Source of the DNA: Rikenellaceae bacterium
Lineage (GTDB): Bacteria; Bacteroidota; Bacteroidia; Bacteroidales; Rikenellaceae
Length of the DNA stretch: 64,000 nt
Reading direction: 5' to 3'
NCBI GenBank assembly: GCA_045637425.1
Contig: JAZTZL010000010.1
Coordinates: 438-64,437, forward strand
The notes under the pieces: generated by a model
Database searches by the model: none
What the model saw: the letters and a program-made list of their open reading frames with translations, nothing else
Told to the model about the DNA's origin: nothing
Shown here: in pieces, positions 1-64,000 of the stretch
How the letters are laid out: each line of letters opens with the position of its first letter
Numbering within the stretch: position 1 is the stretch's first letter
Position numbers and translations under genes: made by a program

Positions 1-1415
1 TCAAAGACGGCCGACCTGTATTGGTAGGTACCACATCGGTTGAAATCAGCGAATTACTCAGCAAGATGCTGACAATGCGCGGTATTAAACACAACGTGCT
101 CAATGCTAAGGAGCATATGCGCGAAGCTCAGGTCGTAGCAGAAGCAGGTCGCAGCGGCCAAGTTACTATCGCAACCAATATGGCAGGTCGTGGTACCGAC
201 ATCAAGCTCTCGACCGAAGTTCGCGAAGCAGGCGGTCTGGCAATCATCGGTACCGAGCGTCACGAATCGCGCCGCGTAGACCGTCAGTTGAGAGGTCGTG
301 CCGGTCGTCAGGGTGACCCGGGATCATCTCAATTCTTCGTATCTCTGGAAGATGACCTGATGCGTCTGTTCGGTTCGGAACGCATCGCCAAGATGATGGA
401 CCGAATGGGTATTGAAGATGGCGAGGTAATCCAAGCGTCAATGATGTCTAAGGCTATTGAGCGTGCTCAGAAGAAGGTTGAAGAAAACCACTTCGGAGTG
501 AGAAAGAGATTGCTGGAATATGACGACGTGATGAACTCGCAACGTGAGGTAGTCTATTCACGCCGCAGAAACGCACTGCACGGCGAACGCATCGAAATCG
601 ACATCAATAATATGATGATTGACTTCGCAGAGACATTTGTCAATGAACATAAAGGCGCAGACTTTGAAGAATTCAAGTTCGATTTGATTCGTCAAATTTC
701 AATCGAGCCGACATTCAATGAGGCTACATACGAAAAGGCTACCGAATCACAATTGAAAGAGTTGTTGATGAATGACTTTACATCTACGCTCAAGCGTCGT
801 ATGACTACTATTAAGAGTCAGGCTATGCCGATTTTGCGCCGCATCTACGAAGAACAGGGCGACAATATTGAAAATATCTTTGTGCCGATTACCGACGGCA
901 ACAAGGGATTCAATGTTCCCGTATCGCTGAAACGTGCAGTGGAAACAGATGGTGCCGAAATCCAAAAATCATTCTCAAAGGTATTGATGCTGTTGCTGAT
1001 TGATGAGAATTGGAAAGAACACCTGCGCGAAATGGACGAATTGCGCCACTCGGTACAGAACGCTACATACGAACAGAAAGACCCTCTGTTGATCTACAAG
1101 TTCGAATCGTATGAGTTGTTCCGCAAGATGCTGGATAAGACAAATCTCGAAGTTCTGTCTGTTCTGTTCAAGGCTTTCATTCCGATGAAACAAGAGACTT
1201 CGGCCGAAGAGTTGAGCAGAAAACAACAACCAGAACGCAAAACTACCGATATGTCGAAATTGCACACCTCGCGAATGGAAGCAGCTGCGCGTGCAGGCGA
1301 AGGCGAAAAGAGCAAACCGGCTCCGATACGAGTAGAGAAAAAAGTAGGTCGAAACGATCCTTGTCCCTGCGGCAGCGGTAAGAAATTCAAAAACTGCCAC
1401 GGCAAAGAGTTGTAA
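1..1415 (+). CDS. secA: Preprotein translocase ATPase SecA, C-terminal ~470 aa (5' end lies beyond left edge)
   Basis: Frame is open from the window edge to the stop at 1413-1415. SecA motifs [12 protein letters not shown] and [28 protein letters not shown]-terminal zinc-binding tail [14 protein letters not shown]. Confidence 0.95.
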
Positions 1416-1423
1416 TATAAAAC

Positions 1424-1457
1424 AAAGGTAGCCTTCAGAGCAAGGCTACCTTTATTA
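1424..1457 (+). terminator. Rho-independent terminator after secA
   Basis: 12-bp stem aaaggtagcctt / aaggctaccttt with a 6-nt loop, followed by T-rich tttatt. Starts 9 nt after the secA stop. Confidence 0.6.
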
Positions 1458-1691
1458 GTTATAATTGTAAATGGTGGCGTATGAACGAACTGAGTTTCCG
1501 ACATACGCCACTTTATTTATGCTACTTTATTCAATAGGAATCTGAATTACCGACAACCATTGTTCTGGAACATTTTGATTACACGCACCACCAATATAGC
1601 AAACACAAAGTTAATATAAGCCATTGATTGGGTACGAGTCAAGAAAAAATTAATATTTATAGTGAAATTTGTATAAAATTGCCAATATGAC

Positions 1692-1699
1692 TAACTTTG
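1692..1699 (+). promoter_or_regulatory. Bacteroidetes sigma-A type -7 box (TAACTTTG)
   Basis: Matches the TAnnTTTG consensus and lies 59 nt upstream of the ATG at 1758. Confidence 0.4.
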
Positions 1700-1757
1700 C
1701 GACCAAATTCGCCCTATATTATAATAGGTATAGAGTAATTATTTAACAGACAACAAG

Positions 1758-3434
1758 ATGACATTTTTTCAAGACTTACTATTCGGAGCTAGTGCGCAAT
1801 GGGGCGGCGGTGTCGCTCACTCGATATTGGTACTCGGATTGGCTATCGCGTTCGGCACAATGCTCGGCAAGATAAAAGTAGCAGGCATATCACTCGGCGT
1901 TACGGGTATTCTATTCGTAGGCATCGCTCTCAGCCATTTCGGAATAAACATCAACGAACACCTGATGCACTTTATGAAGGAATTCGGTTTGATTCTGTTT
2001 GTCTATTCAGTCGGGTTGCAGGTGGGTCCTGGATTCTTCTCATCGTTCCGGGAAGGGGGACTTAAACTCAACCAGCTGGCAATACTCGTAGTTCTGTTTG
2101 GCGTAATTACTACCATCGCATTGTACTACATTACAGGACTGCCTATTACCACAATGGTAGGCGTTATGTCTGGAGCCGTTACGAACACACCCGGTCTCGG
2201 TGCGGCACAATCTGCATATCGAGATATCGCAGGCGGCATCGACGCTACGGACATCGCTACGGGATATGCCGTAGCCTACCCTCTTGGTGTAATCGGAGCA
2301 ATTCTGACTCTGTTGGTGCTGCGCTATGTAATGAAAATCAACAAACAGCAGGAAGAGGCTGCAATCACAGGAAATGAGGATAAAAACAACCTTATGCAGC
2401 GTATCTCAATTGAAATCACGAATCCGTCTATCGATGGCAAAACAATCGGCCAACTGCGCCAATTATTGGTAAGAGAGTTCGTTGTATCGCGAATTTGCGC
2501 TAAGAATGGTGAGCCTAAATTAGTCAAGGCAGACACCACTCTGCACCTCTCGGACAAGATTCTGCTGGTTACGGCACACACTGATGCAGAGGCTATTGCA
2601 GCACTAATCGGCACAAAAATCGAGATGGATTGGGACGACTTATCGAAGAATATGATTTCGCGTAGGATACTGATTACCAAACACGAACTGAATGGCAAAA
2701 GACTTAAGGATTTGAACATTCGCGTAGCATACGGAGTAACAATCACCCGCGTGAATCGTGCTGGTATTGATCTGATGGCATCAGGTAATCTGCAGTTGCA
2801 ACTCGGCGACCGTGTTACGGTCGTGGGTCCGGAGCAAGCCGTAGCCAATATTGAACAAATCTTCGGCAACTCGCTGAAACGATTGCGCCACCCAAACCTC
2901 ATTCCAATATTCATCGGCATCGCGCTGGGGGTTATCCTCGGTAGTATAGCATTCCGTTTCCCAGGCATTCCACAACCTGTAAAATTGGGATTGGCAGGAG
3001 GTCCGCTTATCGTGGCAATTCTGATTGGCAGATTCGGCCCGTACTGGAAAATGGTTACATATACGACCATTAGTGCCAATTTAATGTTGCGCGAGGTGGG
3101 CATATCACTATTCCTGGCTGGAGTGGGTCTTGGCGCAGGCGAAAATTTTGTACCTACAATTATCAACGGCGGTTATATGTGGATTTTGTACGGAGCTCTG
3201 ATTACGGTAATCCCCATTCTGCTGGCAGGTCTTATTGGTAAATATTTGTTCAAGATAAACTACTACACACTGACGGGAGTCCTCTCGGGTGCATCTACAA
3301 ATCCACCAGCATTGGCATTCTCTTCGGAACAAACATCTACAGACGCACCCTCAATCGGCTATGCTACGGTCTATCCGTTGGCAATGTTCCTCAGGGTGCT
3401 TGCTGCGCAGTTACTGATACTTATATTTGCGTAA
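1758..3434 (+). CDS. Putative transporter of the YidE/YbjL (aspartate:alanine exchanger, AAE) family with two central TrkA-C/RCK-C domains
   Basis: 558 aa. Hydrophobic N- and C-terminal halves flank a soluble ~170-aa duplicated segment (IEITNPSIDGKTIGQL... and ILITKHELNGKRLKDLNIR...). Size and architecture are typical of YidE/YbjL. Confidence 0.8.
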   Translation: MTFFQDLLFGASAQWGGGVAHSILVLGLAIAFGTMLGKIKVAGISLGVTGILFVGIALSHFGININEHLMHFMKEFGLILFVYSVGLQVGPGFFSSFREGGLKLNQLAILVVLFGVITTIALYYITGLPITTMVGVMSGAVTNTPGLGAAQSAYRDIAGGIDATDIATGYAVAYPLGVIGAILTLLVLRYVMKINKQQEEAAITGNEDKNNLMQRISIEITNPSIDGKTIGQLRQLLVREFVVSRICAKNGEPKLVKADTTLHLSDKILLVTAHTDAEAIAALIGTKIEMDWDDLSKNMISRRILITKHELNGKRLKDLNIRVAYGVTITRVNRAGIDLMASGNLQLQLGDRVTVVGPEQAVANIEQIFGNSLKRLRHPNLIPIFIGIALGVILGSIAFRFPGIPQPVKLGLAGGPLIVAILIGRFGPYWKMVTYTTISANLMLREVGISLFLAGVGLGAGENFVPTIINGGYMWILYGALITVIPILLAGLIGKYLFKINYYTLTGVLSGASTNPPALAFSSEQTSTDAPSIGYATVYPLAMFLRVLAAQLLILIFA

Positions 3435-3471
3435 CTGCTACCATTTTTTAGTCAGATTAAACATAGTGTAA

Positions 3472-4119
3472 ATGAATAAACCCGAATTAATACCCAACCC
3501 AGACGGAACGTGGAATCTGGACTACCCACAGAGTACGTTAAGACCCTCGGCTGCAGCCGAACCACAACGACTCGAATCTGCAACCCGCGCTGCACTCAAA
3601 CGCTGCCCGTGGGACTTTGGCGCAGCTACGCTGCTGTCCGACCTGCTTACCGAACGTGGCGATGTACAAGAAGGGTGTCAGGTGAGATTTGATGCGCTGC
3701 AACGCGCTATCCGCCTGCTCGATACAGACGAGGAAATCGTACTCAACTGGAACGACAGACAGGCTCGAAATATGGTCGAACTTATGGCGCAGTCTGCCGT
3801 AGATCACTTCTGGATTCAGGACTTCGAAATTTGCGCTGCAGCGTGCGAAATGACCCTCGATGCAGACCCCGAAGACCACACGGGTATTACACCATATTTG
3901 TTGTATTCGTACGCGCTGCTGGAGGATTGGGATTCATTCGACGAACGACTTATGGACCTGGATCCGAGGTCGATACACTGCGAACTGCTCGAATCAATCA
4001 GAGATTTCGACAAGGGTGTCAAAACCGAAGTGGAGGTTGATGCACAAACCCGCCAACTCATTGAGCCCGTATGTCTGCAGATTCCCGAGTGGAGCAAATT
4101 ACTTAAAGAGAAAAAATAA
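3472..4119 (+). CDS. Hypothetical acidic cytoplasmic protein
   Basis: 215-aa ORF with no recognisable motif, no signal peptide and no TM segment. Its stop overlaps the next start by 1 nt (TAATG), implying co-translation with the radical SAM gene. Confidence 0.55.
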   Translation: MNKPELIPNPDGTWNLDYPQSTLRPSAAAEPQRLESATRAALKRCPWDFGAATLLSDLLTERGDVQEGCQVRFDALQRAIRLLDTDEEIVLNWNDRQARNMVELMAQSAVDHFWIQDFEICAAACEMTLDADPEDHTGITPYLLYSYALLEDWDSFDERLMDLDPRSIHCELLESIRDFDKGVKTEVEVDAQTRQLIEPVCLQIPEWSKLLKEKK

Positions 4120-5078
4120 TGACCAAAATATATCCGTGGGGCGATAGTCGCAGATATAATAGTTATTCGAGATATTTCCGAGAACTGTTCGGTGAGCGTA
4201 TCCAAAAAGTAGCTGTGAATGGTGGATTTACCTGCCCGAACCGAGATGGATTGATTTCGATTGGGGGCTGTTCGTTCTGCAACAGCGCTGCATTCTCGCC
4301 ATCGTACTGCACTCCGCAAAAGAGCATCGCCCAACAGGTCGCCGAAGGTATCGAATTCCATCGCAGACGCTACCCAAAGGCCGAGAGATATTTAGCCTAT
4401 TTTCAGACTCACTCGAATACATACGCTCCGCTCGAAAAGCTGAAGCGATTATACGAGGAGGCGCTGAGTTGTGAGGGTATTATCGGACTTGTAGTGGGTA
4501 CACGTCCCGACTGCGTAGATGAGGAGAAGTTAGATTACATAGCCACTCTGGCTCGTCAGTGCTACGTTTCGGTCGAGTATGGAATCGAATCGTGCTATGA
4601 CTCTACGCTGGCGACAATCAACCGAGGACACGACTTCGAATGCGCCCGAAAAGCTGTTGAGATGACCCACACAAGAGGCATTCACACCGGAGCGCACTTC
4701 ATCATCGGCCTGCCTGGCGAAACTCAACAGATGCTGATTGACCAGACAGATGTAATCAATACACTCCCACTTGATAGCATAAAATTCCACCAATTGCAGA
4801 TTTTCTCAGGCACACTGATGGAACGAGAATATGAGGCTGCTCCAGAGCGCTTCCACTTCCCGACAATGGAGGAATATATCGAACTATTTTCGGAGATACT
4901 CATAAGGCTCAGACCCGACATCGTAGTGGAACGTTTCGCAGGAGAAGCTCCTCCAAGATACCACCGCGCAGGGTGCGAATGGGGACTTGTGCGTAACGAA
5001 CGTCTGTGGCAATTACTCGAAAAAAAACTTGTAGAAAAAGACCTTTGGCAGGGTGCTAAGTATAGTTTCAGATGCTAG
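4119..5078 (+). CDS. Radical SAM protein, TIGR01212/YhcC-like family
   Basis: N-terminal Cys cluster CPNRDG...GGCSFCN and a TIM-barrel-like body (VEYGIESC, FIIGLPGE). 319 aa is typical for this family. Confidence 0.85.
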   Translation: MTKIYPWGDSRRYNSYSRYFRELFGERIQKVAVNGGFTCPNRDGLISIGGCSFCNSAAFSPSYCTPQKSIAQQVAEGIEFHRRRYPKAERYLAYFQTHSNTYAPLEKLKRLYEEALSCEGIIGLVVGTRPDCVDEEKLDYIATLARQCYVSVEYGIESCYDSTLATINRGHDFECARKAVEMTHTRGIHTGAHFIIGLPGETQQMLIDQTDVINTLPLDSIKFHQLQIFSGTLMEREYEAAPERFHFPTMEEYIELFSEILIRLRPDIVVERFAGEAPPRYHRAGCEWGLVRNERLWQLLEKKLVEKDLWQGAKYSFRC

Positions 5079-5145
5079 AATCGGGCGTTTGTCTACTAAT
5101 ACCTATTGTTTGCCTAAAATTTGAACAAATATATTTTTTTTGAAA

Positions 5146-5153
5146 TATCTTTG
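5146..5153 (+). promoter_or_regulatory. -7 box TATCTTTG
   Basis: TAnnTTTG match 40 nt upstream of the ATG at 5193. Confidence 0.4.
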
Positions 5154-5192
5154 TTGTTAGAATAAAATTGAAAAACTAAAAATAATATCTTT

Positions 5193-8153
5193 ATGAAGAA
5201 AAATCTATTGATCTGTTTGATTGCACTTTTTGCAACAGTATTTTCAGGTTTCGCTCAGACTCAGGAGAAGACCTCGATTCGTGGTCGCGTTCTTGACAAT
5301 GAAACTATGGAACCTATGATGGGTGCAGCTGTCGTAGCACCAAAATACAATATCGGTACAACCGTGGACAGCAAAGGTGAATTCGAATTGAAAAATGTTC
5401 CGAAGGATAAAGATCTAGAACTGAAGATTACATACATTGGTTATAAGGATTACACTCGTACACTCGACTGCTCAATTAAGGTGAACTCTATCAATGTCGG
5501 AGTTGTCAAAATGGTGGTCAAAAAAGAGATTGCACAAGAGGCAGTTGTGGAAGGTGTTGCAGCAATAGCAACTCAAGATGGTGACACAACTCGTTTCAAT
5601 ACTGCAGCAATCAAGGTTAATCCTGATGCTTACGCTGAAGACCTCGTGAAAAAACTTCCAGGTGTAGAGGTTGAAAATGGCAAGATTACGGCTCAAGGTG
5701 AAGAGGTTAAGAAATTCTACGTGGACGGTAAACGTACATTTGGTAATAACTCTCAAGCTATTATGTCTACACTTCCTGCGAACCTCGTGAAACGTATCGA
5801 TATGTATGACGAACAAGACGAACAATCAAAATTCGCAGGATACAACGATGGTCAAACTGAACGTGCATTCAACTTCGTAACTTACGGCGGCGTAGGTGGT
5901 AAAGGTGCACACTTCATTACTGCACAAGGAGGTATCGGTACTGACGAAGACGAAGAAACAAGATATGGCGCATCTCTCCGAGGCGGTATGTTCCGTGAAT
6001 GGGGTAACGCTATGTTGAATGCCAACGTAAACAACATCAATAAATCGGTATTTTCAACTGGCGACCTTTTCTCTTCTGAAAGCGAATCAACTATATCTTT
6101 CGGTCGTAATATGTATGGCCGCGGTGGCCGTGGAGGAGGTTTCGGAAATTCAGGTAAACAAAAACTCAATTCTGCGGGTGCAACATTCAATACTCAAAAT
6201 AAGAACAACCTCAGATTTGAGACTACTTATATGATGGATAACTCTGAATCGACAGGCGAATCAGAATCTCTCAGCAACTACTTCCAAACCAGCAACAGCC
6301 CTGCAAAGGAGACTTCAAGCACATCACTCAATCAAAATGAGAGAACAAATCACCGTGCAAACTTGAATATCGAAGGAAATCTGAACAGACGCAACAGAAT
6401 CCAAATCCGAAGCAGTATCAACTTCCAAAATAGCGATCAATATTCAAGAAGCGATTCATATAACTATCAACACGAATACAAAGGAACCAAAGCGGATACA
6501 ATGAACCGCAGCTGGTCAGAAAACTTCAGCAATCGTGAAGGATACCGTGCAGACATCAATGCAGAATGGATGCACCGTTTCGCTAAGGAAGGTAGAACAT
6601 TCTCGCTTGGTTTCTCTGCAAATCTGAACGACCAGGACAACGAATCAACTCGCGCTGGTAAAACTTTGATTAACCGCCAAATGGGAGATCACCTCGAAGA
6701 TGGCGCAATCAATTGGAATGCAGTAAGCAATGACCAATACACAGACAATACAACAAAGAACAACTCATTCCGCGTCAGAGCAGCATTGAGCGAACAAACA
6801 GGTCGTTACTCTCGTTTGGTATTGAACTACGTGTTCAATATGAATAGCAGCGAAAATGACCGTCTGGTTTACTCTGATGAAACAATGAAGGTCCTCTACG
6901 ACTCACTGTCTAACGTATCTTCTAGCGATGTAACTAACCACCAACTCGGTTTGGGTTACTCTTACAACAATGGTACTAACTCTATCAACATCGGTCTGAA
7001 CATCGAACATAACAAACAAGTGAAAGACCAAGAGTATCCGTCATCTACACTTGAAGAATTGCGCCACCTGAAACGCACTTACTTCAGCTGGAGACCAAAC
7101 ATCGACTACCGTTACTTCTTGAACCGTAAACGCTATTTGAACTTCCAATATAGCGGTTCAACTCAAGTTCCGTCAATCGAAAACCTTCAGGCTGTAGTTA
7201 ATAACACTAACCCACTCTCTATCTCGGTTGGTAACCCGAAACTGAAACAAGGTTATTCACACTCGTTGAGAATTTACTACAACTCGTCATCATTCAAAGA
7301 AAATAAGACAAGTTATACATACTTCTCTTTGAACGCATCTAACACCAGCAACTCAGTTGCAAACAATACCTTCACAATCAATGATGAAGAGTCATTGGCT
7401 AAGATGAATGCACTGCTCAGAGAGTATGGTGACTATGAATTGACAATGGACGAATCTCGCGGTATCCGCTTCTCTCAACCGATGAACCTTAATGGTAGAT
7501 GGAGTTTGAACTTCACAGGGGGACACAGCTTCTTCGTGCCGGTAATCAAATGTAACTTGAACTTGGGTCTGAACTACACATACAATCGTATGCCGTCATT
7601 CTACGAATCATTCAAGAATGTATCTAACTCACACAATATGAGTGCAAAAGTGACTCTCACAAGTAACATCTCTGAAAAAATCGACTTCACAGTATCATCT
7701 AACACAGGTTATACCTTTGCGAAGAATACAACAAAGACCGACTCAAAATACTTCACAGAAACTCTTAACGGTAGCGTGAAAATCATATTCCTCAAACGAA
7801 TGACATTCAGCTCGAACATCGCTTATAACTATTACGACAACTCTTCGGCTGAAAGTTACTCTGATGACTATGCACTCTGGAACGCTTCTCTGGGTGTAAA
7901 GGTATTCAAGAACAATCGTGGCGAATTCCAAATTTCGGCTAACGACATCTTGAAACAAAATACAAACTACACTCACACTATCAACGACACATACATCAGC
8001 GATACACGTTCAAACATTTTGGGTCGCTACTTTATGGCATCATTCACTTACCGATTCAGCTCAATGGATAAATTTATGGGCGGCGGTATGGGTCGCGGAA
8101 TGGGCGGAATGGGCCGAGGTATGGGCGGTATGGGTCGCGGTGGTTGGAGATAA
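5193..8153 (+). CDS. Outer-membrane beta-barrel / TonB-dependent-receptor-like protein with N-terminal CarboxypepD_reg domain
   Basis: Signal peptide MKKNLLICLIALFATVFSGFAQ. Carboxypeptidase-regulatory-like segment IRGRVLDNETMEPMMGAAV. Plug-like segment LVKKLPGVEVENGKITAQGEEVKKFYVDGKR. A long Asn/Ser/Tyr-rich alternating beta-strand region ends in SFTYRF. An unusual 30-aa Gly-Met-Arg tail follows. Confidence 0.8.
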   Translation: MKKNLLICLIALFATVFSGFAQTQEKTSIRGRVLDNETMEPMMGAAVVAPKYNIGTTVDSKGEFELKNVPKDKDLELKITYIGYKDYTRTLDCSIKVNSINVGVVKMVVKKEIAQEAVVEGVAAIATQDGDTTRFNTAAIKVNPDAYAEDLVKKLPGVEVENGKITAQGEEVKKFYVDGKRTFGNNSQAIMSTLPANLVKRIDMYDEQDEQSKFAGYNDGQTERAFNFVTYGGVGGKGAHFITAQGGIGTDEDEETRYGASLRGGMFREWGNAMLNANVNNINKSVFSTGDLFSSESESTISFGRNMYGRGGRGGGFGNSGKQKLNSAGATFNTQNKNNLRFETTYMMDNSESTGESESLSNYFQTSNSPAKETSSTSLNQNERTNHRANLNIEGNLNRRNRIQIRSSINFQNSDQYSRSDSYNYQHEYKGTKADTMNRSWSENFSNREGYRADINAEWMHRFAKEGRTFSLGFSANLNDQDNESTRAGKTLINRQMGDHLEDGAINWNAVSNDQYTDNTTKNNSFRVRAALSEQTGRYSRLVLNYVFNMNSSENDRLVYSDETMKVLYDSLSNVSSSDVTNHQLGLGYSYNNGTNSINIGLNIEHNKQVKDQEYPSSTLEELRHLKRTYFSWRPNIDYRYFLNRKRYLNFQYSGSTQVPSIENLQAVVNNTNPLSISVGNPKLKQGYSHSLRIYYNSSSFKENKTSYTYFSLNASNTSNSVANNTFTINDEESLAKMNALLREYGDYELTMDESRGIRFSQPMNLNGRWSLNFTGGHSFFVPVIKCNLNLGLNYTYNRMPSFYESFKNVSNSHNMSAKVTLTSNISEKIDFTVSSNTGYTFAKNTTKTDSKYFTETLNGSVKIIFLKRMTFSSNIAYNYYDNSSAESYSDDYALWNASLGVKVFKNNRGEFQISANDILKQNTNYTHTINDTYISDTRSNILGRYFMASFTYRFSSMDKFMGGGMGRGMGGMGRGMGGMGRGGWR

Positions 8154-8186
8154 TCACTTGACACTCAGGAATAATCGCAAACATAT

Positions 8187-9650
8187 ATGCTAAGATTCCT
8201 TTCTAAATATAAGAATATTCTATATCATTTGTTGGGGTGGACAGCTATTGTCCTCCTCAACTTTGTTATATATAAAAGCGATACGATTCGCAACTACGGC
8301 ATCACGCAGTTCTCGAACTGGCTCGCCTCTATTTTCGTATTCTATATTACATTTTTTCTCATTACTCCGAACCTGCTTTTCCGCAAACGAAGAGTCCTTT
8401 ATGCAGTGTCGCTGACACTGACTCTGGTCGGAGTATTCACTGCAGCTCGTTACATTCAAATCAATCTTTCGGAACGACAACCTCAATACTACTTAGGGCA
8501 AGGACTCGGTATGCAACGTCCCGGCCCCGTTTCGATACAACCCTCTTCGAGCAATTTAGATACAGTCAAGATATTCCCATATACTTCACTTATTGATGTG
8601 AGGTATGATAATGACACACTGAATATTTTGACCATAACAGATACAATTAAAATTTATCCGCGTCAAAGTTTCATCACGAAACATCACTCGGATACTATGA
8701 TGCTGACTAAAAATACCCGACAGACGGCTCTTACAATACGAGATGACACGCTCAATTTCTACCGAATGAAGGACAATCAATTCTTCATCGAAATGCACCC
8801 CGTAGACGCACGAGATACAGCACAATTGTTCTCATACAAGATGCAGAAGGCTCAGGGCGAGTATGTCTATCGTCGAAATAATTTTAATCCGCTGCCACTG
8901 AGAACAAGACTCAGGGTACACCCCTACTACCCGTTTAGCGAGCGTAACCTCTCGTTCACATTGATGTTGCTTATCTCAACATCTATCAGTACACTCATCA
9001 GCTTTATCAAGCGCTGGAAAGACGAAGAACAAAAAAATATAAAAGTCGAAAAAGAGAAAGTCGAAGCAGAATTAGCATACCTCAAACAACAGATTAACCC
9101 CCATTTTCTGTTCAATATTCTTAATTCAATCTACTCATTTACACTTGAATTCCCCACCCCTGCATCTGATGCAATCTTGAAATTATCATCAATGCTGCGC
9201 TATATGTTGTACAGCACTGCACAGGAAAAGGTGAGTCTGCAAGAGGAGGTTACGGTTATTTCCGACTACATCGAGTTGCAGAAACTACGACTCAACGACC
9301 ATACAAAAATCACGCTCTCAATCGTAGGGGATATAGATAAATTCAAAATCGAGCCAATGTTGTTGATTCCCATACTGGAAAATGCATTCAAATTCGGGGT
9401 AGACACAATAACCAATTCATTCATTAAGATTGACTTACGAGTATCTGAAGCGGGCATATTCCACTTTGACGTAGTGAACAGTATCGTAATCAACAATAAG
9501 AAGTCGGATAAGAATTCGGGCATCGGCATCAAAAATATTCGCCGAAGATTAGACCTTATTTACGGAAAAAACTATACCTTTGGAGTCTTGGAACAGAACG
9601 GTGTGTTCCGAGTAGTATTAAGTTTGAAACTTCAAAACATAACTCAATGA
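8187..9650 (+). CDS. Sensor histidine kinase, LytS/YehU type (His_kinase + HATPase_c)
   Basis: Three N-terminal TM segments, a ~170-aa intervening domain and a fourth TM. Then the signature LKQQINPHFLFNILNSI and an ATPase region (ILENAFKFG, GIGIKNIRRRL). Confidence 0.85.
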   Translation: MLRFLSKYKNILYHLLGWTAIVLLNFVIYKSDTIRNYGITQFSNWLASIFVFYITFFLITPNLLFRKRRVLYAVSLTLTLVGVFTAARYIQINLSERQPQYYLGQGLGMQRPGPVSIQPSSSNLDTVKIFPYTSLIDVRYDNDTLNILTITDTIKIYPRQSFITKHHSDTMMLTKNTRQTALTIRDDTLNFYRMKDNQFFIEMHPVDARDTAQLFSYKMQKAQGEYVYRRNNFNPLPLRTRLRVHPYYPFSERNLSFTLMLLISTSISTLISFIKRWKDEEQKNIKVEKEKVEAELAYLKQQINPHFLFNILNSIYSFTLEFPTPASDAILKLSSMLRYMLYSTAQEKVSLQEEVTVISDYIELQKLRLNDHTKITLSIVGDIDKFKIEPMLLIPILENAFKFGVDTITNSFIKIDLRVSEAGIFHFDVVNSIVINNKKSDKNSGIGIKNIRRRLDLIYGKNYTFGVLEQNGVFRVVLSLKLQNITQ

Positions 9651-10351
9651 GATGTCTGGCAGTAGATGATGAACCTTTGGCACTGACCGTAATACGCCAA
9701 TTTTGTAAACGTACTCCGTTCCTGACGCTGGAATGGGAGGCACTGAGTGCAATTGAAGCAAAGAAAATAATCGAATCAAACCCCGTCGATTTGATATTCC
9801 TCGACATCAATATGCCAAATATGAACGGCTTAGAATTGATTCAGGAGTTGGAAGACAAACCGTTGGTAATCTTCACTACGGCATATCCCGAATTCGCTAT
9901 TTCGGGCTATGAACTCGACGCGGTGGACTACCTGTTGAAACCATTCTCATTTGACCGATTCACAAAGGCCGTAACAAAGGCGTCGGAATTGTACACACTC
10001 AGACAGAACTCCGTAGCTACTCAGCCGAGCGAGCCTAATTACTTGATGATTCGCGTCGAGTATTCGACTGTCCGCATCGAAATTAATGAAATAGATTATA
10101 TCGAGGGATTGAAGGATTATATCAAAATCTACACCCGCAACAACAAGAACTACGTTACGAAGAGCTCGATGAAGAACATCAGCGAACGACTACCCCAAAA
10201 CTTCGTTCGTGCGCACAAATCATATATAGTGAATATGGAACGAGTATCCGCGCTGAAAAATAATATGATTATTATCGGTCAGCAACAGATACCACTCGGA
10301 GCGTCTAATAAGAATGTAGTGCTTGAGCGTTTACAGAACAATCTACTTTAA
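9647..10351 (+). CDS. LytR/AlgR-family response regulator (receiver + LytTR DNA-binding domain)
   Basis: Receiver motifs AVDDEPLAL, DLIFLDINMPNMNG and YLLKPF. C-terminal LytTR-like IDYIEGLKDYIKIYT...VRAHKSYIVN. ATGA start/stop overlap with the kinase gene. Confidence 0.9.
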   Translation: MRCLAVDDEPLALTVIRQFCKRTPFLTLEWEALSAIEAKKIIESNPVDLIFLDINMPNMNGLELIQELEDKPLVIFTTAYPEFAISGYELDAVDYLLKPFSFDRFTKAVTKASELYTLRQNSVATQPSEPNYLMIRVEYSTVRIEINEIDYIEGLKDYIKIYTRNNKNYVTKSSMKNISERLPQNFVRAHKSYIVNMERVSALKNNMIIIGQQQIPLGASNKNVVLERLQNNLL

Positions 10352-11236
10352 CTTCTTGTTGCGGTAGTCGCGGGGTGTGATTCCAACGACACGCTTGAAA
10401 TATTGTCCGAAGAAGGTTGCCGTAGCGAAATTCAACTCTATGGCAATCTCGCTTATTGACATCGTAGTGTTTTTAAGCAAGGTCTTGGCATTGCTGGCTA
10501 CAGACTGCTCAATCCACGAGTGGACTCCGCGACCCGACACGTTCTTGATAATCGTAGTCAGATACTTAGGACAGATGCACAATTGGTCTGCATAGAAACT
10601 GACCGAGCGCTCACGTCTCGAGTGTTGAGACAACAATATCATAAACTTCTTGAATATATCGCTATATCTGCTATTGTCGCGTTTATCGCTAATCTGCAAG
10701 CGGTTCTTTGTATAGATGGCAAATACTTCAAAAATGAATGCTACGAATAATATGCCTGTAATTTCGTTTTTGAAGGCGTGTGACTGACGCGCGTGCTTAG
10801 CGCAAATCAAATCAAACATTTCGACCAGAGTCTGCTGCTGTTGGCGGTCGATTGTCACCATCGGATTATCCTTTATATGCAGCAAATCAAGCAACATCGA
10901 CTGCGAAGTCGGAGTACTAAGTTCATTTAGATAGTTTCTATTTACGGCAATTCCTATGCCGCTGAAATCGGCACTAATATCAATATGTTTGACGATAGTC
11001 GATGGGAAAATAGTCATCAGTTTACCCGCCTCGAGTCGATACAACTCATTGTTAAGTTCTACCTCTGCCCAGCCCTTCTGACAAATGACATAACCTAAAA
11101 GTTCAGATACGAAAACTCCCTTCTCTTCACACGACCTCTTTGCCGAGTAGTCAATTTCAAAACAGTGTAAAAACGAATCGTAACCGTCAAGCGTAAGTTT
11201 ATTAAAGTTAAACATATTCGTATCCATCAAGTACAA
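10343..11236 (-). CDS. AraC-family transcriptional regulator
   Basis: C-terminal double HTH (SVSFYADQLCICPKYLTTIIK, ISEIAIELNFATATFFGQYFKRVVGITPRDYR). The N-terminal ligand-binding half is unassigned. The 3' end overlaps the convergent response-regulator gene by 9 nt. Confidence 0.85.
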   Translation of the reverse strand: MYLMDTNMFNFNKLTLDGYDSFLHCFEIDYSAKRSCEEKGVFVSELLGYVICQKGWAEVELNNELYRLEAGKLMTIFPSTIVKHIDISADFSGIGIAVNRNYLNELSTPTSQSMLLDLLHIKDNPMVTIDRQQQQTLVEMFDLICAKHARQSHAFKNEITGILFVAFIFEVFAIYTKNRLQISDKRDNSRYSDIFKKFMILLSQHSRRERSVSFYADQLCICPKYLTTIIKNVSGRGVHSWIEQSVASNAKTLLKNTTMSISEIAIELNFATATFFGQYFKRVVGITPRDYRNKKLK

Positions 11237-11443
11237 TCTAAATTATTTTCGATTGCAAAGAAAATACATTTATTAATCAATGTCAATATGGTGGCTAAAT
11301 TTCGTGCCGAACTCAACATAATTTTTAACGTTTTGAACATTTTATTAGCCCTACAGCGTCATCAAATAAACATTAGCAGTAAAATTTGACACTACAAAAC
11401 AAACGATTTCACACATCGAAAGTATCAGATTTTACGAATTCCT

Positions 11444-11484
11444 AGAAAACAAAACACCCTCGTCACCAATCGTGACAAGGGTGT
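11444..11484 (-). terminator. Rho-independent terminator after efp
   Basis: On the minus strand, stem acacccttgtcac/gtgacgagggtgt is followed by ttttgtttt. It lies about 20 nt downstream of the efp stop. Confidence 0.6.
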
Positions 11485-11506
11485 ATTTGTTACCGAGAAT
11501 TTTATA

Positions 11507-12073
11507 CTATTTAATTCTTTCGTAGTATTCTCTTGTACGAGCATCAACGCGGATACGCTCACCTGTTTGAATGAACAGCGGCACCTTAATCGTAGCACCT
11601 GTTTCAATTGTAGCAGGTTTCAAAGAGTTTGTCGATGCAGTATCACCCTTAACGCCCGGTTCGGTGTAAGTGATAGTAGTTTCGATGATTGGAGGAAGTT
11701 CTGCTGAAAGAACCATATCTTTTTCAGTATGGAACATAACTTCAACAATTTGACCTTCAGCCATCAAGTCTGCATTTTCAATCAAATTCTTATCGATAGA
11801 GATTTGTTCGAAAGTTTCTTGGTGCATAAATTGACAACCCATATCATCTTCATAGAGGTATTGATATGGACGACGTTCCACTCTCACCGGTTCGATACGC
11901 TCACCGGCAGAAAAAGTGTTGTCAATAGTACGACCATTTTCGAGATTTTTAAGTTTTGTTCTCACGAACGCAGGGCCTTTGCCTGGTTTAACGTGCTGGA
12001 ATTCAACAACACAGAAAGTTTTTCCGTTGAATTCGATGCACATACCGTTTTTCAAATCTGCAGTAGTTGCCAT
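11507..12073 (-). CDS. efp: Translation elongation factor P
   Basis: 188 aa. MATTADLKNGMCIEFNGK...VEFQHVKPGKGPAFVRTKLKNL is the canonical EF-P N-terminus, including the KPGKG loop. Confidence 0.97.
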   Translation of the reverse strand: MATTADLKNGMCIEFNGKTFCVVEFQHVKPGKGPAFVRTKLKNLENGRTIDNTFSAGERIEPVRVERRPYQYLYEDDMGCQFMHQETFEQISIDKNLIENADLMAEGQIVEVMFHTEKDMVLSAELPPIIETTITYTEPGVKGDTASTNSLKPATIETGATIKVPLFIQTGERIRVDARTREYYERIK

Positions 12074-12161
12074 AATCTTCTAAATTTTGACGCAAATTTC
12101 GTATTTTTTTTCTATTATTCAAAACATTTTTTCAGCATATACGCCATAATGCTCGAAATTT

Positions 12162-13394
12162 TTATTCCACGTCTCGAGTCAGCGCTGCAAAAAGCAATTC
12201 TGCCTGAAGTCGATATCCCTCTACCGTAAGGTGAATTCGGTCTTTCTGCATCAATCCTCTTGCACTCCACGCCTTTGCAGCTCCAGCTCCTCCGCAGATG
12301 TCATACCAATTCCAGACGGCATACCCTAGTTCATCAGCGTGCGACATCAGTATCTGCGACGCCAATAGGGCATTCTTATTTACCGTGTATCTACCGCGAC
12401 TGCGGCGACAATTCTCCATCGGCGTAGTAAACATTATGGCTACATCTGGCATAGCACTGCGGATTGCTGCGACCATTCGTGATATCTGACCATAGAAATA
12501 TTCTGCTCCGAAATTTTTTCCGAACGACTCATTAGTCCCCAGAGAGACGATTACAAGATTTGGTGCGAGATGTTTCGCCGCTGCCACAATCTCGGGGTTG
12601 TTATTGTAGTGTTCCATTGCTGCGCCTATTACACCAACTGCGTGGTAGAGCACCCCGCTATTGCCTCTCTCCAGCGACATTCCATAGTATATCGGTCTAC
12701 GGAATCCCTCAACCGTGCGCCCCTTTAGCATCACACTATTGACCGTATTTCGTAATGCCACTGTAACAACATCTGCCGACGAATCGGGACAGCAAATCTC
12801 AGCAGCCAACGAATCGGCAACCTCTAGTCGTGGAGCCTCCGAATGACAGATAACCTTTACTCGGTCAAATGAATCCGCACTGCTTACACTGAATGAAATA
12901 ACCGAAGAACTGCTCTTGAATTCGTATCCACCTACACCGAACTCTATTCCAGAGGATTTCGATTGTGTAAGTTTCGCACTCGCCCACATCTGCGGAGATG
13001 TTATCGAGTAATCCCCCTTCGACGAGATTGAACTATTGCCGAATGGCAACACAAATCCGCGTCCTGCCGAGCCAAATTTCTTCTGCAGCAACTCACGAAA
13101 ACGGTCGCTCCAAAAACCCGACGCAACGTGCGAATCACCTATATGCAACAATGAAAAACGATCACCACTAATTGACTCTTGCAATTCCTTTCTGACACGA
13201 ATCAATATCCCATTGGGATCATAAATCTGATTTACAGAGTCCAAACGCAGCAACTCTGCGGACTTCAGACACCTCCGAATCAATACGCTATCACGTTCAT
13301 CTATAGAAAAAGGCGACTCCGCACGGGCTGCAATCCAACTGACTACGGCCAATGAGGTGAATACAAACAATGCTATTAATCCGACTCTGTTCAT
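12162..13394 (-). CDS. Membrane-anchored SGNH/GDSL-family hydrolase
   Basis: N-terminal TM anchor. SGNH blocks LHIGDSHV (block I), VSLGTNE (block III) and DRIHLT (block V, DxxH). Confidence 0.7.
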   Translation of the reverse strand: MNRVGLIALFVFTSLAVVSWIAARAESPFSIDERDSVLIRRCLKSAELLRLDSVNQIYDPNGILIRVRKELQESISGDRFSLLHIGDSHVASGFWSDRFRELLQKKFGSAGRGFVLPFGNSSISSKGDYSITSPQMWASAKLTQSKSSGIEFGVGGYEFKSSSSVISFSVSSADSFDRVKVICHSEAPRLEVADSLAAEICCPDSSADVVTVALRNTVNSVMLKGRTVEGFRRPIYYGMSLERGNSGVLYHAVGVIGAAMEHYNNNPEIVAAAKHLAPNLVIVSLGTNESFGKNFGAEYFYGQISRMVAAIRSAMPDVAIMFTTPMENCRRSRGRYTVNKNALLASQILMSHADELGYAVWNWYDICGGAGAAKAWSARGLMQKDRIHLTVEGYRLQAELLFAALTRDVE

Positions 13395-14971
13395 CGCACC
13401 ACTACAACATTTTGCGATGAATCAACCTCAACCGAATCCTTTTTCACATCTGTTTGATATCTATTCTGTTTCTCCCACAACAGCGCATTGACAAATGCCT
13501 TGGCAATGTATTTTCCTCCGCTGTAATTTATGTGTGCGTAGTCCTTTGCTCCCCAGCCTCGTGCTACGAATTCGGACATCGAATTCTCGCCCCCCATTGC
13601 TCGGAATGTATCCCAAAACATCGAACCCGTCTTTTCCGCAACCTGACGCTGTGATGTAATCATACTCTGAATTGAACTGATTGACGAGAATTTACCCTCC
13701 TTGCGAACATTGCGGTCCGGGACTCCCATAATCAATATCTGAGTCTGAGGGAAACTGCGTTTAATATGCTCGACAACCAAGGTCATCTTGCGACAATAGT
13801 TATCATAGCTTTTCTGCTCTTCGGACAAAACATTCAGACCATACTGCAATATGATAAGGTCGATGTTTACAATCTCACTCATTTTTCTATTAATCTCGCT
13901 ATTCGACGCCAGAATCTGCACGCCTGAACTACCCCTGAGCGAGTAATTGTCGATCGAAATACCATTCGATTCCTCAAGATATACTCCATAGCAGATAAAG
14001 CCATCTACATTCTTGAACGAATACTTGATGGACTCAATATCGTTACGCACCTCTATCTGTTGAATATCGCTACCTGGTTCGGGTTTGAAACTGCGCACAA
14101 TCGTATCATTTACAGTAATTGTAATCTCTGTAGAATCACGATTAGTAAAGAGCAGTCGCGCAGTAGAAAATCTCTTTAAGTGACGTTTGTGTTTAACTCC
14201 AGAGAATTTTACAGAAGCACCCTCCTGCGGGATAAACAATTTACCAGTCATCGGGAAACTGCGCTTAAGCAACGAATCGGCACTATTGGCATTTATGATG
14301 CTCGCAGTCCTTACTCCATCGATATCGTGCTTGATACTCATTCTCATCGCAGCCACTTGCGAGTGCAGCGGCATATAGCCTACCCCACCGCCACCGAAGA
14401 TATCCTGCAATCTTTCTCTGATGTCAATCGTAAAAATATCGCCCTCGATGAACGAGTCGCCAAGAACTGCAATTCGGACAGGGCGCTTCATTGATTCACC
14501 TTTTTCGATATAGTCGAACAACGACTGCAGAGCTCGCCCCTCTGCCGAGTAGTCCTCAATCGGCACTAATACACTATCCGGCAACTCTATTCTGATTGGA
14601 TCTGCAGCTTCCTGCGGCTCACCGAGCGTATCCCTCTTGAGAGAATCGCCCGAGCTCCACACAATCGGCATCGTCTGCTTATTTTCCACCTTGTTTTTAG
14701 TGTCTACAATTGTGCTGTCTACGACAGACTGCGGCTCGCCCAAAATCTTATCTTGTAACAGATATGATGTATCCACCTTTTCAACGCTCTGCTTTGACGA
14801 GTCTGCCGACGGGGTGTAAATATCCGACAGTATATTCGCCCGACGGAAATCAAATCCACCCACACTAAACTCAGGAATAAGTATTAACAGCAGCAACACA
14901 GCAGTAACCGTAGCTGTAAACAACACTATAATCGGAATATAATTTTTATTTTGGGGATTCTCCATAAACAT
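13391..14971 (-). CDS. Membrane-anchored SGNH/GDSL-family hydrolase (second copy, larger)
   Basis: N-terminal TM anchor. Blocks AVLGDSFIEGD, LQYGLNV and KDYAHINYSG (DxxH). ATGA stop/start overlap with the downstream SGNH gene. Confidence 0.65.
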   Translation of the reverse strand: MFMENPQNKNYIPIIVLFTATVTAVLLLLILIPEFSVGGFDFRRANILSDIYTPSADSSKQSVEKVDTSYLLQDKILGEPQSVVDSTIVDTKNKVENKQTMPIVWSSGDSLKRDTLGEPQEAADPIRIELPDSVLVPIEDYSAEGRALQSLFDYIEKGESMKRPVRIAVLGDSFIEGDIFTIDIRERLQDIFGGGGVGYMPLHSQVAAMRMSIKHDIDGVRTASIINANSADSLLKRSFPMTGKLFIPQEGASVKFSGVKHKRHLKRFSTARLLFTNRDSTEITITVNDTIVRSFKPEPGSDIQQIEVRNDIESIKYSFKNVDGFICYGVYLEESNGISIDNYSLRGSSGVQILASNSEINRKMSEIVNIDLIILQYGLNVLSEEQKSYDNYCRKMTLVVEHIKRSFPQTQILIMGVPDRNVRKEGKFSSISSIQSMITSQRQVAEKTGSMFWDTFRAMGGENSMSEFVARGWGAKDYAHINYSGGKYIAKAFVNALLWEKQNRYQTDVKKDSVEVDSSQNVVVVR

Positions 14972-14976
14972 TAAAC

Positions 14977-15576
14977 TCAGAACAACTCAAGTTGATGCTC
15001 CTTCAGATGGAACGTTTTTCTGTGCAGCGGTGTCAGTCCGAACTGCTCCACAGCCTTGCGATGCTTCGCAGTCGGGTAACCCTTATTCTCTGCCCAGCCA
15101 TACTCGGGATATTGCACGGCAAGTTCCTCGATATATTGGTCTCGGTGAGTCTTCGCCAATATTGATGCAGCAGCAATCGGTGCCAATCGACCATCGCCCT
15201 TCACGAAACACTCAAATGGAATATCTACAATCGACGGATAAAAACGATTGCCGTCAATCAACAGAAATTCGGGTGTAACTGAGAGGGCTGCCACTGCTCG
15301 ATTCATTGCCAAAAACGATGCCCTAAGGATATTCATCGCGTCAATCTCCTCGGCCGTAGCCGTAGCAACGCTCCACGCAATAGCCTCACGTTCAACAACC
15401 TCTCGCAGCTGCTCACGCTGACGCGCCGTCAGTTTCTTCGAATCGTTCAGCATCGGGTGGTGGAAATCCTTTGGCAACACAACCGCAGCAGCAAAGACGG
15501 CTCCAGCCAGACAACCTCGCCCAGCTTCATCACAACCGGCTTCGATTAACTCCTTTTTGTAATAGGGTTCCAACAT
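14977..15576 (-). CDS. rnhB: Ribonuclease HII
   Basis: 199 aa. AGCDEAGRGCLAGAVFAAAV (DEAGRG catalytic motif), LNDSKKL and ASILAK. Confidence 0.95.
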   Translation of the reverse strand: MLEPYYKKELIEAGCDEAGRGCLAGAVFAAAVVLPKDFHHPMLNDSKKLTARQREQLREVVEREAIAWSVATATAEEIDAMNILRASFLAMNRAVAALSVTPEFLLIDGNRFYPSIVDIPFECFVKGDGRLAPIAAASILAKTHRDQYIEELAVQYPEYGWAENKGYPTAKHRKAVEQFGLTPLHRKTFHLKEHQLELF

Positions 15577-15584
15577 CTATATAA

Positions 15585-16439
15585 TCAAAATTTTTCAATT
15601 TCGCGAGCAACCTGCTCCATCAACCAAAACGGCGTAGAGGTTGCACCACAGACTCCAACCGAATTTACTCCGTTGAAAAGTTCGCTGTTCAACTGCGCAG
15701 GCTCCTCAATCAGAACGGTTCGTGGATTAGCCCGCAAACAACAATTATATAAAACCTTACCGTTCGAGCTTTTGGCTCCTGCAACAAAGACTATGACATC
15801 GTGGCGTTTTGCAAACTCAGCCAGATGAGGCTCACGATTGGCTACGTTTCGACAAATCGTATCGTGAATTTCAGGCAATACTTCGCACTTTTGTTCGAGT
15901 ATCTCACGCACCTGACCAAAAAGTTCCAATGACTGGGTAGTCTGCGACAAAAATATAACAGGCTTGCTGTAATCAACATTTTCTAAATCCTCGATTTTCT
16001 CCACTACGACAACCTTGCCTGCAACTTGTCCCACGAGCCCTACGACTTCGGCGTGTCCCTTCTTTCCGAGAATCACAACCTGACCACCTGCCTCACGCAT
16101 CTTAACATCAGCCTCGCGCACCATCTTCTGCAATCGCGCTACAACAGGACACGTCGCATCAGTCAATGTTACACCACACTCTTCGGCGCGTCTGTATGTC
16201 GAGGGCGGCTCGCCGTGAGCACGAATCAGCAAATGTTCGCCACGCAGACTATCATTGAGTTGCTCGACATCTATCGTTTCGAGGCCCAACTTTCTCAATC
16301 GCTCGACTTCAACCCTATTGTGTACTATATCGCCCAACGACCATACTCTATTAGAATCTTTCAATGCCTGCTCGGCCATTTCGATAGCCCGTACAACTCC
16401 GAAACAGAATCCAGACCTTGAATCAATCTCTACTCTCAT
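15585..16439 (-). CDS. ispH: 4-hydroxy-3-methylbut-2-enyl diphosphate reductase
   Basis: 284 aa. GFCFGVVRAI, IVHN, ATCPVV and GAKSSNG are typical IspH/LytB motifs. 4-nt overlap with cmk. Confidence 0.95.
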   Translation of the reverse strand: MRVEIDSRSGFCFGVVRAIEMAEQALKDSNRVWSLGDIVHNRVEVERLRKLGLETIDVEQLNDSLRGEHLLIRAHGEPPSTYRRAEECGVTLTDATCPVVARLQKMVREADVKMREAGGQVVILGKKGHAEVVGLVGQVAGKVVVVEKIEDLENVDYSKPVIFLSQTTQSLELFGQVREILEQKCEVLPEIHDTICRNVANREPHLAEFAKRHDVIVFVAGAKSSNGKVLYNCCLRANPRTVLIEEPAQLNSELFNGVNSVGVCGATSTPFWLMEQVAREIEKF

Positions 16440-17122
16440 AACCCCAGACTAGCTATTTTTTGCTCGAACCAACGCAGTTCATCTTCGATTGTCATATCCG
16501 AATTATCCAAAACAACTGCATCTGCAGCCTGTCTCAGAGGACTCTCCTTGCGAGTCTGATCCTGCAGGTCGCGTTCCGCCAAATTGCGTTCAATCTCCTC
16601 AATCGAGACCTTTTCGCCTTTGGCCTCCAACTCTGCATAACGACGCTGGGCTCGAATCTGCGGAGCCGCAGTCATAAATATCTTCAACTCTGCATCAGGA
16701 AATACCGTAGTACCAATATCCCTACCGTCCATTACAATACCCTTTCTGACACCCATCTCGCGCTGAATCGTAGTCAGATAGCGGCGCACCTCTCCAATCG
16801 AACTCACTCGACTGACCATACTGCTGACCTGCATCGTACGAATTTCAGACTCAACATTGCGACCATTGAGATAGAGATCGCTCGCCTGACGCTCGGGGTT
16901 GAATACAAATTCAAGTTTTATATCTTTCAGCCGTTCTACCAGCCTTTGAACATCAATTTCTCCATCAACAATGAGTCTCTGTTCAATTCCATAGAGAGTT
17001 ACGCCACGATACATCGCACCGGTATCTATAAAGACATAACCCATTCGAGCTGCAACCCGTTTGGCAAATGTACTCTTGCCACACGAAGAGAACCCATCTA
17101 TTGCTATTACTATTTTTTTCAT
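16436..17122 (-). CDS. cmk: Cytidylate kinase
   Basis: 228 aa. P-loop IAIDGFSSCGKST, DTGAMYR and DGRDIGTTVFP. Confidence 0.95.
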   Translation of the reverse strand: MKKIVIAIDGFSSCGKSTFAKRVAARMGYVFIDTGAMYRGVTLYGIEQRLIVDGEIDVQRLVERLKDIKLEFVFNPERQASDLYLNGRNVESEIRTMQVSSMVSRVSSIGEVRRYLTTIQREMGVRKGIVMDGRDIGTTVFPDAELKIFMTAAPQIRAQRRYAELEAKGEKVSIEEIERNLAERDLQDQTRKESPLRQAADAVVLDNSDMTIEDELRWFEQKIASLGL

Positions 17123-17147
17123 CTTGTCGAATTGAATCTACGAAATA

Positions 17148-17825
17148 TTACGGCAGCGGCACTCCATCTATCGGCGTGTCAAAAAACATACTCACAATGG
17201 CAAGCACACCCAATGCTGCGATTAATGCGCCTGAAATGCGATTGATCCACAACAGGTGACGAGGACGGAATCGGTTTCTCAACAGGCTGACCAGCGAAGT
17301 GAGCGTAAGCCACCAGGTATTACCACCTAAATAGACACCTGCCAGCAACAACACATTGCTCAGCAGGTTATTGGCCGTAGGAGTTTGCCCCACACCTGTA
17401 GCTGCGAACAGCGTAACAAATACCAGAATGAATGCCGGATTGGTCAGTGTCAGAAAGAATATAGTTATGAAGTCGCTCCAGAGACTGCCCTTACCTGCTC
17501 GGTTTTTGCGAATCTGCACTGCGGGATTCTTCAGGAATATGTACACACCCATAACTACCACACAAATACCACCTATCATCTTTAGCAGCAACATATGAGT
17601 CTCTACAAATGCTGTAACAAGTGTCAGCGAAAATACTGCTACAATGGCAAAAATGAGATCCGCCGATGCCGCACCCAAGCCGGATACGACTCCCGAACGG
17701 TGCCCCTTACTCAATGTTCGCTGAATACACATTACGCCAATCGGCCCCAACGGAATCGAGGCCATAAATCCAACAGAAAAACCCTTTATCAGGTATATAA
17801 GTGTATCAAAAATATCGGTTCCCAT
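17148..17825 (-). CDS. LysE/RhtB-family amino-acid exporter
   Basis: 225 aa with about 6 TM segments. The N-terminal SIPLGPIGVMCIQRTL pattern is typical of LysE-type translocators. Confidence 0.8.
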   Translation of the reverse strand: MGTDIFDTLIYLIKGFSVGFMASIPLGPIGVMCIQRTLSKGHRSGVVSGLGAASADLIFAIVAVFSLTLVTAFVETHMLLLKMIGGICVVVMGVYIFLKNPAVQIRKNRAGKGSLWSDFITIFFLTLTNPAFILVFVTLFAATGVGQTPTANNLLSNVLLLAGVYLGGNTWWLTLTSLVSLLRNRFRPRHLLWINRISGALIAALGVLAIVSMFFDTPIDGVPLP

Positions 17826-17933
17826 ATTGAAACATATAATTCACAACCTGCAAAGGTACGAATTTTTACAACATTTTATCAAGTTTCAAACAATTATAAC
17901 TACCTTTACGCTCGATTTTCAAGACATTTCTTA

Positions 17934-19514
17934 ATGAAGACAAATATAATTTACATATTGGCAACTGCATTGGCTCTCTCGTTGCCGTGGTTGGGTTGTG
18001 GCGGATACACCCTGTTCGTTGCATTCGTACCGCTGTTATTGTTGCAGAAAAAATGCCAGCAGTTGCGCGCAGAGGGAACAAAATGCAGATTCATTCCGTG
18101 GTGTGCTGCGGCATTTTTCTTGTGGCAATTGGCTACGACATTTTGGATTATGCACGCTACGTTCGGTGGAATGCTTGCTGCCGTAGCAATCAACACACTG
18201 CTCACCACAGCTATTTTTTCACTATATCACAAAATATGGCTTAAGGCTCCGAAATCACTGAGCTACACAATGTTTACTGCGCTGTGGCTGATGTATGAAT
18301 ACATCTACCTGCACGGCGAAATTTCGTGGCCGTGGACTACGCTTGGATTCGGATTCGGCAACTCGACTGCCATCGTGCAGTGGTTCGAATACAGCGGCAC
18401 ATTGGGCGGCTCGCTGTGGGTACTCGTAGCCAATTTGCTCATATTCGAACTCATCACAAACCGCACAATAGGCAAACAAATAGTAACCGCAGTATGGATA
18501 GCTGCACCTATTGCTCTGTCGCTGATTATGCTCGGCTCATACAAAGATGACGGCAACCGCACAATTGATGTACACGTCATTCAGCCAAACATCGACCCAT
18601 ACAACGAAAAATTCGGAGGACTGACTGCGTACCAACAACTCGACATTATACTGACTGAGGCTGCAAAGGCTCCAGCCGAAACCGATTACTTCCTTGCTCC
18701 CGAGACCGCAATCGAGCGCATCTGGGAAAATGAAATCAACAGCGCAACCCCAATCAACACCATTCGCACATTCCTCAAGAACAGATACCCTGAGGCTGAA
18801 TTTATTACAGGTGCTGCTACGCACTATAAGTATGCGCAGAATGAAACACCCTCAATCACTGCACGATACTCTCGAAGATTGGAACATTGGTACGATAATT
18901 ACAACTCGGCGCTGAAGATTGACACTACGCAAGAGGTTTCGGTCTATCACAAATCGCGACTCGTTCCAGGTGTGGAGATGATGCCCTACCCAAAATTTAT
19001 GAAATTCCTCGAAAGAAATTTCCTCGATTTGGGCGGTATGTACGGGCAGCTCGGCACCCAACCCGACAGAGAAGTTTTCATTTCAAACGATTCGACCCGT
19101 ACGGCTACGGCAATATGCTATGAGTCAATATACGGCAACTACCTCGGAGAATTCATCAGAAACGGAGCTCAAGCATTGTTCATCGTAACAAACGACGGCT
19201 GGTGGAAGAATACACCCGGATACAGACAACACTTCTCATTCGCAAGACTGCGCGCAATTGAGTTCCGCAGATGGGTAGCCCGCTCGGCAAATACAGGTAT
19301 TTCGGGAGTAATCTCACCAACAGGAAAGGTCATAAAATCAGCAGGCTGGGATAGTTGCACATCGCTCAGCCACACACTGACTCTAAACAACAAGATTACG
19401 GTTTATGCACTATATGGCGACTCTGTTGGACGTTGTGCTATGTTCATAGCCATTCTCGGACTGCTCTACTTCGCAGCATATACAACAAAAAAGAAAAGCC
19501 ATCTGGTAAACTAA
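17934..19514 (+). CDS. lnt: Apolipoprotein N-acyltransferase
   Basis: Multi-TM N-terminal half plus a CN-hydrolase domain with catalytic-Cys context ATAICYESIYG. I place the start at ATG 17934 (MKTNIIYILATA...). The ORF-track start at 17595 overlaps the LysE gene and encodes Cys/Arg/Lys-rich nonsense. Confidence 0.85.
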   Translation: MKTNIIYILATALALSLPWLGCGGYTLFVAFVPLLLLQKKCQQLRAEGTKCRFIPWCAAAFFLWQLATTFWIMHATFGGMLAAVAINTLLTTAIFSLYHKIWLKAPKSLSYTMFTALWLMYEYIYLHGEISWPWTTLGFGFGNSTAIVQWFEYSGTLGGSLWVLVANLLIFELITNRTIGKQIVTAVWIAAPIALSLIMLGSYKDDGNRTIDVHVIQPNIDPYNEKFGGLTAYQQLDIILTEAAKAPAETDYFLAPETAIERIWENEINSATPINTIRTFLKNRYPEAEFITGAATHYKYAQNETPSITARYSRRLEHWYDNYNSALKIDTTQEVSVYHKSRLVPGVEMMPYPKFMKFLERNFLDLGGMYGQLGTQPDREVFISNDSTRTATAICYESIYGNYLGEFIRNGAQALFIVTNDGWWKNTPGYRQHFSFARLRAIEFRRWVARSANTGISGVISPTGKVIKSAGWDSCTSLSHTLTLNNKITVYALYGDSVGRCAMFIAILGLLYFAAYTTKKKSHLVN

Positions 19515-19527
19515 ACGCAGCGAAACT

Positions 19528-20271
19528 ATGGATTCGACTCTGATAAAACTTTTCGGCAGTGATGCAATCAGGCTCTACAACTCAACTGCAGTGAACACAG
19601 GCGTAACAGATAACCAACCTGAACAAATAGCATCTGGCATTATTGTCATACTATTGTTTGTTGCGTACATTTCAATGATTTACAGACACAGACGCACAAT
19701 CTCAGACCTGTTCAAGATATTCTCGCTGAAGGACTATATGTATAAGGTTGTAGCACAAGCGGGCACTTCGTTCAAACATCTGTGCATCTGGAGCCACACT
19801 ACAGCTATATTGGCTATCATAATTTCGGTAGTCAGAGTCGATGAACAATTCGGTTTCATCAAGATAAACGCACCCATTTCACAGCAATGGTTAGTGCCGA
19901 TTGTAGCTGCTGTAGCATTTCTACTCTTCATCTCGATTTGTCGAAACGTACTGCTGAAAATTATCGGATTCGTAACAGGAAAAGCAGACTTCATCAGAAA
20001 GCTCAATATTCAAAATGACGTTCTGTTCACTATCGCCGTAGTAACTACAACACCCTCGATTATCCTCGGAATTATGTCTTCAGGCATATTTTTTCAAACA
20101 TTCGCAGTCACTGCAATTATATCATTGATAATCAATATCTTAATCTTCACAAGACTATCTCTGAAAATTTTTCTCGACAAAAAAATTTCTATATTTCAAT
20201 GGTTTTTGTACCTTTGCGGCGTTGAAATTATGCCTTTAAGTTTTGTAATTGCATTGATTTTACGAGCATAA
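19528..20271 (+). CDS. Polytopic membrane protein (DUF4271-like)
   Basis: 247 aa with about 6 TM segments. Sits immediately upstream of the HemD-like gene, an arrangement I recall as conserved in Bacteroidetes for DUF4271. Confidence 0.55.
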   Translation: MDSTLIKLFGSDAIRLYNSTAVNTGVTDNQPEQIASGIIVILLFVAYISMIYRHRRTISDLFKIFSLKDYMYKVVAQAGTSFKHLCIWSHTTAILAIIISVVRVDEQFGFIKINAPISQQWLVPIVAAVAFLLFISICRNVLLKIIGFVTGKADFIRKLNIQNDVLFTIAVVTTTPSIILGIMSSGIFFQTFAVTAIISLIINILIFTRLSLKIFLDKKISIFQWFLYLCGVEIMPLSFVIALILRA

Positions 20272-20379
20272 CGTTCTATAATTCAAATTGTTACAAGGCT
20301 GAATCAGCCGCCAAAAACGGGCTGAAAATGTGCATTTTTTCCAAAATTTGCTTATAATTTTTGAAAAAATTTTTTACGC

Positions 20380-21366
20380 GTGAAGATTAAGAACATACTT
20401 GTTTCTCAACCTGCACCGGCTGTGGTTGAAAAGTCGCCTTTCTACGAATTAATCAAGAAGTATAATCTCAATATAGAGTTCTCTCCACTCTTCAAAGTTG
20501 AGGGCACATCGGTTGCCGATTTCAGAAAGCAACGTGTTGATGTACTTGCTCACACTGCGGTGATTTTTACTAGTCGAGCAACCATTGACAATTTTTTCCG
20601 AGTTTGTGAACAGGCTCGCATCACTATCCCAGAAACAATGAAATACTTCTGCATCGGTGAGGCTATCGCCCTCTACCTGCAAAAGTACACCATATATCGC
20701 AAACGTAAGATTTTCTTCGGTCAAGGCACAATCACAGACCTCGCCGAACTCATCGTAAAACACGGTAGCGAAAAATATATTCTCCCACTTGTCGAACCTC
20801 ACAAGGTAGAAATCCCAAAGGCGCTCGACAAACTGAAGATTAAATACGATAAACTGATTATCGCAAGAACAGTTTCGGCAGACCTCTCAAACTTCGACAT
20901 CAACAAGTTTGATATTGCCGTATTCTACTCTCCGTCAGACATCGCAGTCCTCAACGAACTGAAGGCTAAGTCTGAAGAGATTAAACCTCATATCGCAATT
21001 ATGGGTAATGGTACTGCACAGGCTGCGAATAATGACGGTTTCAAAATCAGTGTATTGGCTCCGACACCAGAGTTTCCTTCAATCACAATGGCTCTCGACT
21101 CGTTCATTCAGAAGGTAAACTCGAATAAGGAGGTCGACGAAATCAAAGTTGAAAAAACCGATAACGTAGCATCTATTCTCAAGGTCGTTCAGCCTAAAAC
21201 AAAGAAGAGAAAAACTACAACAAAGAGCACAAAGAGTAGCACTACAACAAAGAGTACCGCTACGAAAAGTGCAACTAAAAGCACTACCAGCAAGAGCACA
21301 ACAACAAAAACTGCTGCGAAGAAGACTACAAGCACTGCTGCTAAAAAGAGCGACGAATCAAAATAA
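20380..21366 (+). CDS. Uroporphyrinogen-III synthase-like (HemD family) protein with Lys/Thr/Ser-rich C-terminal tail
   Basis: GTG start. N-terminus KIKNILVSQPAP...FTSRATIDNFF resembles Bacteroidetes HemD-like proteins. About 250 aa of globular body is followed by a ~60-aa low-complexity KTTTKSTKSSTTTKSTATKS... tail. Confidence 0.7.
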   Translation: MKIKNILVSQPAPAVVEKSPFYELIKKYNLNIEFSPLFKVEGTSVADFRKQRVDVLAHTAVIFTSRATIDNFFRVCEQARITIPETMKYFCIGEAIALYLQKYTIYRKRKIFFGQGTITDLAELIVKHGSEKYILPLVEPHKVEIPKALDKLKIKYDKLIIARTVSADLSNFDINKFDIAVFYSPSDIAVLNELKAKSEEIKPHIAIMGNGTAQAANNDGFKISVLAPTPEFPSITMALDSFIQKVNSNKEVDEIKVEKTDNVASILKVVQPKTKKRKTTTKSTKSSTTTKSTATKSATKSTTSKSTTTKTAAKKTTSTAAKKSDESK

Positions 21367-21378
21367 TCGTCAGGAGTA

Positions 21379-21873
21379 ATGACACAGATGCAGGGATACA
21401 GATTCCCAAAACGGAATCGCTTGACCGACAAACGCCTCATTGACAAAATATTCAGGGAGGGTAATGTCGATTTTAGCTATCCGTTTCGAGTAGTCAGCCT
21501 GCAATACACAAAGAACGCAGGGACCGAGGAGTGCTCGGAGCAAGTGAGTGCAGAAGACAGAGGTGAACAGTACAAAGATGTGCCGCACAGAGGTGAAATA
21601 AAAATACTGATATCCGTACGAAAAAAACAACATAAGCGTGCAGTTATGCGCAACTTGTTGAAGCGTCGCAGTAGAGAGGCTTTTCGACTCAATATCAATA
21701 AATTGAACTACACTTGCGAGCAGAATCTGAACATTGCATTCGTTTACATTTCGGATAAAGTCGCAGACTATAAAACTATCGAAAATGGAATGGCAAAATG
21801 TATCGAAAAACTTGCACACCGCTATTCGCCGTGCAACAATAGCCATACCGTTGATGCTACTATGGATATATAG
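21379..21873 (+). CDS. rnpA: Ribonuclease P protein component
   Basis: [19 protein letters not shown] plus the RNR motif [23 protein letters not shown]. Contains a ~30-aa acidic insertion and a C-terminal extension that overlaps yidD. Confidence 0.8.
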
Positions 21874-22045
21874 AAATTGTATATCTCCGTACATTCCCTC
21901 GGCGTGCAGATTCACACCGACCTGTTCGCGTTATGCAATAGAAGCGCTCAAGAAACACGGACTCTTAAAAGGGTCGTGGCTCACCATTCGCAGACTGCTC
22001 AGATGCCACCCCTGGGGCGGTAGCGGTTATGATCCTGTGCCCTAA
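21785..22045 (+). CDS. yidD: Membrane protein insertion efficiency factor YidD
   Basis: [27 protein letters not shown]...[14 protein letters not shown] is the canonical YidD core. The start is ambiguous (21785 or 21854); the ORF-track start at 21734 is unlikely. Confidence 0.85.
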
Positions 22046-22228
22046 ACTACCCACACATAGTCACAAAACTCAAAATTTTCTCCAAAAGTTTTTTTCATTG
22101 TATTACTGCTAATAATCAGTAAACTATACTATTTAGCAAAGAAAACTCAATCAAAATATTAGGATATTTTAACAATAATCCGTATCTTGTCGGATTATTA
22201 AAACGACAATATAAAATATTTTTGAACG

Positions 22229-23683
22229 ATGAAAAAAATCGTATTTATCATAGCAACAATATTCTGCACTCTGGCGAGTCAGGCTCAACAGCAACAAACC
22301 AAAGAGATTAAGTTACTCACAGGAGAAAAGTGGTGGGCAAGTGGCGAATATCCCACTATGCTGGACGACTCGAAACAGTGTGCCAACAACCGATTTACAC
22401 TGCTGGTTTCTAGCGCAGGAAGATACATATGGAGCACAAAACCCATCTCGGCACACTGCGACAACGAAAGCCTCGTTACTACGGCAGACAACAATCCCGA
22501 ATTGGTCTCTGCAGGAAAAACTCTCAAAGAAGCATATGTCACTGCGTACTATAAACACCTGAGCAAAAATACGAAAACCGTAGATAAGGGTATATTCGAA
22601 CGTCCAATTTATGTAATGAGTATTTCTGATCAAGATGAATTCACTCAAGATGCTGTAGTAAAACGTGCAGAATGGTTAATAAAAGAGGGATTTCCCAAAG
22701 GTGTAATTATTCTTGACGACCGCTGGCAACAAAGTTACGGAACATTCAAATTCGACTCAGAACGATTCCCTGCTCCAGAAACAATGGTAGCAAAACTTAA
22801 ATCTTTGGGATTCGACATAATTCTCTCCGTAGTGCCATTTGTCAGCCCCGACAGCAGAATCATTCGCCAACAAGCCAACAATGGCAACATTATTGTCGGT
22901 GAAGACGGACAGCCTGCGATAATCAAATGGAATCGCGGATACAGCTGCAGCTACGACCTCAACAATCAGAGTGTAACAGAGATGATTGCCAAGACATTGG
23001 AAAATTTGCGCACTAAATACAACATTTCGGGATTCAAGTTCGAGAATATCGAAAAACTGCTGCCAACACAGGCTGCTGCGTGGAACTGCCTGGCAGCAAA
23101 ATCGAAAGGCAACATCTCGAATAGAATGTCCGCGGGAACACTCTTCGAAATAGGTTATGACGACTCGACAATCGAAGGGGTAAGGGATTTTGTGCGTCGA
23201 CTGCTGGCCTTCGGTCTCTCGGGCAATGTTGAATGTGTAGTATCGTTCGAAACCGAAACTACTAAAGAAAACATTCTGAACAGAATTCAGTTCCAGAGCC
23301 TGATGCCGATTATGAAATTAAGCATTGAAGAGTTGGAAAAACTTACTGCAACAGACCGCAAAAAGGCTTTGGAAATCATCTCTCAACACCGAGAAAACAT
23401 TTCGTACATCGAAACATTGCTGGCGGAGCGTACTGCGAAAGGCGACCCGATTATCCGCCCGCTGGAGTATGAATACCCACGCAAGGGATTCTCTGACTGC
23501 GACGACCAATTTATGATTGGAAACAAAATAATCATCGCACCACTCTCGGCCGACAACCGAAGTCGCACACTCCGACTGCCGCGAGGTAATTGGTTCGATG
23601 CGAACGGCAAAAAAATCAAAGGGCCTATAGTTAAGACTATTAACTATGACAACTACCCGTTCCCACTTTTCAAATTGAAATAA
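22229..23683 (+). CDS. Secreted glycoside-hydrolase-like protein, minimal GH31-like (beta/alpha)8 barrel
   Basis: Signal peptide MKKIVFIIATIFCTLASQAQ. GVIILDDRWQQSYGTFKFDSERFPAPETMVAKLKSLGFDIILSVVPFVSPDS resembles the GH31 core, and GFKFENIE sits at the expected nucleophile position. The family assignment comes from motif memory only. Confidence 0.5.
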   Translation: MKKIVFIIATIFCTLASQAQQQQTKEIKLLTGEKWWASGEYPTMLDDSKQCANNRFTLLVSSAGRYIWSTKPISAHCDNESLVTTADNNPELVSAGKTLKEAYVTAYYKHLSKNTKTVDKGIFERPIYVMSISDQDEFTQDAVVKRAEWLIKEGFPKGVIILDDRWQQSYGTFKFDSERFPAPETMVAKLKSLGFDIILSVVPFVSPDSRIIRQQANNGNIIVGEDGQPAIIKWNRGYSCSYDLNNQSVTEMIAKTLENLRTKYNISGFKFENIEKLLPTQAAAWNCLAAKSKGNISNRMSAGTLFEIGYDDSTIEGVRDFVRRLLAFGLSGNVECVVSFETETTKENILNRIQFQSLMPIMKLSIEELEKLTATDRKKALEIISQHRENISYIETLLAERTAKGDPIIRPLEYEYPRKGFSDCDDQFMIGNKIIIAPLSADNRSRTLRLPRGNWFDANGKKIKGPIVKTINYDNYPFPLFKLK

Positions 23684-23707
23684 CGACTCGCTTTTTTGAA
23701 TAAAACT

Positions 23708-24547
23708 ATGATAGATAATATTCAGGCTGACTTCTTTTTTGAGAGCGCATTCAACGCTGCGCTAAGAGCCGGAGCTGGGATTATGGAGATTTACAACGGT
23801 GAGCAAGAGTTTTTAGTCAATCTGAAATCCGACAACACTCCGATAACCGAGGCTGACAGAAGAAGTCACGAAACAATAAAGGACTACCTATCCCGCACCC
23901 GAATACCGCTAATGAGCGAAGAGGGTCGCGATTTGCTATATGAGGAGCGCTGCGGCTGGGACCTGTATTGGTTAGTAGACCCGTTAGACGGAACATTGGA
24001 ATTCATTAAACGCACGGGCGAATTCACAATCAACATCGCACTGATGGTAAATAACCGCCCAACTGTAGGTGTTGTATATGTTCCAACTTCCGGCAGAATA
24101 TATTTCGCAATCGAAGGTCGCGGTGCGTGGAAACGTATCGGAATGATTCCCAATCCAAATGCACAAATGAACATATCGGAAATTATGAGAGGTGCCGAGC
24201 CACTGCCACAGACAGATGGTGCAAACAACCCTAAAGTCGTAGCTCTGAGTCGCTCGCACATATCACCCGATACGCACATCGTAGTCGATTCTCTGAAGGA
24301 AAAATTCGGAAAAATTGAAATCCTGACTCAGGGTAGTTCTCTGAAATTATGTCTTGTAGCCGAAGGTTTGGTGGATATTTATCCACGAACTACGCCCACC
24401 TCGGAATGGGATACTGCAGCAGGCGAATGTATATTGAACGAGGCTGGCGGCTCAATCCGAGAACTCGAACATAACTCAACTTTGAATTACAACAAACCAA
24501 CATTAATAAACCCCAATTTTATATGCAAAAGCAAATTCTTACAGTAA
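23708..24547 (+). CDS. Inositol-monophosphatase-family protein, likely 3'(2'),5'-bisphosphate nucleotidase (CysQ-like)
   Basis: Motifs EADRRSHE, WLVDPLDGTLEF and EWDTAAGECIL. The ATG at 23708 is preferred over the TTG at 23696. Confidence 0.8.
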   Translation: MIDNIQADFFFESAFNAALRAGAGIMEIYNGEQEFLVNLKSDNTPITEADRRSHETIKDYLSRTRIPLMSEEGRDLLYEERCGWDLYWLVDPLDGTLEFIKRTGEFTINIALMVNNRPTVGVVYVPTSGRIYFAIEGRGAWKRIGMIPNPNAQMNISEIMRGAEPLPQTDGANNPKVVALSRSHISPDTHIVVDSLKEKFGKIEILTQGSSLKLCLVAEGLVDIYPRTTPTSEWDTAAGECILNEAGGSIRELEHNSTLNYNKPTLINPNFICKSKFLQ

Positions 24548-25572
24548 TGGATAATCTATTTGACCCAAACGGGATAGGCATCTCTAATGGCAACTATTTC
24601 GGACTCCCCGTATCGTGCGAAGATGCACGCATCGTATTGTTATCAGTACCCTGGGACGTAACAACATCATACGGTTCGGGAGCATCTAAGGCTCCGGACG
24701 CAATGATTGACGCATCGTTGCAAATCGATCTCTGGGACCACCACAATCACGAAGGCTGGAAAGAGGGAATCGGCACACTGCCCATTGACGAGGATATGCT
24801 GCTTGAGAGTCGACACCTCAGAAATGAGGCCGAACGTGTAATCTGGCATCTCGAAAACGGTGGCTCTACGTCTGATGAGTATGCTCAACGCAAATTGAGA
24901 AAAATCAATGATGCATCGGTCAAAGTGAACAAATATGTGTATGAACAGGCTAACGAGTGGCTCGACAAGGGGAAAATCGTAGGACTCGTCGGCGGTGACC
25001 ACAGCACTCCGTTCGGGCTGATTCAGGCTTTGGCTGAGCGCAACCCAGGAATGGGTATTCTGCAAATTGATGCCCACGCTGACCTTAGAGAGTGCTACGA
25101 AGGTTTCGAATACTCACACGCCTCGATTATGTACAACTCTCTGACGAAATTCGAAGGTGTAGGCAGTCTGGTACAAGTGGCAACAAGAGATCTCTGCGAC
25201 GAAGAGGTAAAAATGGCAAATGATGACCCGCGCATCTTCCAATTTGACGACTACACGCTCAAAGCCAACTCATTCGAGGGTATGACTTGGAAAGAGCAAT
25301 GCCAACAGATTATAGACAAATTGCCCGAAAAAGTATATGTAAGTTTCGACATTGACGGACTCTCGCCCGATAACTGCCCATCGACAGGCACTCCTGTTCC
25401 TGGCGGGCTCTCATTCCACGAAGCAGTCTACCTTATCAACGCAATCTCTCAAAGTGGCAGAACTATAATCGGATTCGACCTGAACGAAGTTGTCCCCTCT
25501 AAACACAACCAATGGGACGCAAATGTCGGAGCCAGAATGTTATACAAACTCTGTAACATTACTCTAAAGTAG
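24547..25572 (+). CDS. Ureohydrolase (arginase/agmatinase/formiminoglutamase family)
   Basis: Mn-binding motifs GGDHSTPFG, QIDAHADLR and SFDIDGLSP. Start placed at ATG 24547 (TAATG junction with the upstream gene) rather than 24523. Confidence 0.85.
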   Translation: MDNLFDPNGIGISNGNYFGLPVSCEDARIVLLSVPWDVTTSYGSGASKAPDAMIDASLQIDLWDHHNHEGWKEGIGTLPIDEDMLLESRHLRNEAERVIWHLENGGSTSDEYAQRKLRKINDASVKVNKYVYEQANEWLDKGKIVGLVGGDHSTPFGLIQALAERNPGMGILQIDAHADLRECYEGFEYSHASIMYNSLTKFEGVGSLVQVATRDLCDEEVKMANDDPRIFQFDDYTLKANSFEGMTWKEQCQQIIDKLPEKVYVSFDIDGLSPDNCPSTGTPVPGGLSFHEAVYLINAISQSGRTIIGFDLNEVVPSKHNQWDANVGARMLYKLCNITLK

Positions 25573-25578
25573 CAGACT

Positions 25579-26973
25579 ATGACAGTTAAATCCAAATACC
25601 GTTCGAAAAGACAATCATTTTCGCTGAAAAGCACCGAACACAGATTGTTTCACAGTGATTGGTCTGGCGGTGTAATTCTCATTCTGTTCACGGTCATTGC
25701 CATTGCATTGGCAAATATCCCGGCAACAAGCCACCTCTACCACTGGTTCTTCGGCGAAATGCAGGTTGGTATATCAATAGCCGGAAAATTCTTCGGAGGA
25801 ACATTGGAATACCTCATTAACGACGGTTTGATGGTGATATTCTTCTTCTATGTTGGACTGGAAATCAAACGAGAAATAATCGCAGGACAACTTTCGTCAA
25901 TCAAGCAGGCTTCGTTGCCTGTTGCTGCGGCATTGGGCGGTATGCTTGCACCTGCACTCATATACACGCTGTTCAACATCTCAAACCCCGAAACTATACA
26001 CGGATTCGGTATCTCCACGGCAACAGACATCGCATTCGCCGTGGGCGTATTGTCCCTGCTGGGCAATAAGGTGCCGCTGGCTCCGAGGGTGTTTCTTACT
26101 GCGCTGGCCATAGCAGACGACTTGGGTGCAATCATCGTAATAGCACTCTTCTATCCCTCTCAAAACGGTATTGATGTAACTATGTTGCTGGCTGCATTTG
26201 TATTGCTGGGATATATGTATATGTTGCAGAGATGGAATGTATATCGACTGTTTTTCTACATCGTTCCGGCAATCGCAGTCTGGATTCTGTTCCTCAACTC
26301 GGGCATACACGCTACGATTGCAGGCGTGTTGATTGCTATCACATTCCCGACTTCACCGAGATACAACAAAAAATATCTCGTCTATAAGAGCAACTACCTT
26401 CTCAATAACTTCATACACTGGGATAAACCCGGCGTAGAGCTACTGGGCAATGAGGCGCAACACAATGCTGCACAATCGATTATTGAAGTCACAAAGAACT
26501 CTATCAGCCCCTCTCAGCGTCTTGAGCACAAACTGCACGGATTTGTGACATTCTTCATTATGCCGATGTTCGCATTCGCAAATTCGGGCATCTCGCTAAT
26601 GGAAAGCAATATCAGTTTATCAGAGATTATGACCTCTACGGCAAGTCTTGGTATCTTCTTCGGACTTGTAGTCGGCAAGCCGCTGGGCATTACGCTTATG
26701 TCGTGGATTTGCATTAAACTCGGGCTGTGCACAATGCCGCAAGGCACTTCGTGGAAGATGCTCATTGGCGTAGCCTGCCTCGGTGGTATCGGATTCACAA
26801 TGTCTATTTTCGTAACAAATCTTGCATTCTCAGGCCCCGAAGCCGAACACTATGTAATGATAGGCAAAGCCGCAATTCTGATTTCATCTATTGTAGCAGG
26901 GTTGTTAGGATTCAACATTCTGAACGCCATTTCTCAGCGCAGAATCAAGAACCCTCACAGTTACGAATCATAA
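25579..26973 (+). CDS. nhaA: Na+/H+ antiporter NhaA
   Basis: 464 aa and polytopic. The conserved Asp pair occurs in the context LTALAIADDLGAIIVIALFY. Confidence 0.9.
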   Translation: MTVKSKYRSKRQSFSLKSTEHRLFHSDWSGGVILILFTVIAIALANIPATSHLYHWFFGEMQVGISIAGKFFGGTLEYLINDGLMVIFFFYVGLEIKREIIAGQLSSIKQASLPVAAALGGMLAPALIYTLFNISNPETIHGFGISTATDIAFAVGVLSLLGNKVPLAPRVFLTALAIADDLGAIIVIALFYPSQNGIDVTMLLAAFVLLGYMYMLQRWNVYRLFFYIVPAIAVWILFLNSGIHATIAGVLIAITFPTSPRYNKKYLVYKSNYLLNNFIHWDKPGVELLGNEAQHNAAQSIIEVTKNSISPSQRLEHKLHGFVTFFIMPMFAFANSGISLMESNISLSEIMTSTASLGIFFGLVVGKPLGITLMSWICIKLGLCTMPQGTSWKMLIGVACLGGIGFTMSIFVTNLAFSGPEAEHYVMIGKAAILISSIVAGLLGFNILNAISQRRIKNPHSYES

Positions 26974-26989
26974 AAAAAACGCGTCCCGT

Positions 26990-28555
26990 ATGAAACGATT
27001 TCTATTGTTAATGTTGTTCAGTGCTGTGTCAATCAATGGGTGGGCACAGTCGAGTGAACGAGAACTGATAAATGAACTGCGAAAATTCGGCAATTTTATC
27101 GGCGCACTCAATCAGATATATGTTGATACACTCAACAATAAACTGATGATTGAAGATGCCATTCGCGGAGTGCTGTCCCAACTCGACCCACACTCAAGTT
27201 ACATTCCCGCTAACCAAATGCAGCAGGTCAAAGAGGAGGCTAACGGTAATTTCGAGGGCATTGGCATCGAGTTCTCGACCATTAACGATACGATAATCGT
27301 TACGGGTGTCATCTCAGGCGGTCCTGCCGAGAAGGTCGGCATAATGCCCAATGACAAAATAGTCAAGGTAAATGGCGAAAATTTCATAGGGATAAAGGCT
27401 ACAGATGTTTCTAAATATCTGCGCGGCCCTAAAGGCTCGACCGTTACGCTAACCGTTTCAAGAGCAGGCGCTCAACAGCTGGTGGATTTCAAAATTACGC
27501 GAGATAAAATTCCGCTGTACACTGTAGATGCAGCCTACAAGGTGAACGAATCAACGGGTTACGTCCGCATCAACCGTTTCGCAGCAACAACCAACGACGA
27601 ACTGACCAATGCACTCGATAAGATGAAAGGCATTCAGAATCTGATTCTCGACCTGCGCGGAAATGGCGGAGGACTTTTGAAGCAGGCGGTTGCAGTCTGC
27701 AGCCAATTTATCGAAGCAGGCAAGGTTGTAGTCTCGATGGAGGGGCTCAGAATCTCACCACAAACATTCAAATCAAACGGCAAAGGATATTTCCTCAACG
27801 GCAAACTCTGTGTATTGGTTGATGAACTCACGGCATCGGCATCTGAAATCGTAGCAGGTGCAATTCAAGATTGGGACCGAGGCTTAATAGTCGGCAGACC
27901 AACTTATGGCAAAGGGTTGGTACAGAATCAATTTCGACTGCAAGATGGATCTGCCGTAAGAATTACCACGGCACGATACCACACTCCATCGGGCAGAGTC
28001 ATTCAGCGTCCGTTTGAGAGAGGCAAGAAAGACAAATACTCAAAAGGACTATTCGACAGACTGAAATATGGCGAAAAAATTGATAGCACACAAGTGCCTG
28101 ATTCACTGAAATACCAAACACTCGTCAAAGGTCGCACGGTCTGGGGCGGCGGCGGAATCGTACCCGACGTAATAGTCCCAACAGATACTACTGACACCTA
28201 TACTAAATACTATCGTGAATTACTGGCAAATGGTGCAATGGCTCAATTCCTAATCGGCTATATGGAGAGATTCAGAACGCAACTCATAAAACAATACCCA
28301 ACAGAAGACGATTTCATTAAAAACTATATGGTCGGTCAAAGAGAGTTTGACCTGATAGTCGAATATGGAAATAAGAATAAAGTAAAATTCAACCAGGCCG
28401 AATTCGACAAAACTAAAAAGTGGCTGCAGATTTCAATCAAGGCTCTAATCGGCGAACGATTATTCACAAGATCAACTTATTATCGCATAATGAACGATAG
28501 TGATAGTATGATGGGTGAAGAATTTAGAACTGCGCTCAAAACTTTCGAAAATTAA
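26990..28555 (+). CDS. S41-family C-terminal processing peptidase (PDZ-containing)
   Basis: Signal peptide, then a PDZ-like segment GVISGGPAEKVGIMPNDKIVKVNG. Catalytic region ILDLRGNGGG...DELTASASEI...GKGLVQ. Confidence 0.9.
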   Translation: MKRFLLLMLFSAVSINGWAQSSERELINELRKFGNFIGALNQIYVDTLNNKLMIEDAIRGVLSQLDPHSSYIPANQMQQVKEEANGNFEGIGIEFSTINDTIIVTGVISGGPAEKVGIMPNDKIVKVNGENFIGIKATDVSKYLRGPKGSTVTLTVSRAGAQQLVDFKITRDKIPLYTVDAAYKVNESTGYVRINRFAATTNDELTNALDKMKGIQNLILDLRGNGGGLLKQAVAVCSQFIEAGKVVVSMEGLRISPQTFKSNGKGYFLNGKLCVLVDELTASASEIVAGAIQDWDRGLIVGRPTYGKGLVQNQFRLQDGSAVRITTARYHTPSGRVIQRPFERGKKDKYSKGLFDRLKYGEKIDSTQVPDSLKYQTLVKGRTVWGGGGIVPDVIVPTDTTDTYTKYYRELLANGAMAQFLIGYMERFRTQLIKQYPTEDDFIKNYMVGQREFDLIVEYGNKNKVKFNQAEFDKTKKWLQISIKALIGERLFTRSTYYRIMNDSDSMMGEEFRTALKTFEN

Positions 28556-28580
28556 AGTAGTTTTTCCAGATAATAAACAC

Positions 28581-28588
28581 TACTTTTG
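28581..28588 (+). promoter_or_regulatory. -7 box TACTTTTG upstream of pgk
   Basis: TAnnTTTG match 47 nt upstream of the ATG at 28635. Confidence 0.4.
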
Positions 28589-28634
28589 TGGCGCAATATA
28601 ACACCAGAATATTAACAAAAAACAATACGCAACT

Positions 28635-29828
28635 ATGCAATCTATTGAAAATTACCCATTCAAAGGCAAACGCGCTTTGATTCGCGTCGATTTCAATGTA
28701 CCAATGAACGACGCAGCAGAGGTTACTGACGACACAAGAATCCGCGCAGCAATCCCAACTATCAAAAAAGTTTTGGCAGAGGGTGGCTCAATCGTGCTGC
28801 TTTCACATATGGGACGACCCAAAGATGGCCCCAGTGAAAAATTGTCGCTCAAGCAGATTATCCCGACTATTGAAAAAAATCTTGATGGTCATAAAGTGCT
28901 CTTCGGAGGCGACTGTATGGGAGAACAAGCTGCAGAAATGTCAAAGAACCTCAAAGAGGGTGAAATTTTATTGCTGGACAACCTTCGTTTCTACAAAGAG
29001 GAAGAGAAAGGTAACGAGGAATTCGCTCGCAAACTCGCTTCGTATGGCGATTGCTACATCAATGACGCATTCGGAACTGCTCACCGTCGCCACGCATCTA
29101 CAGCCGTAATCGCAGACTTCTTCCCCAATGACAAGATGTTCGGCTATGTAATGGAGGGCGAAATTAACGCAATCGACAAGGTATTGAAAAACCCGCAACG
29201 TCCGTTTACAGCAATACTCGGCGGTAGCAAAATATCTTCTAAAATCACCGTCATCGAAAATCTGCTGACTAAAGTCGATAACCTGATTATAGGCGGTGGT
29301 ATGACCTTTACTTTTATGGCAGCTCAAGGCGGTAAGGTTGGCTCATCACTATGCGAACCAGACCAATTTGAGACTGCACTGAGAGTTATCGCTCGTGCTA
29401 AGGAACTCGGAGTAAACCTGGTTCAGGGTGTAGACGCTCTGTGTGGCGACCGTTTCGCAGCAGATGCCGATCAAAAGACATTCTCGTCTATGGATATTCC
29501 CGAAGGCTGGATGGGTCTTGATGCTGGCCCAGAGGCTATCAAAGATTTCGATAAGGTTATTATGGAGTCAAAAACCATTCTCTGGAATGGTCCTGTGGGT
29601 GTATTCGAATTTGACCGCTTCTCTGAAGGCTCTCGCGCCGTATCTGAAAGCATTGTTAAGGCTACGGAACAGGGCGCATACTCGCTTATCGGCGGTGGTG
29701 ACTCGGTAGCCTGCATAAATAAATTCGGACTCGCTGACAAAGTTAGCTACGTGTCAACCGGCGGTGGTGCGCTGTTGGAATATATGGAAGGAATCGAACT
29801 GCCCGGCGTTGCTGCTATCAGAGGTTAA
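28635..29828 (+). CDS. pgk: Phosphoglycerate kinase
   Basis: 397 aa. [20 protein letters not shown]-like [16 protein letters not shown] and GGGDS are classic PGK motifs. Confidence 0.97.
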
Positions 29829-29852
29829 TAATCTGTCAATAACAACCATATC

Positions 29853-29885
29853 AAAAGTCGTTCTTCACAGGACGACTTTTTTTTA
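29853..29885 (+). terminator. Rho-independent terminator after pgk
   Basis: Stem aaaagtcgt / acgactttt with a 10-nt loop. It runs into a T9 tract and starts 25 nt after the pgk stop. Confidence 0.7.
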
Positions 29886-29899
29886 TTCAGTAAAAATAT

Positions 29900-29907
29900 T
29901 ATCTTTG
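29900..29907 (+). promoter_or_regulatory. -7 box TATCTTTG for the three-gene IbrA/IbrB-like operon
   Basis: TAnnTTTG match 30 nt upstream of the ATG at 29937, immediately after the pgk terminator. Confidence 0.45.
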
Positions 29908-29936
29908 CAGTTCGGCAGGAAAAAAAATTAATAGTT

Positions 29937-30323
29937 ATGAAGATATTACGTCTAAACGGAACCGACAAAAAATTGTACGCATTGGTTGCTCCGTTGGTTA
30001 TGAACCCAGCGGTAATAAGACAAAATAACAACTATCCCTACAAGACCTCAGCCCGATATATCTGGCATATTATGGTCGAAAAAGATGAAGTTAAAGGCTT
30101 TATCCCATTAAAACCCACCCTCAACGGATACTGCATCGACAATTACTACTACAAGCTGGATACACCCGAAATATTCGAAAAACTGCTCGATGATGTACTC
30201 GAAGCCGGATATAAAGAACTGACTGCTACTGCACATAAATGCGATGTTAAGGCATTTACGAAAAGAGGTTTCACACTCCTGACAGAACTGAGCAAATACA
30301 CCAAACTTATCAAAACCAAGTAA
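29937..30323 (+). CDS. Small hypothetical protein, possible degenerate GNAT-like fold
   Basis: 128-aa ORF ending 1 nt before the next start. The C-terminal half (YCIDNYYYKLDTPEIFEKLLDDVLEAGYKELTATAHKCDVKAFTKRGF) has the strand-helix-strand-helix spacing of a GNAT core. It lacks the R/QxxGxG/A CoA loop. Confidence 0.5.
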   Translation: MKILRLNGTDKKLYALVAPLVMNPAVIRQNNNYPYKTSARYIWHIMVEKDEVKGFIPLKPTLNGYCIDNYYYKLDTPEIFEKLLDDVLEAGYKELTATAHKCDVKAFTKRGFTLLTELSKYTKLIKTK

Positions 30324-30324
30324 A

Positions 30325-31617
30325 ATGATAAGACCGCTGAACGTATATGAGGCTACGAATCGCAGATTGAAAAAAATCTTCGACAGTTTCGATTATGTCT
30401 ACGTCTGTTTTTCTGGCGGTAAGGATAGCGGTGTGCTGCTGAATATGTGCATTGATTATATACGCAATTATGCTCCGCACAGAAAACTCGGCGTGTTTCA
30501 TATGGACTACGAAGCGCAGTACCAACACACTACAGACTATGTAAAACGTACACTCAGTTCAAATAGCGATATTCTCGAGGTATTCCACTGCTGCGTACCA
30601 TTCAGAGTCGTAACCTGCACCTCAATGTTCCAATCATATTGGCGTCCGTGGGAGGAGTCAAAACGCGAACTCTGGGTGAGAGATATGCCTGAGAATTGTT
30701 ATACGGCAAAGGACTTCGACTTCTTCTCTGAGGATTTGTGGGACTATGACTTTCAACTGCAATTCGCAATCTGGATTCGCAAATTCAAAAAGTGCAAAAA
30801 GGTTTGCAGCCTCGTGGGAATACGCACACAGGAGAGTTTCAACCGCTGGCGAGCAATTCATAGCGAAAAAAATATAAATAAACTCTACGACAACCGTTGG
30901 ACTCACCGTATTGACTACAACGTTTATAACGCCTACCCTCTCTACGATTGGAGAACGGCCGACGTGTGGATTGCCAACGGACGATTCAAGTGGGACTACA
31001 ACCACCTATATGACCTGTACTACCAAGCTGGCATTCCATTGGCAAAGCAACGTGTGGCGAGTCCGTTCATATCGGAAGCTATTGCTACGCTGAACGCCTA
31101 CCGCGTAATCGACCCCGATACCTGGGGCAAGATGGTCAGTCGTGTGAATGGTGTAAATTTTGCCGGCATCTACGGAAAGAGTATGGCAATGGGCTGGAGA
31201 TCGATAAAATGCCCCGAGGGATTCTCGTGGAAAGACTATATGTATTTCCTGCTCAATACGCTGCCGTTTAACATTAGAAGGAACTACCTCGACAAGCTGC
31301 ACACAAGTATGAAGTTCTGGCGCGAGCGAGGCGGCTGCCTGAGCGAAGAGACAATCGCAAAACTCAAAAAGGCAGGCATAAATTTCACATTCGGCAAAAC
31401 ATCGGGCTACCACACCGAAAAACGAACGGTCAAAATGGAATACATCGACGATATTGATATCCCCGAATTCAAGGAGATTCCGAGTTACAAACGAATGTGC
31501 GTCTGCATACTGAAGAACGACCACATATGTAAGTATATGGGATTCACAATGAACAAACTCGAAAAGGATATCCGAAATAATGTAATGGAGAAATATAAAT
31601 TTTTGATAGATGGCTGA
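30325..31617 (+). CDS. PP-loop ATP-pyrophosphatase of the PAPS-reductase family with C-terminal DUF3440-like extension (IbrA-like)
   Basis: PP-loop motif CFSGGKDSGV at aa 28-37 (nt ~30406-30435). The ~200-aa PAPS-reductase-like core includes GIRTQES. About 200 aa of C-terminal extension matches the architecture of E. coli IbrA-type proteins. Confidence 0.8.
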   Translation: MIRPLNVYEATNRRLKKIFDSFDYVYVCFSGGKDSGVLLNMCIDYIRNYAPHRKLGVFHMDYEAQYQHTTDYVKRTLSSNSDILEVFHCCVPFRVVTCTSMFQSYWRPWEESKRELWVRDMPENCYTAKDFDFFSEDLWDYDFQLQFAIWIRKFKKCKKVCSLVGIRTQESFNRWRAIHSEKNINKLYDNRWTHRIDYNVYNAYPLYDWRTADVWIANGRFKWDYNHLYDLYYQAGIPLAKQRVASPFISEAIATLNAYRVIDPDTWGKMVSRVNGVNFAGIYGKSMAMGWRSIKCPEGFSWKDYMYFLLNTLPFNIRRNYLDKLHTSMKFWRERGGCLSEETIAKLKKAGINFTFGKTSGYHTEKRTVKMEYIDDIDIPEFKEIPSYKRMCVCILKNDHICKYMGFTMNKLEKDIRNNVMEKYKFLIDG

Positions 31618-32131
31618 TTTTAAGAGTCCGGTATATAATATAATTTCAGTTCCGGTAGAGAAGATTGTTGCTAATAATTACAACCCAAATATCGTAGCTC
31701 CACCAGAGATGAAGTTGCTCGAACTGTCAATTTGGGAAGACGGCTACACGATGCCGTGTGTGTGCTATTACCTTGCCGACTGCGATAAGTATGAACTCGT
31801 TGACGGCTACCACCGATATATGGTAATGATGACCTCGAAACGAATCTACGAACGCGAAAAGGGGCTGCTGCCCGTATCAGTCATCAATAAGGATATTTCC
31901 GAACGTATGGCATCAACAATCAGGCACAATCGTGCTCGTGGGGTGCACTCCGTTGAGTTGATGAGCAATATAGTGTCCGAGCTGACCAAAGCAGGAATGT
32001 CTGATGCGTGGATTATCCGCAATATCGGAATGTCAAAAGATGAGCTAATACGCCTGAAACAGATTACGGGATTGGCCGAACTTTTTGCCAACAATGAGTT
32101 TTCTCAATCGGAAGATTGGATCGAAGATTAA
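31610..32131 (+). CDS. ParB/sulfiredoxin-fold protein (IbrB-like)
   Basis: 173 aa. ParB-N-like motifs NPNIVAPPEM, ELVDGYHRY and TIRHNRARG. 8-nt overlap with the upstream PAPS-reductase-family gene. Confidence 0.8.
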   Translation: MADFKSPVYNIISVPVEKIVANNYNPNIVAPPEMKLLELSIWEDGYTMPCVCYYLADCDKYELVDGYHRYMVMMTSKRIYEREKGLLPVSVINKDISERMASTIRHNRARGVHSVELMSNIVSELTKAGMSDAWIIRNIGMSKDELIRLKQITGLAELFANNEFSQSEDWIED

Positions 32132-32225
32132 ACACAAATATTTGATTACAAAAGCATTACAAAAATCAAAAACTTTTCGCAGAAAAAAAATGCACCCAAA
32201 ATTTGGATAATTCGCCAAAAGAGTG

Positions 32226-32233
32226 TACTTTTG
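32226..32233 (+). promoter_or_regulatory. -7 box TACTTTTG upstream of tRNA-Leu
   Basis: TAnnTTTG match 21 nt upstream of the mature tRNA 5' end. Confidence 0.4.
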
Positions 32234-32253
32234 CATCGGTTTAAGAGATTTAT

Positions 32254-32337
32254 GCCCAGGTGGTGGAATTGGTAGACACGCCACTTTGAGGGGGTGGTGC
32301 CGGTTTCGGCGTGCAAGTTCGACTCTTGTCCTGGGCA
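32254..32337 (+). tRNA. tRNA-Leu (anticodon GAG)
   Basis: Manual cloverleaf: acceptor GCCCAGG/CCTGGGC, anticodon stem CCACT/GGTGG with loop TTGAGGG, long variable arm, T-arm GCAAG TTCGACT CTTGT, discriminator A. No encoded CCA. Confidence 0.9.
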
Positions 32338-32340
32338 CTC

Positions 32341-32375
32341 AAAACGGAGAAGATTTTAGTCTTCTCCGTTTTCTT
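32341..32375 (+). terminator. Terminator hairpin after tRNA-Leu
   Basis: Perfect 12-bp stem aaaacggagaag / cttctccgtttt with an 8-nt loop and a T-rich 3' side. Confidence 0.6.
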
Positions 32376-32674
32376 ATATAACGGCAAACATGATTCAAAT
32401 TTTCATACGATATAGTTAATTTCAGTATCCTATGCGGATTTTTACTTTGCATATACCCTAATATCTTTACAGCAAACTAAGAACAAAAAGACCTACTGAC
32501 GAATGTCAATAGGTCTTTCTTTATCTGAATACAATATAATGCGGTTGATATGTCAGTTGAAACATCTGCTCCAACTAAAAAGATTAAACATTAAATTATC
32601 AAACTTATGCTTGATTATAGCCACCGTATTTGATTTTGAGTAGTTTGTAATGCTTAGGCAGCCTAAAGAAATGT

Positions 32675-32723
32675 TCTAAAACAAAGAAAGCGGCTTTTGA
32701 CAATAAGTCATTTACCGCTTTTC
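32675..32723 (-). terminator. Terminator after lipoprotein gene
   Basis: On the minus strand, stem gaaaagcgg...ccgctttc is followed by tttgtttt. It lies about 25 nt downstream of the stop at 32746. Confidence 0.45.
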
Positions 32724-32745
32724 TTATTGTGATATTTAATCAAGG

Positions 32746-33522
32746 TTATTTCCAAGTTAGGGTATATGTAGATGAGCCAGCACTTTCTTTTACTTTAATT
32801 TTTGAAATATAACCCTCTTTGTCAAATTCATATGTTATAGTTGAATGATCAGTTGAATAATCATCAGTTATTGTTACACTTGTCGGTAATTGAGAGGTTC
32901 TTAGTCCTGCAATTTCAGGATGAGCCATAGATAAAAGACTAAGTTCATGATTGTCTTGTATCATAGTGGCAATGAAAGGGAAATAGCCTTTCTGGCAAGA
33001 ATTTCCATATTTTAATGTAACATCATCGTATTCACGAGATATAGAGACAAGCTTATCGCCATCCCAAATGGCAGTTACTACATAATCATATTCATATATT
33101 CCTTTGGCGAATCTGTTAGAACTATTGTATAAGAATGAATCACCATTATCACTATTTCTAACGAGTTTGTCATTAAGATTATAGGTTAAGCTACTTCCAC
33201 TTCCATCAACGCAGTTAACTTTGATTGCATCATCACCCCAAACAAATTGATAGCTCCGTGTGTCTTTATACCCATCATCTTCTTCGGAGTAAACCGCTTG
33301 AACAAGTCTTCCTTGACTGTCATAGTTGAATGTATACGTTTCAGAATAAGAACCATCTTCTGACGTACCAGTACCAACAATTTTTGCTAGTTTCTTGCCA
33401 CTAACAACAATTCCACCTTCTTCAGGTTCTTCTGTTGGATCATCATCCTTACTACACGAAGTAAAGTTTACGCATAAAAGAATAGCAGCCAATGCCATTC
33501 CAACCAATTTAAATGTTTTCAT
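32746..33522 (-). CDS. Lipoprotein with YD/RHS-repeat-like motifs (DUF4595-like?)
   Basis: Start at ATG 33522 gives MKTFKLVGMALAAILLCVNFTSC (lipobox) followed by SKDDDP. The body contains YD-repeat-like segments (TYTFNYDSQGRLVQAVY, ITYEFDKEGYISKI). The gene is clearly more AT-rich than its surroundings. Confidence 0.7.
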   Translation of the reverse strand: MKTFKLVGMALAAILLCVNFTSCSKDDDPTEEPEEGGIVVSGKKLAKIVGTGTSEDGSYSETYTFNYDSQGRLVQAVYSEEDDGYKDTRSYQFVWGDDAIKVNCVDGSGSSLTYNLNDKLVRNSDNGDSFLYNSSNRFAKGIYEYDYVVTAIWDGDKLVSISREYDDVTLKYGNSCQKGYFPFIATMIQDNHELSLLSMAHPEIAGLRTSQLPTSVTITDDYSTDHSTITYEFDKEGYISKIKVKESAGSSTYTLTWK

Positions 33523-33576
33523 TACTAATTGAATTTGTACCCTCACAATTCCCAGATGAAAGCAAACAAAAATTAA

Positions 33577-33759
33577 GGTGTGGGAACTTACTGTTTTATC
33601 CTTAGATTAGGCTTCTCGCATTGCCCTTAGAGTGGATAAAACAATAGCCCACACCAAAGGATATGCGAATAACCAATAACGGTTTGTACATATCAATGAT
33701 GTGGTGCTACTGCCAACCATCTTCACTCTAAAGAGAATTTTGCGAGAATTCAATCTAAG
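33577..33759 (-). promoter_or_regulatory. Candidate structured 5'-leader element: nested and long-range imperfect inverted repeats
   Basis: Helix A 33577-33584/33648-33655 (8 bp). Helix B 33592-33601/33634-33643 (10 bp). A long-range three-segment helix: 33601-33608/33752-33759, 33613-33620/33741-33748 and 33627-33634/33724-33731 (8 bp each). The left arm of the long-range helix lies in the loop of helix B, giving a pseudoknot or alternative-fold topology. Confidence 0.35.
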
Positions 33760-33827
33760 AAGATAATTTCAATAACACCTTTTTCCAAAATGTCCAATCC
33801 AAACCACTGAATAGTCTGAACGTATTG

Positions 33828-33835
33828 CAAAGGTA
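33828..33835 (-). promoter_or_regulatory. -7 box TACCTTTG (minus strand) about 300 nt upstream of lipoprotein ATG
   Basis: The plus strand reads CAAAGGTA, so the minus strand reads TACCTTTG, matching TAnnTTTG. It is the only good match I see between the lipoprotein gene and tRNA-Pro. Confidence 0.35.
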
Positions 33836-33904
33836 TTAAAAACATTTTGCAAAACAAAACGAAAGCTCAATTTTATCTACTATTTTGACCAATAAGCCCT
33901 TTTT

Positions 33905-33930
33905 CGGTTGAAGTAGGTCTACTTCAACCG
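33905..33930. repeat. Perfect palindrome (11-bp arms, 4-nt spacer)
   Basis: cggttgaagta ggtc tacttcaaccg. No U-tract follows on either strand, so it is not a classical terminator. Confidence 0.5.
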
Positions 33931-33960
33931 ACATTTCAACCATTATTTAGCACAAATAAA

Positions 33961-33989
33961 AAAGGAGCTACATTTATTGTAACTCCTTT
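33961..33989 (-). terminator. Terminator hairpin after tRNA-Pro pair
   Basis: Stem aaaggag..ctccttt flanks an AT-rich loop, located 11 nt downstream (minus strand) of tRNA-Pro(TGG). The T-tract is weak. Confidence 0.4.
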
Positions 33990-33999
33990 CTTTTCTGAG

Positions 34000-34074
34000 T
34001 CGGGGTACCAGGATTCGAACCTGGGACCCCCTGCTCCCAAAGCAGGTGCGCTAACCGGACTGCGCTACACCCCG
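34000..34074 (-). tRNA. tRNA-Pro (anticodon TGG)
   Basis: Reverse complement folds as CGGGGTG TA GCGC AGTCCGGTTA GCGC A CCTGC TTTGGGA GCAGG GGGTC CCAGG TTCGAAT CCTGG TACCCCG A. Confidence 0.9.
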
Positions 34075-34179
34075 AACTTATTTCTATTTTTGTGAACTTT
34101 CTTAATTACTCCACCAACACTCTCTCATCTTTCCTTCTCTCACCGTCCCCCCCCCTGCAAGCACTGTTGGTACGACTTG

Positions 34180-34254
34180 TCGGGGTGGCGGGATTCGAAC
34201 CCACGACCTCCTGCACCCGAAGCAGGCGCGCTAACCGGACTGCGCTACACCCCG
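34180..34254 (-). tRNA. tRNA-Pro (anticodon CGG)
   Basis: Reverse complement folds as CGGGGTG TA GCGC AGTCCGGTTA GCGC G CCTGC TTCGGGT GCAGG AGGTC GTGGG TTCGAAT CCCGC CACCCCG A. Confidence 0.9.
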
Positions 34255-34283
34255 ATTCGAGAAGATCACCCTCAAATCGAGCG

Positions 34284-34291
34284 CAAAGGTA
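34284..34291 (-). promoter_or_regulatory. -7 box TACCTTTG (minus strand) upstream of tRNA-Pro pair
   Basis: The plus strand reads CAAAGGTA, 30 nt upstream of the 5' end of tRNA-Pro(CGG). Confidence 0.4.
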
Positions 34292-34340
34292 GATGATATT
34301 TTTCTTATATGCAAATTTTTTCGAAAGTATTTTACAAAAA

Positions 34341-34778
34341 TTAAACTTTTCGCAATGCTGCCACCATTTTACCTTCAGAATCAAACAACATTAGCACGTC
34401 GCCGTCAATCTTAAAACTCCTCACGTTGGGCATCATTTCGAGGAATTCGGTTTCGCGCTTCATATCGCGACACATCGCCTTCGTAGCACCATCTGGGGAC
34501 AATCTCAATTCACCCTCAGTTGCAGACTCAAAGCGTCCGAAGTAGCTATTGCAGTCACCTCGACCATTCAATTCTCCATTATTTGACAGGATTACGGTAA
34601 ATTTAGTTGTATCAGATTGATTGGGGACTACACGACCATTCAGTTCAATCAATCGCCAAGTTACACCCTGTAGGTCCACTGGTTCCGCACTTCGGCGACC
34701 ACAATTACAACACGAGCTAAACATCAACACGCTTCCCAAAAGCATCAGCATAAATACATTAAATCTTCTCATATTCAT
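34341..34778 (-). CDS. META-domain (HslJ-like) lipoprotein
   Basis: Lipobox LMFSSC. META-like segments LQGVTWRLIELNGR, GDCNSYFGRFE and GATKAMC. Confidence 0.8.
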   Translation of the reverse strand: MNMRRFNVFMLMLLGSVLMFSSCCNCGRRSAEPVDLQGVTWRLIELNGRVVPNQSDTTKFTVILSNNGELNGRGDCNSYFGRFESATEGELRLSPDGATKAMCRDMKRETEFLEMMPNVRSFKIDGDVLMLFDSEGKMVAALRKV

Positions 34779-35416
34779 TATTTTATGATTAAATCTTCAA
34801 GTTTCAGTTTCGGCACATAGTGAATACCATCTTTACGGTAGTATGCGTGGCTCTCTTCGGGCGAGATTTCAACCATACGAATTTTTTCCACACCCTTACC
34901 TATAGCCAAGATCATCAACGGATCGTACTGCAAATCAAAGGCTTCCACGATTTTCTTCTTATTAAACGCTGCAATGCATATACCATTCAATCCAATTTCT
35001 GCAGCCTGCAACAACATACTCTGTGCCGAGATTCCCAAATCGACACTCACAAATTTAGTCTCCTCAACGGTAGAACAAATTATAATAAAGGCATTGGGCT
35101 CGGTGCCAGGAAACGGCAGGTGTAACTCGGGCAGCGCTCCACCCAGACCAATATGTGGCAATACCTTGTCAGCCTCGGTGTGGTTCACTGCACGGAATCG
35201 CAACACCTGCTGGTTGCGAGCCGAAGGAATCTTCGTATTAACCTCGATGATTCTGCGCAGTTGATCATCTCGCACAATGAAACTCGAATCGTAACCTCTA
35301 TAACTTCTGTTACGCTCTAAAAGTTTTGCCAATGTAACCTGAGGCTTGCTGTTCTTTGCCGAGCAAGACTGTGCCATATACTCCTCCATTTTACGACCTA
35401 AATAATTATCTGCCAT
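34778..35416 (-). CDS. Nitroreductase-family protein
   Basis: 212 aa. RSYRGYD...IPSARNQQ and the C-terminal dimer-swap region are typical of NAD(P)H nitroreductases. 1-nt TAATG junction with the META gene. Confidence 0.75.
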   Translation of the reverse strand: MADNYLGRKMEEYMAQSCSAKNSKPQVTLAKLLERNRSYRGYDSSFIVRDDQLRRIIEVNTKIPSARNQQVLRFRAVNHTEADKVLPHIGLGGALPELHLPFPGTEPNAFIIICSTVEETKFVSVDLGISAQSMLLQAAEIGLNGICIAAFNKKKIVEAFDLQYDPLMILAIGKGVEKIRMVEISPEESHAYYRKDGIHYVPKLKLEDLIIK

Positions 35417-35420
35417 ATAT

Positions 35421-36041
35421 TTACTTTTTAATATAGACTACTTTCTTTGTTTCAAAAAATTCTTCATCAAACCATTCTTTCAGCTCCCACTGCTGGCACT
35501 CGCGAGCCACACCCGAGAGTTCTTCGGTCAAATCACCGCCCTTCAGACACAAAATACCATTATCCAGCGAACCTTTACCGCTACCCGACCTCACCCTATC
35601 CCAAGTCAATTTCACAAACTGAGGCATTGCCGTAACTGCGCGACCAATAACAAAATCGTACTTCATCGGCAGACTCTCCACACGACTATTGGTCGGTGTA
35701 ACATTATCCAAAGCCAGAGCCTTTGCAATCTCGGATACGACCATAATCTTCTTACCGATTGAGTCGATAGCCGTAAAATGACACTCGGGCAACATAATAG
35801 CCAGCGGAATAGTCGGGAAACCTCCACCGCAGCCCACATCTGCAATCCGTGTACCAGGGTGGAATTCACACACCTTGAGCAAAGAAAGCGAATGCAAAAC
35901 GTGTTTAAGCATCAGCGAATCAATATCTTTTCGAGAAATCACATTCACTCGCTCATTCCAATAGCCATATAATTCGGGCAACTTCGAGAATAATTCTCGT
36001 TGGCGTGAATCTAATTCAAAATATTTTTCAATCTCTTTCAT
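35421..36041 (-). CDS. rsmG: 16S rRNA (guanine527-N7)-methyltransferase RsmG
   Basis: 206 aa. W...NLI-like NERVNVISRKD, and the SAM motif IADVGCGGGFPTIPLAI. Confidence 0.9.
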   Translation of the reverse strand: MKEIEKYFELDSRQRELFSKLPELYGYWNERVNVISRKDIDSLMLKHVLHSLSLLKVCEFHPGTRIADVGCGGGFPTIPLAIMLPECHFTAIDSIGKKIMVVSEIAKALALDNVTPTNSRVESLPMKYDFVIGRAVTAMPQFVKLTWDRVRSGSGKGSLDNGILCLKGGDLTEELSGVARECQQWELKEWFDEEFFETKKVVYIKK

Positions 36042-36042
36042 C

Positions 36043-36636
36043 TTAAAACAGTTGTCCGTTTTTACTTGATATTTTACTCAGCAAGATTTCCCTTGCTCGG
36101 TGAATCAGCGTCTTGACCGTACCGATTGGTACATTCAGTTTTTCGGCAATCTCATCGTAAGAATACTCATTAAAAAAGCGTAGTATTATCACGTCACGAT
36201 ACCTCGGTGCCATATTGTCCAGAATCGTATTCAATTCCCTGCTGTGCTGAGTTATAATCATTCTCTCCTCAGGCGTAGGCTGCTGACTTGCAGGCATACA
36301 GACATTCGAAAAGTTATCCGAAGCATCTATCGACACCATAAATTCGCGTTTTCTGCGTGTGTAGTCAATGAACGTATTGCGCGCAATGGTAAAAATCCAC
36401 TGACAAAATGTGTATTCTGGATTGTATCGGTCGAGGTTGAGATAGACCTTTATAAATGTATTCTGCAACATATCGTTTGAGTCGGGTTCATTTCCGCCTG
36501 TTCGTTGCAGATACATTTGGCGGATTGACTCTTGATACCTGCCAAACAGCTCATCAAACGCACGACGATCGCCATCTCGAGCCTGAGATACGAGTTCGCT
36601 ATCGTTTACTGCGCTCAAATTATCGATTATATCCAT
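36043..36636 (-). CDS. ECF-type sigma-70 family RNA polymerase sigma factor
   Basis: Region 2 (FDELFGRYQESIRQMY...TFIKVY...WIFTIARNTFIDYTRR) and region 4 HTH (YSYDEIAEKLNVPIGTVKTLIHRAR). Confidence 0.85.
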   Translation of the reverse strand: MDIIDNLSAVNDSELVSQARDGDRRAFDELFGRYQESIRQMYLQRTGGNEPDSNDMLQNTFIKVYLNLDRYNPEYTFCQWIFTIARNTFIDYTRRKREFMVSIDASDNFSNVCMPASQQPTPEERMIITQHSRELNTILDNMAPRYRDVIILRFFNEYSYDEIAEKLNVPIGTVKTLIHRAREILLSKISSKNGQLF

Positions 36637-37778
36637 AGTTGACTGCTCGGTTTGATTCGACGTCGTATAGCCAATGCCATTTCAGACACAGGCGACAACA
36701 AGTCATATATCGGATAAAACCACAACAAATCCTTATCACCTAAACGACACGCTGTCTTGTAAGTCAGAATCATCAACAACAGCAGTCTTAAAAATGGCAC
36801 TCCCGTAACTACAGCCACAGCCACATATTGCTGAGCAAGAACAAATTTCACTACAAGGAATAACCAACATACAATCAGTAACAGACGGCTTAACAACTCG
36901 ACTGCCTGACTAAATTTCACACCTTTGGGGTAATATCTAAAACTAAAACTATTCAACGCACGTTGCTTACGCCACTGCTTCATCGGCATTGCAGCCTGTC
37001 TAATCGTAGCCTGCGGGTGAATTACTACCGAAACATTCTTATCCGTTGCTACTTTCTGAATAAAAAGGTCGTCTACGCCGTGTTTGAGTCGCAGGTGGGT
37101 AAAACCACCACTCTCGAAATAGACATTTTTCGTGTAGCCAATGCTATGACACGAACCACGGTAGGTACGGCCCGATATTGCAGCCACGAGCCATCTCATT
37201 GCTACGCCCAATCGCGAACATCTCATATACAGATTTCCGAGTCCTTTTGCACGTTCAACACTGCTGTAACCCAGCACAATAGATGAACCTGTAAATCCTT
37301 TGGACATCAGATTGAGCCACTGATCAGAAACGGGCACCGAATCAGAGGTCGTAAACAACATCAACTCATTGGCAGCAGCTTTCATTCCGACTGTCAGTGC
37401 CAACTTATTCGAGTGGGAACTATGATTATACTTTTTAATAAGTGTAACTTTCAGGCGATCATTTTGTTCGGCCATAATGTTGAGCACATCGACAAAATCC
37501 TCCGAACAATCATTTGCCACTACGACAACCTCATAATTAGCATAATCCTGCGACAAATATACAGGCAATCGTTTTTCAATGAAGTCCCAATCATCTGCAG
37601 TTGGGATCACCACCGAAACAGGCGGCTGTTCATCTGTAATATTCACACGTTTTGAGAGTCGATATTTCACAATAACAACATATCTCAGCACATAGAACAA
37701 CTGCACCAAGAAACACGCAACACAAACCAATGCTGCGACTTTCAATTCAATATCTAATCCTGAGTAAAATTCTATCAC
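36627..37778 (-). CDS. Membrane-embedded family-2 glycosyltransferase
   Basis: N-terminal TM, GT-A core VSVVIPTADD...YEVVVVANDCSED, and several C-terminal TM segments. 10-nt overlap with the sigma-factor gene. Confidence 0.7.
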   Translation of the reverse strand: MIEFYSGLDIELKVAALVCVACFLVQLFYVLRYVVIVKYRLSKRVNITDEQPPVSVVIPTADDWDFIEKRLPVYLSQDYANYEVVVVANDCSEDFVDVLNIMAEQNDRLKVTLIKKYNHSSHSNKLALTVGMKAAANELMLFTTSDSVPVSDQWLNLMSKGFTGSSIVLGYSSVERAKGLGNLYMRCSRLGVAMRWLVAAISGRTYRGSCHSIGYTKNVYFESGGFTHLRLKHGVDDLFIQKVATDKNVSVVIHPQATIRQAAMPMKQWRKQRALNSFSFRYYPKGVKFSQAVELLSRLLLIVCWLFLVVKFVLAQQYVAVAVVTGVPFLRLLLLMILTYKTACRLGDKDLLWFYPIYDLLSPVSEMALAIRRRIKPSSQLWI

Positions 37779-37808
37779 GTTTGAATCAGTAGTTTATTCA
37801 GTTTATTT

Positions 37809-38840
37809 TCAAAAATCATCATTAAGCAGTCGTTCTAGTACTGCAAACGACACAGGTTCAATCACACACTGGCCGATGGTCTTTGGCAGTATCAAATCGA
37901 CCGACTCTCCCGAATGTTTCTTATCGGTCTTCATCACTTCCAACAACTGGTCAGTCCCCACTCCACTTGTTAGCGGCAGAGAATTGCGTCTTACTGCATC
38001 GTGTATTTCATCTCTCACCTGCGGCGCACACAGCCCAAGTTTAACCGAAATGTCCGATGCCATACACAGCCCGATTGCCACGGCCTCACCGTGTCCCACT
38101 CTTGAATCGCACTTCTCGATAGCGTGAGCAAACGTGTGTCCCAGATTCAGCAACTTTCTGGCTCCGGACTCACGCTCATCAGCCTGCACAATCTGACTCT
38201 TGACTGCAACTGCCCGAGAGATAATCTCGTCAAGTTGTTCACCCTCTGGACGCACACCAATCAAATTGCACATCTTCATCAGCATTCTGTCGCCAATCAC
38301 AGCAGCCTTAATCACCTCTGCCATTCCAGCACGAAACTCCCTATCGGGTAAAGTGCGCAGAATATCTGAATCGCACACCACAAACTTCGGCTGACGGAAT
38401 ACGCCCGCCATATTTTTGAATCCACCAACATCTACGCCATTCTTTCCACCAATGGCAGCATCAACCTGTGCCAGCAGAGTTGTAGCCACAAATCCGAAAT
38501 CCACACCTCGCATAAAAATAGATGCCGTAAATCCCGTAATATCTGTAACAACGCCTCCACCAACGCCCAAAAGAAATGTCCCTCTATCGGCACGTTTCTC
38601 TATCAATTGAGCAATTATCTGTTCTACTGCAGCAAAACTTTTCGAACTCTCACCGGGTTCGATTACTATCGTTTCAAAATTATCTACGAGCTGAGGGTGC
38701 AATAGAGCTACGGTTCGATCTGTAATGCAGATGACGCGCTGCCCCGTCGGAATCAACCTCAACACCATCGAGGCACTGACTCCGGTCAATATCCTTGACA
38801 CCGTATTATCAAAACTGTTTATCGTAGAATAATCTCGCAT
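37809..38840 (-). CDS. aroB: 3-dehydroquinate synthase
   Basis: 343 aa. GVGGGVVTDITGF, LLAQVDAAIGGKNGV and LNLGHTFAHAIE. Confidence 0.9.
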   Translation of the reverse strand: MRDYSTINSFDNTVSRILTGVSASMVLRLIPTGQRVICITDRTVALLHPQLVDNFETIVIEPGESSKSFAAVEQIIAQLIEKRADRGTFLLGVGGGVVTDITGFTASIFMRGVDFGFVATTLLAQVDAAIGGKNGVDVGGFKNMAGVFRQPKFVVCDSDILRTLPDREFRAGMAEVIKAAVIGDRMLMKMCNLIGVRPEGEQLDEIISRAVAVKSQIVQADERESGARKLLNLGHTFAHAIEKCDSRVGHGEAVAIGLCMASDISVKLGLCAPQVRDEIHDAVRRNSLPLTSGVGTDQLLEVMKTDKKHSGESVDLILPKTIGQCVIEPVSFAVLERLLNDDF

Positions 38841-38967
38841 AAAACTATCATCTGCAGTTCACATCTGAACAACACTTTGCAGTCCGAGTACTTTGCTCGA
38901 ACACACAACTATATAAGCAGTGTGACATTTCCCCTCTGCCGAGAAAAAATGTCACATATTATGCCAA

Positions 38968-40884
38968 CTATTTGCGACGCTGAGGAGGATTATTGCGTTT
39001 AGCCATCTCCTGTTGCTGACGCATCAGCTCTTCGTATCGTTGCTGCCAAGTATTTTTCTTCTTAGGCTTCTTCGCAGTCTGAGCCTTTTTCATCTGCTCG
39101 TGCAACTTCTTATCATCGATGATATATCTGAAACCTACTGTCTGACCAATTGTAATGACATTAGACAAGAGGTAGTAGTAGCTCAAACCACTCGAGTAGT
39201 TATTGAACCAGAATATCATCATCAACGGCATCATATAGAGCATCATAAATTTCATACCTGCCATCTGAGTAGCCGTAGCGCCGTTCTGCGAGTAGCTGAT
39301 TTTCGATGAAATAAAAATCGAAATACCCATCAACAATGCAAACAAACTGATGTGGTCGCCATAAAACGGAATGCTAAACGGCAGATTCAAAATGCTATCG
39401 AAAGATGAAAGGTCATCAGCCCAGAGGAATGGTTGTTGTCTGAGTTCGATTGACGCAGGGAAAAATCTGAACATTGCAATCAGAATCGGGAACTGAATCA
39501 ACAACGGCAAGCAGCCACCCATCGGACTCGCACCGGCCGAACGATAGAGATCCATCGTAGCCTGTTGCTTTTTCATTGCATCTTCGGGTTTAGGATACTT
39601 TTCGTTGATTTTATCCATTTCCGGTTTCAACACTCGCATCTTAGCCATTGATACATAAGATTTATATGTCAACGGGAAAATACAAATCTTGATAATGAAA
39701 GTCATAATCAGGATTACGATACCGAAATTCGAGATAAAACCACCGAGCCAGTCAAACAACGGGATAATCACCCAACGGTTAATCCAGCCGACAATCCAGC
39801 TACCCATCGGAATCAGTTTTTCGATACCCAAATCATACTCCTTCATCACCGAATATTTGTTCGGGCCGAAGTAGAATTGGAATCCATACTCATTTTGAGC
39901 TGAATTATAAGGCACAGTCAATTGTGCATTGAAATCCTTGATATTACCAGTTTCGGGTTTGAACGTATCAAACTTAACCTGACCATTCTGGAATGAGTTG
40001 TCTGCAACGAAAATTGATGAGAAGAATTGTTGTTTGAAAGCAACCCATTTCATTGCAACATTGACCTGTTCACTGCGGTCTTTGTCAGACATACCCAGTG
40101 ACTCGAACGACTCCTCATCTGGGTACTTGTACGCAAGGGTAGTATAGTTGTTCTCGTTCGTGAAGCCCTTTTCGTTCTGTGGAGCTACGCTCTGCCAAGT
40201 GAATATCATATCGCTTTGAGTGCGAGAGATGATATTCTCCATATTTTCGAATCTCACCGCGTAGTTAATCATATAGTTATCCTTCGGGATAGTATAGAGG
40301 AACTCCACATAAGATGCCGAATCAGCATAGAGTTTGAAAGAGACTTCGGTTCCGTTTTCGTTTTCGACTACGGTCGGAGCCGCTTCAGACAGGTCTGTTG
40401 TGAAGAAGAAATCACCTGTATCAATCTCACGATTAGTAAACAACTTCAAACCAAAGTAAGAATTCTCCGGATAGAACAGCATCAGCGGAGTATTCTTATA
40501 AGTTTTATAATCCTTCAGCTCAACCGAAGCGATTCTACCACCACGATTTGAGAAGGTGTATCGAGCCAAATCATTCTCAACCACATAGAATTTTTCTTCG
40601 CCCTCTGTTGCTGCAGCAAGCATCGAACCCAATGAAAGTTTCATTGCCTCTTCAGCCGAGATTCGTTCAGCTTCGGCAGAGACTCCGCGGATTGAATCCT
40701 GAACTCGCATAGCCTCCTGCTGACGAGCCAACAACTCTGCTTCAGCAGCCTTTTTGACTCTCAAAACCGAATCCTGTTTGGCTTTTGCAGCCATATATTC
40801 TGATTGTTTCTCAGAATTATACCAAGTAAATCCTATGAATATCGCCCCCACAAGCAGAAGGCCCCATATCGTATTTTTATCCAT
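38968..40884 (-). CDS. yidC: Membrane protein insertase YidC
   Basis: 638 aa. N-terminal TM, a large periplasmic domain, and the conserved C-terminal core (KPEMDKINEKY, GGCLPLLIQFPILIAMF). Confidence 0.93.
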   Translation of the reverse strand: MDKNTIWGLLLVGAIFIGFTWYNSEKQSEYMAAKAKQDSVLRVKKAAEAELLARQQEAMRVQDSIRGVSAEAERISAEEAMKLSLGSMLAAATEGEEKFYVVENDLARYTFSNRGGRIASVELKDYKTYKNTPLMLFYPENSYFGLKLFTNREIDTGDFFFTTDLSEAAPTVVENENGTEVSFKLYADSASYVEFLYTIPKDNYMINYAVRFENMENIISRTQSDMIFTWQSVAPQNEKGFTNENNYTTLAYKYPDEESFESLGMSDKDRSEQVNVAMKWVAFKQQFFSSIFVADNSFQNGQVKFDTFKPETGNIKDFNAQLTVPYNSAQNEYGFQFYFGPNKYSVMKEYDLGIEKLIPMGSWIVGWINRWVIIPLFDWLGGFISNFGIVILIMTFIIKICIFPLTYKSYVSMAKMRVLKPEMDKINEKYPKPEDAMKKQQATMDLYRSAGASPMGGCLPLLIQFPILIAMFRFFPASIELRQQPFLWADDLSSFDSILNLPFSIPFYGDHISLFALLMGISIFISSKISYSQNGATATQMAGMKFMMLYMMPLMMIFWFNNYSSGLSYYYLLSNVITIGQTVGFRYIIDDKKLHEQMKKAQTAKKPKKKNTWQQRYEELMRQQQEMAKRNNPPQRRK

Positions 40885-40907
40885 TTATCTTTATTTCTGT
40901 CTGAGTA

Positions 40908-44389
<3,482 letters not shown>

Positions 44390-44498
44390 AACTCAAACGG
44401 ATTAAAGTCAAAATAATTACGAACCATAACAAACCACCTTCCGAATTCATACTAATTCGGGGCAATTCGATTGGTCGCGGTTAGTCTCTATAAACACA

Positions 44499-44506
44499 CA
44501 AAAATA
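44499..44506 (-). promoter_or_regulatory. -7 box TATTTTTG (minus strand) upstream of DUF349 gene
   Basis: The plus strand reads CAAAAATA, about 110 nt upstream of the ATG at 44389. Confidence 0.3.
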
Positions 44507-44598
44507 GGAAAGTTTTTTCAAATGACAAAATCGTTTTTCAAAAAAGAATCCCAATAATTTTATTTCCTCAAACCCAACGACACAATACACTATATATC

Positions 44599-44632
44599 AA
44601 AAACATAGCACTTCGCCAAAGCAAAGTGCTAT
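44599..44632 (-). terminator. Terminator after ridA
   Basis: On the minus strand, stem atagcactt/aagtgctat is followed by gttttt. It lies about 28 nt downstream of the stop. Confidence 0.55.
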
Positions 44633-44659
44633 ATTAATACAAAAACCGAGTTAAAGCTA

Positions 44660-45034
44660 TTATTTCACAGCAATAGTCTCGATTTCAACCTTCACACCCA
44701 GCGGAAGTTTTGCCACTTGGTAGCATACGCGTGCAGGCATATCCTTTTGGTAAGTCTGTGCATATACGCCGTTCATTGCTGCGAAATCGTTCATATCTGC
44801 CAACAACACTGTCGATTTAACAACATCGTCAAAAGTAAAACCAGCTTCTGCCAAAATTGCGCCTGTGTTCTTGAGCGACTGAGCAGTCTGTTCTTCAATG
44901 GTTTCGGGCACTGTGCCTGTTTCTGGATTCACAGGAAGTTGTCCTGATACATACAATGTGTTTCCAGCCAAAATAGCCTGACTGTAAGGACCTACTGCTT
45001 TAGGAGCGTTAGGTGATGCTATAACTTTTTTCAT
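44660..45034 (-). CDS. ridA: RidA/YjgF/L-PSP family enamine/imine deaminase
   Basis: 124 aa. APKAVGPYSQAI...LYVSGQLP...ARVCYQVAKLPLGVKVEIE. Confidence 0.9.
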   Translation of the reverse strand: MKKVIASPNAPKAVGPYSQAILAGNTLYVSGQLPVNPETGTVPETIEEQTAQSLKNTGAILAEAGFTFDDVVKSTVLLADMNDFAAMNGVYAQTYQKDMPARVCYQVAKLPLGVKVEIETIAVK

Positions 45035-45101
45035 ATCTTGATTATGTTTTTGTTTTCGCCGTAAAATTAGAAAAATTTTTCAGTTCAATCAAATTTTTCA
45101 T

Positions 45102-45109
45102 TACCTTTG
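45102..45109 (+). promoter_or_regulatory. -7 box TACCTTTG upstream of plsC-like gene
   Basis: TAnnTTTG match 28 nt upstream of ATG 45137. Its TTG is the spurious start used by the ORF track. Confidence 0.45.
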
Positions 45110-45136
45110 CACACTAAATTAAATTTTCGAATCGAT

Positions 45137-45877
45137 ATGCGCATAATTTTTTCAATACTGTACTACGTTGCTTTACTGATATTTTCATCAATATATTTCC
45201 TTTTTATGTTTGTGGTCTTTCTTTTAACTTTTGCATTCGACCGCAAACGGGTAATAATCCATAGTTTGTCGATTTTGTATGCCTATTCGCTCTTCAGACC
45301 CGTACCATACTGGAAAGGAGAAGTCAAAGGTTTGAACAATTTTGACAAGAAGAGAACTTGCATTGTAGTTGCTAATCACCAATCAATGTTCGACATTCCG
45401 GTACTGTACGTGCTACCAGGAATCTTCAAGTGGGTATCAAAAAAGGAGGTATTCAAGATGCCATTTTTCGGCTGGGCATTGTGGATGAATGGCGACGTAG
45501 CAATTGAACGTGGCGCGGCTCGCAGCACTAAAAAGATGATTGCCGACTGCATCAAGCACCTAAGAAACGGAATCCGAGTAAACATCTTCCCCGAGGGTAC
45601 TCGTTCGAAAACGGGCGTGATTGGAAAATTCAAAGATGGAGCATTCATCATCGCTAAGGAGGCTGGCGTAGACATTCAACCCGTAGTCATCGACGGCACT
45701 CGCTCGGCATTCGAGAAGGGGAAATGGTGGGTAGCAAACAATACCTTCAAGATTCACGTACTGCCCCGCATCGACAGAGAGGTTGTCAAAAATACAGATT
45801 TGGAGCAACTGAAAGATATGTGCCGCAATCAAATCGTTGCCGAGCACAAAACAATGAGACCCGAACTTTACGCTTAA
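45137..45877 (+). CDS. plsC: 1-acyl-sn-glycerol-3-phosphate acyltransferase (lysophospholipid acyltransferase family)
   Basis: N-terminal TM, the HX4D motif ANHQSMFDIP, and FPEGTRS. Confidence 0.85.
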   Translation: MRIIFSILYYVALLIFSSIYFLFMFVVFLLTFAFDRKRVIIHSLSILYAYSLFRPVPYWKGEVKGLNNFDKKRTCIVVANHQSMFDIPVLYVLPGIFKWVSKKEVFKMPFFGWALWMNGDVAIERGAARSTKKMIADCIKHLRNGIRVNIFPEGTRSKTGVIGKFKDGAFIIAKEAGVDIQPVVIDGTRSAFEKGKWWVANNTFKIHVLPRIDREVVKNTDLEQLKDMCRNQIVAEHKTMRPELYA

Positions 45878-45897
45878 AAATATAATTACTGAAACTT

Positions 45898-47799
45898 ATG
45901 TCTGACCTGCTACAACAAAAGATGGTGCAAAACAGCTATGACGACTCAACCGTTGTAACCCTGCCTTGGAATGTACACATTCGTCATCGTCCCGGAATGT
46001 ACATCGGGAAATTGGGCAATGGGACATCGGCTGACGATGGTATATATATGCTCACAAAAGAGGTGATTGACAACTCGGTAGACGAGTTCATCGCCGGCTA
46101 TGGACGTACCATTGAAGTTACCATCGAGGACAAAACCGTAACCGTTCGCGACTTTGGCCGTGGACTGCCGTTGGGCAAGGTTGTGGAATTGGTTTCCGTA
46201 ATGAATACGGGCAGTAAATACGAAACAAACGAAGCAAAAAAGGTATTCAAAAAATCTGGCGGTCTGAATGGTGTCGGCACAAAGGTTGTGAATGCACTAT
46301 CTTCACATTTTGAGGCTACGAGTTATCGCGACGGAAAGAGTTGTTCGGCTACGTTCTCGGCAGGTAATCTGATTGACAAAGTCGAGTCTGAAGGCAATGC
46401 TTTGAGAAACGGGACTCTCATTCGATTCACCCCCGACGAAGAGGTATTCGGTCCATACGAATTCAACTTCGAAATCATCGAACAGATGTTGAGAAACTAC
46501 TCGTATGTGAACGCCGGGCTGACTATCAAATTCAACGGACAGACATTCCTCTCGAAAGATGGTTTGTTAGACTTGTTGAAGGAGAATATGTCTACTGAAC
46601 CTCTGTATGCTCCGATACATCTCAGAGGTGAAGATATTGAACTTGTAATCACCCACTCATCAAGTTATGGCGAACTTTGTTACAGTTTCGCCAATGGTCA
46701 ATACACAGTTCTTGGTGGCACTCACCTCGTAGCATTCCGCGAAGGTTTAACTAAAACCATCAAAGAATTTTATAATAAGGATTTTGACCCGTCTGATATT
46801 CGATCTTCAATTGTAGCGGCAATCAGCCTTAGAGTTGATGAGCCTGTTTTCGAATCGCAGACAAAAACCAAACTCGGCTCAAAAGATATGGGATTGCAGG
46901 GTCCATCAATCAGACAGTTCGTTGGAGATTTCATCAAAAAAGAACTGGATAACTATCTGCACAAACACCCAGATACAGCCGAAATTCTGCTTAAAAAGAT
47001 TCAGGATTCAGAACGCGAACGAAAAGAGATTAGCGGAATACAGAAAAAATCTCGAGAAACGGCAAAAAAGGTAAGTCTGAATAACCGCAAAGTGCGTGAT
47101 TGCAGAATACACTTTAACGACAATAAAAATCCGTTGGCTGAAAAGTCAATGATATTTATCACCGAGGGTGACTCTGCGAGCGGCTCCATCACAAAATCAC
47201 GTGATGCCAACTACCAGGCAGTATTCAGTCTGAGGGGTAAACCTCTGAACTGTTTCGGCTTGACTCGAAAGGTTGTCTACGAAAATACGGAATTCAACCT
47301 ACTGCAGGCTGCACTCAACATCGAAGAGAGTTTGGACAATCTCAGATACAACAAAGTAATCGTGGCAACAGATGCCGACGTAGACGGTATGCACATCAGA
47401 CTGCTGATGCTGACCTTCTTCCTGCAGTTCTTCCCCGAGTTGATTCGTCAGGGACACGTCTACATTCTGCAGACTCCACTGTTCCGAGTGCGCAACAAGA
47501 AAGAAACAAGATATTGCTACACCGACGAAGAACGTCAAATGGCTATTGCTCAGTTGTCAAACCCCGAAATCACACGATTCAAAGGTTTGGGTGAAATTTC
47601 GCCAGATGAATTCAAAAACTTCATCGATGACAATATGCGTCTGGAGCAGGTGAAAATCACAAAAGATGACCCTATTATGGGATTGTTGGAATTCTATATG
47701 GGCAAGAATACAGCCGACCGAAAAGATTTTATCATTGACAATCTCAAAATCGAAACCGATTTGATTGAAGAGTTGCAGGCTGCTAAAAATTCAAAATAA
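45898..47799 (+). CDS. parE: DNA topoisomerase IV subunit B (type IIA topoisomerase ATPase/TOPRIM subunit)
   Basis: 633 aa. GHKL ATPase ([16 protein letters not shown]), and TOPRIM motifs [10 protein letters not shown] and SLRGKPLN. Adjacent to the parC-like gene. Confidence 0.88.
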
Positions 47800-47805
47800 C
47801 GAACT

Positions 47806-50451
47806 ATGAGTAACGAGAGATATATCGAAGATGATGACCTGACTACTGACGTAGAACAGGAGAGTCTGCATAAATTCGACAACCTGACCGGCGAAGGTAG
47901 CAAAACTAAACTTATGGGTATGTTCCGAGAGTGGTTCTTGGACTACGCCTCATACGTTATTCTCGAACGTGCAGTGCCGCAACTCGAAGATGGACTTAAA
48001 CCCGTGCAGCGCAGAATTATGCACTCAATGAAACGCATCGATGACGGACGTTTCAACAAAGTAGCTAACATCATCGGTTCGACTATGCAGTTCCACCCGC
48101 ACGGAGACTCATCTATCGGTGGAGCATTGGTGCAGCTGGGACAGAAGGACTTGCTCGTAGAGTGTCAAGGTAACTGGGGTAATATTCTTACGGGCGACTC
48201 GGCAGCGGCTCCACGTTACATCGAGGCTCGACTCTCCAAATTCGCGCTCGACGTTGTATTCAATCCAAAGACTACGGAGTGGATTTCATCTTACGACGGA
48301 CGTAACGAAGAACCCGTAACGTTGCCTGTGAAATTCCCATTGCTGCTGGCTCAAGGTGGAGAGGGTATTGCTGTAGGTCTGGCTTCGAAGATTCTGCCTC
48401 ACAACTTCAACGAATTGCTCGACGCATCTATAGCATATCTCAAAGGCGAGGAGTTCGAACTCTATCCGGATTTCCCGACTGGCGGGCTGGCAGATTGCTC
48501 GAAGTATAACGACGGCTTAAGAGGTGGTGCAGTTAAGGTGCGCGCTCGAATAGTAAAAGAGGGCAACCGTACACTGAAAATCGTAGAAATACCTTTCGGC
48601 GAAACTACCGAATCTATCATAGAATCAATTATCAAGGCTAACAATAAGGGTAAAATAAAAATTAAGCACGTCGATGACAATACCTCGGCCGGAGCGGAAA
48701 TCGTAATCACACTCACAAATGACGTTTCGCCCGATAAGACCATTGACGCACTATACGCATTCACAAACTGTGAAGTCTCGATATCGCCGAACAGTTGTGT
48801 AATTTACCAGAACAAGCCACTCTTTATGGGTGTGAGCGATATTCTGAAACATAGTGCAGACCAGACTCGCAACCTGCTGAAAAGAGAGCTCGAAATAGAA
48901 CTCGCCGAACTCAATGAGCAATGGCACCTCATCAGCTTGGAAAAGATATTCATCGAGAATCGCATCTACCACAAAATCGAAGAGTGTAAGTCTTGGGAGG
49001 AGGTACTCGAAACAATCGACCGCGAACTCACACCGTTCAAATCGCAGTTGCGCCGAGAGATTACAACTGATGACATTATCCGCTTGACCGAAATCAAAAT
49101 CAAGCGCATTTCGAAATACAACACCTTCAAAGCCGAAGAACAAATCCACGGCATTGATGAACAAATTGTTGCAGTTAAACACAACATCGAATTCATCACC
49201 GAATATACGATAAATTACTTCACGCGCATCAAAGAGAAATATGGCAAGGGACGTAATCGACAGACCGAATTGCGTTCGTTCGATACAATTGAGGCTGCGA
49301 AGGTTGTAGTGGCTAACGCGAAACTATACGTCGATAGAAAAGAGGGATTTTTCGGAACAGGTCCGCAAATGAAAAAAGATGAATTTGTTTGCGACTGCTC
49401 GGACATCGACGACATCATCATATTCACAAAGAGTGGTAAGTATATCATTACCAAAGTTTCAGGAAAGGCATTCTTCGAAAAAGATATCTACTACATAGGA
49501 ATTTTCAAGAAAAACGACGACCGCACAATTTACAATCTACTCTACCGCGACGGCAAAAACGGTTCGATTATGGTTAAGCGTTGTGCAATTAAGGGCATTA
49601 CCCGCGATAAAGTCTACGACATCACAAAGGGCACTCCACACTCGGAAATACTCTATATGAGCGTAAACCACAACGGCGAAGCAGAAATACTCAAAGTGTA
49701 TTTCAAGCCGCGTCCAAGGCTCAAGAAGGTTATTGTAGACCTCGACTTCTCGACATTGGCAATCAAAGGCCGCCAAAGTCAGGGTAACCTCTTCTCGCGT
49801 TACGGAATCCACAAGGTGCAAGTGAAAGAGGCCGGGATATCAACTCTGGGTGGAATGAATATCTGGTTCGACGCAGATATCCGCAGACTCAATACAGATG
49901 GTCGTGGAGAGTTACTGGGCGAATTCAAGGGCAACGACAAAATTCTGGTAGTAACCAAATCGGGAACATACTACACAACCGGCTTCGACGTGGGACAACA
50001 CTTCCCCGAAGATATGATTATTATCAAGCGTCATACACCGGGTGAAATATATTCGGTTACCTACTTCGATGCAGAGCAGGACTACTTCTATGTTAAGCGA
50101 TTCCTCGGCGAGTTGTCAGACAAACCAATGAGTTTCATTGACGAAAATCCAAATTCGTATATGGTCGAATTCAACGACGACCGTTTCCCTCAACTCAAAG
50201 TAGTATACGGAGGCAAATACTCGACACGTCCAACAGAACTCATTGATGTAGAAGAGTTTATTGGAGTTAAGGGTGTCAAAGCAAAAGGCAAACGTGTAAC
50301 TACATACGAAACAACTTCTATTAGATTTGTAGAACCACTCGAAAAGGAAATTCTCGAAGAACTCACTCAGGAGAGTTTTATTCCCGAAGGTGTGGCTGTA
50401 GAAGAAATCGCTGAAGAGGAACACGATATGGTACAACAAGAGTTGTTCTAA
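47806..50451 (+). CDS. parC: DNA topoisomerase IV subunit A
   Basis: 881 aa. LKPVQRRIMH and the active-site Tyr context AAPRYIEARL. No GyrA-box (QRRGGKG) was seen in the C-terminal domain, and the gene is paired with parE. Confidence 0.88.
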   Translation: MSNERYIEDDDLTTDVEQESLHKFDNLTGEGSKTKLMGMFREWFLDYASYVILERAVPQLEDGLKPVQRRIMHSMKRIDDGRFNKVANIIGSTMQFHPHGDSSIGGALVQLGQKDLLVECQGNWGNILTGDSAAAPRYIEARLSKFALDVVFNPKTTEWISSYDGRNEEPVTLPVKFPLLLAQGGEGIAVGLASKILPHNFNELLDASIAYLKGEEFELYPDFPTGGLADCSKYNDGLRGGAVKVRARIVKEGNRTLKIVEIPFGETTESIIESIIKANNKGKIKIKHVDDNTSAGAEIVITLTNDVSPDKTIDALYAFTNCEVSISPNSCVIYQNKPLFMGVSDILKHSADQTRNLLKRELEIELAELNEQWHLISLEKIFIENRIYHKIEECKSWEEVLETIDRELTPFKSQLRREITTDDIIRLTEIKIKRISKYNTFKAEEQIHGIDEQIVAVKHNIEFITEYTINYFTRIKEKYGKGRNRQTELRSFDTIEAAKVVVANAKLYVDRKEGFFGTGPQMKKDEFVCDCSDIDDIIIFTKSGKYIITKVSGKAFFEKDIYYIGIFKKNDDRTIYNLLYRDGKNGSIMVKRCAIKGITRDKVYDITKGTPHSEILYMSVNHNGEAEILKVYFKPRPRLKKVIVDLDFSTLAIKGRQSQGNLFSRYGIHKVQVKEAGISTLGGMNIWFDADIRRLNTDGRGELLGEFKGNDKILVVTKSGTYYTTGFDVGQHFPEDMIIIKRHTPGEIYSVTYFDAEQDYFYVKRFLGELSDKPMSFIDENPNSYMVEFNDDRFPQLKVVYGGKYSTRPTELIDVEEFIGVKGVKAKGKRVTTYETTSIRFVEPLEKEILEELTQESFIPEGVAVEEIAEEEHDMVQQELF

Positions 50452-50454
50452 ACG

Positions 50455-50979
50455 ATGAGGGTCTATCTGGTTGGATTTATGGGGTGCGGTAAGAGCAGTA
50501 TCGGTAAGATGTTGGCTCGCGAGTTGGGATACACCTTTGTTGATATGGACAAACGATTGTCCGAGCGTGAAGGTCGTAGCGTGAACGAAATTTTTGCGCA
50601 CTACGGCGAGAATCATTTCCGCAAATTGGAGGCGGACTTTCTGCGCGAGATAGCCGAAAAAGGCGGAGAAAATCAGATTATCGCCACAGGCGGCGGCGTA
50701 GCCTGCAAAGAGGAAAATCTGGAGGTGATGTTGCAGTCGGGGGTCGTAGTCTATCTCAAGCGTACCAGCCAAGAGTTGTTGCGCCGACTCGTTGCTGGTC
50801 AGCACTCCAGACCGTTGATTCAAAACAAGACTCCCCAACAAATCGCAGAGTTCATCGACACCACCCTAACAATCAGAGAGCCATACTACTCGCGAGCAAA
50901 CATCGTTGTAGACTGCGATCATATCGGCGATTCCGCCGCAATATCCGTTATCCGTATGGCACTAGAGATGGGATATTGA
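50455..50979 (+). CDS. aroK: Shikimate kinase
   Basis: 174 aa. Walker A LVGFMGCGKSSIGK, DMD, and GGGV. Confidence 0.92.
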   Translation: MRVYLVGFMGCGKSSIGKMLARELGYTFVDMDKRLSEREGRSVNEIFAHYGENHFRKLEADFLREIAEKGGENQIIATGGGVACKEENLEVMLQSGVVVYLKRTSQELLRRLVAGQHSRPLIQNKTPQQIAEFIDTTLTIREPYYSRANIVVDCDHIGDSAAISVIRMALEMGY

Positions 50980-51023
50980 ATAATTTTTAAAACTTTTTCC
51001 TTGCCTATAACAAAAATATTCTC

Positions 51024-51031
51024 TACTTTTG
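51024..51031 (+). promoter_or_regulatory. -7 box TACTTTTG upstream of pilus-like locus
   Basis: TAnnTTTG match 47 nt upstream of the ATG at 51078. Confidence 0.4.
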
Positions 51032-51077
51032 TCCCGAGATATTTTGTCTTTGCATTTTTAATAAAAAATAACTAGTT

Positions 51078-51890
51078 ATGAAATTATTTACACACTTGGC
51101 TTTCATCATATTGGCAGCATTCATTACTGCTTGTAGTAGTGATGAAAAGGAATCTGCCGAATTGGTGGAAATGCACTTCCGAGCAGTTATGCCCGATTCA
51201 AACTTATCAAAATCGGTAGGTTCTGGAAATCTTGTAAACGTGTTGTATGTAGAAGCGATTTCAAACACAGGCAAGAAAGTCCGCTATGAATTTCCTGTAA
51301 CATCAGGATATGTTGATGCAAGAATTTCTTTGGCTAAAGGATTGACCTACGATATCATATTTTGGGCTCAACGAAAAGAGAACAACCCCTATGACAATCT
51401 TGATTTAACAGCAATCAAGATGAATTTACCAACAACCACAACCAATGTGTTGGCAATGGAGCAATATGATGCCTTTTATGCAACATTAAGGAATGTACCC
51501 GCAGAAGACAAAGCTGTTACAGATGTTGAACTAACAAGACCACTTGCTCAGGTAAACGTAGCCCACACAAGAGATGATGCAAAAGACGTGAAAATTAATT
51601 TAGGTTCAATTCCTATGGTCTTTAAGCCACTTGAAGCAAAATTAACCAATGAAGAAAATATTGAGATAAATTTTGAACCTTGTAGACAAAAGATCACACT
51701 TGATGGCCTAACGTATAATCATTTAGCGATGATGTACATATTTGCAACACCTACAGACTACAACACAAGTTTCGTGTTAGACATCATAACAAATGATGAT
51801 AGTAAAATTACGATTGATAATAGTTTGAACGTAAAAGCAAATCACAGAACAAACATTATAAATAGTCTCTCTAGTGATGAGTTCAATTAG
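51078..51890 (+). CDS. Lipoprotein, fimbrillin-like (type V pilus FimA/Mfa1-superfamily?)
   Basis: Lipobox AAFITAC. The mid-region YDAFYATLRNV...VELTRPLAQVNV resembles the conserved fimbrillin strand pattern. It lies in a locus with DUF3575 and Mfa2-like genes. Confidence 0.45.
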   Translation: MKLFTHLAFIILAAFITACSSDEKESAELVEMHFRAVMPDSNLSKSVGSGNLVNVLYVEAISNTGKKVRYEFPVTSGYVDARISLAKGLTYDIIFWAQRKENNPYDNLDLTAIKMNLPTTTTNVLAMEQYDAFYATLRNVPAEDKAVTDVELTRPLAQVNVAHTRDDAKDVKINLGSIPMVFKPLEAKLTNEENIEINFEPCRQKITLDGLTYNHLAMMYIFATPTDYNTSFVLDIITNDDSKITIDNSLNVKANHRTNIINSLSSDEFN

Positions 51891-51917
51891 GTATATCACC
51901 CTTTATAAATTAATAAA

Positions 51918-53153
51918 ATGAAACAATTTGCACGTATATTTCTCATTATCTTCACATTGGGGATATTTGAGGTTCAGGCTCAACAGCACCCAGAGAGTCG
52001 AATCAAATTGGTCTTTCGAGAAAAAAGTGTGGTAATCGATCCGACATTTGACAATAATGCTCAAAGAATCGAGGAAATCATTGCCCTTCTGGAAGAAATT
52101 AGAACCGATAGTACAGCTGAAGTTGTTGAAGTTCAGTTTTGTGGTTCGGCATCACCGGAAGACAGTTATCAGTTGAATAAACAATTGGCGAGAGGCCGTT
52201 TACAAGCCCTTGAACGAATTGTACGAAGACAAATTTCAATCCCGGATAGCATCATTGTTAGAAATGACTCATATATTCCTTGGCACGAATTGAAAGCTGC
52301 GGTAGAGGCTTCCGACATCAGCCACAAAGAAGAAATTCTGTCAATCATCGCAGAAAAACCACGTTTGGTTGCCTACCACAGAAAAGGTGAACAAGTGGAT
52401 ATCCGTGTGGAAAAATTGAAACAATTAGATGGAGGTCGTGTTTGGGAAAGAATGGATAGAGAATTCTTCTCAAAACTTAGAAATGCATTCGCAATAATCC
52501 TCACTCGTAGAGTCAACCTGCCGAAAGTAGAAGGTACTCCTGAATTGGTAAATATCTACATCGAAGCACAAGAGAGTGAAATCGAATACCAAAAACCGTT
52601 TGAAATTGAAAAGGCTCCAGAAGAATGGATGCCGCACCTCTACATCAAAACCAATGGTTTGGCGTTGGCTATGGGTGTGAGCAACTTCGCAGTGGAACTT
52701 GACATTACTAAACATCTGTCTTTCACTCTGCCAATTTACTTCTCGGCGTGGAACTACTTCACATCTGAGCTCAAGTTCAGAACATTCGCAGTTCAACCCG
52801 AAGTGAGATATTGGTTCTCTGAGAAAAATGACGGTTGGTTTACTGGTGCACACTTCGGATTCGCATACTACAACGTTGCGTGGTGTGGTGATTGGAGAAT
52901 CCAAGACTATAGACGTGAGAGTCCTACAATGGGAGGTGGTTTAAGTGTTGGATATAGAAAACCACTTGGAGCAAGCAAACGTTGGAAATTGGAATTCTCA
53001 CTTGGCGGAGGCGTATACGATTTGCATTATGACAAATTCCATAACGAGTCAAATGGAGAACTTGCAAAATCAGGAAGAAAAACATTCATCGGTGTGGATA
53101 ATGCAGCTGTAACGTTAGCATATATGTTTGATTTGAAGAAAGGAGGTAAATAA
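51918..53153 (+). CDS. DUF3575-type outer-membrane beta-barrel protein with N-terminal OmpA-like segment
   Basis: Signal peptide, then an OmpA-like FCGSASPEDSYQLNKQLARGRLQAL. C-terminal barrel IKTNGLALAMGVSNFAVELDI...VQPEVRYWF...GAHFGFAYYNVA is typical of DUF3575. Confidence 0.6.
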   Translation: MKQFARIFLIIFTLGIFEVQAQQHPESRIKLVFREKSVVIDPTFDNNAQRIEEIIALLEEIRTDSTAEVVEVQFCGSASPEDSYQLNKQLARGRLQALERIVRRQISIPDSIIVRNDSYIPWHELKAAVEASDISHKEEILSIIAEKPRLVAYHRKGEQVDIRVEKLKQLDGGRVWERMDREFFSKLRNAFAIILTRRVNLPKVEGTPELVNIYIEAQESEIEYQKPFEIEKAPEEWMPHLYIKTNGLALAMGVSNFAVELDITKHLSFTLPIYFSAWNYFTSELKFRTFAVQPEVRYWFSEKNDGWFTGAHFGFAYYNVAWCGDWRIQDYRRESPTMGGGLSVGYRKPLGASKRWKLEFSLGGGVYDLHYDKFHNESNGELAKSGRKTFIGVDNAAVTLAYMFDLKKGGK

Positions 53154-54241
53154 TGAAAACTTTATTGAGAAAAATATTTCAAGTATTTGTTGTTGTAGCA
53201 TTGATACTTTCTTCGGGCTGTAACGTACACGAATGGCCAGGTCCTCTGAAGTTTATTGACATTAAGTTGAAATTGAACTACAAGACCCCAATGACTGTTG
53301 TTGGCGAGAACTACGAAACTCGTGCAGAAGGCTTATTCCCCTCTGATAGGGATATGAGGTACATTGTTCGAGCATACCCCATTTCAGAAAGTGGTGTAGT
53401 CTCAAAAGAGCACTCTTATGAACATATATTCGTAGACAAAGCATCTGATGGTTATGATTGTGAAGTCGTATTGAGTATCGCTCCTGGAAAATACAAACTA
53501 ATGGTATGGTCGGATATCGTTCCCGTTGGTAGCACTGAAAATGAATACTATGATGCGAAGAACTTTGGTAGTATTCTACTTAAAAATCACGTCGCAAATA
53601 CAGACTATCGTGATGCATTCAGAGGTTGGAAAGAGGTGTATATTGAAACAATTTTAATCAGACCTGAAGAACCTGAAGTATTTGAGATTGAAATGTTGAG
53701 ACCTCTTGGAAAATTTGAATTGGTTTCTGATGACATTCTCGAATTCGTTGAGAGGGAAGAAAAGATTGCAAAATATCGCGTAACAGGTTCTAAGGGGGAT
53801 TCAAAAGGAGACTCTAAGGTTGATATCGACGATTACAAAATCGAAATAGAATATTCAGGTTGGATGCAGGACGAATACTCATTGTTCGAAGATGCCCACA
53901 TTAATGCTCATAAATATAAGTTTGAATCTAAACTTATCAAGATTAATGAAAGAGAGGCTTCGTTAGGTTTCGACTACATCTTCGTAAACGAGGAACCGAA
54001 CACAACTATCCGTATCATCATCTACGACAAGTTCGGAAACTTGGTATCAACATCAGAAGACATTAAGGTGCCAATTGCAAGAAGTCAGCATACTATCTTG
54101 AGAGGTAAATTCTTAACGTCTAAAGCATCAGGAGGTGTATATATCAATCCTGAATTTACAGACGACCACAATATCTTCTTCGGCATGGAACAGCCGGCTC
54201 CTGCTCCGGCTCCTACTCCAGCACCGGCAACTCAAGAATAA
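53153..54241 (+). CDS. Lipoprotein, FimB/Mfa2-like pilus anchor/terminator candidate
   Basis: Lipobox ILSSGC followed by NVHEWP. TAATG junction with the DUF3575 gene. C-terminal PAPAPAPTPAPA low-complexity tail. Confidence 0.45.
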   Translation: MKTLLRKIFQVFVVVALILSSGCNVHEWPGPLKFIDIKLKLNYKTPMTVVGENYETRAEGLFPSDRDMRYIVRAYPISESGVVSKEHSYEHIFVDKASDGYDCEVVLSIAPGKYKLMVWSDIVPVGSTENEYYDAKNFGSILLKNHVANTDYRDAFRGWKEVYIETILIRPEEPEVFEIEMLRPLGKFELVSDDILEFVEREEKIAKYRVTGSKGDSKGDSKVDIDDYKIEIEYSGWMQDEYSLFEDAHINAHKYKFESKLIKINEREASLGFDYIFVNEEPNTTIRIIIYDKFGNLVSTSEDIKVPIARSQHTILRGKFLTSKASGGVYINPEFTDDHNIFFGMEQPAPAPAPTPAPATQE

Positions 54242-54310
54242 GGTGATGACTATGGTTATTAACTTGATGAGTGTGATTGTTGATTAACTTTATCAAGTAA
54301 AATATCAAAT

Positions 54311-54350
54311 AAAGAAGTGCGATCGGATTTCCAATCGCACTTCTTTATTC
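54311..54350 (+). terminator. Terminator after pilus-like locus
   Basis: Perfect 13-bp stem aaagaagtgcgat / atcgcacttcttt followed by attcc. Confidence 0.6.
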
Positions 54351-54352
54351 CG

Positions 54353-54389
54353 AAAAAATAAGCGCTACCACTTTTCGGTAGCGCTTATT
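54353..54389 (-). terminator. Terminator after folB
   Basis: On the minus strand, a 13-bp stem aataagcgctacc / ggtagcgcttatt is followed by tttttt. It lies directly after the folB stop. Confidence 0.7.
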
Positions 54390-54749
54390 CTATATCGACA
54401 TCGTAACACTTACTCTAGTGAGCGGCCCTCCAAGCGGAGGCGCTAATTTCGATACCTTAACCGTAGCCGACTTTAATTGCTCAGGGAAGTTGCTCTTGAG
54501 CGACTCCAAAATGCGACGAGCTACGTTTTCCAGAATGCGCGACGGCTGAGCCATCTGTTCTGCCACTAACTCATAGATTGTCAAATAATTAACAGTCTTA
54601 GTAATATCATCTTCTGTAGCTGCCGTTCCAACGTCTACCATCATCTCAAGCCAAACAAGAAATCGATTGCCAACTTTCTGTTCGAGATCATAACACCCGT
54701 GAGCCGAGTAAAACTCCATCTCCTCTAGTTCGATTTTAACAAGTTCCAT
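54390..54749 (-). CDS. folB: Dihydroneopterin aldolase
   Basis: 119 aa. FYSAHGCYDLEQKVGNRF...VNYLTIYELV fits the FolB tunnelling-fold pattern. Confidence 0.88.
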   Translation of the reverse strand: MELVKIELEEMEFYSAHGCYDLEQKVGNRFLVWLEMMVDVGTAATEDDITKTVNYLTIYELVAEQMAQPSRILENVARRILESLKSNFPEQLKSATVKVSKLAPPLGGPLTRVSVTMSI

Positions 54750-54873
54750 CTTTAATCATATTTTACTGCAAATATATACAATGCCGCTCTTAAATACAAA
54801 TTTTTGAATTACGGCACAAAATTTGTCCATCTGTTATTCAAAACTTTGAAGTTGAATAACCTTATTAAATTTT

Positions 54874-56118
54874 ATGAAAAAAATTACATTAACACTTGCT
54901 GCAATCGCATCTACACTCACGATTTCGGCACAGGTTGCGAACACGGCTCAATCGCACCAAACATTCGAAGACAAACTTATGCAGAACATCGACCATCGAT
55001 TCAGCGAACCTTCGACTCCGAGATTCATCTTCGTAGACCGACAAATGAAATATGCACTCGGTATGGGTGGTAGCGTGAGACTCACCTCATCATTCGGATT
55101 CGGTAAAATTATACCACAGACTCCGGCATATAGTTTCATTCCGGCACAAATCAGAACAGGTGATATTCCGTTGGCTAAATCACAATATCTGATGTCGGCA
55201 AATACATCGCAGATTTTCTTCAAACTCGTAGGTCATAACCCTATTTTGAAAGATTTTACAACATTTGTTTCGATGAATTTCACAGGTGGCGAGTCGGGCA
55301 AGGAGCCACAACTCAGACAAGCATACGTTACCTTCCGAGGCATCACTGCTGGTCGCGCGTGGAGCGCATTCAACGACCTTGCTGCAGTGCCGCCAACCAT
55401 CGACTTCCAAGGTCCCAATGGCGCATCAGAACTGTTGAACTACCAGATTCGCTACACGCTCGATTTGGGTCACCGCTGGAGATTGGCTGCGTCTGCCGAA
55501 ATGCCATCAATTTCCGCTACTTATGGCGAGTATAACACCGAACTCGACCAAAGTATCCCCGACTTCATTATCTATGGTCAATACCAATGGAACAATGGCA
55601 AAAACCACATTCGATTGTCAGGATTGATTCGCAATATGAACTACCACGACGATGAAGCCGATAAAAACCGAATCAACACAGGCTGGGCCGCACAACTCAG
55701 CGGATTAGCAAATATCACTCCGTCACTCACTGCATTCTGGCAAGCAACCTACGGCGAAGGTTTCGGTTCTTACATCAATGACCTGAGTATGCTTGACCTG
55801 GATATGGTACCGAATAATAACACGCAGGGCAAAATGCAATCACTCGAGGCGTGGGCAGGCTACGCAGGGCTGAAGATGGAATTCTCGCCCAGAGTCTTCT
55901 GCTCGGTAACATACAGCCAGGCTAAGGTCTATTCAAAAGATAGTTTCTTCATAGAAAATATGTATAAAACAGGGCAATACATAGCAGGTAACGTATTCTG
56001 GAATCTGACCGAAAACTGCCATATCGGCGCAGAATATCTGCTGGGTAAACGCACAAATATGAATAACGAAGACCGTAGCGCAAACCGAGTAAATCTGTTA
56101 GTTCAATATAATTTCTAA
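54874..56118 (+). CDS. Outer-membrane porin-like beta-barrel protein
   Basis: Signal peptide MKKITLTLAAIASTLTISAQ. Alternating amphipathic strands. The C-terminal beta-signal ends in an aromatic residue (LLVQYNF). Confidence 0.55.
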   Translation: MKKITLTLAAIASTLTISAQVANTAQSHQTFEDKLMQNIDHRFSEPSTPRFIFVDRQMKYALGMGGSVRLTSSFGFGKIIPQTPAYSFIPAQIRTGDIPLAKSQYLMSANTSQIFFKLVGHNPILKDFTTFVSMNFTGGESGKEPQLRQAYVTFRGITAGRAWSAFNDLAAVPPTIDFQGPNGASELLNYQIRYTLDLGHRWRLAASAEMPSISATYGEYNTELDQSIPDFIIYGQYQWNNGKNHIRLSGLIRNMNYHDDEADKNRINTGWAAQLSGLANITPSLTAFWQATYGEGFGSYINDLSMLDLDMVPNNNTQGKMQSLEAWAGYAGLKMEFSPRVFCSVTYSQAKVYSKDSFFIENMYKTGQYIAGNVFWNLTENCHIGAEYLLGKRTNMNNEDRSANRVNLLVQYNF

Positions 56119-56142
56119 TCCCTATTCATTCCTTCTACTGCG

Positions 56143-56184
56143 TCGGAGAGAACTAAAATTCAAAAAAGGTCTCTCCGATTTTTT
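56143..56184 (+). terminator. Terminator after porin gene
   Basis: Stem tcggagag / ctctccga (8 bp with a long 20-nt loop) followed by T6. Confidence 0.45.
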
Positions 56185-56230
56185 ATCTGAAAATTTTCGA
56201 TTGAGGCGTTCAAATTTGAAGAAAAATTTG

Positions 56231-56238
56231 TATATTTG
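56231..56238 (+). promoter_or_regulatory. -7 box TATATTTG upstream of rubrerythrin
   Basis: TAnnTTTG match 35 nt upstream of the ATG at 56273. Confidence 0.4.
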
Positions 56239-56272
56239 TAATCAATATAAACCCTAAAAAAAATCGAAAATT

Positions 56273-56935
56273 ATGAAGAAATATCGTTGTACTGTATGTG
56301 GTTATATCCACGAAGGTGAACTCACAGCAGACTTTGTATGCCCGAAATGCAAAAAACCTGCATCATTCTTTGAAGAAGTAGTTGAAGAAAAAGCAGCAGG
56401 AAATCCTTATGCAGGCACCAAAACTGAAAAGAACCTGATGGACGCTTTCGCAGGAGAAAGCCAAGCTCGCAATAAATATACCTATTTTGCAGAAGTTGCT
56501 CGTCGTGAAGGTTACGAACAACTGGCTGAGATTTTCTTGCAGACTGCTCGCAACGAACAAGAACACGCTCGTCTGTGGTTCGAGGCACTGAACGGTATCG
56601 GCAATACTGCAGAAAACTTATTGCACGCAGCTGAAGGTGAAAACTACGAATGGACAGATATGTATGACCGCTTTGCTAAAGATGCAGAAGAAGAAGGTTT
56701 CGCTGAATTGGCAGAACGTTTCCGCCGTGTTGCTGCAATCGAAAAACAACACGAAGAACGCTACCGCAAACTGCTCAACAACGTCGAAATGAAACAAGTT
56801 TTCGAAAAAGGCGAACAAGTTATGTGGGAATGCCGCGTATGTGGACACATAGTAGTTGGTAACAAGGCTCCGGAAGTTTGCCCAGTATGCAAATACTCTC
56901 AAAGCTACTTCGAAGTAAGAAAAGAAAATTATTAG
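56273..56935 (+). CDS. rbr: Rubrerythrin with rubredoxin-like CxxC...CxxC modules at both termini
   Basis: N-terminal CTVCGY...CPKC. Diiron four-helix core ([31 protein letters not shown]). C-terminal CRVCGH...CPVC. Confidence 0.9.
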
Positions 56936-56987
56936 TATTTATACTCCAATAATTGTTTTCACGTTATTTAATTAAAAATTTAGAGCT

Positions 56988-57512
56988 ATGTTAAGTCAGA
57001 AATTGCAAGATGCTATCAATGCACAAATCAACGCCGAATTGTGGTCGGCATACCTCTACCTGGCGATGTCTATGGACGCTGAAGCTAAGGGTTACAAAGG
57101 CGTAGCAAACTGGTTTTTCGTTCAGTTCCAAGAAGAACAAGACCACGCTCGCATCTTTATGAACTATCTGAATTCACGCGACGTTAAGGTTGAACTCAAA
57201 CCTATCGAAGCTGTAGATACAACTTGGAATTCTGTTCTGGATATGTACAAACAGACTCTCGAACACGAAAAACGAGTTACTGCAATGATTAACAACATCG
57301 CTGCTATCGCAAGAGAAGATAACGACTTCGCATCTATAAACCGTATGGTTTGGTTCATTGACGAACAGGTGGAAGAAGAGGAATCGGCTCGAGATATGAT
57401 TACTGCACTTGAGGCTGTCGAAGGCAATAAGTACGGTATGTATATGTTAGATAAAGAATTGGCGACAAGAACTTACGCTGCGCCATCTCCGCTGACAACT
57501 ACTGAAGAATAA
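56988..57512 (+). CDS. ftnA: Non-heme ferritin
   Basis: 174 aa. INAELWSAYLYLAMS, FQEEQDHA and LEHEKRVT are ferroxidase-centre residues. Confidence 0.9.
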   Translation: MLSQKLQDAINAQINAELWSAYLYLAMSMDAEAKGYKGVANWFFVQFQEEQDHARIFMNYLNSRDVKVELKPIEAVDTTWNSVLDMYKQTLEHEKRVTAMINNIAAIAREDNDFASINRMVWFIDEQVEEEESARDMITALEAVEGNKYGMYMLDKELATRTYAAPSPLTTTEE

Positions 57513-57537
57513 TTATTAATGTTCAATTTTGAAATGA

Positions 57538-57572
57538 GGGGAATGCTCTATTGAGGAGCAATCCCCTTTTTT
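57538..57572 (+). terminator. Terminator after ferritin (possibly bidirectional, abuts convergent carrier-protein gene)
   Basis: Stem ggggaatgctc / gagcaatcccc (one mismatch) followed by T6. Confidence 0.6.
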
Positions 57573-57573
57573 A

Positions 57574-57792
57574 TTACTCCATAAAGTTTACGACATCTGC
57601 TACGGTAACAAACGAGCGAATGTCCGCACCGGTCAGTTTCTTGCCGAATTCGTCATCAAACAACACAATCAACGCCAACTTCGACATCGAATCATATTGG
57701 TCAATATCGGCCAATTTAGTATCTTCTGCGAGCGTTCCAGGCTCGATGTCAAGCATCTCCTCAAAGAGTCGAATTTTATCTGTACGATTCAT
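57574..57792 (-). CDS. Stand-alone acyl/peptidyl carrier protein (carrier 2)
   Basis: 72 aa, acidic four-helix size. Phosphopantetheine-attachment context IDQYDSMSKLALI. Confidence 0.7.
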   Translation of the reverse strand: MNRTDKIRLFEEMLDIEPGTLAEDTKLADIDQYDSMSKLALIVLFDDEFGKKLTGADIRSFVTVADVVNFME

Positions 57793-57795
57793 ATT

Positions 57796-58026
57796 CTATT
57801 GTGCATTTTTTAGTTTCGTAATCAAATCCCATATAGACTGCGCCGAATTGAAATTTTCAGGGTCGAGTTCCGAGATGCGAATCTGCACCCCGAACGCGTC
57901 GTCTAATTCGGAGATTATCGATGCAATGTCGAACGAATCCAACACACCATCATCAACCAGCGCACTCTCACAAGCAAAATCGACATCTGGTCTGATTGTC
58001 TTCAAAATTTCCAGTAATTTATCCAT
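57796..58026 (-). CDS. Stand-alone carrier protein, DltC-like (carrier 1)
   Basis: 76 aa. Attachment motif GVLDSFDIASII. Little similarity to the neighbouring carrier. Confidence 0.7.
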   Translation of the reverse strand: MDKLLEILKTIRPDVDFACESALVDDGVLDSFDIASIISELDDAFGVQIRISELDPENFNSAQSIWDLITKLKNAQ

Positions 58027-58029
58027 AGT

Positions 58030-58830
58030 TCATAATTTTAACATCGAAAATGAATATTTATTAGTCGAGCCAAATCCCATTTTTTTGTAGAGATTCTGCG
58101 CCGATGAGTTATCCTGTCGCACCCAAAGCGAGTAGCGCGAATTAACGTTGCGGCAGACGCGAACAAACTCCGACACCAACTGTCGAGCAATCCCCTGCCC
58201 TCGTAATTCGGGCTCCACGACGATGTGTGCCAAAACATTCTTGCCCGACTGCGTATCATAGTGCAGCGCTGCACGAGGCTCGCCACCTACCAATGCAATC
58301 AAAATCACACCCTTCGCCAGCAATGATTCACACTCTGCAACTTCAATATAGTCGCCCGTATATGGGTCGAATGTTGAATTGAACAGATTTACTGCATACT
58401 CAACCTCTCCCAACGATGATGCAGGGCGCACATCGCAACCACAATCCTCTGAATAAAGTTCAATATCATCATACTTAGCCTCGTACAATACTCTCGAAAT
58501 ATGAGGCGACCAACCGCTACGCTGCCAATAATCAGACTCTGCGAGTGGGAATCCACCTGCACGATGGACAATCTCCAGCACAAAAGTACCGTCTGCAAGC
58601 AGCAATGGTTCGCTCAAGTCATTCAGATAGTAATATACCCGCTGACAACGAGCCTGCTCAACCAGCAATGCCAAATTATTCTCAGTACAGCAATACGACA
58701 ACCTACCAGACTGCACAATGCGTTCTACTTGCGTGCGCATCATATAGTTGTTTGTCAGTGACTTTGGCCGACAATACACCTCCAGCAATCTGTTCAATTC
58801 CGCAAAATCTGCTATCCTATTGGCACTCAT
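58030..58830 (-). CDS. Two-domain GNAT-family N-acyltransferase
   Basis: The C-terminal ~110 aa carry the GNAT CoA motif VEPELRGQGIARQLV and NSSAQNLYKKMGF. The N-terminal ~150 aa are unassigned. 14-nt overlap with the adenylation gene. Confidence 0.75.
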   Translation of the reverse strand: MSANRIADFAELNRLLEVYCRPKSLTNNYMMRTQVERIVQSGRLSYCCTENNLALLVEQARCQRVYYYLNDLSEPLLLADGTFVLEIVHRAGGFPLAESDYWQRSGWSPHISRVLYEAKYDDIELYSEDCGCDVRPASSLGEVEYAVNLFNSTFDPYTGDYIEVAECESLLAKGVILIALVGGEPRAALHYDTQSGKNVLAHIVVEPELRGQGIARQLVSEFVRVCRNVNSRYSLWVRQDNSSAQNLYKKMGFGSTNKYSFSMLKL

Positions 58831-60343
58831 AAATTCGTTTCAATTCCACTCTGTCAATCTTTCCGTTTCGGTTATAGGGCATCTGTCCGAGCAAATCAAC
58901 CCTACTCGGAACCATATATTTTGGCAACTGCTCACGAATAACTGCCACCACATCTATCGGCTGAGAATCAACCGTTGTATAATACAGCACAATCTGTCCA
59001 CGCTGCGAATCGTAAATGCACGCAGCACTCGTTACCCTCTCAATAGAGCAGGCAACAGCCTCAATTTCCCCCAATTCGATGCGGTATCCCTGATGTTTTA
59101 TCTGGTTATCTCGACGAGATACGAATTCGAGTTCACCGCGAGAATTACACCGAACAAGGTCTCCCGTACGGTAAACCCTGTCACAATATAGATTATGCAG
59201 AGGATTCTGAACAAATACTTCATCGCTATACGATTGGTTGTTGAAGTACCCCAAAGCTACTCCCGTTCCCCTCACATAGAGTTCGCCAATCTCACCCTGT
59301 TCTGCGAGTTGCCCACTATCATTGAGCACAAACACCTGCTTATTCCGACAAGCCGTTCCTATCGGTATAAATTGGTCATCTTCGAACTCGCTATCAACTA
59401 CATAGTATGTGCAATCAACCGTGATTTCCGTAGGACCATACAAGTTTACAAACTGCACATCAGGCAAATTTTCTCGCCAAACCCGAAGATATTTCGCACA
59501 CATTGGCTCGCCCGCAAAAAATACCTTTTTCAAATAGCGAGGAATCTGCTGTTCAAATATATTGCTATTCCCGACCATCACTACAGCAGAAGTTGCCCAC
59601 AACACTACGCTTATTCTATTATCATTCAGATAGTTAATCAGCAATTTCGGAAATATAAAAAATTTATTGGGAACTATGTGCAGTTCGGCTCCCGTACGCA
59701 TCGAAATGTATATATCCTTAACCGACGCATCAAAATAGAAAGGAGTCTGGTTAGCAATATTATCGCTCGCCGAAAAGCCAAAAGTTTCGACAAGCCAGTT
59801 TGTTAAGTCCATTACTCCTCGATGAGAAACGACTACGCCCTTGGGTATTCCCGTAGAACCGCTGGTAAAGATTACATACAACGGATCGCAATCAATCATC
59901 TGGAGTTCAATCTGCGCTAGTTCAGTCACATTAACTTCGTGCGCAACTATTTCGGCATAGTCTAATCTGGCTCCAGCAAACCCTATCTCGTCGAGCAGAT
60001 TTAGGTGCTGCGGAGTAATCGAAACGGCAGCAATCGGATTGAGTTGCTCAACAATCGACCTCAACCGAGAAGCAGGCATAGACGAATCAATCGGCACATA
60101 AAAATTACCACTTGCGACTACGCCCATAAATGCAACAATGCTCTCCAGCCGTCGCTCGACAAAGACAATAACAGGCTGTCGCACAATACCAAGCGACTCA
60201 GCTATGGCACTGCCGATACTTTGCGCTGCGCAGTACCACTGCGCGAAAGTCAAACTACTGCGTTCGTCTACAAGCGCACGCTTATCAGCAGACCTCTCTG
60301 CCGTAGCTCGTAACCAACTTATGACGTTTGTTTGCATAATCAT
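58817..60343 (-). CDS. Stand-alone amino-acid adenylation enzyme (ANL superfamily, DltA-like)
   Basis: 508 aa. Core motifs LYVIFTSGSTGIPKGV (A3), YGPTE (A5), YRTGDLV (A8) and NGKIDR (A10). Confidence 0.9.
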   Translation of the reverse strand: MIMQTNVISWLRATAERSADKRALVDERSSLTFAQWYCAAQSIGSAIAESLGIVRQPVIVFVERRLESIVAFMGVVASGNFYVPIDSSMPASRLRSIVEQLNPIAAVSITPQHLNLLDEIGFAGARLDYAEIVAHEVNVTELAQIELQMIDCDPLYVIFTSGSTGIPKGVVVSHRGVMDLTNWLVETFGFSASDNIANQTPFYFDASVKDIYISMRTGAELHIVPNKFFIFPKLLINYLNDNRISVVLWATSAVVMVGNSNIFEQQIPRYLKKVFFAGEPMCAKYLRVWRENLPDVQFVNLYGPTEITVDCTYYVVDSEFEDDQFIPIGTACRNKQVFVLNDSGQLAEQGEIGELYVRGTGVALGYFNNQSYSDEVFVQNPLHNLYCDRVYRTGDLVRCNSRGELEFVSRRDNQIKHQGYRIELGEIEAVACSIERVTSAACIYDSQRGQIVLYYTTVDSQPIDVVAVIREQLPKYMVPSRVDLLGQMPYNRNGKIDRVELKRIYECQ

Positions 60344-61449
60344 CTATCATACAACTGATTTGGGTTAGTTATCAATCCCTCCTCGAATATTTCGTCATCT
60401 TCCACTATGGGTAAAATATCATCTGTAGCTATCTCAAACGATGTTATGCCCAATGATATACCGATTCCAAAACCACAGCACAATACGCGGATTGTTTGCG
60501 ATTTGCAACTCTCTCCATATCTATCACATAGTGAAAGTATTGCCGATGCTCCAGAGGTATTTCCATAACGATCGAGCGTTATGGGCATCTTTTCAAAATC
60601 AATCTTCACCTTCTTGGCTATCTGTTTGAGAATGTATAAATTGGCCTGATGAAATGCAAAGCAGTCGTAATCATCTACCGTAGTAGACGTTTTTCTCAAG
60701 AAATCGCGAATCAGCTTCGGAACATCAAAAATCGTAAACGTAAAGACCGAAGTCCCCTGAATAAACGAATTCAACAACGAACGCGGATTACCGTCCTGAC
60801 ACATAACCACTTGCGGATCGGCATTCAGATTGCGATAACCACCGCCCGGAATAATCATATATTTGAATCCCGAACCGTCGCTGCGCACCATAGCCTTAAT
60901 TCTATCGCTCATATTATCGCTCTTTTCCAGCAGCATTGCGCCACCAGCCTCGCCAAATAACATCGCAGAACTGCGGTCTGTCGGACACACCGATTTTCCC
61001 GCCGTATCTCCCACAATCAGCAACGCTTTCGATATGTCACCCGTATTCATAATCGACGCTACGGTCTGCATTCCTATAACCAACGACGAACACCCCAAAC
61101 TAATATCATAACAAACTGCATCACAGGGTATTCCCAAGCGATACTGCAGCACAAATGCCGTAGCAGGCCGCCTATAATCGGGACTATGCGACGCAAATAT
61201 CAACGCCCCAATCTCCTCTGGTTGAATACCTTTTTTTGCCAATAATTCGCATGCAGCTCGAAAACCTAAGTCACTGCAAGTCTGATGTTCCAGAGTTCTG
61301 CGGGTCTCCTCCACGCCCGTCATTTCAATAAACTTCTCAACCTCAGACTCACCGAATACCGACTTATAACTACGCGTCGTAACAACCTGCTTTGGAACTG
61401 CACAAGCTACACCCGAGACCCGTATATTGTTGAATTCAAAATATGCCAT
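60340..61449 (-). CDS. KAS-III (FabH)-like enzyme
   Basis: 369 aa. Cys-His-Asn triad contexts SLGCSSLV, FHQANLYIL and GNTSGASAIL. ATGA overlap with the adenylation gene. Confidence 0.85.
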   Translation of the reverse strand: MAYFEFNNIRVSGVACAVPKQVVTTRSYKSVFGESEVEKFIEMTGVEETRRTLEHQTCSDLGFRAACELLAKKGIQPEEIGALIFASHSPDYRRPATAFVLQYRLGIPCDAVCYDISLGCSSLVIGMQTVASIMNTGDISKALLIVGDTAGKSVCPTDRSSAMLFGEAGGAMLLEKSDNMSDRIKAMVRSDGSGFKYMIIPGGGYRNLNADPQVVMCQDGNPRSLLNSFIQGTSVFTFTIFDVPKLIRDFLRKTSTTVDDYDCFAFHQANLYILKQIAKKVKIDFEKMPITLDRYGNTSGASAILSLCDRYGESCKSQTIRVLCCGFGIGISLGITSFEIATDDILPIVEDDEIFEEGLITNPNQLYDR

Positions 61450-61452
61450 AGT

Positions 61453-62085
61453 CTAAAAATCCATCTTCTTTGCAGGGTAACCAATAACACGAGTATTGGG
61501 TTTTATGTTCGAAAATACAATACTTCCAGCGCAAATGAAGGCATCATCACCAACTTTCAATCCGTTGAGCACAACGGCGTGGCTACCGACAAAGACACGC
61601 TTACCGAGCTGCGCAGTAGTTACATTGGCAAATCCCGTAATAGTCGAGTAGTCACCTACCGTAGCATCTTGTCCAACCATACAGCCTGCCAGATGCACAA
61701 AGTCGCCTATCTGTGCGCAGTCGCCAACTGACGATCGTCCACCAATAAAACAGCCCCTGCCCAACTTCGCCTTCTCGTTAACCATTGCCAGCGGGTGAAT
61801 CAACGAAATGAATTCGGCTCCTTTGGCACTCAACTGCTCGACAAGTTTAGCCTTCACCGCAGGATTGGCTACACCCAAAACGTAGCGCTCATTTTCACCT
61901 ACAACCCAATCCTTTATGGTACCGATGACCTTGTAATCGCAATCCTTACCATCTAATGCGTGCAGATTGTCATCTATCAGCCCCTTAATCTGCCAATCAT
62001 AATTATTGTACTCAATCACAGCCTTCGCCAGATAGAGAGCCTCGCGTCCAAATCCGCCCGCACCAACTATTATTATATCCAACAT
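61453..62085 (-). CDS. NeuD/PglD-family sugar N/O-acyltransferase (left-handed beta-helix)
   Basis: N-terminal Rossmann-like IIIVGAGGFGREAL followed by hexapeptide repeats (IGDFVHLAGCMVGQDATVGDYSTITGFANV...). Confidence 0.8.
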   Translation of the reverse strand: MLDIIIVGAGGFGREALYLAKAVIEYNNYDWQIKGLIDDNLHALDGKDCDYKVIGTIKDWVVGENERYVLGVANPAVKAKLVEQLSAKGAEFISLIHPLAMVNEKAKLGRGCFIGGRSSVGDCAQIGDFVHLAGCMVGQDATVGDYSTITGFANVTTAQLGKRVFVGSHAVVLNGLKVGDDAFICAGSIVFSNIKPNTRVIGYPAKKMDF

Positions 62086-62099
62086 AAATACTTATTTTT

Positions 62100-63128
62100 C
62101 TAACTTCTATATAGAGGGAAAAAACTGCTCTCGATATCAAATTCAGGGTCGGCATCTACACGTTTCTGTACCAATTTCGAGTAAATTTCCTGCAAAAATA
62201 TCTCCTTGCCAATCGAGAACCGACACTCATAATTCTTATTGAACGAGCGCTTAAACCTGAACAGATTGTCCTCGCCCGAGCCAACTCCGCCACCCAAATG
62301 CAGCGTCTTATAGCCGTGTTCCACACCCCACAACGCAGCCTCATAGAGCAGTAAATTGCCAGCTGCGTAGTTGCGATACTCAACGCGCGAACCTGCCAAA
62401 TGGTAGTGCATACGTCCATTCGCAAACAACATTATAGCCACAGATATTACAACACCCTCATATACTGCATAGAATATCAGATAGTTATCTTTAAGTTCCT
62501 GTGCAAGTGAATCGTAAAACTCGTGTTCGAAATAGTAATACTCCTTCGCCTCATCTCGACTCATCGTTGAGTTGTATATCTCGATGAACTCATCAAATAG
62601 CTCAGCACCCTGCCCCGAACGAATTTCAACGCCACGCTTGGCAGCCTTTCTAATAGAAGTTCTATTCTGATGAATCATATTCTGCAGTATAACCTCCTCT
62701 GAATCGAGCGCCATTTCAATGGTATATCCCAAATCTATGACTGATGCTACCGAGCGCATATTATCTGCATTTCGCAACTGAGGGTGATAACGCACAAAAT
62801 TTGAAACAATATGCCGATTGCGCATTGACTCAACATACTCATCATAAAATCGTCGAATATTCTCGTGTGAAGCATCACCCTCAAAGAGCACTCCACCATA
62901 ACCATAGGGCGTAATAGCATCAAACCAGCAATCATCAACTATGCGTTTCATATAGACATAAATCGCTCGCAGCGACGCCGAATCGTAATACATCAACTCG
63001 GGCTCACCATCGCCGTGCAGTTTGAATCCCTTCACATAGCCGCTCAGGTAGTAGACATCATACTGCGCGAATGAGGTTACAACTGCGTCCCAGCGTTCCG
63101 AATCGGTTATATCTATTATTTCAATCAT
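62100..63128 (-). CDS. FemAB-like / GNAT-fold aminoacyl (peptidyl) transferase family protein
   Basis: 342 aa. The C-terminal half MHYHLAGSRVEYRNYAAGNLLLYEAALWGVEHGYKTLHLGGG resembles FemX/FemAB-type transferases. The assignment is from motif memory. Confidence 0.6.
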   Translation of the reverse strand: MIEIIDITDSERWDAVVTSFAQYDVYYLSGYVKGFKLHGDGEPELMYYDSASLRAIYVYMKRIVDDCWFDAITPYGYGGVLFEGDASHENIRRFYDEYVESMRNRHIVSNFVRYHPQLRNADNMRSVASVIDLGYTIEMALDSEEVILQNMIHQNRTSIRKAAKRGVEIRSGQGAELFDEFIEIYNSTMSRDEAKEYYYFEHEFYDSLAQELKDNYLIFYAVYEGVVISVAIMLFANGRMHYHLAGSRVEYRNYAAGNLLLYEAALWGVEHGYKTLHLGGGVGSGEDNLFRFKRSFNKNYECRFSIGKEIFLQEIYSKLVQKRVDADPEFDIESSFFPLYRS

Positions 63129-64000
63129 TCAGTATCATTTTTATCTTTTCACCCAACATATCAATCTCAGCTGAGGTGTATCTCGCATCACAATGTATTG
63201 ACAACATTCTGTTGCTAAAATCCATTACCTCGGTACTACCCGACTCCAACGGCCACAATATCGCAGGATATATTTGTTCAGATATAAGACTATTGCGTAC
63301 TGCATCACGTTGTTGCCCACTCTCAAATAGCAACACTGCCGAAAAGGGATTACACTTGCCATTTTCGGGTTTAAGGCAACACACCTCCGCCCCCAGCGAC
63401 GCAATCAATCTCGTCCAATTCTCGCGTTTGGCAGCATACCACCCCGTAGTGTCAAAATGGTCAATTACCTTCCGGCTACGAATATCTGGCGCACAAATCG
63501 CCATTTCCGACATTGCATCTTCACACCTTCTGAACAGCGTCAAATACTCCTCTTTTGACAGTTCAACACCCGAAAGGTAATCGCGTTTCAAATCCATTGC
63601 CCGCCACCTCAATGCACCCACGCAATCCTCACTCGCCAGCTCCATATCGGGCAGCGGCAAATTACGAGGCGACCAGATGATTCCACCCTCTGCTATGGGT
63701 AACGACTTCCTCAACGAAGCCACACACCAATCGGCATCACTACCCGCAGCCCACTCACCTGTCAAATCGTGCGAATGGTCCTCGATTACGGGCACGGGCA
63801 GGTGTGCATTGCTACGCACGCCTCTCAGTCCGAAATAATTGACCCGCAGCAGAGCATCTCCTTCGCAAAAATCGAGTTGCGAAATAACCCGTTCATCATC
63901 TGCAGTCGGAAAATCTTCATAAGTCATCATTTCCACCCCAGATTCACTAAGATACGCCGCCACCTCGCCACAAAAATAGGCAGGCAACCACAAGCGTTTC
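63121..64000 (-). CDS. DegT/DnrJ/EryC1/StrS-family sugar aminotransferase (N-terminus beyond right edge)
   Basis: Frame is open to the window edge. PLP-Lys context ASLRKSLPIAEGGII. The length seen (~293 aa) is the C-terminal ~3/4 of a typical enzyme. 8-nt overlap with the FemAB-like gene. Confidence 0.75.
   Translation of the reverse strand, partial: KRLWLPAYFCGEVAAYLSESGVEMMTYEDFPTADDERVISQLDFCEGDALLRVNYFGLRGVRSNAHLPVPVIEDHSHDLTGEWAAGSDADWCVASLRKSLPIAEGGIIWSPRNLPLPDMELASEDCVGALRWRAMDLKRDYLSGVELSKEEYLTLFRRCEDAMSEMAICAPDIRSRKVIDHFDTTGWYAAKRENWTRLIASLGAEVCCLKPENGKCNPFSAVLLFESGQQRDAVRNSLISEQIYPAILWPLESGSTEVMDFSNRMLSIHCDARYTSAEIDMLGEKIKMILND

Follow-up and report, generated by a model that had tools for sequence, protein, structure and literature searches.

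The window analysed here, a stretch of 64,000 nucleotides from a Rikenellaceae contig, carries on its forward strand three closely packed genes. ORF1 (29937..30323, + strand; 128 aa) is separated by a gap of 1 nt from ORF2 (30325..31617, +; 430 aa), which in turn overlaps ORF3 (31610..32131, +; 173 aa) by 8 nt. The upstream boundary of the unit is the intrinsic terminator of pgk (inverted repeat I5, 29853..29885, +), in which a stem of 12 pairs with a loop of 4 (29853-29880) is followed by a T-run. A Bacteroidetes-type -7 promoter box of the form TAnnTTTG, TATCTTTG (29900..29907, +), can be read directly 37 nt 5' of the ORF1 ATG. Motifs of this form occur 74 times in the window against 51 ± 8 expected, a count that alone is not significant; the placement of TATCTTTG is nevertheless meaningful because about 45 of 69 distinct related loci have a TAnnTTTG box 15-50 nt 5' of the ORF1 homolog, which also bears out an earlier suggestion that the unit has its own promoter. 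ORF1, ORF2 and ORF3 form a self-contained three-gene operon on the chromosome of a gut Bacteroidales bacterium, and their base composition is that of the flanks.

The region downstream of the module (32226..32372, +) contains a tRNA-Leu(gag) identified by ARAGORN (32254-32338, +), the tRNA's own promoter box TACTTTTG found by motif scan (32226-32233, +) and, 3' of the tRNA, a terminator consisting of a perfect 13-bp hairpin and a run of T's (32341-32372, +). There is no terminator-like site between the ORF3 stop and tRNA-Leu, and the unit is thus insulated from pgk but not demonstrably from the tRNA. A preliminary description of this DNA placed the terminator, box, reading frames, motifs and tRNA where we find them and rightly gave tRNA-Leu a separate promoter; its view of the unit as insulated from pgk holds.

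ORF2 is an IbrA/YbdN-type PP-loop ATP pyrophosphatase, an assignment that draws on Pfam, PHROG and homology to E. coli YbdN. A PAPS_reduct domain (PF01507; residues 26-233, 47.0 bits against a gathering threshold of 22.5, E 3.9e-12) is followed by a DUF3440 domain (PF11922; residues 236-414, 299.8 bits against 25, E 8.9e-90), which is the domain order of the IbrA/YbdN family and agrees with the membership proposed earlier. The protein also matches phrog_2302 (E 5.8e-98) and aligns over its full length (residues 4-419) with YbdN at 31% identity (E 8e-64). Its PP-loop, FSGGKDSG (residues 29-36; 30409..30432, +), is invariant in 142 IbrA sequences that include the E. coli and phage copies. Sequence conservation further marks a C-terminal RxCxC...NDHxC segment (31498..31530, +), within which Cys392 and Cys402 are present in 99% and 98% of the same 142 sequences and are both retained in YbdN. 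The N-terminal domain matches the folds of PAPS/APS reductase, FMN adenylyltransferase, CysD, TilS, NcsA and TtuA. The closest of these, CysD and FMN adenylyltransferase, adenylylate an oxyanion; for TilS, NcsA and TtuA the group adenylylated is a base carbonyl. Model quality was poor for the DUF3440 domain (pLDDT below 50 for residues 246-291), which gave no structural match.

ORF3 is an IbrB/YbdM-type protein of probable ParB/Srx fold, as indicated by its homology to E. coli YbdM (46% identity, E 6e-50), its match to phrog_2159 (E 4.2e-74) and a profile match to PDB entries. Over residues 9-74 the family profile finds Noc (7ol9, E 3e-5) and ParB (4umk, E 1.7e-4). In line with the ParB fold claimed earlier, the N-terminal domain aligns with that of Noc and ParB; against Pfam ParB_N (PF02195) ORF3 scores 18.5 bits, short of the gathering cut-off of 26.3. 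The motif DGYHRY (residues 65-70; 31802..31819, +) lies at the position of ParB box II, where a HMMER alignment sets it on GERRWR of Noc, so that the GERRxR of Noc and ParB gives way here to a GxHR type like that of Srx and DndB. D65, G66, H68 and R69 are invariant. So is the arginine-rich motif RHNRARG (residues 105-111; 31922..31942, +), which is unchanged from R105 to G111 in 14 sequences drawn from four phyla or host groups as well as in another 119. Residues ~128-150, within the C-terminal part, appear HTH-like by eye. ORF3 does not qualify as a canonical partition ParB of the CTPase-clamp type: its box II is DGYHRY rather than GERRxR, no ParA is adjacent, and the protein ends about 25 residues past the HTH-like segment, where a C-terminal dimerisation domain would be expected.

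ORF1 has no match among Pfam (E<0.1), NCBIfam, PHROG or PADLOC profiles, but its AF2 model (pLDDT 94.8, pTM 0.88) supports a high-confidence prediction of a GNAT acyltransferase fold. The top Foldseek match is ElaA (5z6n_A; E 9.5e-6, TM 0.79, probability 1.00), and 173 PDB entries, GCN5 and PseH among them, match at E<=1e-3; viral GNATs are also found among the structural matches. The predicted topology, β1-α1-α2-β2-β3-β4-α3-β5-α4-β6-β7, is shared with ElaA and other GNAT acyltransferases. ORF1 differs from these enzymes in being shorter and in lacking both a Pfam GNAT family match and a recognisable acetyl-CoA loop: motif A (Q/R-x-x-G-x-G/A) cannot be discerned, and the β4-α3 loop reads YKLDTPE (family consensus xGDxxxx). 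ORF1 may therefore not be catalytic. An hhalign comparison with ElaA was not significant (probability 0.3%). The protein belongs to a small, unnamed, Bacteroidota-restricted family, which accounts for merely 319 representative clusters among 1.84e9. We found 148 homologs, none of them named; the gene always lies directly 5' of an IbrA gene. Their invariant residues, RQNNNYPFKT and IDNYY, are family-specific, and some homologs carry an AT-hook (RGRP) or histone-H1-like basic tails. The IbrA/IbrB pair is known and named, and what is new here is a three-gene variant with an unnamed GNAT-fold protein.

The preliminary description raised the question of synteny: of 74 Bacteroidales species loci, about 60 keep the three genes in this order, and across species ORF3 is 67-89% and ORF2 56-83% conserved. 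Carriers include the cultivable Paraprevotella clara, Phocaeicola massiliensis and Xylanibacter muris; the Bacteroidales cassette offers a clean stand-alone, constitutively promoted version of the module in cultivable species. An overlapping, co-oriented ParB-like gene directly 3' of IbrA is found in the window, in E. coli, in at least 58 genome loci and in 61 viral loci. The flanks of the trio in Bacteroidales are unrelated housekeeping genes, and neither integrases nor nucleases, sensors or other defence genes recur beside it in the window and 57 species loci. PADLOC-DB 2.0 returned no system-level match; for ORF2 it gave DndC and BrxP matches that were partial and below threshold, and for ORF1 and ORF3 nothing. 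These results speak against the defence island that had been considered. A link to tRNA genes likewise finds no support, since the tRNA-Leu neighbour is shared by the closest relative only and a tRNA of any kind lies near the trio in 2-3 of 47 loci.

The module represented by the window operon is abundant in phages. Pairs of the IbrA/IbrB type are very common overall: each of two queries scored more than 6,700 clusters at 90% identity, and carriers comprise E. coli K-12, a large number of gut Bacteroidales and at least 210 records of cultured phages. Among phages, the pair is common in those of Bacteroidota, Firmicutes and Actinobacteria. At least 589 viral stretches contain the module, and 40 of the best 80 have the arrangement SNF2-IbrA-IbrB. 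Gene order and overlaps in these phage modules equal those of the window, and IbrA and IbrB are 55-68% and 61-76% identical to the window proteins; for phage copies from Actinobacteria and Firmicutes hosts, identity to ORF3 is 61-66%. The phage modules differ in the slot occupied by ORF1, where the GNAT gene is usually replaced by a SNF2-family helicase of ~400 aa or by another helicase, and in their position within phage early or accessory regions; Prevotella and Dysgonomonas prophages provide examples of the module. In Streptococcus phage D4276, a SNF2-like gp30 related to a Prevotella prophage helicase (E 6e-60) precedes IbrA-IbrB (gp30-gp32), and mycobacteriophage Nebkiss, whose helicase is not the SNF2-family one, has the order helicase-IbrA-IbrB-GIY-YIG (gp102-104 being helicase-IbrA-IbrB). 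A rare phage-borne version with four genes, SNF2-GNAT-IbrA-IbrB, was found at two loci only (L066 and L067). Occasional neighbours in phages are Amidoligase_2, a C5-cytosine methylase and a TET-associated glycosyltransferase, though DNA-modification neighbours occur in only ~10% of phage loci and the link they provide is therefore weak. In a neighbour-joining tree built without support values, the chromosomal GNAT variant falls mostly into one clade among phage lineages. We infer that the cassette of Bacteroidales was domesticated from the phage module and lost the helicase. Neither the phage type of the module nor the GNAT fold of ORF1 figured in the preliminary description.

A comparison with known systems provides further context. 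E. coli IbrA/IbrB and their K-12 paralogs YbdN/YbdM share the two-domain IbrA architecture, gene order and overlapping frames of the window. The K-12 ybdN and ybdM genes differ in having a LysR regulator gene upstream rather than an ORF1-like GNAT, and YbdN lacks both the Cys90/Cys98/Cys394 set kept in the Bacteroidota and phage clade and a DUF3440 insert of ~28 residues. To our knowledge, the sole reported phenotype of IbrA/IbrB is activation of prophage eib gene expression. In a literature search of limited reach we found no mechanistic paper on the pair, in keeping with its earlier portrayal as lacking a described chemistry, and no report of a measured modification, substrate or activity for a protein of the family. 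The pairing of a PAPS-reductase-family PP-loop protein with a ParB-superfamily protein bearing a GxHR box recurs in the DNA-directed DndB/DndC of DNA phosphorothioation (SspD and BrxP are also comparable); in DndB the box reads DGQHR. DndC lacks the DUF3440 domain that ORF2 carries, and ORF2 is not itself a DndC: it scores 18.7 bits against TIGR03183, for which the cut-off is 290.4, and its DndC matches, partial only in PADLOC, are confined to residues ~153-235. Near the window trio there is no DndD/DndE, SspB/SspC, cysteine desulfurase or restriction partner, and no integrase or nuclease, in line with the contrast drawn earlier with Dnd and Ssp. For ORF1, a DNA-modifying analogue is phage Mu Mom, which has a GNAT-like fold. 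One study cites Mom as involved in DNA hypermodification, under a title that speaks of tRNA-dependent modification of DNA adenine (PMC13551039). A model for IbrB is provided by the 5mYOX/ParB pairs of phages, in which ParB-like proteins encoded beside DNA thymine dioxygenases are required by these enzymes and are proven activators of them on double-stranded DNA (PMC13229309). The partner in those pairs is an Fe/2OG dioxygenase, whereas that in the window is a PP-loop enzyme, and IbrB differs from the 5mYOX activators in its short length (173 aa) and putative HTH-like C-terminus.

On this context and by analogy, a role in nucleic acid modification is plausible. The reading that we tentatively favour, while giving it somewhat less than an even chance, is that of a domesticated module of phage origin: a ParB-like partner would guide an ATP-adenylylating enzyme, helped by a GNAT-fold protein, to DNA, which would thereby be marked. 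IbrB would bind a nucleotide triphosphate through a pocket formed by GxHR and RHNRARG, and DNA through its HTH-like C-terminal part; so bound, it would recruit or activate IbrA on double-stranded DNA. The SGGKDS PP-loop of IbrA would then split ATP and adenylylate a DNA oxygen, whether that of a base carbonyl or of a phosphate in the backbone or at an end, and the activated position would be substituted, possibly via Cys392 and Cys402. GNAT-fold ORF1 could supply or process an acyl or aminoacyl group on the IbrA product. No nuclease or effector travels with the operon, and the end product might be an orphan epigenetic or regulatory mark. The module is linked to DNA by its phage partner, a SNF2 DNA translocase, and this link together with the GNAT-fold subunit narrows the possible chemistry. 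Further pointers to DNA are the occasional DNA-modification neighbours, the AT-hook or H1-like tails of ORF1 homologs, the ParB-like activators of thymine dioxygenases and the PAPS-reductase-family genes of Aca-regulated anti-defence operons. The 61-66% identity of IbrB across phages of three phyla fits a universal substrate, which could be tRNA, RNA polymerase or a nucleotide just as well as DNA. A more far-reaching version, which we regard as rather doubtful, holds that abundant gut Bacteroidales constitutively carry a covalent DNA modification made by a pathway captured from phages, in which the ParB-like protein does the targeting, the PP-loop enzyme adenylylates and the GNAT-fold protein transfers an acyl or aminoacyl group. 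YbdNM of E. coli K-12 and hundreds of phages from three phyla would then share this core chemistry, under a sulfur-metabolism label.

Several other explanations account for parts of these observations. IbrB could act as a ParB-like HTH switch that activates or counter-silences transcription, with IbrA and ORF1 as nucleotide-dependent cofactors and no covalent modification. The family is named as a co-activator of prophage gene expression or IbrA family prophage gene co-activator in source annotations (PMC4490671; PMC8813620), the ParB-fold proteins KorB and DndB have been described as transcriptional regulators (PMC13229309; PMC12704722), phage modules adjoin cro/cI-type regulators, and the K-12 ybdN and ybdM genes are among those altered in a mutant of the LysR-type regulator that they follow. 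We nonetheless consider such a purely regulatory complex unlikely. Neither the PP-loop nor any of the PAPS-reductase catalytic scaffold varies among the four phyla or host groups, an argument that enzymatic function has been kept; the putative DNA-reading helix is 60-90% identical from mycobacteriophages to Bacteroidales, which would be unexpected for a sequence-specific regulator; and the SNF2 partner suggests work on DNA. A conflict system kept from phage, whether an anti-defence modification or inhibitor that now shields the chromosome or an anti-phage or abortive-infection effector pair, would fit the D4276 module, which lies two genes past AcrIIA5, and that of L066, which sits inside a temperate-phage end in an accessory region between lysis genes and integrase. 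The study that cites Mom (PMC13551039) likewise places PAPS-reductase-family genes in Aca-regulated anti-defence operons and cites Piel 2022 for a phage PAPS reductase that aids evasion of host Dnd, and the listed effector partners of a NAP-sensor defence family include a PAPS reductase, alone or together with Arc and ParBc proteins (bioRxiv 10.64898/2026.04.06.716658). The housekeeping flanks, the PADLOC result and the flank-like base composition all run counter to a conflict role, as does a degree of conservation unlike that of fast-evolving defence genes, and we judge it distinctly improbable.

Instead of DNA, the trio might modify a base in tRNA or rRNA, some protein or the phosphate of a small molecule, on the model of TilS, TtcA, TtuA and NcsA and with the GNAT acting as in tRNA or aminoacyl-tRNA acetyltransferases. 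Three of these enzymes are structural neighbours of the ORF2 N-terminal domain; IbrB and IbrA are conserved across phyla to an extreme degree, in line with a universal cellular target; no terminator separates the window copy from the adjoining tRNA-Leu; and ParB/Srx folds include small-molecule kinases (SbnI and a serine kinase are weak PDB matches of the ORF3 profile). Weighed against a tRNA adjacency that is not conserved, a recurrent phage partner that is a DNA translocase, AT-hook tails on some ORF1 homologs and the lack of THUMP, PUA or TRAM RNA-binding domains detected by Pfam in the trio, a substrate other than DNA seems to us no likelier than a conflict role. That ORF2 is an ordinary assimilatory PAPS reductase, CysH, is suggested by its Pfam domain name and many database names, yet we give this almost no credence. 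CysH has a C-terminal catalytic ECGLH cysteine motif, and the ORF2 translation contains neither this nor an ECG motif. No NCBIfam CysH model matched and the best NCBIfam matches fall far under their cut-offs, the PP-loop is of the ATP-binding SGGKDS type, no cys genes lie nearby, and ORF2 carries DUF3440 as an additional domain of 180 residues and has a ParB-like protein as its obligatory partner. Several virome papers class phage copies as sulfur auxiliary metabolic genes, and such copies are routinely counted towards sulfur assimilation; motif and context argue against this and suggest that the label is likely a misannotation.

ORF2 (430 aa) and ORF3 (173 aa) belong to the IbrA/IbrB family (YbdN/YbdM in E. 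coli K-12), which is named and widely annotated; the literature that we searched yielded no mechanistic paper on IbrA, IbrB, YbdN, YbdM or DUF3440. The IbrA-IbrB core is already known, and what appears to be new is a conserved GNAT-fold third gene (ORF1, 128 aa), the stable chromosomal residence of the ORF1-ORF2-ORF3 trio across Bacteroidales and an explicit link to a phage helicase-IbrA-IbrB module, four-gene intermediates included. The trio, no surprise in itself, offers a good handle on a long-standing question that is often mis-annotated as sulfur metabolism.

The preliminary description placed the trio in a packed operon between pgk and a tRNA-Leu gene, and each of the elements it named is present where it had been placed. 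The pgk gene (28635-29828) has a terminator at its end (a 12-pair stem, 29853-29880, and a T-run), followed by a TAnnTTTG promoter box (TATCTTTG, 29900-29907) and, all on the plus strand, by ORF1 (29937-30323), ORF2 (30325-31617) and ORF3 (31610-32131), with a 1-nt gap between the first two and an 8-nt overlap between the last two. The downstream tRNA-Leu(gag) gene (32254-32338) does have its own box (TACTTTTG, 32226-32233). No terminator was found between ORF3 and this tRNA, the next hairpin (32341-32372) lying only beyond it. The number of TAnnTTTG sites in the window (74 against 51 ± 8 expected) is not significant. The box upstream of ORF1 is credible because about 45 of 69 distinct related loci have the same box in the same placement, 15-50 nt before their ORF1 homolog; the upstream regions of the 69 have nothing else in common. 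Operator or parS-like repeats were sought in and near the cassette, and only the two terminator hairpins were found.

The assignment of ORF2 to the PP-loop PAPS-reductase/DUF3440 family is borne out by scores above the Pfam cut-offs for both domains (PAPS_reduct 3.9e-12, DUF3440 8.9e-90) and by an end-to-end alignment with E. coli K-12 YbdN (31% identity, E 8e-64); the protein also matches phrog_2302. The previously noted FSGGKDSG motif was found in its translation, as were DGYHRY and RHNRARG in that of ORF3. Invariant features of IbrA include the SGGKDS PP-loop, DxExQ, GIRxxESxxR, YPxYDW and the C-terminal C392 and C402, with C90, C98 and C394 conserved only outside the enterobacterial branch. 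In the AF2 model of ORF2, residues 1-235 are well modelled and part of DUF3440 poorly. Its structural neighbours (PAPS/APS reductases, FMN adenylyltransferase/FAD synthase, CysD, TilS, NcsA, TtuA and LarE) align with the N-domain only. A search of the PDB with the single ORF2 sequence gave no match and one with its profile matched the PP-loop N-domain only. Sequence, profile and structure searches of the PDB revealed no solved relative of DUF3440. Membership in the Dnd, Ssp or BREX-4 systems was rejected on scores far under the cut-offs and on the absence of partner genes; DndC, for example, reaches 18.7 bits against a 290-bit cut-off, and the locus contains no DndD or DndE.

The reading of ORF3 as an IbrB-like protein stands on its homology to E. 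coli YbdM (46% identity, E 6e-50), and its ParB-like fold on an alignment of its N-terminal 75 residues with the Noc/ParB N-domain, in which DGYHRY falls on the GERRWR box; the Pfam ParB_N score, however, is under cut-off. ORF3 also matches phrog_2159 (4.2e-74). IbrB proteins retain box II residues G66 and R69 together with an invariant RHNRARG, and box II, in its GxHR form, is similar to the ATP-binding branch of Srx and DndB. Various NTPs are bound by ParB-fold proteins (PMC12704722). A partition ParB was rejected, there being no GERR box and no ParA.

None of the profile libraries searched recognises ORF1, which is nevertheless a genuine, conserved gene: it has 148 homologs. Its AF2 model (pLDDT 94.8) has GNAT topology and matches ElaA (TM 0.79), GCN5, PseH and many other proteins with a Foldseek probability of 1.00; viral GNATs also match. 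No recognisable acetyl-CoA motif was found, and the hhalign comparison of the ORF1 profile with ElaA was not significant; on the predicted structure, only the fold places ORF1 in the GNAT superfamily. The family is small (319 representative clusters in 1.84 billion, all of about 130 aa). Five homologs (P0389, P0391, P0397, P0404 and P0472) carry Lys/Arg-rich C-terminal tails, with an RGRP AT-hook core in two and histone-H1-like AKPAKAA repeats in one. Two apparent fusions look like deletions or assembly errors rather than designed proteins: P0435 (422 aa) comprises ORF1 followed by a frameshifted IbrA, and in P0473 (223 aa) an ORF1 homolog, cut off after ~60 residues, runs straight into an IbrB homolog, so that IbrA appears to have been deleted.

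Across 74 species loci in Bacteroidales and Flavobacteriales, the expected synteny was recovered, with the order ORF1-ORF2-ORF3 kept in about 60. Identity to the window proteins in this sample is 67-89% for ORF3, 56-83% for ORF2 and 26-58% for ORF1. Clustering of neighbours at 67 genome loci identified no gene outside the trio in more than eight, and the recurring neighbours are housekeeping genes (for example SbcCD, glutamate and malate dehydrogenases, and TauE). The trio shows no compositional anomaly (GC 41-49%, equal to its flanks), tRNA adjacency is common to the window and its nearest relative only, and PADLOC finds no system at the locus. A defence-island location and linkage to, or integration at, tRNA genes are therefore unsupported. 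In one Bacteroidales MAG (L073), the trio locus is bracketed by a pair of tRNA-Lys(ttt) genes (1115-1188 and 17089-17162) that lie 16 kb apart and point the same way.

The upstream flank in the window encodes arginase, NhaA, an S41 peptidase and PGK, and the downstream flank tRNAs, a lipoprotein, a META-domain protein, a nitroreductase, RsmG, an ECF sigma factor, a GT2 glycosyltransferase and DHQ synthase. GC falls to 32-37% at 32000-33800, against 41-49% on either side, over the region downstream of tRNA-Leu and the predicted lipoprotein gene (266 aa, 32746-33546, minus strand), whose product has no Pfam match. Just downstream of this stretch, two minus-strand tRNA-Pro genes, with anticodons TGG (33999-34074) and CGG (34179-34254), lie 105 nt apart.

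At the nine genome loci that lack ORF1, which are embedded in prophage-like DNA, the gene overlapping the IbrA start encodes a ~400-aa SNF2-family helicase. Amidoligase_2, a C5-cytosine methylase, a TET-associated glycosyltransferase and a terminase are further products of this DNA. In IMG/VR, at least 589 stretches encode relatives, and the best 80 of these contain SNF2 + IbrA + IbrB (40 loci), IbrA alone (22 loci), IbrA + IbrB (12 loci) or GNAT + IbrA + IbrB (6 loci). Two of the six GNAT-form viral contigs were examined (L135 and L084) and rejected as phage-borne, since they are host flanks adjoining prophages. At least 210 cultured-phage records, among them phages of Flavobacterium, Mycobacterium and Streptococcus, also carry IbrA-like genes. 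Streptococcus thermophilus phage D4276 has the order AcrIIA5, hypothetical gene, SNF2-like gp30, IbrA, IbrB, its gp30 matching the Prevotella prophage helicase at E 6e-60, and mycobacteriophage Nebkiss the order helicase, IbrA, IbrB, GIY-YIG; the IbrB proteins of these phages are 61-66% identical to ORF3.

A four-gene SNF2-GNAT-IbrA-IbrB form was found at two loci (L066:2576-6050 and L067:1973-4810), the former representing that end of a temperate phage which runs from lysis genes to integrase. Given this coexistence and the GNAT fold, the idea that ORF1 is a remnant or domain of the helicase was rejected. In a neighbour-joining tree, drawn without support values, the chromosomal GNAT form falls mostly in one clade among phage lineages. 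We infer that a GNAT gene joined the phage module and that a copy without the helicase was then fixed in Bacteroidales chromosomes.

PP-loop enzymes that share the IbrA N-domain fold and have an intact loop split ATP and adenylylate an oxygen, which belongs to a sulfate or phosphate in CysD and FMN adenylyltransferase and to a base carbonyl in TilS, TtuA and NcsA. For the trio, we tentatively favour DNA as the most likely substrate because of the SNF2 translocase partner, the occasional DNA-modification neighbours, the AT-hook or H1-like tails of five ORF1 homologs and a precedent from phages, in which a ParB-like protein turns on a DNA thymine dioxygenase, and does so specifically on dsDNA (PMC13229309). 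IbrB would then act as the targeting or activating subunit on DNA, IbrA as the activating enzyme, with ATP splitting and oxygen adenylylation as in its relatives, and ORF1 as a subunit that transfers acyl or aminoacyl groups or has an accessory role.

A purely regulatory complex is an unlikely alternative to this DNA-directed activity. Less likely again are an RNA, protein or small-molecule substrate and, with similarly low probability, a retained conflict function. That ORF2 is a true PAPS reductase is scarcely credible; PAPS/APS reductases are among its fold neighbours, and an assimilatory CysH is ruled out by motifs, domain architecture and context, with no CysH model match and no ECGLH motif.

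Several phage loci show further features. The annotated AcrIIA5 of D4276 (L164:4981-5403) lies two genes upstream of SNF2-IbrA-IbrB, which places the module in a part of the genome, early or accessory, in which anti-defence genes are clustered. The Nebkiss IbrB homolog, gp104 (L165:6290-7189), has an extra ~130-residue N-terminal domain that is absent from ORF3, and its gene is followed by the GIY-YIG-like endonuclease gene. L066, an 8.8-kb Apibacter muscae contig, has the appearance of one end of an active or high-copy temperate element, given the ~1800x coverage in its name and a gene order (amidase, SNase-like nuclease, the four module genes, Cro/CI-type HTH) that runs to an integrase. In 31 of 50 SNF2-variant loci (e.g. 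L095:6175-6498), the helicase is preceded, at a distance of one to three genes, by a conserved ~107-aa ORF that matches nothing in Pfam or PADLOC and may represent a further, fourth component of the phage module. Finally, a clade of 22 viral loci (L099-L109, L120-L132) has no detectable IbrB and encodes an IbrA 57-60% identical to ORF2 (e.g. L102:7896-9269), at the element end beside tyrosine integrases and after a DUF6965 protein, with a second, shorter PAPS_reduct protein upstream (L102:3676-4377).

Follow-up and report, generated by a model that had tools for sequence, protein, structure and literature searches.

In the 64,000-nt window analyzed here, from a Rikenellaceae bacterium, eight intact, co-directional open reading frames lie on the minus strand from position 57574 to beyond 64000. 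From the convergent end, these encode a 72-aa carrier (ACPa, 57574-57792), a 76-aa carrier (ACPb, 57796-58026), a 266-aa tandem GNAT (58030-58830), a 508-aa stand-alone NRPS-type adenylation enzyme (A, 58817-60343), a 369-aa KAS III-type condensing enzyme (60340-61449), a 210-aa NeuD/PglD/VioB-type hexapeptide N-acyltransferase (61453-62085), and a 342-aa FemAB/FemX-like transferase (62100-63128). The last, g8 (63121-64000), is 5' truncated where it runs off the window edge and was assigned from a structure model and motifs as a divergent DegT-fold PLP enzyme. The genes overlap by 14, 4, and 8 nt or are separated by gaps of 3, 3, 3, and 14 nt, coordinates and junctions that agree with a preliminary description of this DNA. 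The motifs that it had called intact (A3/A8/A10, Cys-His-Asn, two carrier serines, a CoA loop, and a hexapeptide repeat) are present in the translations and profiles, and profile searches verified its domain calls for seven of the eight genes, g8 being the exception. Homologues were numerous for every gene. Compared with a relative 92% identical in DNA, the six larger genes had dN/dS values of 0.03-0.19 (dS up to 0.7) and ACPb a value of 0.27, while that of ACPa was undefined because dS was 0. These values show purifying selection.

A 61-nt convergent spacer separates the ferritin stop (57512) from the ACPa stop (57574) and holds a hairpin at 57536-57568. The plus-strand hairpin has a folding energy of -21.9 kcal/mol (z = -4.2) and runs into U6; on the minus strand, the energy is -18.9 kcal/mol and the U-tract is poor. 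A simple terminator pattern scan did not flag this hairpin because of one internal A/A mismatch. The stem-loop and U-tract (57536..57572, no strand assigned) are likely the terminator for ferritin and, more weakly so, for the cassette, and the convergent terminator proposed earlier for both is therefore borne out, at lower strength on the cassette strand.

For the sequence past base 64000, we used the corresponding locus of the 92%-identical relative (L087), which is collinear with window positions 48836-63993 at 92.3% identity. There, the order is a terminator, the promoter-like motif TACATTTG, GT4, Bac_transf, g8, the remaining genes to ACPa, and convergent ferritin. Past the equivalent of 64000, the operon adds just two genes, for a PglC-like initiating transferase and a GT4 glycosyltransferase. 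Because these two alone lie between g8 and the upstream terminator in L087, the cassette makes up most of a self-contained 10-gene operon, of which it is the distal eight genes, and this layout is kept at 8% divergence. TldD/PmbA and EF-G lie upstream, beyond that terminator; the operon sits among housekeeping genes. The cassette had been placed at the edge of a surface-glycan locus, with a look past 64000 expected to reveal assembly genes. The glycan link held, as did the glycosyltransferase and the initiating transferase, but a large capsule locus did not: upstream in L087 we found no Wzx/Wzy, UpxY/Z, dehydratase, or canonical DegT.

The A enzyme matched AMP-binding, AMP-binding_C, and TIGR01733 (339.7 bits; cutoff, 317.4), and its translation contains A3 TSGSTGIPKG, A8 RIELGEIE, and A10 NGKIDR. 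Its matches to TycA (234 bits), GrsA (216 bits), and DltA (190 bits) are those of a generic A domain, and its specificity code, D-A-K-L-F-A-L-V-D-K, does not allow the amino acid substrate to be read. ACPb scored 20.7 bits for PP-binding (cutoff, 20.8) and carries its serine in LDSFD. Its best match was the DltC model NF003464 (E = 1e-9), yet at 38.3 bits against a cutoff of 68, and the A enzyme reached 281 bits with the DltA model TIGR01734, well under its cutoff of 559.85. The label "DltA-like" is therefore apt only loosely, in that DltA and DltC were the best matches among named equivalog models. ACPb homologues (44 to 80% identical) follow A-GNAT in both Bacteroidota and Firmicutes loci, and we propose that ACPb is the aminoacyl carrier for the adenylation enzyme.

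Between A and ACPb, Bacteroidota and Firmicutes alike encode either a tandem GNAT or a formyltransferase, the latter in L022, L062, and L074. The GNAT, whose family comprises 116 clusters at E <= 1e-30, has a degenerate N-terminal half and a C-terminal half with an RGQGIA CoA loop, and its Pfam matches are confined to residues 173-256. Its model (pLDDT 91.6) matches the folds of VipF, MAB_4324, WecD, and MshD, the last of which acetylates the amine of a cysteinyl-aminosugar. The occasional formyltransferase in this place argues that the slot caps an amine, and we propose that the tandem GNAT N-acetylates the alpha-amine of the carrier-bound amino acid. However, the closest structures to the slot formyltransferase are sugar N-formyltransferases, so the capping enzyme could act on a sugar amine instead. 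Loci in which a formyltransferase replaces the GNAT while KAS, ketoreductase (KR), and ACPa are kept contradict the idea that the GNAT itself transfers a hydroxyacyl group to the amino acid.

The KAS III gene, which runs 4 nt into the start of A and is translationally coupled to that gene, matched ACP_syn_III and ACP_syn_III_C. Its Cys-His-Asn triad aligns with C112/H244/N274 of Escherichia coli FabH, and an acidic tail of about 35 aa extends its C terminus. This enzyme is much more conserved (70 to 79% identity in most Bacteroidota loci and 55 to 64% in a few) than A (43 to 60%) or the GNAT (29 to 37%). Its PDB relatives include PqsD and BioZ, FabH-like enzymes with amino-acid-derived or unusual primers. 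ACPa scored 22.7 bits for PP-binding (cutoff, 20.8), carries its serine in YDSMS, and best fits AcpP-type models, every one below cutoff. Its homologues (46 to 61% identical) close the module in about 30 loci, and a FabD-like Acyl_transf_1 gene lies near ACPa in L020, L022, and L031, in the first two beside an MBL-fold gene. We propose that ACPa is the malonyl or extended-chain carrier; ACPa is missing from L004-type loci, which do have KAS and KR, and a dedicated extender carrier is therefore not universal.

The NeuD-like enzyme has PglD_N and Hexapep domains (TIGR03570, 155.6 bits; cutoff, 160.8). Its nearest structures, VioB, WeeI, PerB, and PglD, all N-acylate NDP-4-amino-4,6-dideoxyhexoses, and we propose that it moves the finished acyl group to the 4-amino of a nucleotide sugar. 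The FemAB-like transferase (FemAB, 56.8 bits; Acetyltransf_6, 63.2 bits; Weissella FemX, E = 3e-9) is presumably aminoacyl-tRNA dependent. It always pairs with g8, including in loci without carrier genes, and the two form an independent module, which the preliminary description did not recognize. g8 has no stop before the window edge and lacks about 47 N-terminal residues. It had no Pfam match in the profile search, but its confident AF2 model (pLDDT 93.5) matches sugar aminotransferases; the model and the invariant motifs IEDHTHD and SLRK...AEGG assign it to their fold. The preliminary call of a DegT-type aminotransferase thus stands at the level of fold and motif, including the lysine, though not of Pfam. 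g8 is also homologous to an "unknown 317 aa" gene that pairs with ATP-grasp in other loci.

The genes are real, and many gut Bacteroidota carry the set; gene identities, catalytic motifs, and a conserved gene order are shown by the data. Cultured carriers of the cassette include Odoribacter laneus YIT 12061 and Bacteroides stercorirosoris DSM 26884. A core of PglD-like enzyme, KAS III, A, tandem GNAT, and DltC-like carrier occurs beside Pgl-type amino-sugar genes in about 40 Bacteroidota species, and relatives of the A enzyme occur in 530 species genomes, which rules out a one-off. In about 30 related loci, the cassette is set among Bac_transf, glycosyltransferases, DegT, and a PglF-like dehydratase, in keeping with the glycan-synthesis link drawn earlier, and the usual order is Bac_transf-NeuD-KAS-A-GNAT-ACPb-SDR-(SDR)-ACPa-MBL-DegT-(Polysacc_synt_2). 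A has no Bacteroidota locus without KAS among 40 and is adjacent to it in 38. An MBL-fold gene, possibly a thioesterase, closes the module in 22 loci. In several loci, there is an additional KAS-KR-ACPa set with the look of a 3-hydroxyacyl module that stands alone. Firmicutes have A, GNAT, and carrier without any KAS, ahead of a DltB-like MBOAT, and this trio shares the A-enzyme specificity code. The present operon has no ketoreductase, a gap that the preliminary description did not note, compared with 32 of 32 comparable loci that have one; of 33 such loci, it alone lacks both KR and MBL.

We consider it probable that the product is an N-acyl group on a glycan amino sugar. Construction of that group by KAS-dependent extension is a more tentative proposal, to which we give somewhat less than an even chance, and we infer every substrate, the step order, and the acceptor. 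The operon, ordered GT4, PglC-like phosphoglycosyl transferase, g8, FemAB-like, PglD-like, KAS III, A, tandem GNAT, ACPb, and ACPa, would make a lipid-linked glycan primer that begins with an amino sugar bearing an unusual amide-linked side chain. The A enzyme would activate an alpha-amino acid and load it onto DltC-like ACPb, where the GNAT would acetylate its alpha-amine. KAS III would then condense the N-acetyl-aminoacyl thioester with malonyl-ACPa to 4-acetamido-3-oxoacyl-ACPa. In relatives, one or two SDR ketoreductases would reduce this product; with no dedicated reductase in this lineage, the chain would remain a beta-keto amide unless housekeeping FabG reduced it. A UDP-4-amino-4,6-dideoxy-HexNAc-type sugar would receive the chain on its 4-amino group from the PglD-like enzyme; the PglC-like enzyme would then place that sugar on undecaprenyl phosphate, and GT4 would add a second sugar. 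Separately, g8 and the FemAB-like enzyme may aminate and/or tRNA-dependently aminoacylate the same or a neighboring position. The two carrier kinds, one DltC-like and one AcpP-like, support this route. A "mini NRPS/FAS hybrid" feeding an amino sugar is still the best reading. Counting against the route, besides the missing ketoreductase, the operon lacks a 4,6-dehydratase and a canonical DegT for the proposed acceptor, which must then be encoded elsewhere, or g8 substitutes. In the literature searched, we found no determination of the cassette's product, no biochemical or structural data on any member of the family, and no glycan with a 4-acylamino-3-hydroxy/oxo-acyl group.

Chain extension might not occur at all, an alternative that we regard as unlikely but serious. 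A, ACPb, and GNAT would make N-acetyl-aminoacyl-S-ACPb for direct transfer to the sugar amine by the PglD-like enzyme, while KAS III and ACPa separately make a short beta-keto or beta-hydroxyacyl group, of the acetoacetyl or 3-hydroxybutanoyl type, to be placed on a different amine, such as one created by g8 or one on a FemAB-added amino acid. Amino sugars that bear N-acetyl-D/L-alanyl, N-acetylglycyl, or N-(3-hydroxybutyryl)-alanyl groups are already known, the KAS-less Firmicutes trio evidently works alone, and the second KAS-KR-ACPa sets, which resemble that of F. psychrophilum, point the same way. However, the constant association of A with KAS in Bacteroidota argues against this alternative, as does a single PglD-like transferase where two acyl groups would need moving. 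Alternatively, the output of the carrier genes could stay unattached to the glycan, as a free small molecule or a lipid head group (an N-acyl amino acid or a tetramate-like or beta-keto acid product), with incidental glycan neighbors; we consider this very improbable. Although A, carrier, and KAS III are common natural-product starter logic and the MBL-fold gene that closes related modules could be a thioesterase, the PglD-like and PglC-like linkage holds strictly in Bacteroidales, Chitinophagales, Saprospiraceae, and Lewinella, and this operon has no release enzyme, transporter, or MBL gene.

DltA and DltC, as the best matches of A and ACPb among named equivalog models, and the Firmicutes trio with its identical code ahead of an MBOAT would fit esterification of hydroxyls on a surface polymer or lipid by the ACPb-bound amino acid, with KAS III acting by CerJ-type acyl transfer instead of condensation. 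We rate this as very improbable. No MBOAT or DltD-like gene was found in the window (where the absence of dltB and dltD had already been remarked), in L087, or in the 40 Bacteroidota loci; the DltA and DltC scores are far under cutoff; the KAS III triad retains Asn, like condensing enzymes; and D-alanylation serves to add a positive charge, which N-capping would abolish. Least probable of all is that the operon is in decay, being what is left of a larger locus after loss of the reductase, thioesterase, dehydratase, and aminotransferase, and now has no defined product. The singular lack of KR and MBL and the housekeeping surroundings would suit such decay, but the eight reading frames are intact, their junctions are tidy, the six larger genes have low dN/dS values, and the relative keeps an identical 10-gene layout.

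The preferred reading, extension of an aminoacyl primer for an amino sugar, has precedents in known systems. The usual order in relatives follows PglF/E/D/C logic with an inserted carrier module. In F. psychrophilum, wfpC-G (KAS, ACP, KAS, KR, and a PglD homologue) are the predicted route to 3,5-dihydroxyhexanoyl, assembled on ACP for transfer to UDP-Qui2NAc4N (PMC6519341). Likewise, 4-amino-4,6-dideoxy sugars are known to carry N-acetyl-aminoacyl and N-formyl groups (PMC3210612).

The cassette consists of eight co-directional ORFs on the minus strand, running from 57574 to the window edge. The ORF listing agreed exactly with the preliminary description in the overlaps (14, 4, and 8 nt) and gaps (3, 3, 3, and 14 nt). 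In the window lineage, the gene for the carrier protein ACPa starts 3 nt past that for the second carrier, ACPb, and the terminator comes next. The spacer to the convergent ferritin gene is filled by a stem-loop at 57536 to 57568 followed by a U-tract (-21.9 kcal/mol, with 0 of 200 shuffles as good), and folding supports a terminator shared with ferritin. A pattern-based terminator scan did not flag this hairpin because it contains one mismatch. At the other end, the last gene, g8 (63121 to the window edge), shows no stop codon before position 64000 and lacks about 47 N-terminal residues relative to its full-length homologues. A 179-aa ORF on the plus strand (57551 to 58090) was rejected as an artefact, with no homologue among 86 loci; it runs antisense to ACPa, ACPb, and the end of GNAT and had ousted the true carriers in a longest-ORF call.

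Context past base 64000 was taken from L087, a relative 92% identical in DNA, and not from the source genome. This 53.8-kb contig is collinear with the window from 48836 to 63993 at 92.3% nucleotide identity, the ferritin, rubrerythrin, porin, and FolB genes included, and members of its cluster with over 90% identity carry the annotation of Rikenellaceae MAGs. In L087, only two genes stand ahead of the cassette: one for a PglC-like initiating phosphoglycosyl transferase (Bac_transf, 211 aa) and one for a GT4 glycosyltransferase. Upstream of the GT4 gene are a strong terminator hairpin and the motif TACATTTG, which fits the Bacteroidetes TAnnTTTG promoter element, and further upstream lie two TldD/PmbA genes and EF-G. 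This arrangement argues that the cassette belongs to an operon that is complete in itself, with 10 genes in about 8.4 kb; the large capsule locus implied by its earlier placement at the edge of a surface-glycan locus is not seen in L087. The initiating transferase and glycosyltransferase that were to be looked for past 64000 are thus present, but UpxY/UpxZ and Wzx/Wzy are not. With its limits taken from L087, the operon has no flippase, polymerase, UpxY/Z, 4,6-dehydratase, or canonical DegT gene, and L087 does not show the set that marks a Bacteroides-type CPS locus (UpxY/UpxZ, Wzx, Wzy, and several glycosyltransferases). Ten other window ORFs that we checked have mostly housekeeping functions. 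Amid housekeeping genes, the plus strand at 30325 to 31617 encodes a 430-aa protein with a PAPS-reductase domain and DUF3440 that is seemingly unrelated to the cassette.

Pfam and NCBIfam backed seven of the eight family assignments made earlier; none of the eight proteins has a specific NCBIfam model of its own. The adenylation enzyme (A) reached 339.7 bits against TIGR01733 (cutoff, 317.4) and is thus an NRPS-type amino-acid adenylation domain. Its A3, A8, and A10 cores, described as intact, were visible in the translation, and D205 and K495 fall at Stachelhaus positions 235 and 517. The label "DltA-like" holds only loosely: a stand-alone adenylation enzyme with a dedicated carrier is shared with Dlt, but A falls far below the cutoffs of the DltA equivalogs (TIGR01734, 281.1 versus 559.85 bits; NF003417, 290.1 versus 476 bits), and DltA structures rank below TycA, ProA, and GrsA among its PDB matches. 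The specificity code, read from FDASVK, LWATS, FFAGE, and NLYGPTEITVD with the register checked on the LgrA alignment, is DAKLFALVDK in the window and D-A/G-K-L-F-A-L-V-D-K across relatives. It is common to Bacteroidota and Firmicutes members, and nearly every member of the family has Lys at position 239. We take its outer residues to be as in a Glu code and positions 299, 322, 330, and 331 to be as in the EntF Ser code; no substrate, D-alanine included, was assignable from DAKLFALVDK. A PDB score of 373 bits to LgrA, considered as a hint of glycine specificity, was set aside because it is the sum of two A-domain matches (177 and 194 bits). Thousands of A homologues were found at 57 to 60% identity, and relatives occur in 530 species-level genomes (best, 60% identical), so the cassette is not a one-off. 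A search of plasmid proteins returned only generic NRPS domains at no more than 36% identity.

Both carriers keep the serine of the DS-x motif, as had been noted. ACPb is matched best by DltC (NF003464, 38.3 bits versus 68; PP-binding, 20.7 versus 20.8), and ACPa is matched best by AcpP-type models (PP-binding, 22.7 bits versus 20.8). The putative thiolase-fold enzyme carries the N and C domains of ACP_syn_III (Pfam, 59.4 and 71.8 bits), as a KAS III should, and its Cys-His-Asn triad aligns with C112, H244, and N274 of E. coli FabH. It scores below the cutoffs of the housekeeping FabH models (NF006829, 203.1 versus 249 bits; TIGR00747, 152.2 versus 292.1 bits), and its PDB relatives include PqsD and BioZ, FabH-like enzymes with unusual primers. 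At its C terminus (60340 to 60450), an acidic extension of about 35 residues past the FabH core (…DDILPIVEDDEIFEEGLITNPNQLYDR) may serve the carriers or A as a docking element. The KAS III gene adjoins A in 38 loci, without exception, and overlaps it by 4 nt in the window. Identity to most Bacteroidota loci is 70 to 79% for KAS III, 43 to 60% for A, and 29 to 37% for GNAT.

The NeuD-like protein scores just below the TIGR03570 cutoff (155.6 versus 160.8 bits) and above those of PglD_N (36.4) and Hexapep (61.9). Its nearest structures, VioB, WeeI, PerB, and PglD, all N-acylate NDP-4-amino-4,6-dideoxyhexoses. The FemAB-like protein matched PF02388 (56.8 bits versus 24) and PF13480 (63.2 versus 22), and it reached 44 bits versus 500 for the FemX equivalog; tRNA use is predicted. 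Pfam finds PF00583 (48.2 bits), with an RGQGIA loop, in only the C-terminal third of the GNAT, and a structural model (pLDDT, 91.6) gave a tandem GNAT with fold matches to VipF, MAB_4324, MshD, and WecD. A word-indexed homologue search returned only nine GNAT relatives because the family evolves fast; an exhaustive profile search returned 116 clusters (50% identity) at E <= 1e-30 and 987 at E <= 1e-10.

The last gene had been called a DegT aminotransferase. When g8 and 31 relatives were compared with Pfam, there was no match at E <= 1, PF01041 (DegT) included, and sequence and profile searches of the PDB gave nothing significant for g8 (best E = 0.12, to a DegT-family transaminase). We modelled g8 via P0121, a full-length protein 98% identical to it, on an alignment of 32 homologues (pLDDT, 93.5; pTM, 0.91). 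Its best PDB fold matches were almost all sugar aminotransferases, and the top 28 were exclusively so (E of about 1e-11, TM up to 0.67, 11 to 16% identity), among them Spr1654, WlaRG, PseC, WbpE, ArnB, DesI, and perosamine synthase. The family has two invariant motifs: IEDHTHD, the counterpart of "ED..H" in DegT enzymes, and SLRK142-x4-AEGG, the counterpart of their "SxxxxK-x4-GEGG" motif with the Schiff-base lysine. Therefore, despite the lack of a Pfam match, the DegT call holds at the level of fold and motif, but not at that of sequence.

The g8 family (window 63121 to 64000 and P0121 to P0240) numbers at least 866 proteins of about 340 aa that have no Pfam or NCBIfam model and are unnamed or "hypothetical," and it is homologous to the "unknown 317 aa" gene of related loci (21% identity, E = 3e-11). 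It always adjoins a FemAB-like or an ATP-grasp gene. The g8 and FemAB-like pair occurs in 4 of 86 related loci besides the window lineage, and also in Bacteroidales glycan loci without any carrier genes. One of these, L090, has the pair beside Bac_transf, a small GNAT, a PglF-like dehydratase, and a canonical DegT, and another, L091, has it beside a small GNAT, ATP-grasp, GT2, and DegT; in other loci, the g8 homologue is paired with ATP-grasp instead. Both the pairs without carrier genes and the exchange of partner point to g8 plus an amide-forming partner as an independent, exchangeable module. Because a canonical DegT stands alongside in loci of these types, g8 is probably not simply the pathway aminotransferase.

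For the wider comparison, ORFs were called in the 80 best loci and six metagenome loci, and the proteins were clustered. The 80 best matches include about 40 Bacteroidota species genomes with the cassette, and the Bacteroidota architecture extends over Bacteroidales, Odoribacter, Butyricimonas, Prevotellaceae, Muribaculaceae, Chitinophaga, Saprospiraceae, and Lewinella. In its canonical form, the genes run Bac_transf, NeuD-like, KAS III, A, tandem GNAT, ACPb, SDR ketoreductase, (SDR), ACPa, MBL-fold protein, DegT, and (Polysacc_synt_2 dehydratase), with GT4 and GT2 genes upstream; Odoribacter laneus YIT 12061 and Bacteroides stercorirosoris DSM 26884 are cultured strains that have it. This order looks like PglF/E/D/C amino-sugar logic with a carrier-protein module inserted. 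In Firmicutes and a few other phyla, A, tandem GNAT, and ACPb are followed by MBOAT and a large polysaccharide-deacetylase-domain protein (or a different 364-aa protein), which amounts to a dlt-like operon with one extra gene. Such operons of Clostridia and other Firmicutes (L032 to L086) have a GNAT or a formyltransferase between A and the carrier and then MBOAT, as in L059 (9995 to 15851) of Anaerosphaera multitolerans and L081 of Hungatella effluvii, and their A code is often identical to the Bacteroidota code. We found no description of this A-GNAT-carrier-MBOAT variant.

Substitutions in single slots bear on what the genes do. Three loci (L022, L062, and the Lachnospiraceae dlt-like operon L074) have a 282-aa Formyl_trans_N protein instead of the GNAT in the slot from A to ACPb, which argues that this slot serves to cap an amine with acetyl or formyl. 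By analogy with the F-A-PCP start of the linear gramicidin synthetase LgrA, the most economical target would be the alpha-amine of a carrier-bound amino acid, because the capping gene travels with A and the carrier even where there are no sugar-nucleotide genes. PDB matches of the formyltransferase (sugar N-formyltransferases, 61 bits; Met-tRNA formyltransferase, 50 bits; LgrA F domain, about 45 to 46 bits) all lie within about 15 bits and do not separate a carrier-bound from a sugar-bound amine. Transfer by GNAT of a 3-hydroxyacyl group from ACPa to the amino acid was considered and rejected, since the formyltransferase replaces GNAT where KAS, ketoreductase, and ACPa are kept. A FabD-like Acyl_transf_1 gene in the ACPa/MBL part of L020, L022, and L031 argues for malonate as the load of ACPa. 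The NeuD-like slot upstream of KAS holds a small GNAT in three loci, and therefore it always holds an acyltransferase.

All 32 comparable loci, those with at least 4 kb of downstream sequence, have one to three SDR ketoreductases, and most also have an MBL-fold gene; the window lineage has neither. Judged by these genomes, the reductase-free minimal architecture of the window appears unusual. The chain would either stay a beta-keto amide, be reduced by a housekeeping FabG, or have its ketone processed by another enzyme. In L004 (12691 to 21530; the same in L005, L006, and L009; uncultured Bacteroidales RUG11775), the gene for the DltC-like carrier is followed directly by a tandem array of eight paralogous PF14397 genes ("sugar-transfer associated ATP-grasp," about 384 aa each; copies 2 to 7 share 51 to 62% identity with copy 1), and many other loci have one to four PF14397 copies between ACPb and the reductase. 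These arrays suggest that the carrier-derived group receives several residues one after another.

In the pathway that we propose, A would load an alpha-amino acid on ACPb, and GNAT would cap the amine of the bound residue, a step that might also stop lactam formation after extension. KAS III would take the capped aminoacyl thioester as its primer and condense it with malonyl-ACPa, and in the relatives the beta-keto group would be reduced next. The PglD-like enzyme would then move the chain to the 4-amine of a UDP-amino sugar, the PglC-like enzyme would put the acylated sugar on a lipid carrier, and GT4 would extend it. An amide-linked acyl group on a glycan amino sugar is probably the product, while the specific KAS III extension route, from A through GT4, we put at somewhat below an even chance. 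More doubtfully, the combination of A, an N-capping enzyme (acetyl or formyl), a DltC-like carrier, KAS III, an AcpP-like carrier, and a PglD-like enzyme may make a class of glycan decoration of which we found no report. In dozens of Bacteroidota species of the gut and the environment, a bacillosamine-type sugar would then bear, through an amide bond, a gamma-(acyl)amino-beta-keto/hydroxy ("statine-like") chain obtained by extending an N-capped amino acid in polyketide fashion. In Clostridia, this same capped aminoacyl-carrier unit would feed Dlt-like MBOAT export, and the window would hold the minimal, reductase-free (beta-keto) form.

The KAS III route has to be weighed against direct transfer of an N-acetyl-aminoacyl group, in which case KAS and ACPa would supply a short acyl group of their own. 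We consider direct transfer rather unlikely but credible, as it would yield decorations that are chemically known, namely, N-acetyl-alanyl, N-acetylglycyl, and N-(3-hydroxybutyryl)-alanyl amino sugars (PMC3210612; PMC7685785); a gamma-acylamino-beta-hydroxyacyl glycan substituent, such as extension and reduction would give, was not found in the literature. Dlt-like esterification would suit the stand-alone A and its DltC-like carrier, but it is unlikely: as described earlier, there is no DltB (MBOAT) or DltD in the window, nor in L087 or any Bacteroidota locus, and the DltB-like partner is confined to the Firmicutes-type relatives. A free metabolite as the product is unlikely as well. Of the Pgl-type 4-amino-sugar set, the operon holds PglD-like and PglC-like genes and, in g8, a candidate aminotransferase, but no dehydratase; the canonical relatives have all four.

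The small gene set might also be read as the decaying remnant of a larger locus. Between the window and L087, dN/dS is 0.03 to 0.19 in the six larger genes, whose dS reaches 0.7, and 0.27 in ACPb; for ACPa it is undefined (dS = 0). Decay is thus unlikely, and the 10-gene layout appears to be kept by selection. Divergence between window 57574 to 64000 and L087 6206 to 12764 is a mosaic, with dS of 0.15 for A, about 0 to 0.02 for the carriers, 0.64 for the GNAT gene between them, and 0.38 to 0.71 for KAS, NeuD, FemAB, and g8, which suggests recent recombination of short segments inside the operon. Taken together, the comparisons leave the preliminary description largely right about a real feature, with corrections to the size of the locus, to its commonness, and to the looseness of "Dlt-like." On the gene content, the cassette appears to be a form of carrier-protein-dependent N-acyl tailoring of amino sugars, which is itself a known kind.

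Surface glycans influence how gut Bacteroidota are recognized by the immune system, how sensitive they are to phages, and how their strains compete, and much of the antigenic variety of these glycans lies in non-sugar substituents whose genes remain uncharted. The cassette is predicted to be a conserved route to one such substituent. Solving it would give a function to the tandem-GNAT, g8 PLP, and A-adjacent KAS III families, all three of which so far lack a model or go by generic names only, and could explain the making of N-acyl-aminoacyl amino sugars, long known from structural chemistry. It would also show whether polyketide-type extension acts inside glycan synthesis and would define the Dlt-like variant in Clostridia. 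With 10 genes, the window operon is the smallest version and therefore convenient for reconstitution.

No description of this gene combination was found in the literature, and a DNA search of E. coli genomes for the O123 cluster gave no match. The glycans of E. coli O123 and Salmonella O58 carry N-[(S)-3-hydroxybutanoyl]-D-alanyl on Qui4N, those of some Pseudoalteromonas and Aeromonas strains have N-acetyl-alanyl-Qui3N or -Qui4N, and that of Shigella dysenteriae 7 has N-acetylglycyl-Qui4N. Parts of the cassette recall several known systems. With Dlt of Firmicutes (DltA, DltC, DltB, and DltD) it shares the stand-alone adenylation enzyme and small dedicated carrier, and same-code A orthologues precede a DltB-like MBOAT in Clostridia; unlike Dlt, the window has no MBOAT or DltD, an extra N-capping enzyme, a Lys at Stachelhaus position 239, and scores far below the equivalog cutoffs. 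As in the F-A-PCP module of LgrA, an amine-capping enzyme stands beside an adenylation enzyme and a carrier, and the F domain is matched by the GNAT-replacing formyltransferase of some loci (sugar N-formyltransferases slightly better); here, however, the proteins are separate, acetyl is the usual predicted cap, and a condensation domain is absent. The mycothiol synthase MshD transfers acetyl to the alpha-amine of a cysteine that is joined to an amino sugar by an amide bond. Like MshD and other tandem-GNAT enzymes, our GNAT has a two-GNAT fold with the CoA loop in the C-terminal half only, a likeness at the level of fold (11 to 16% identity). The closest solved relative of the FemAB-like protein is FemX of Weissella viridescens (UDP-MurNAc-pentapeptide:L-alanine transferase), which has a similar length, has no coiled-coil insert, and acts on a soluble UDP-linked amine; the match is only 3e-9 in E value, over the C-terminal half, and the FemAB-like protein differs in its glycan operon and its obligate pairing with the g8 PLP enzyme.

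In the butirosin AHBA side chain (BtrI/J/K/H/G) and the perosamine tetronate of Vibrio cholerae O1, an acyl or aminoacyl chain is built on a dedicated carrier and amide-linked to an amino sugar, by other enzyme families (ATP-grasp, decarboxylase, and LuxE-like) and without KAS III. The Pgl bacillosamine pathway of Campylobacter jejuni uses the dehydratase PglF, the aminotransferase PglE, the acetyltransferase PglD, and the phosphoglycosyl transferase PglC. Its counterparts here are an adjacent PglD-like and, in L087, PglC-like gene, with PglD among the nearest structures of the NeuD-like protein, and in the canonical relatives also DegT and Polysacc_synt_2 dehydratase; the window operon differs in having no PglF-like or canonical PglE gene and in its predicted donor, an acyl-carrier thioester. 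The closest published case, and the sole precedent that we found, is wfpC-G of Flavobacterium psychrophilum (KAS, ACP, KAS, ketoreductase, and a PglD homologue), predicted to build 3,5-dihydroxyhexanoyl on a dedicated ACP for transfer to UDP-Qui2NAc4N, a role assigned from sequence and the known O-polysaccharide structure (PMC6519341). It has a ketoreductase, which the window does not, and has no adenylation enzyme, tandem GNAT for capping, or DltC-like carrier, all three of which are in the window. Both are Bacteroidota glycan loci with KAS III-type synthases, a dedicated ACP, and a PglD/NeuD-type transferase near Pgl-type genes, and in both the predicted acyl donor is bound to a carrier instead of being acetyl-CoA.
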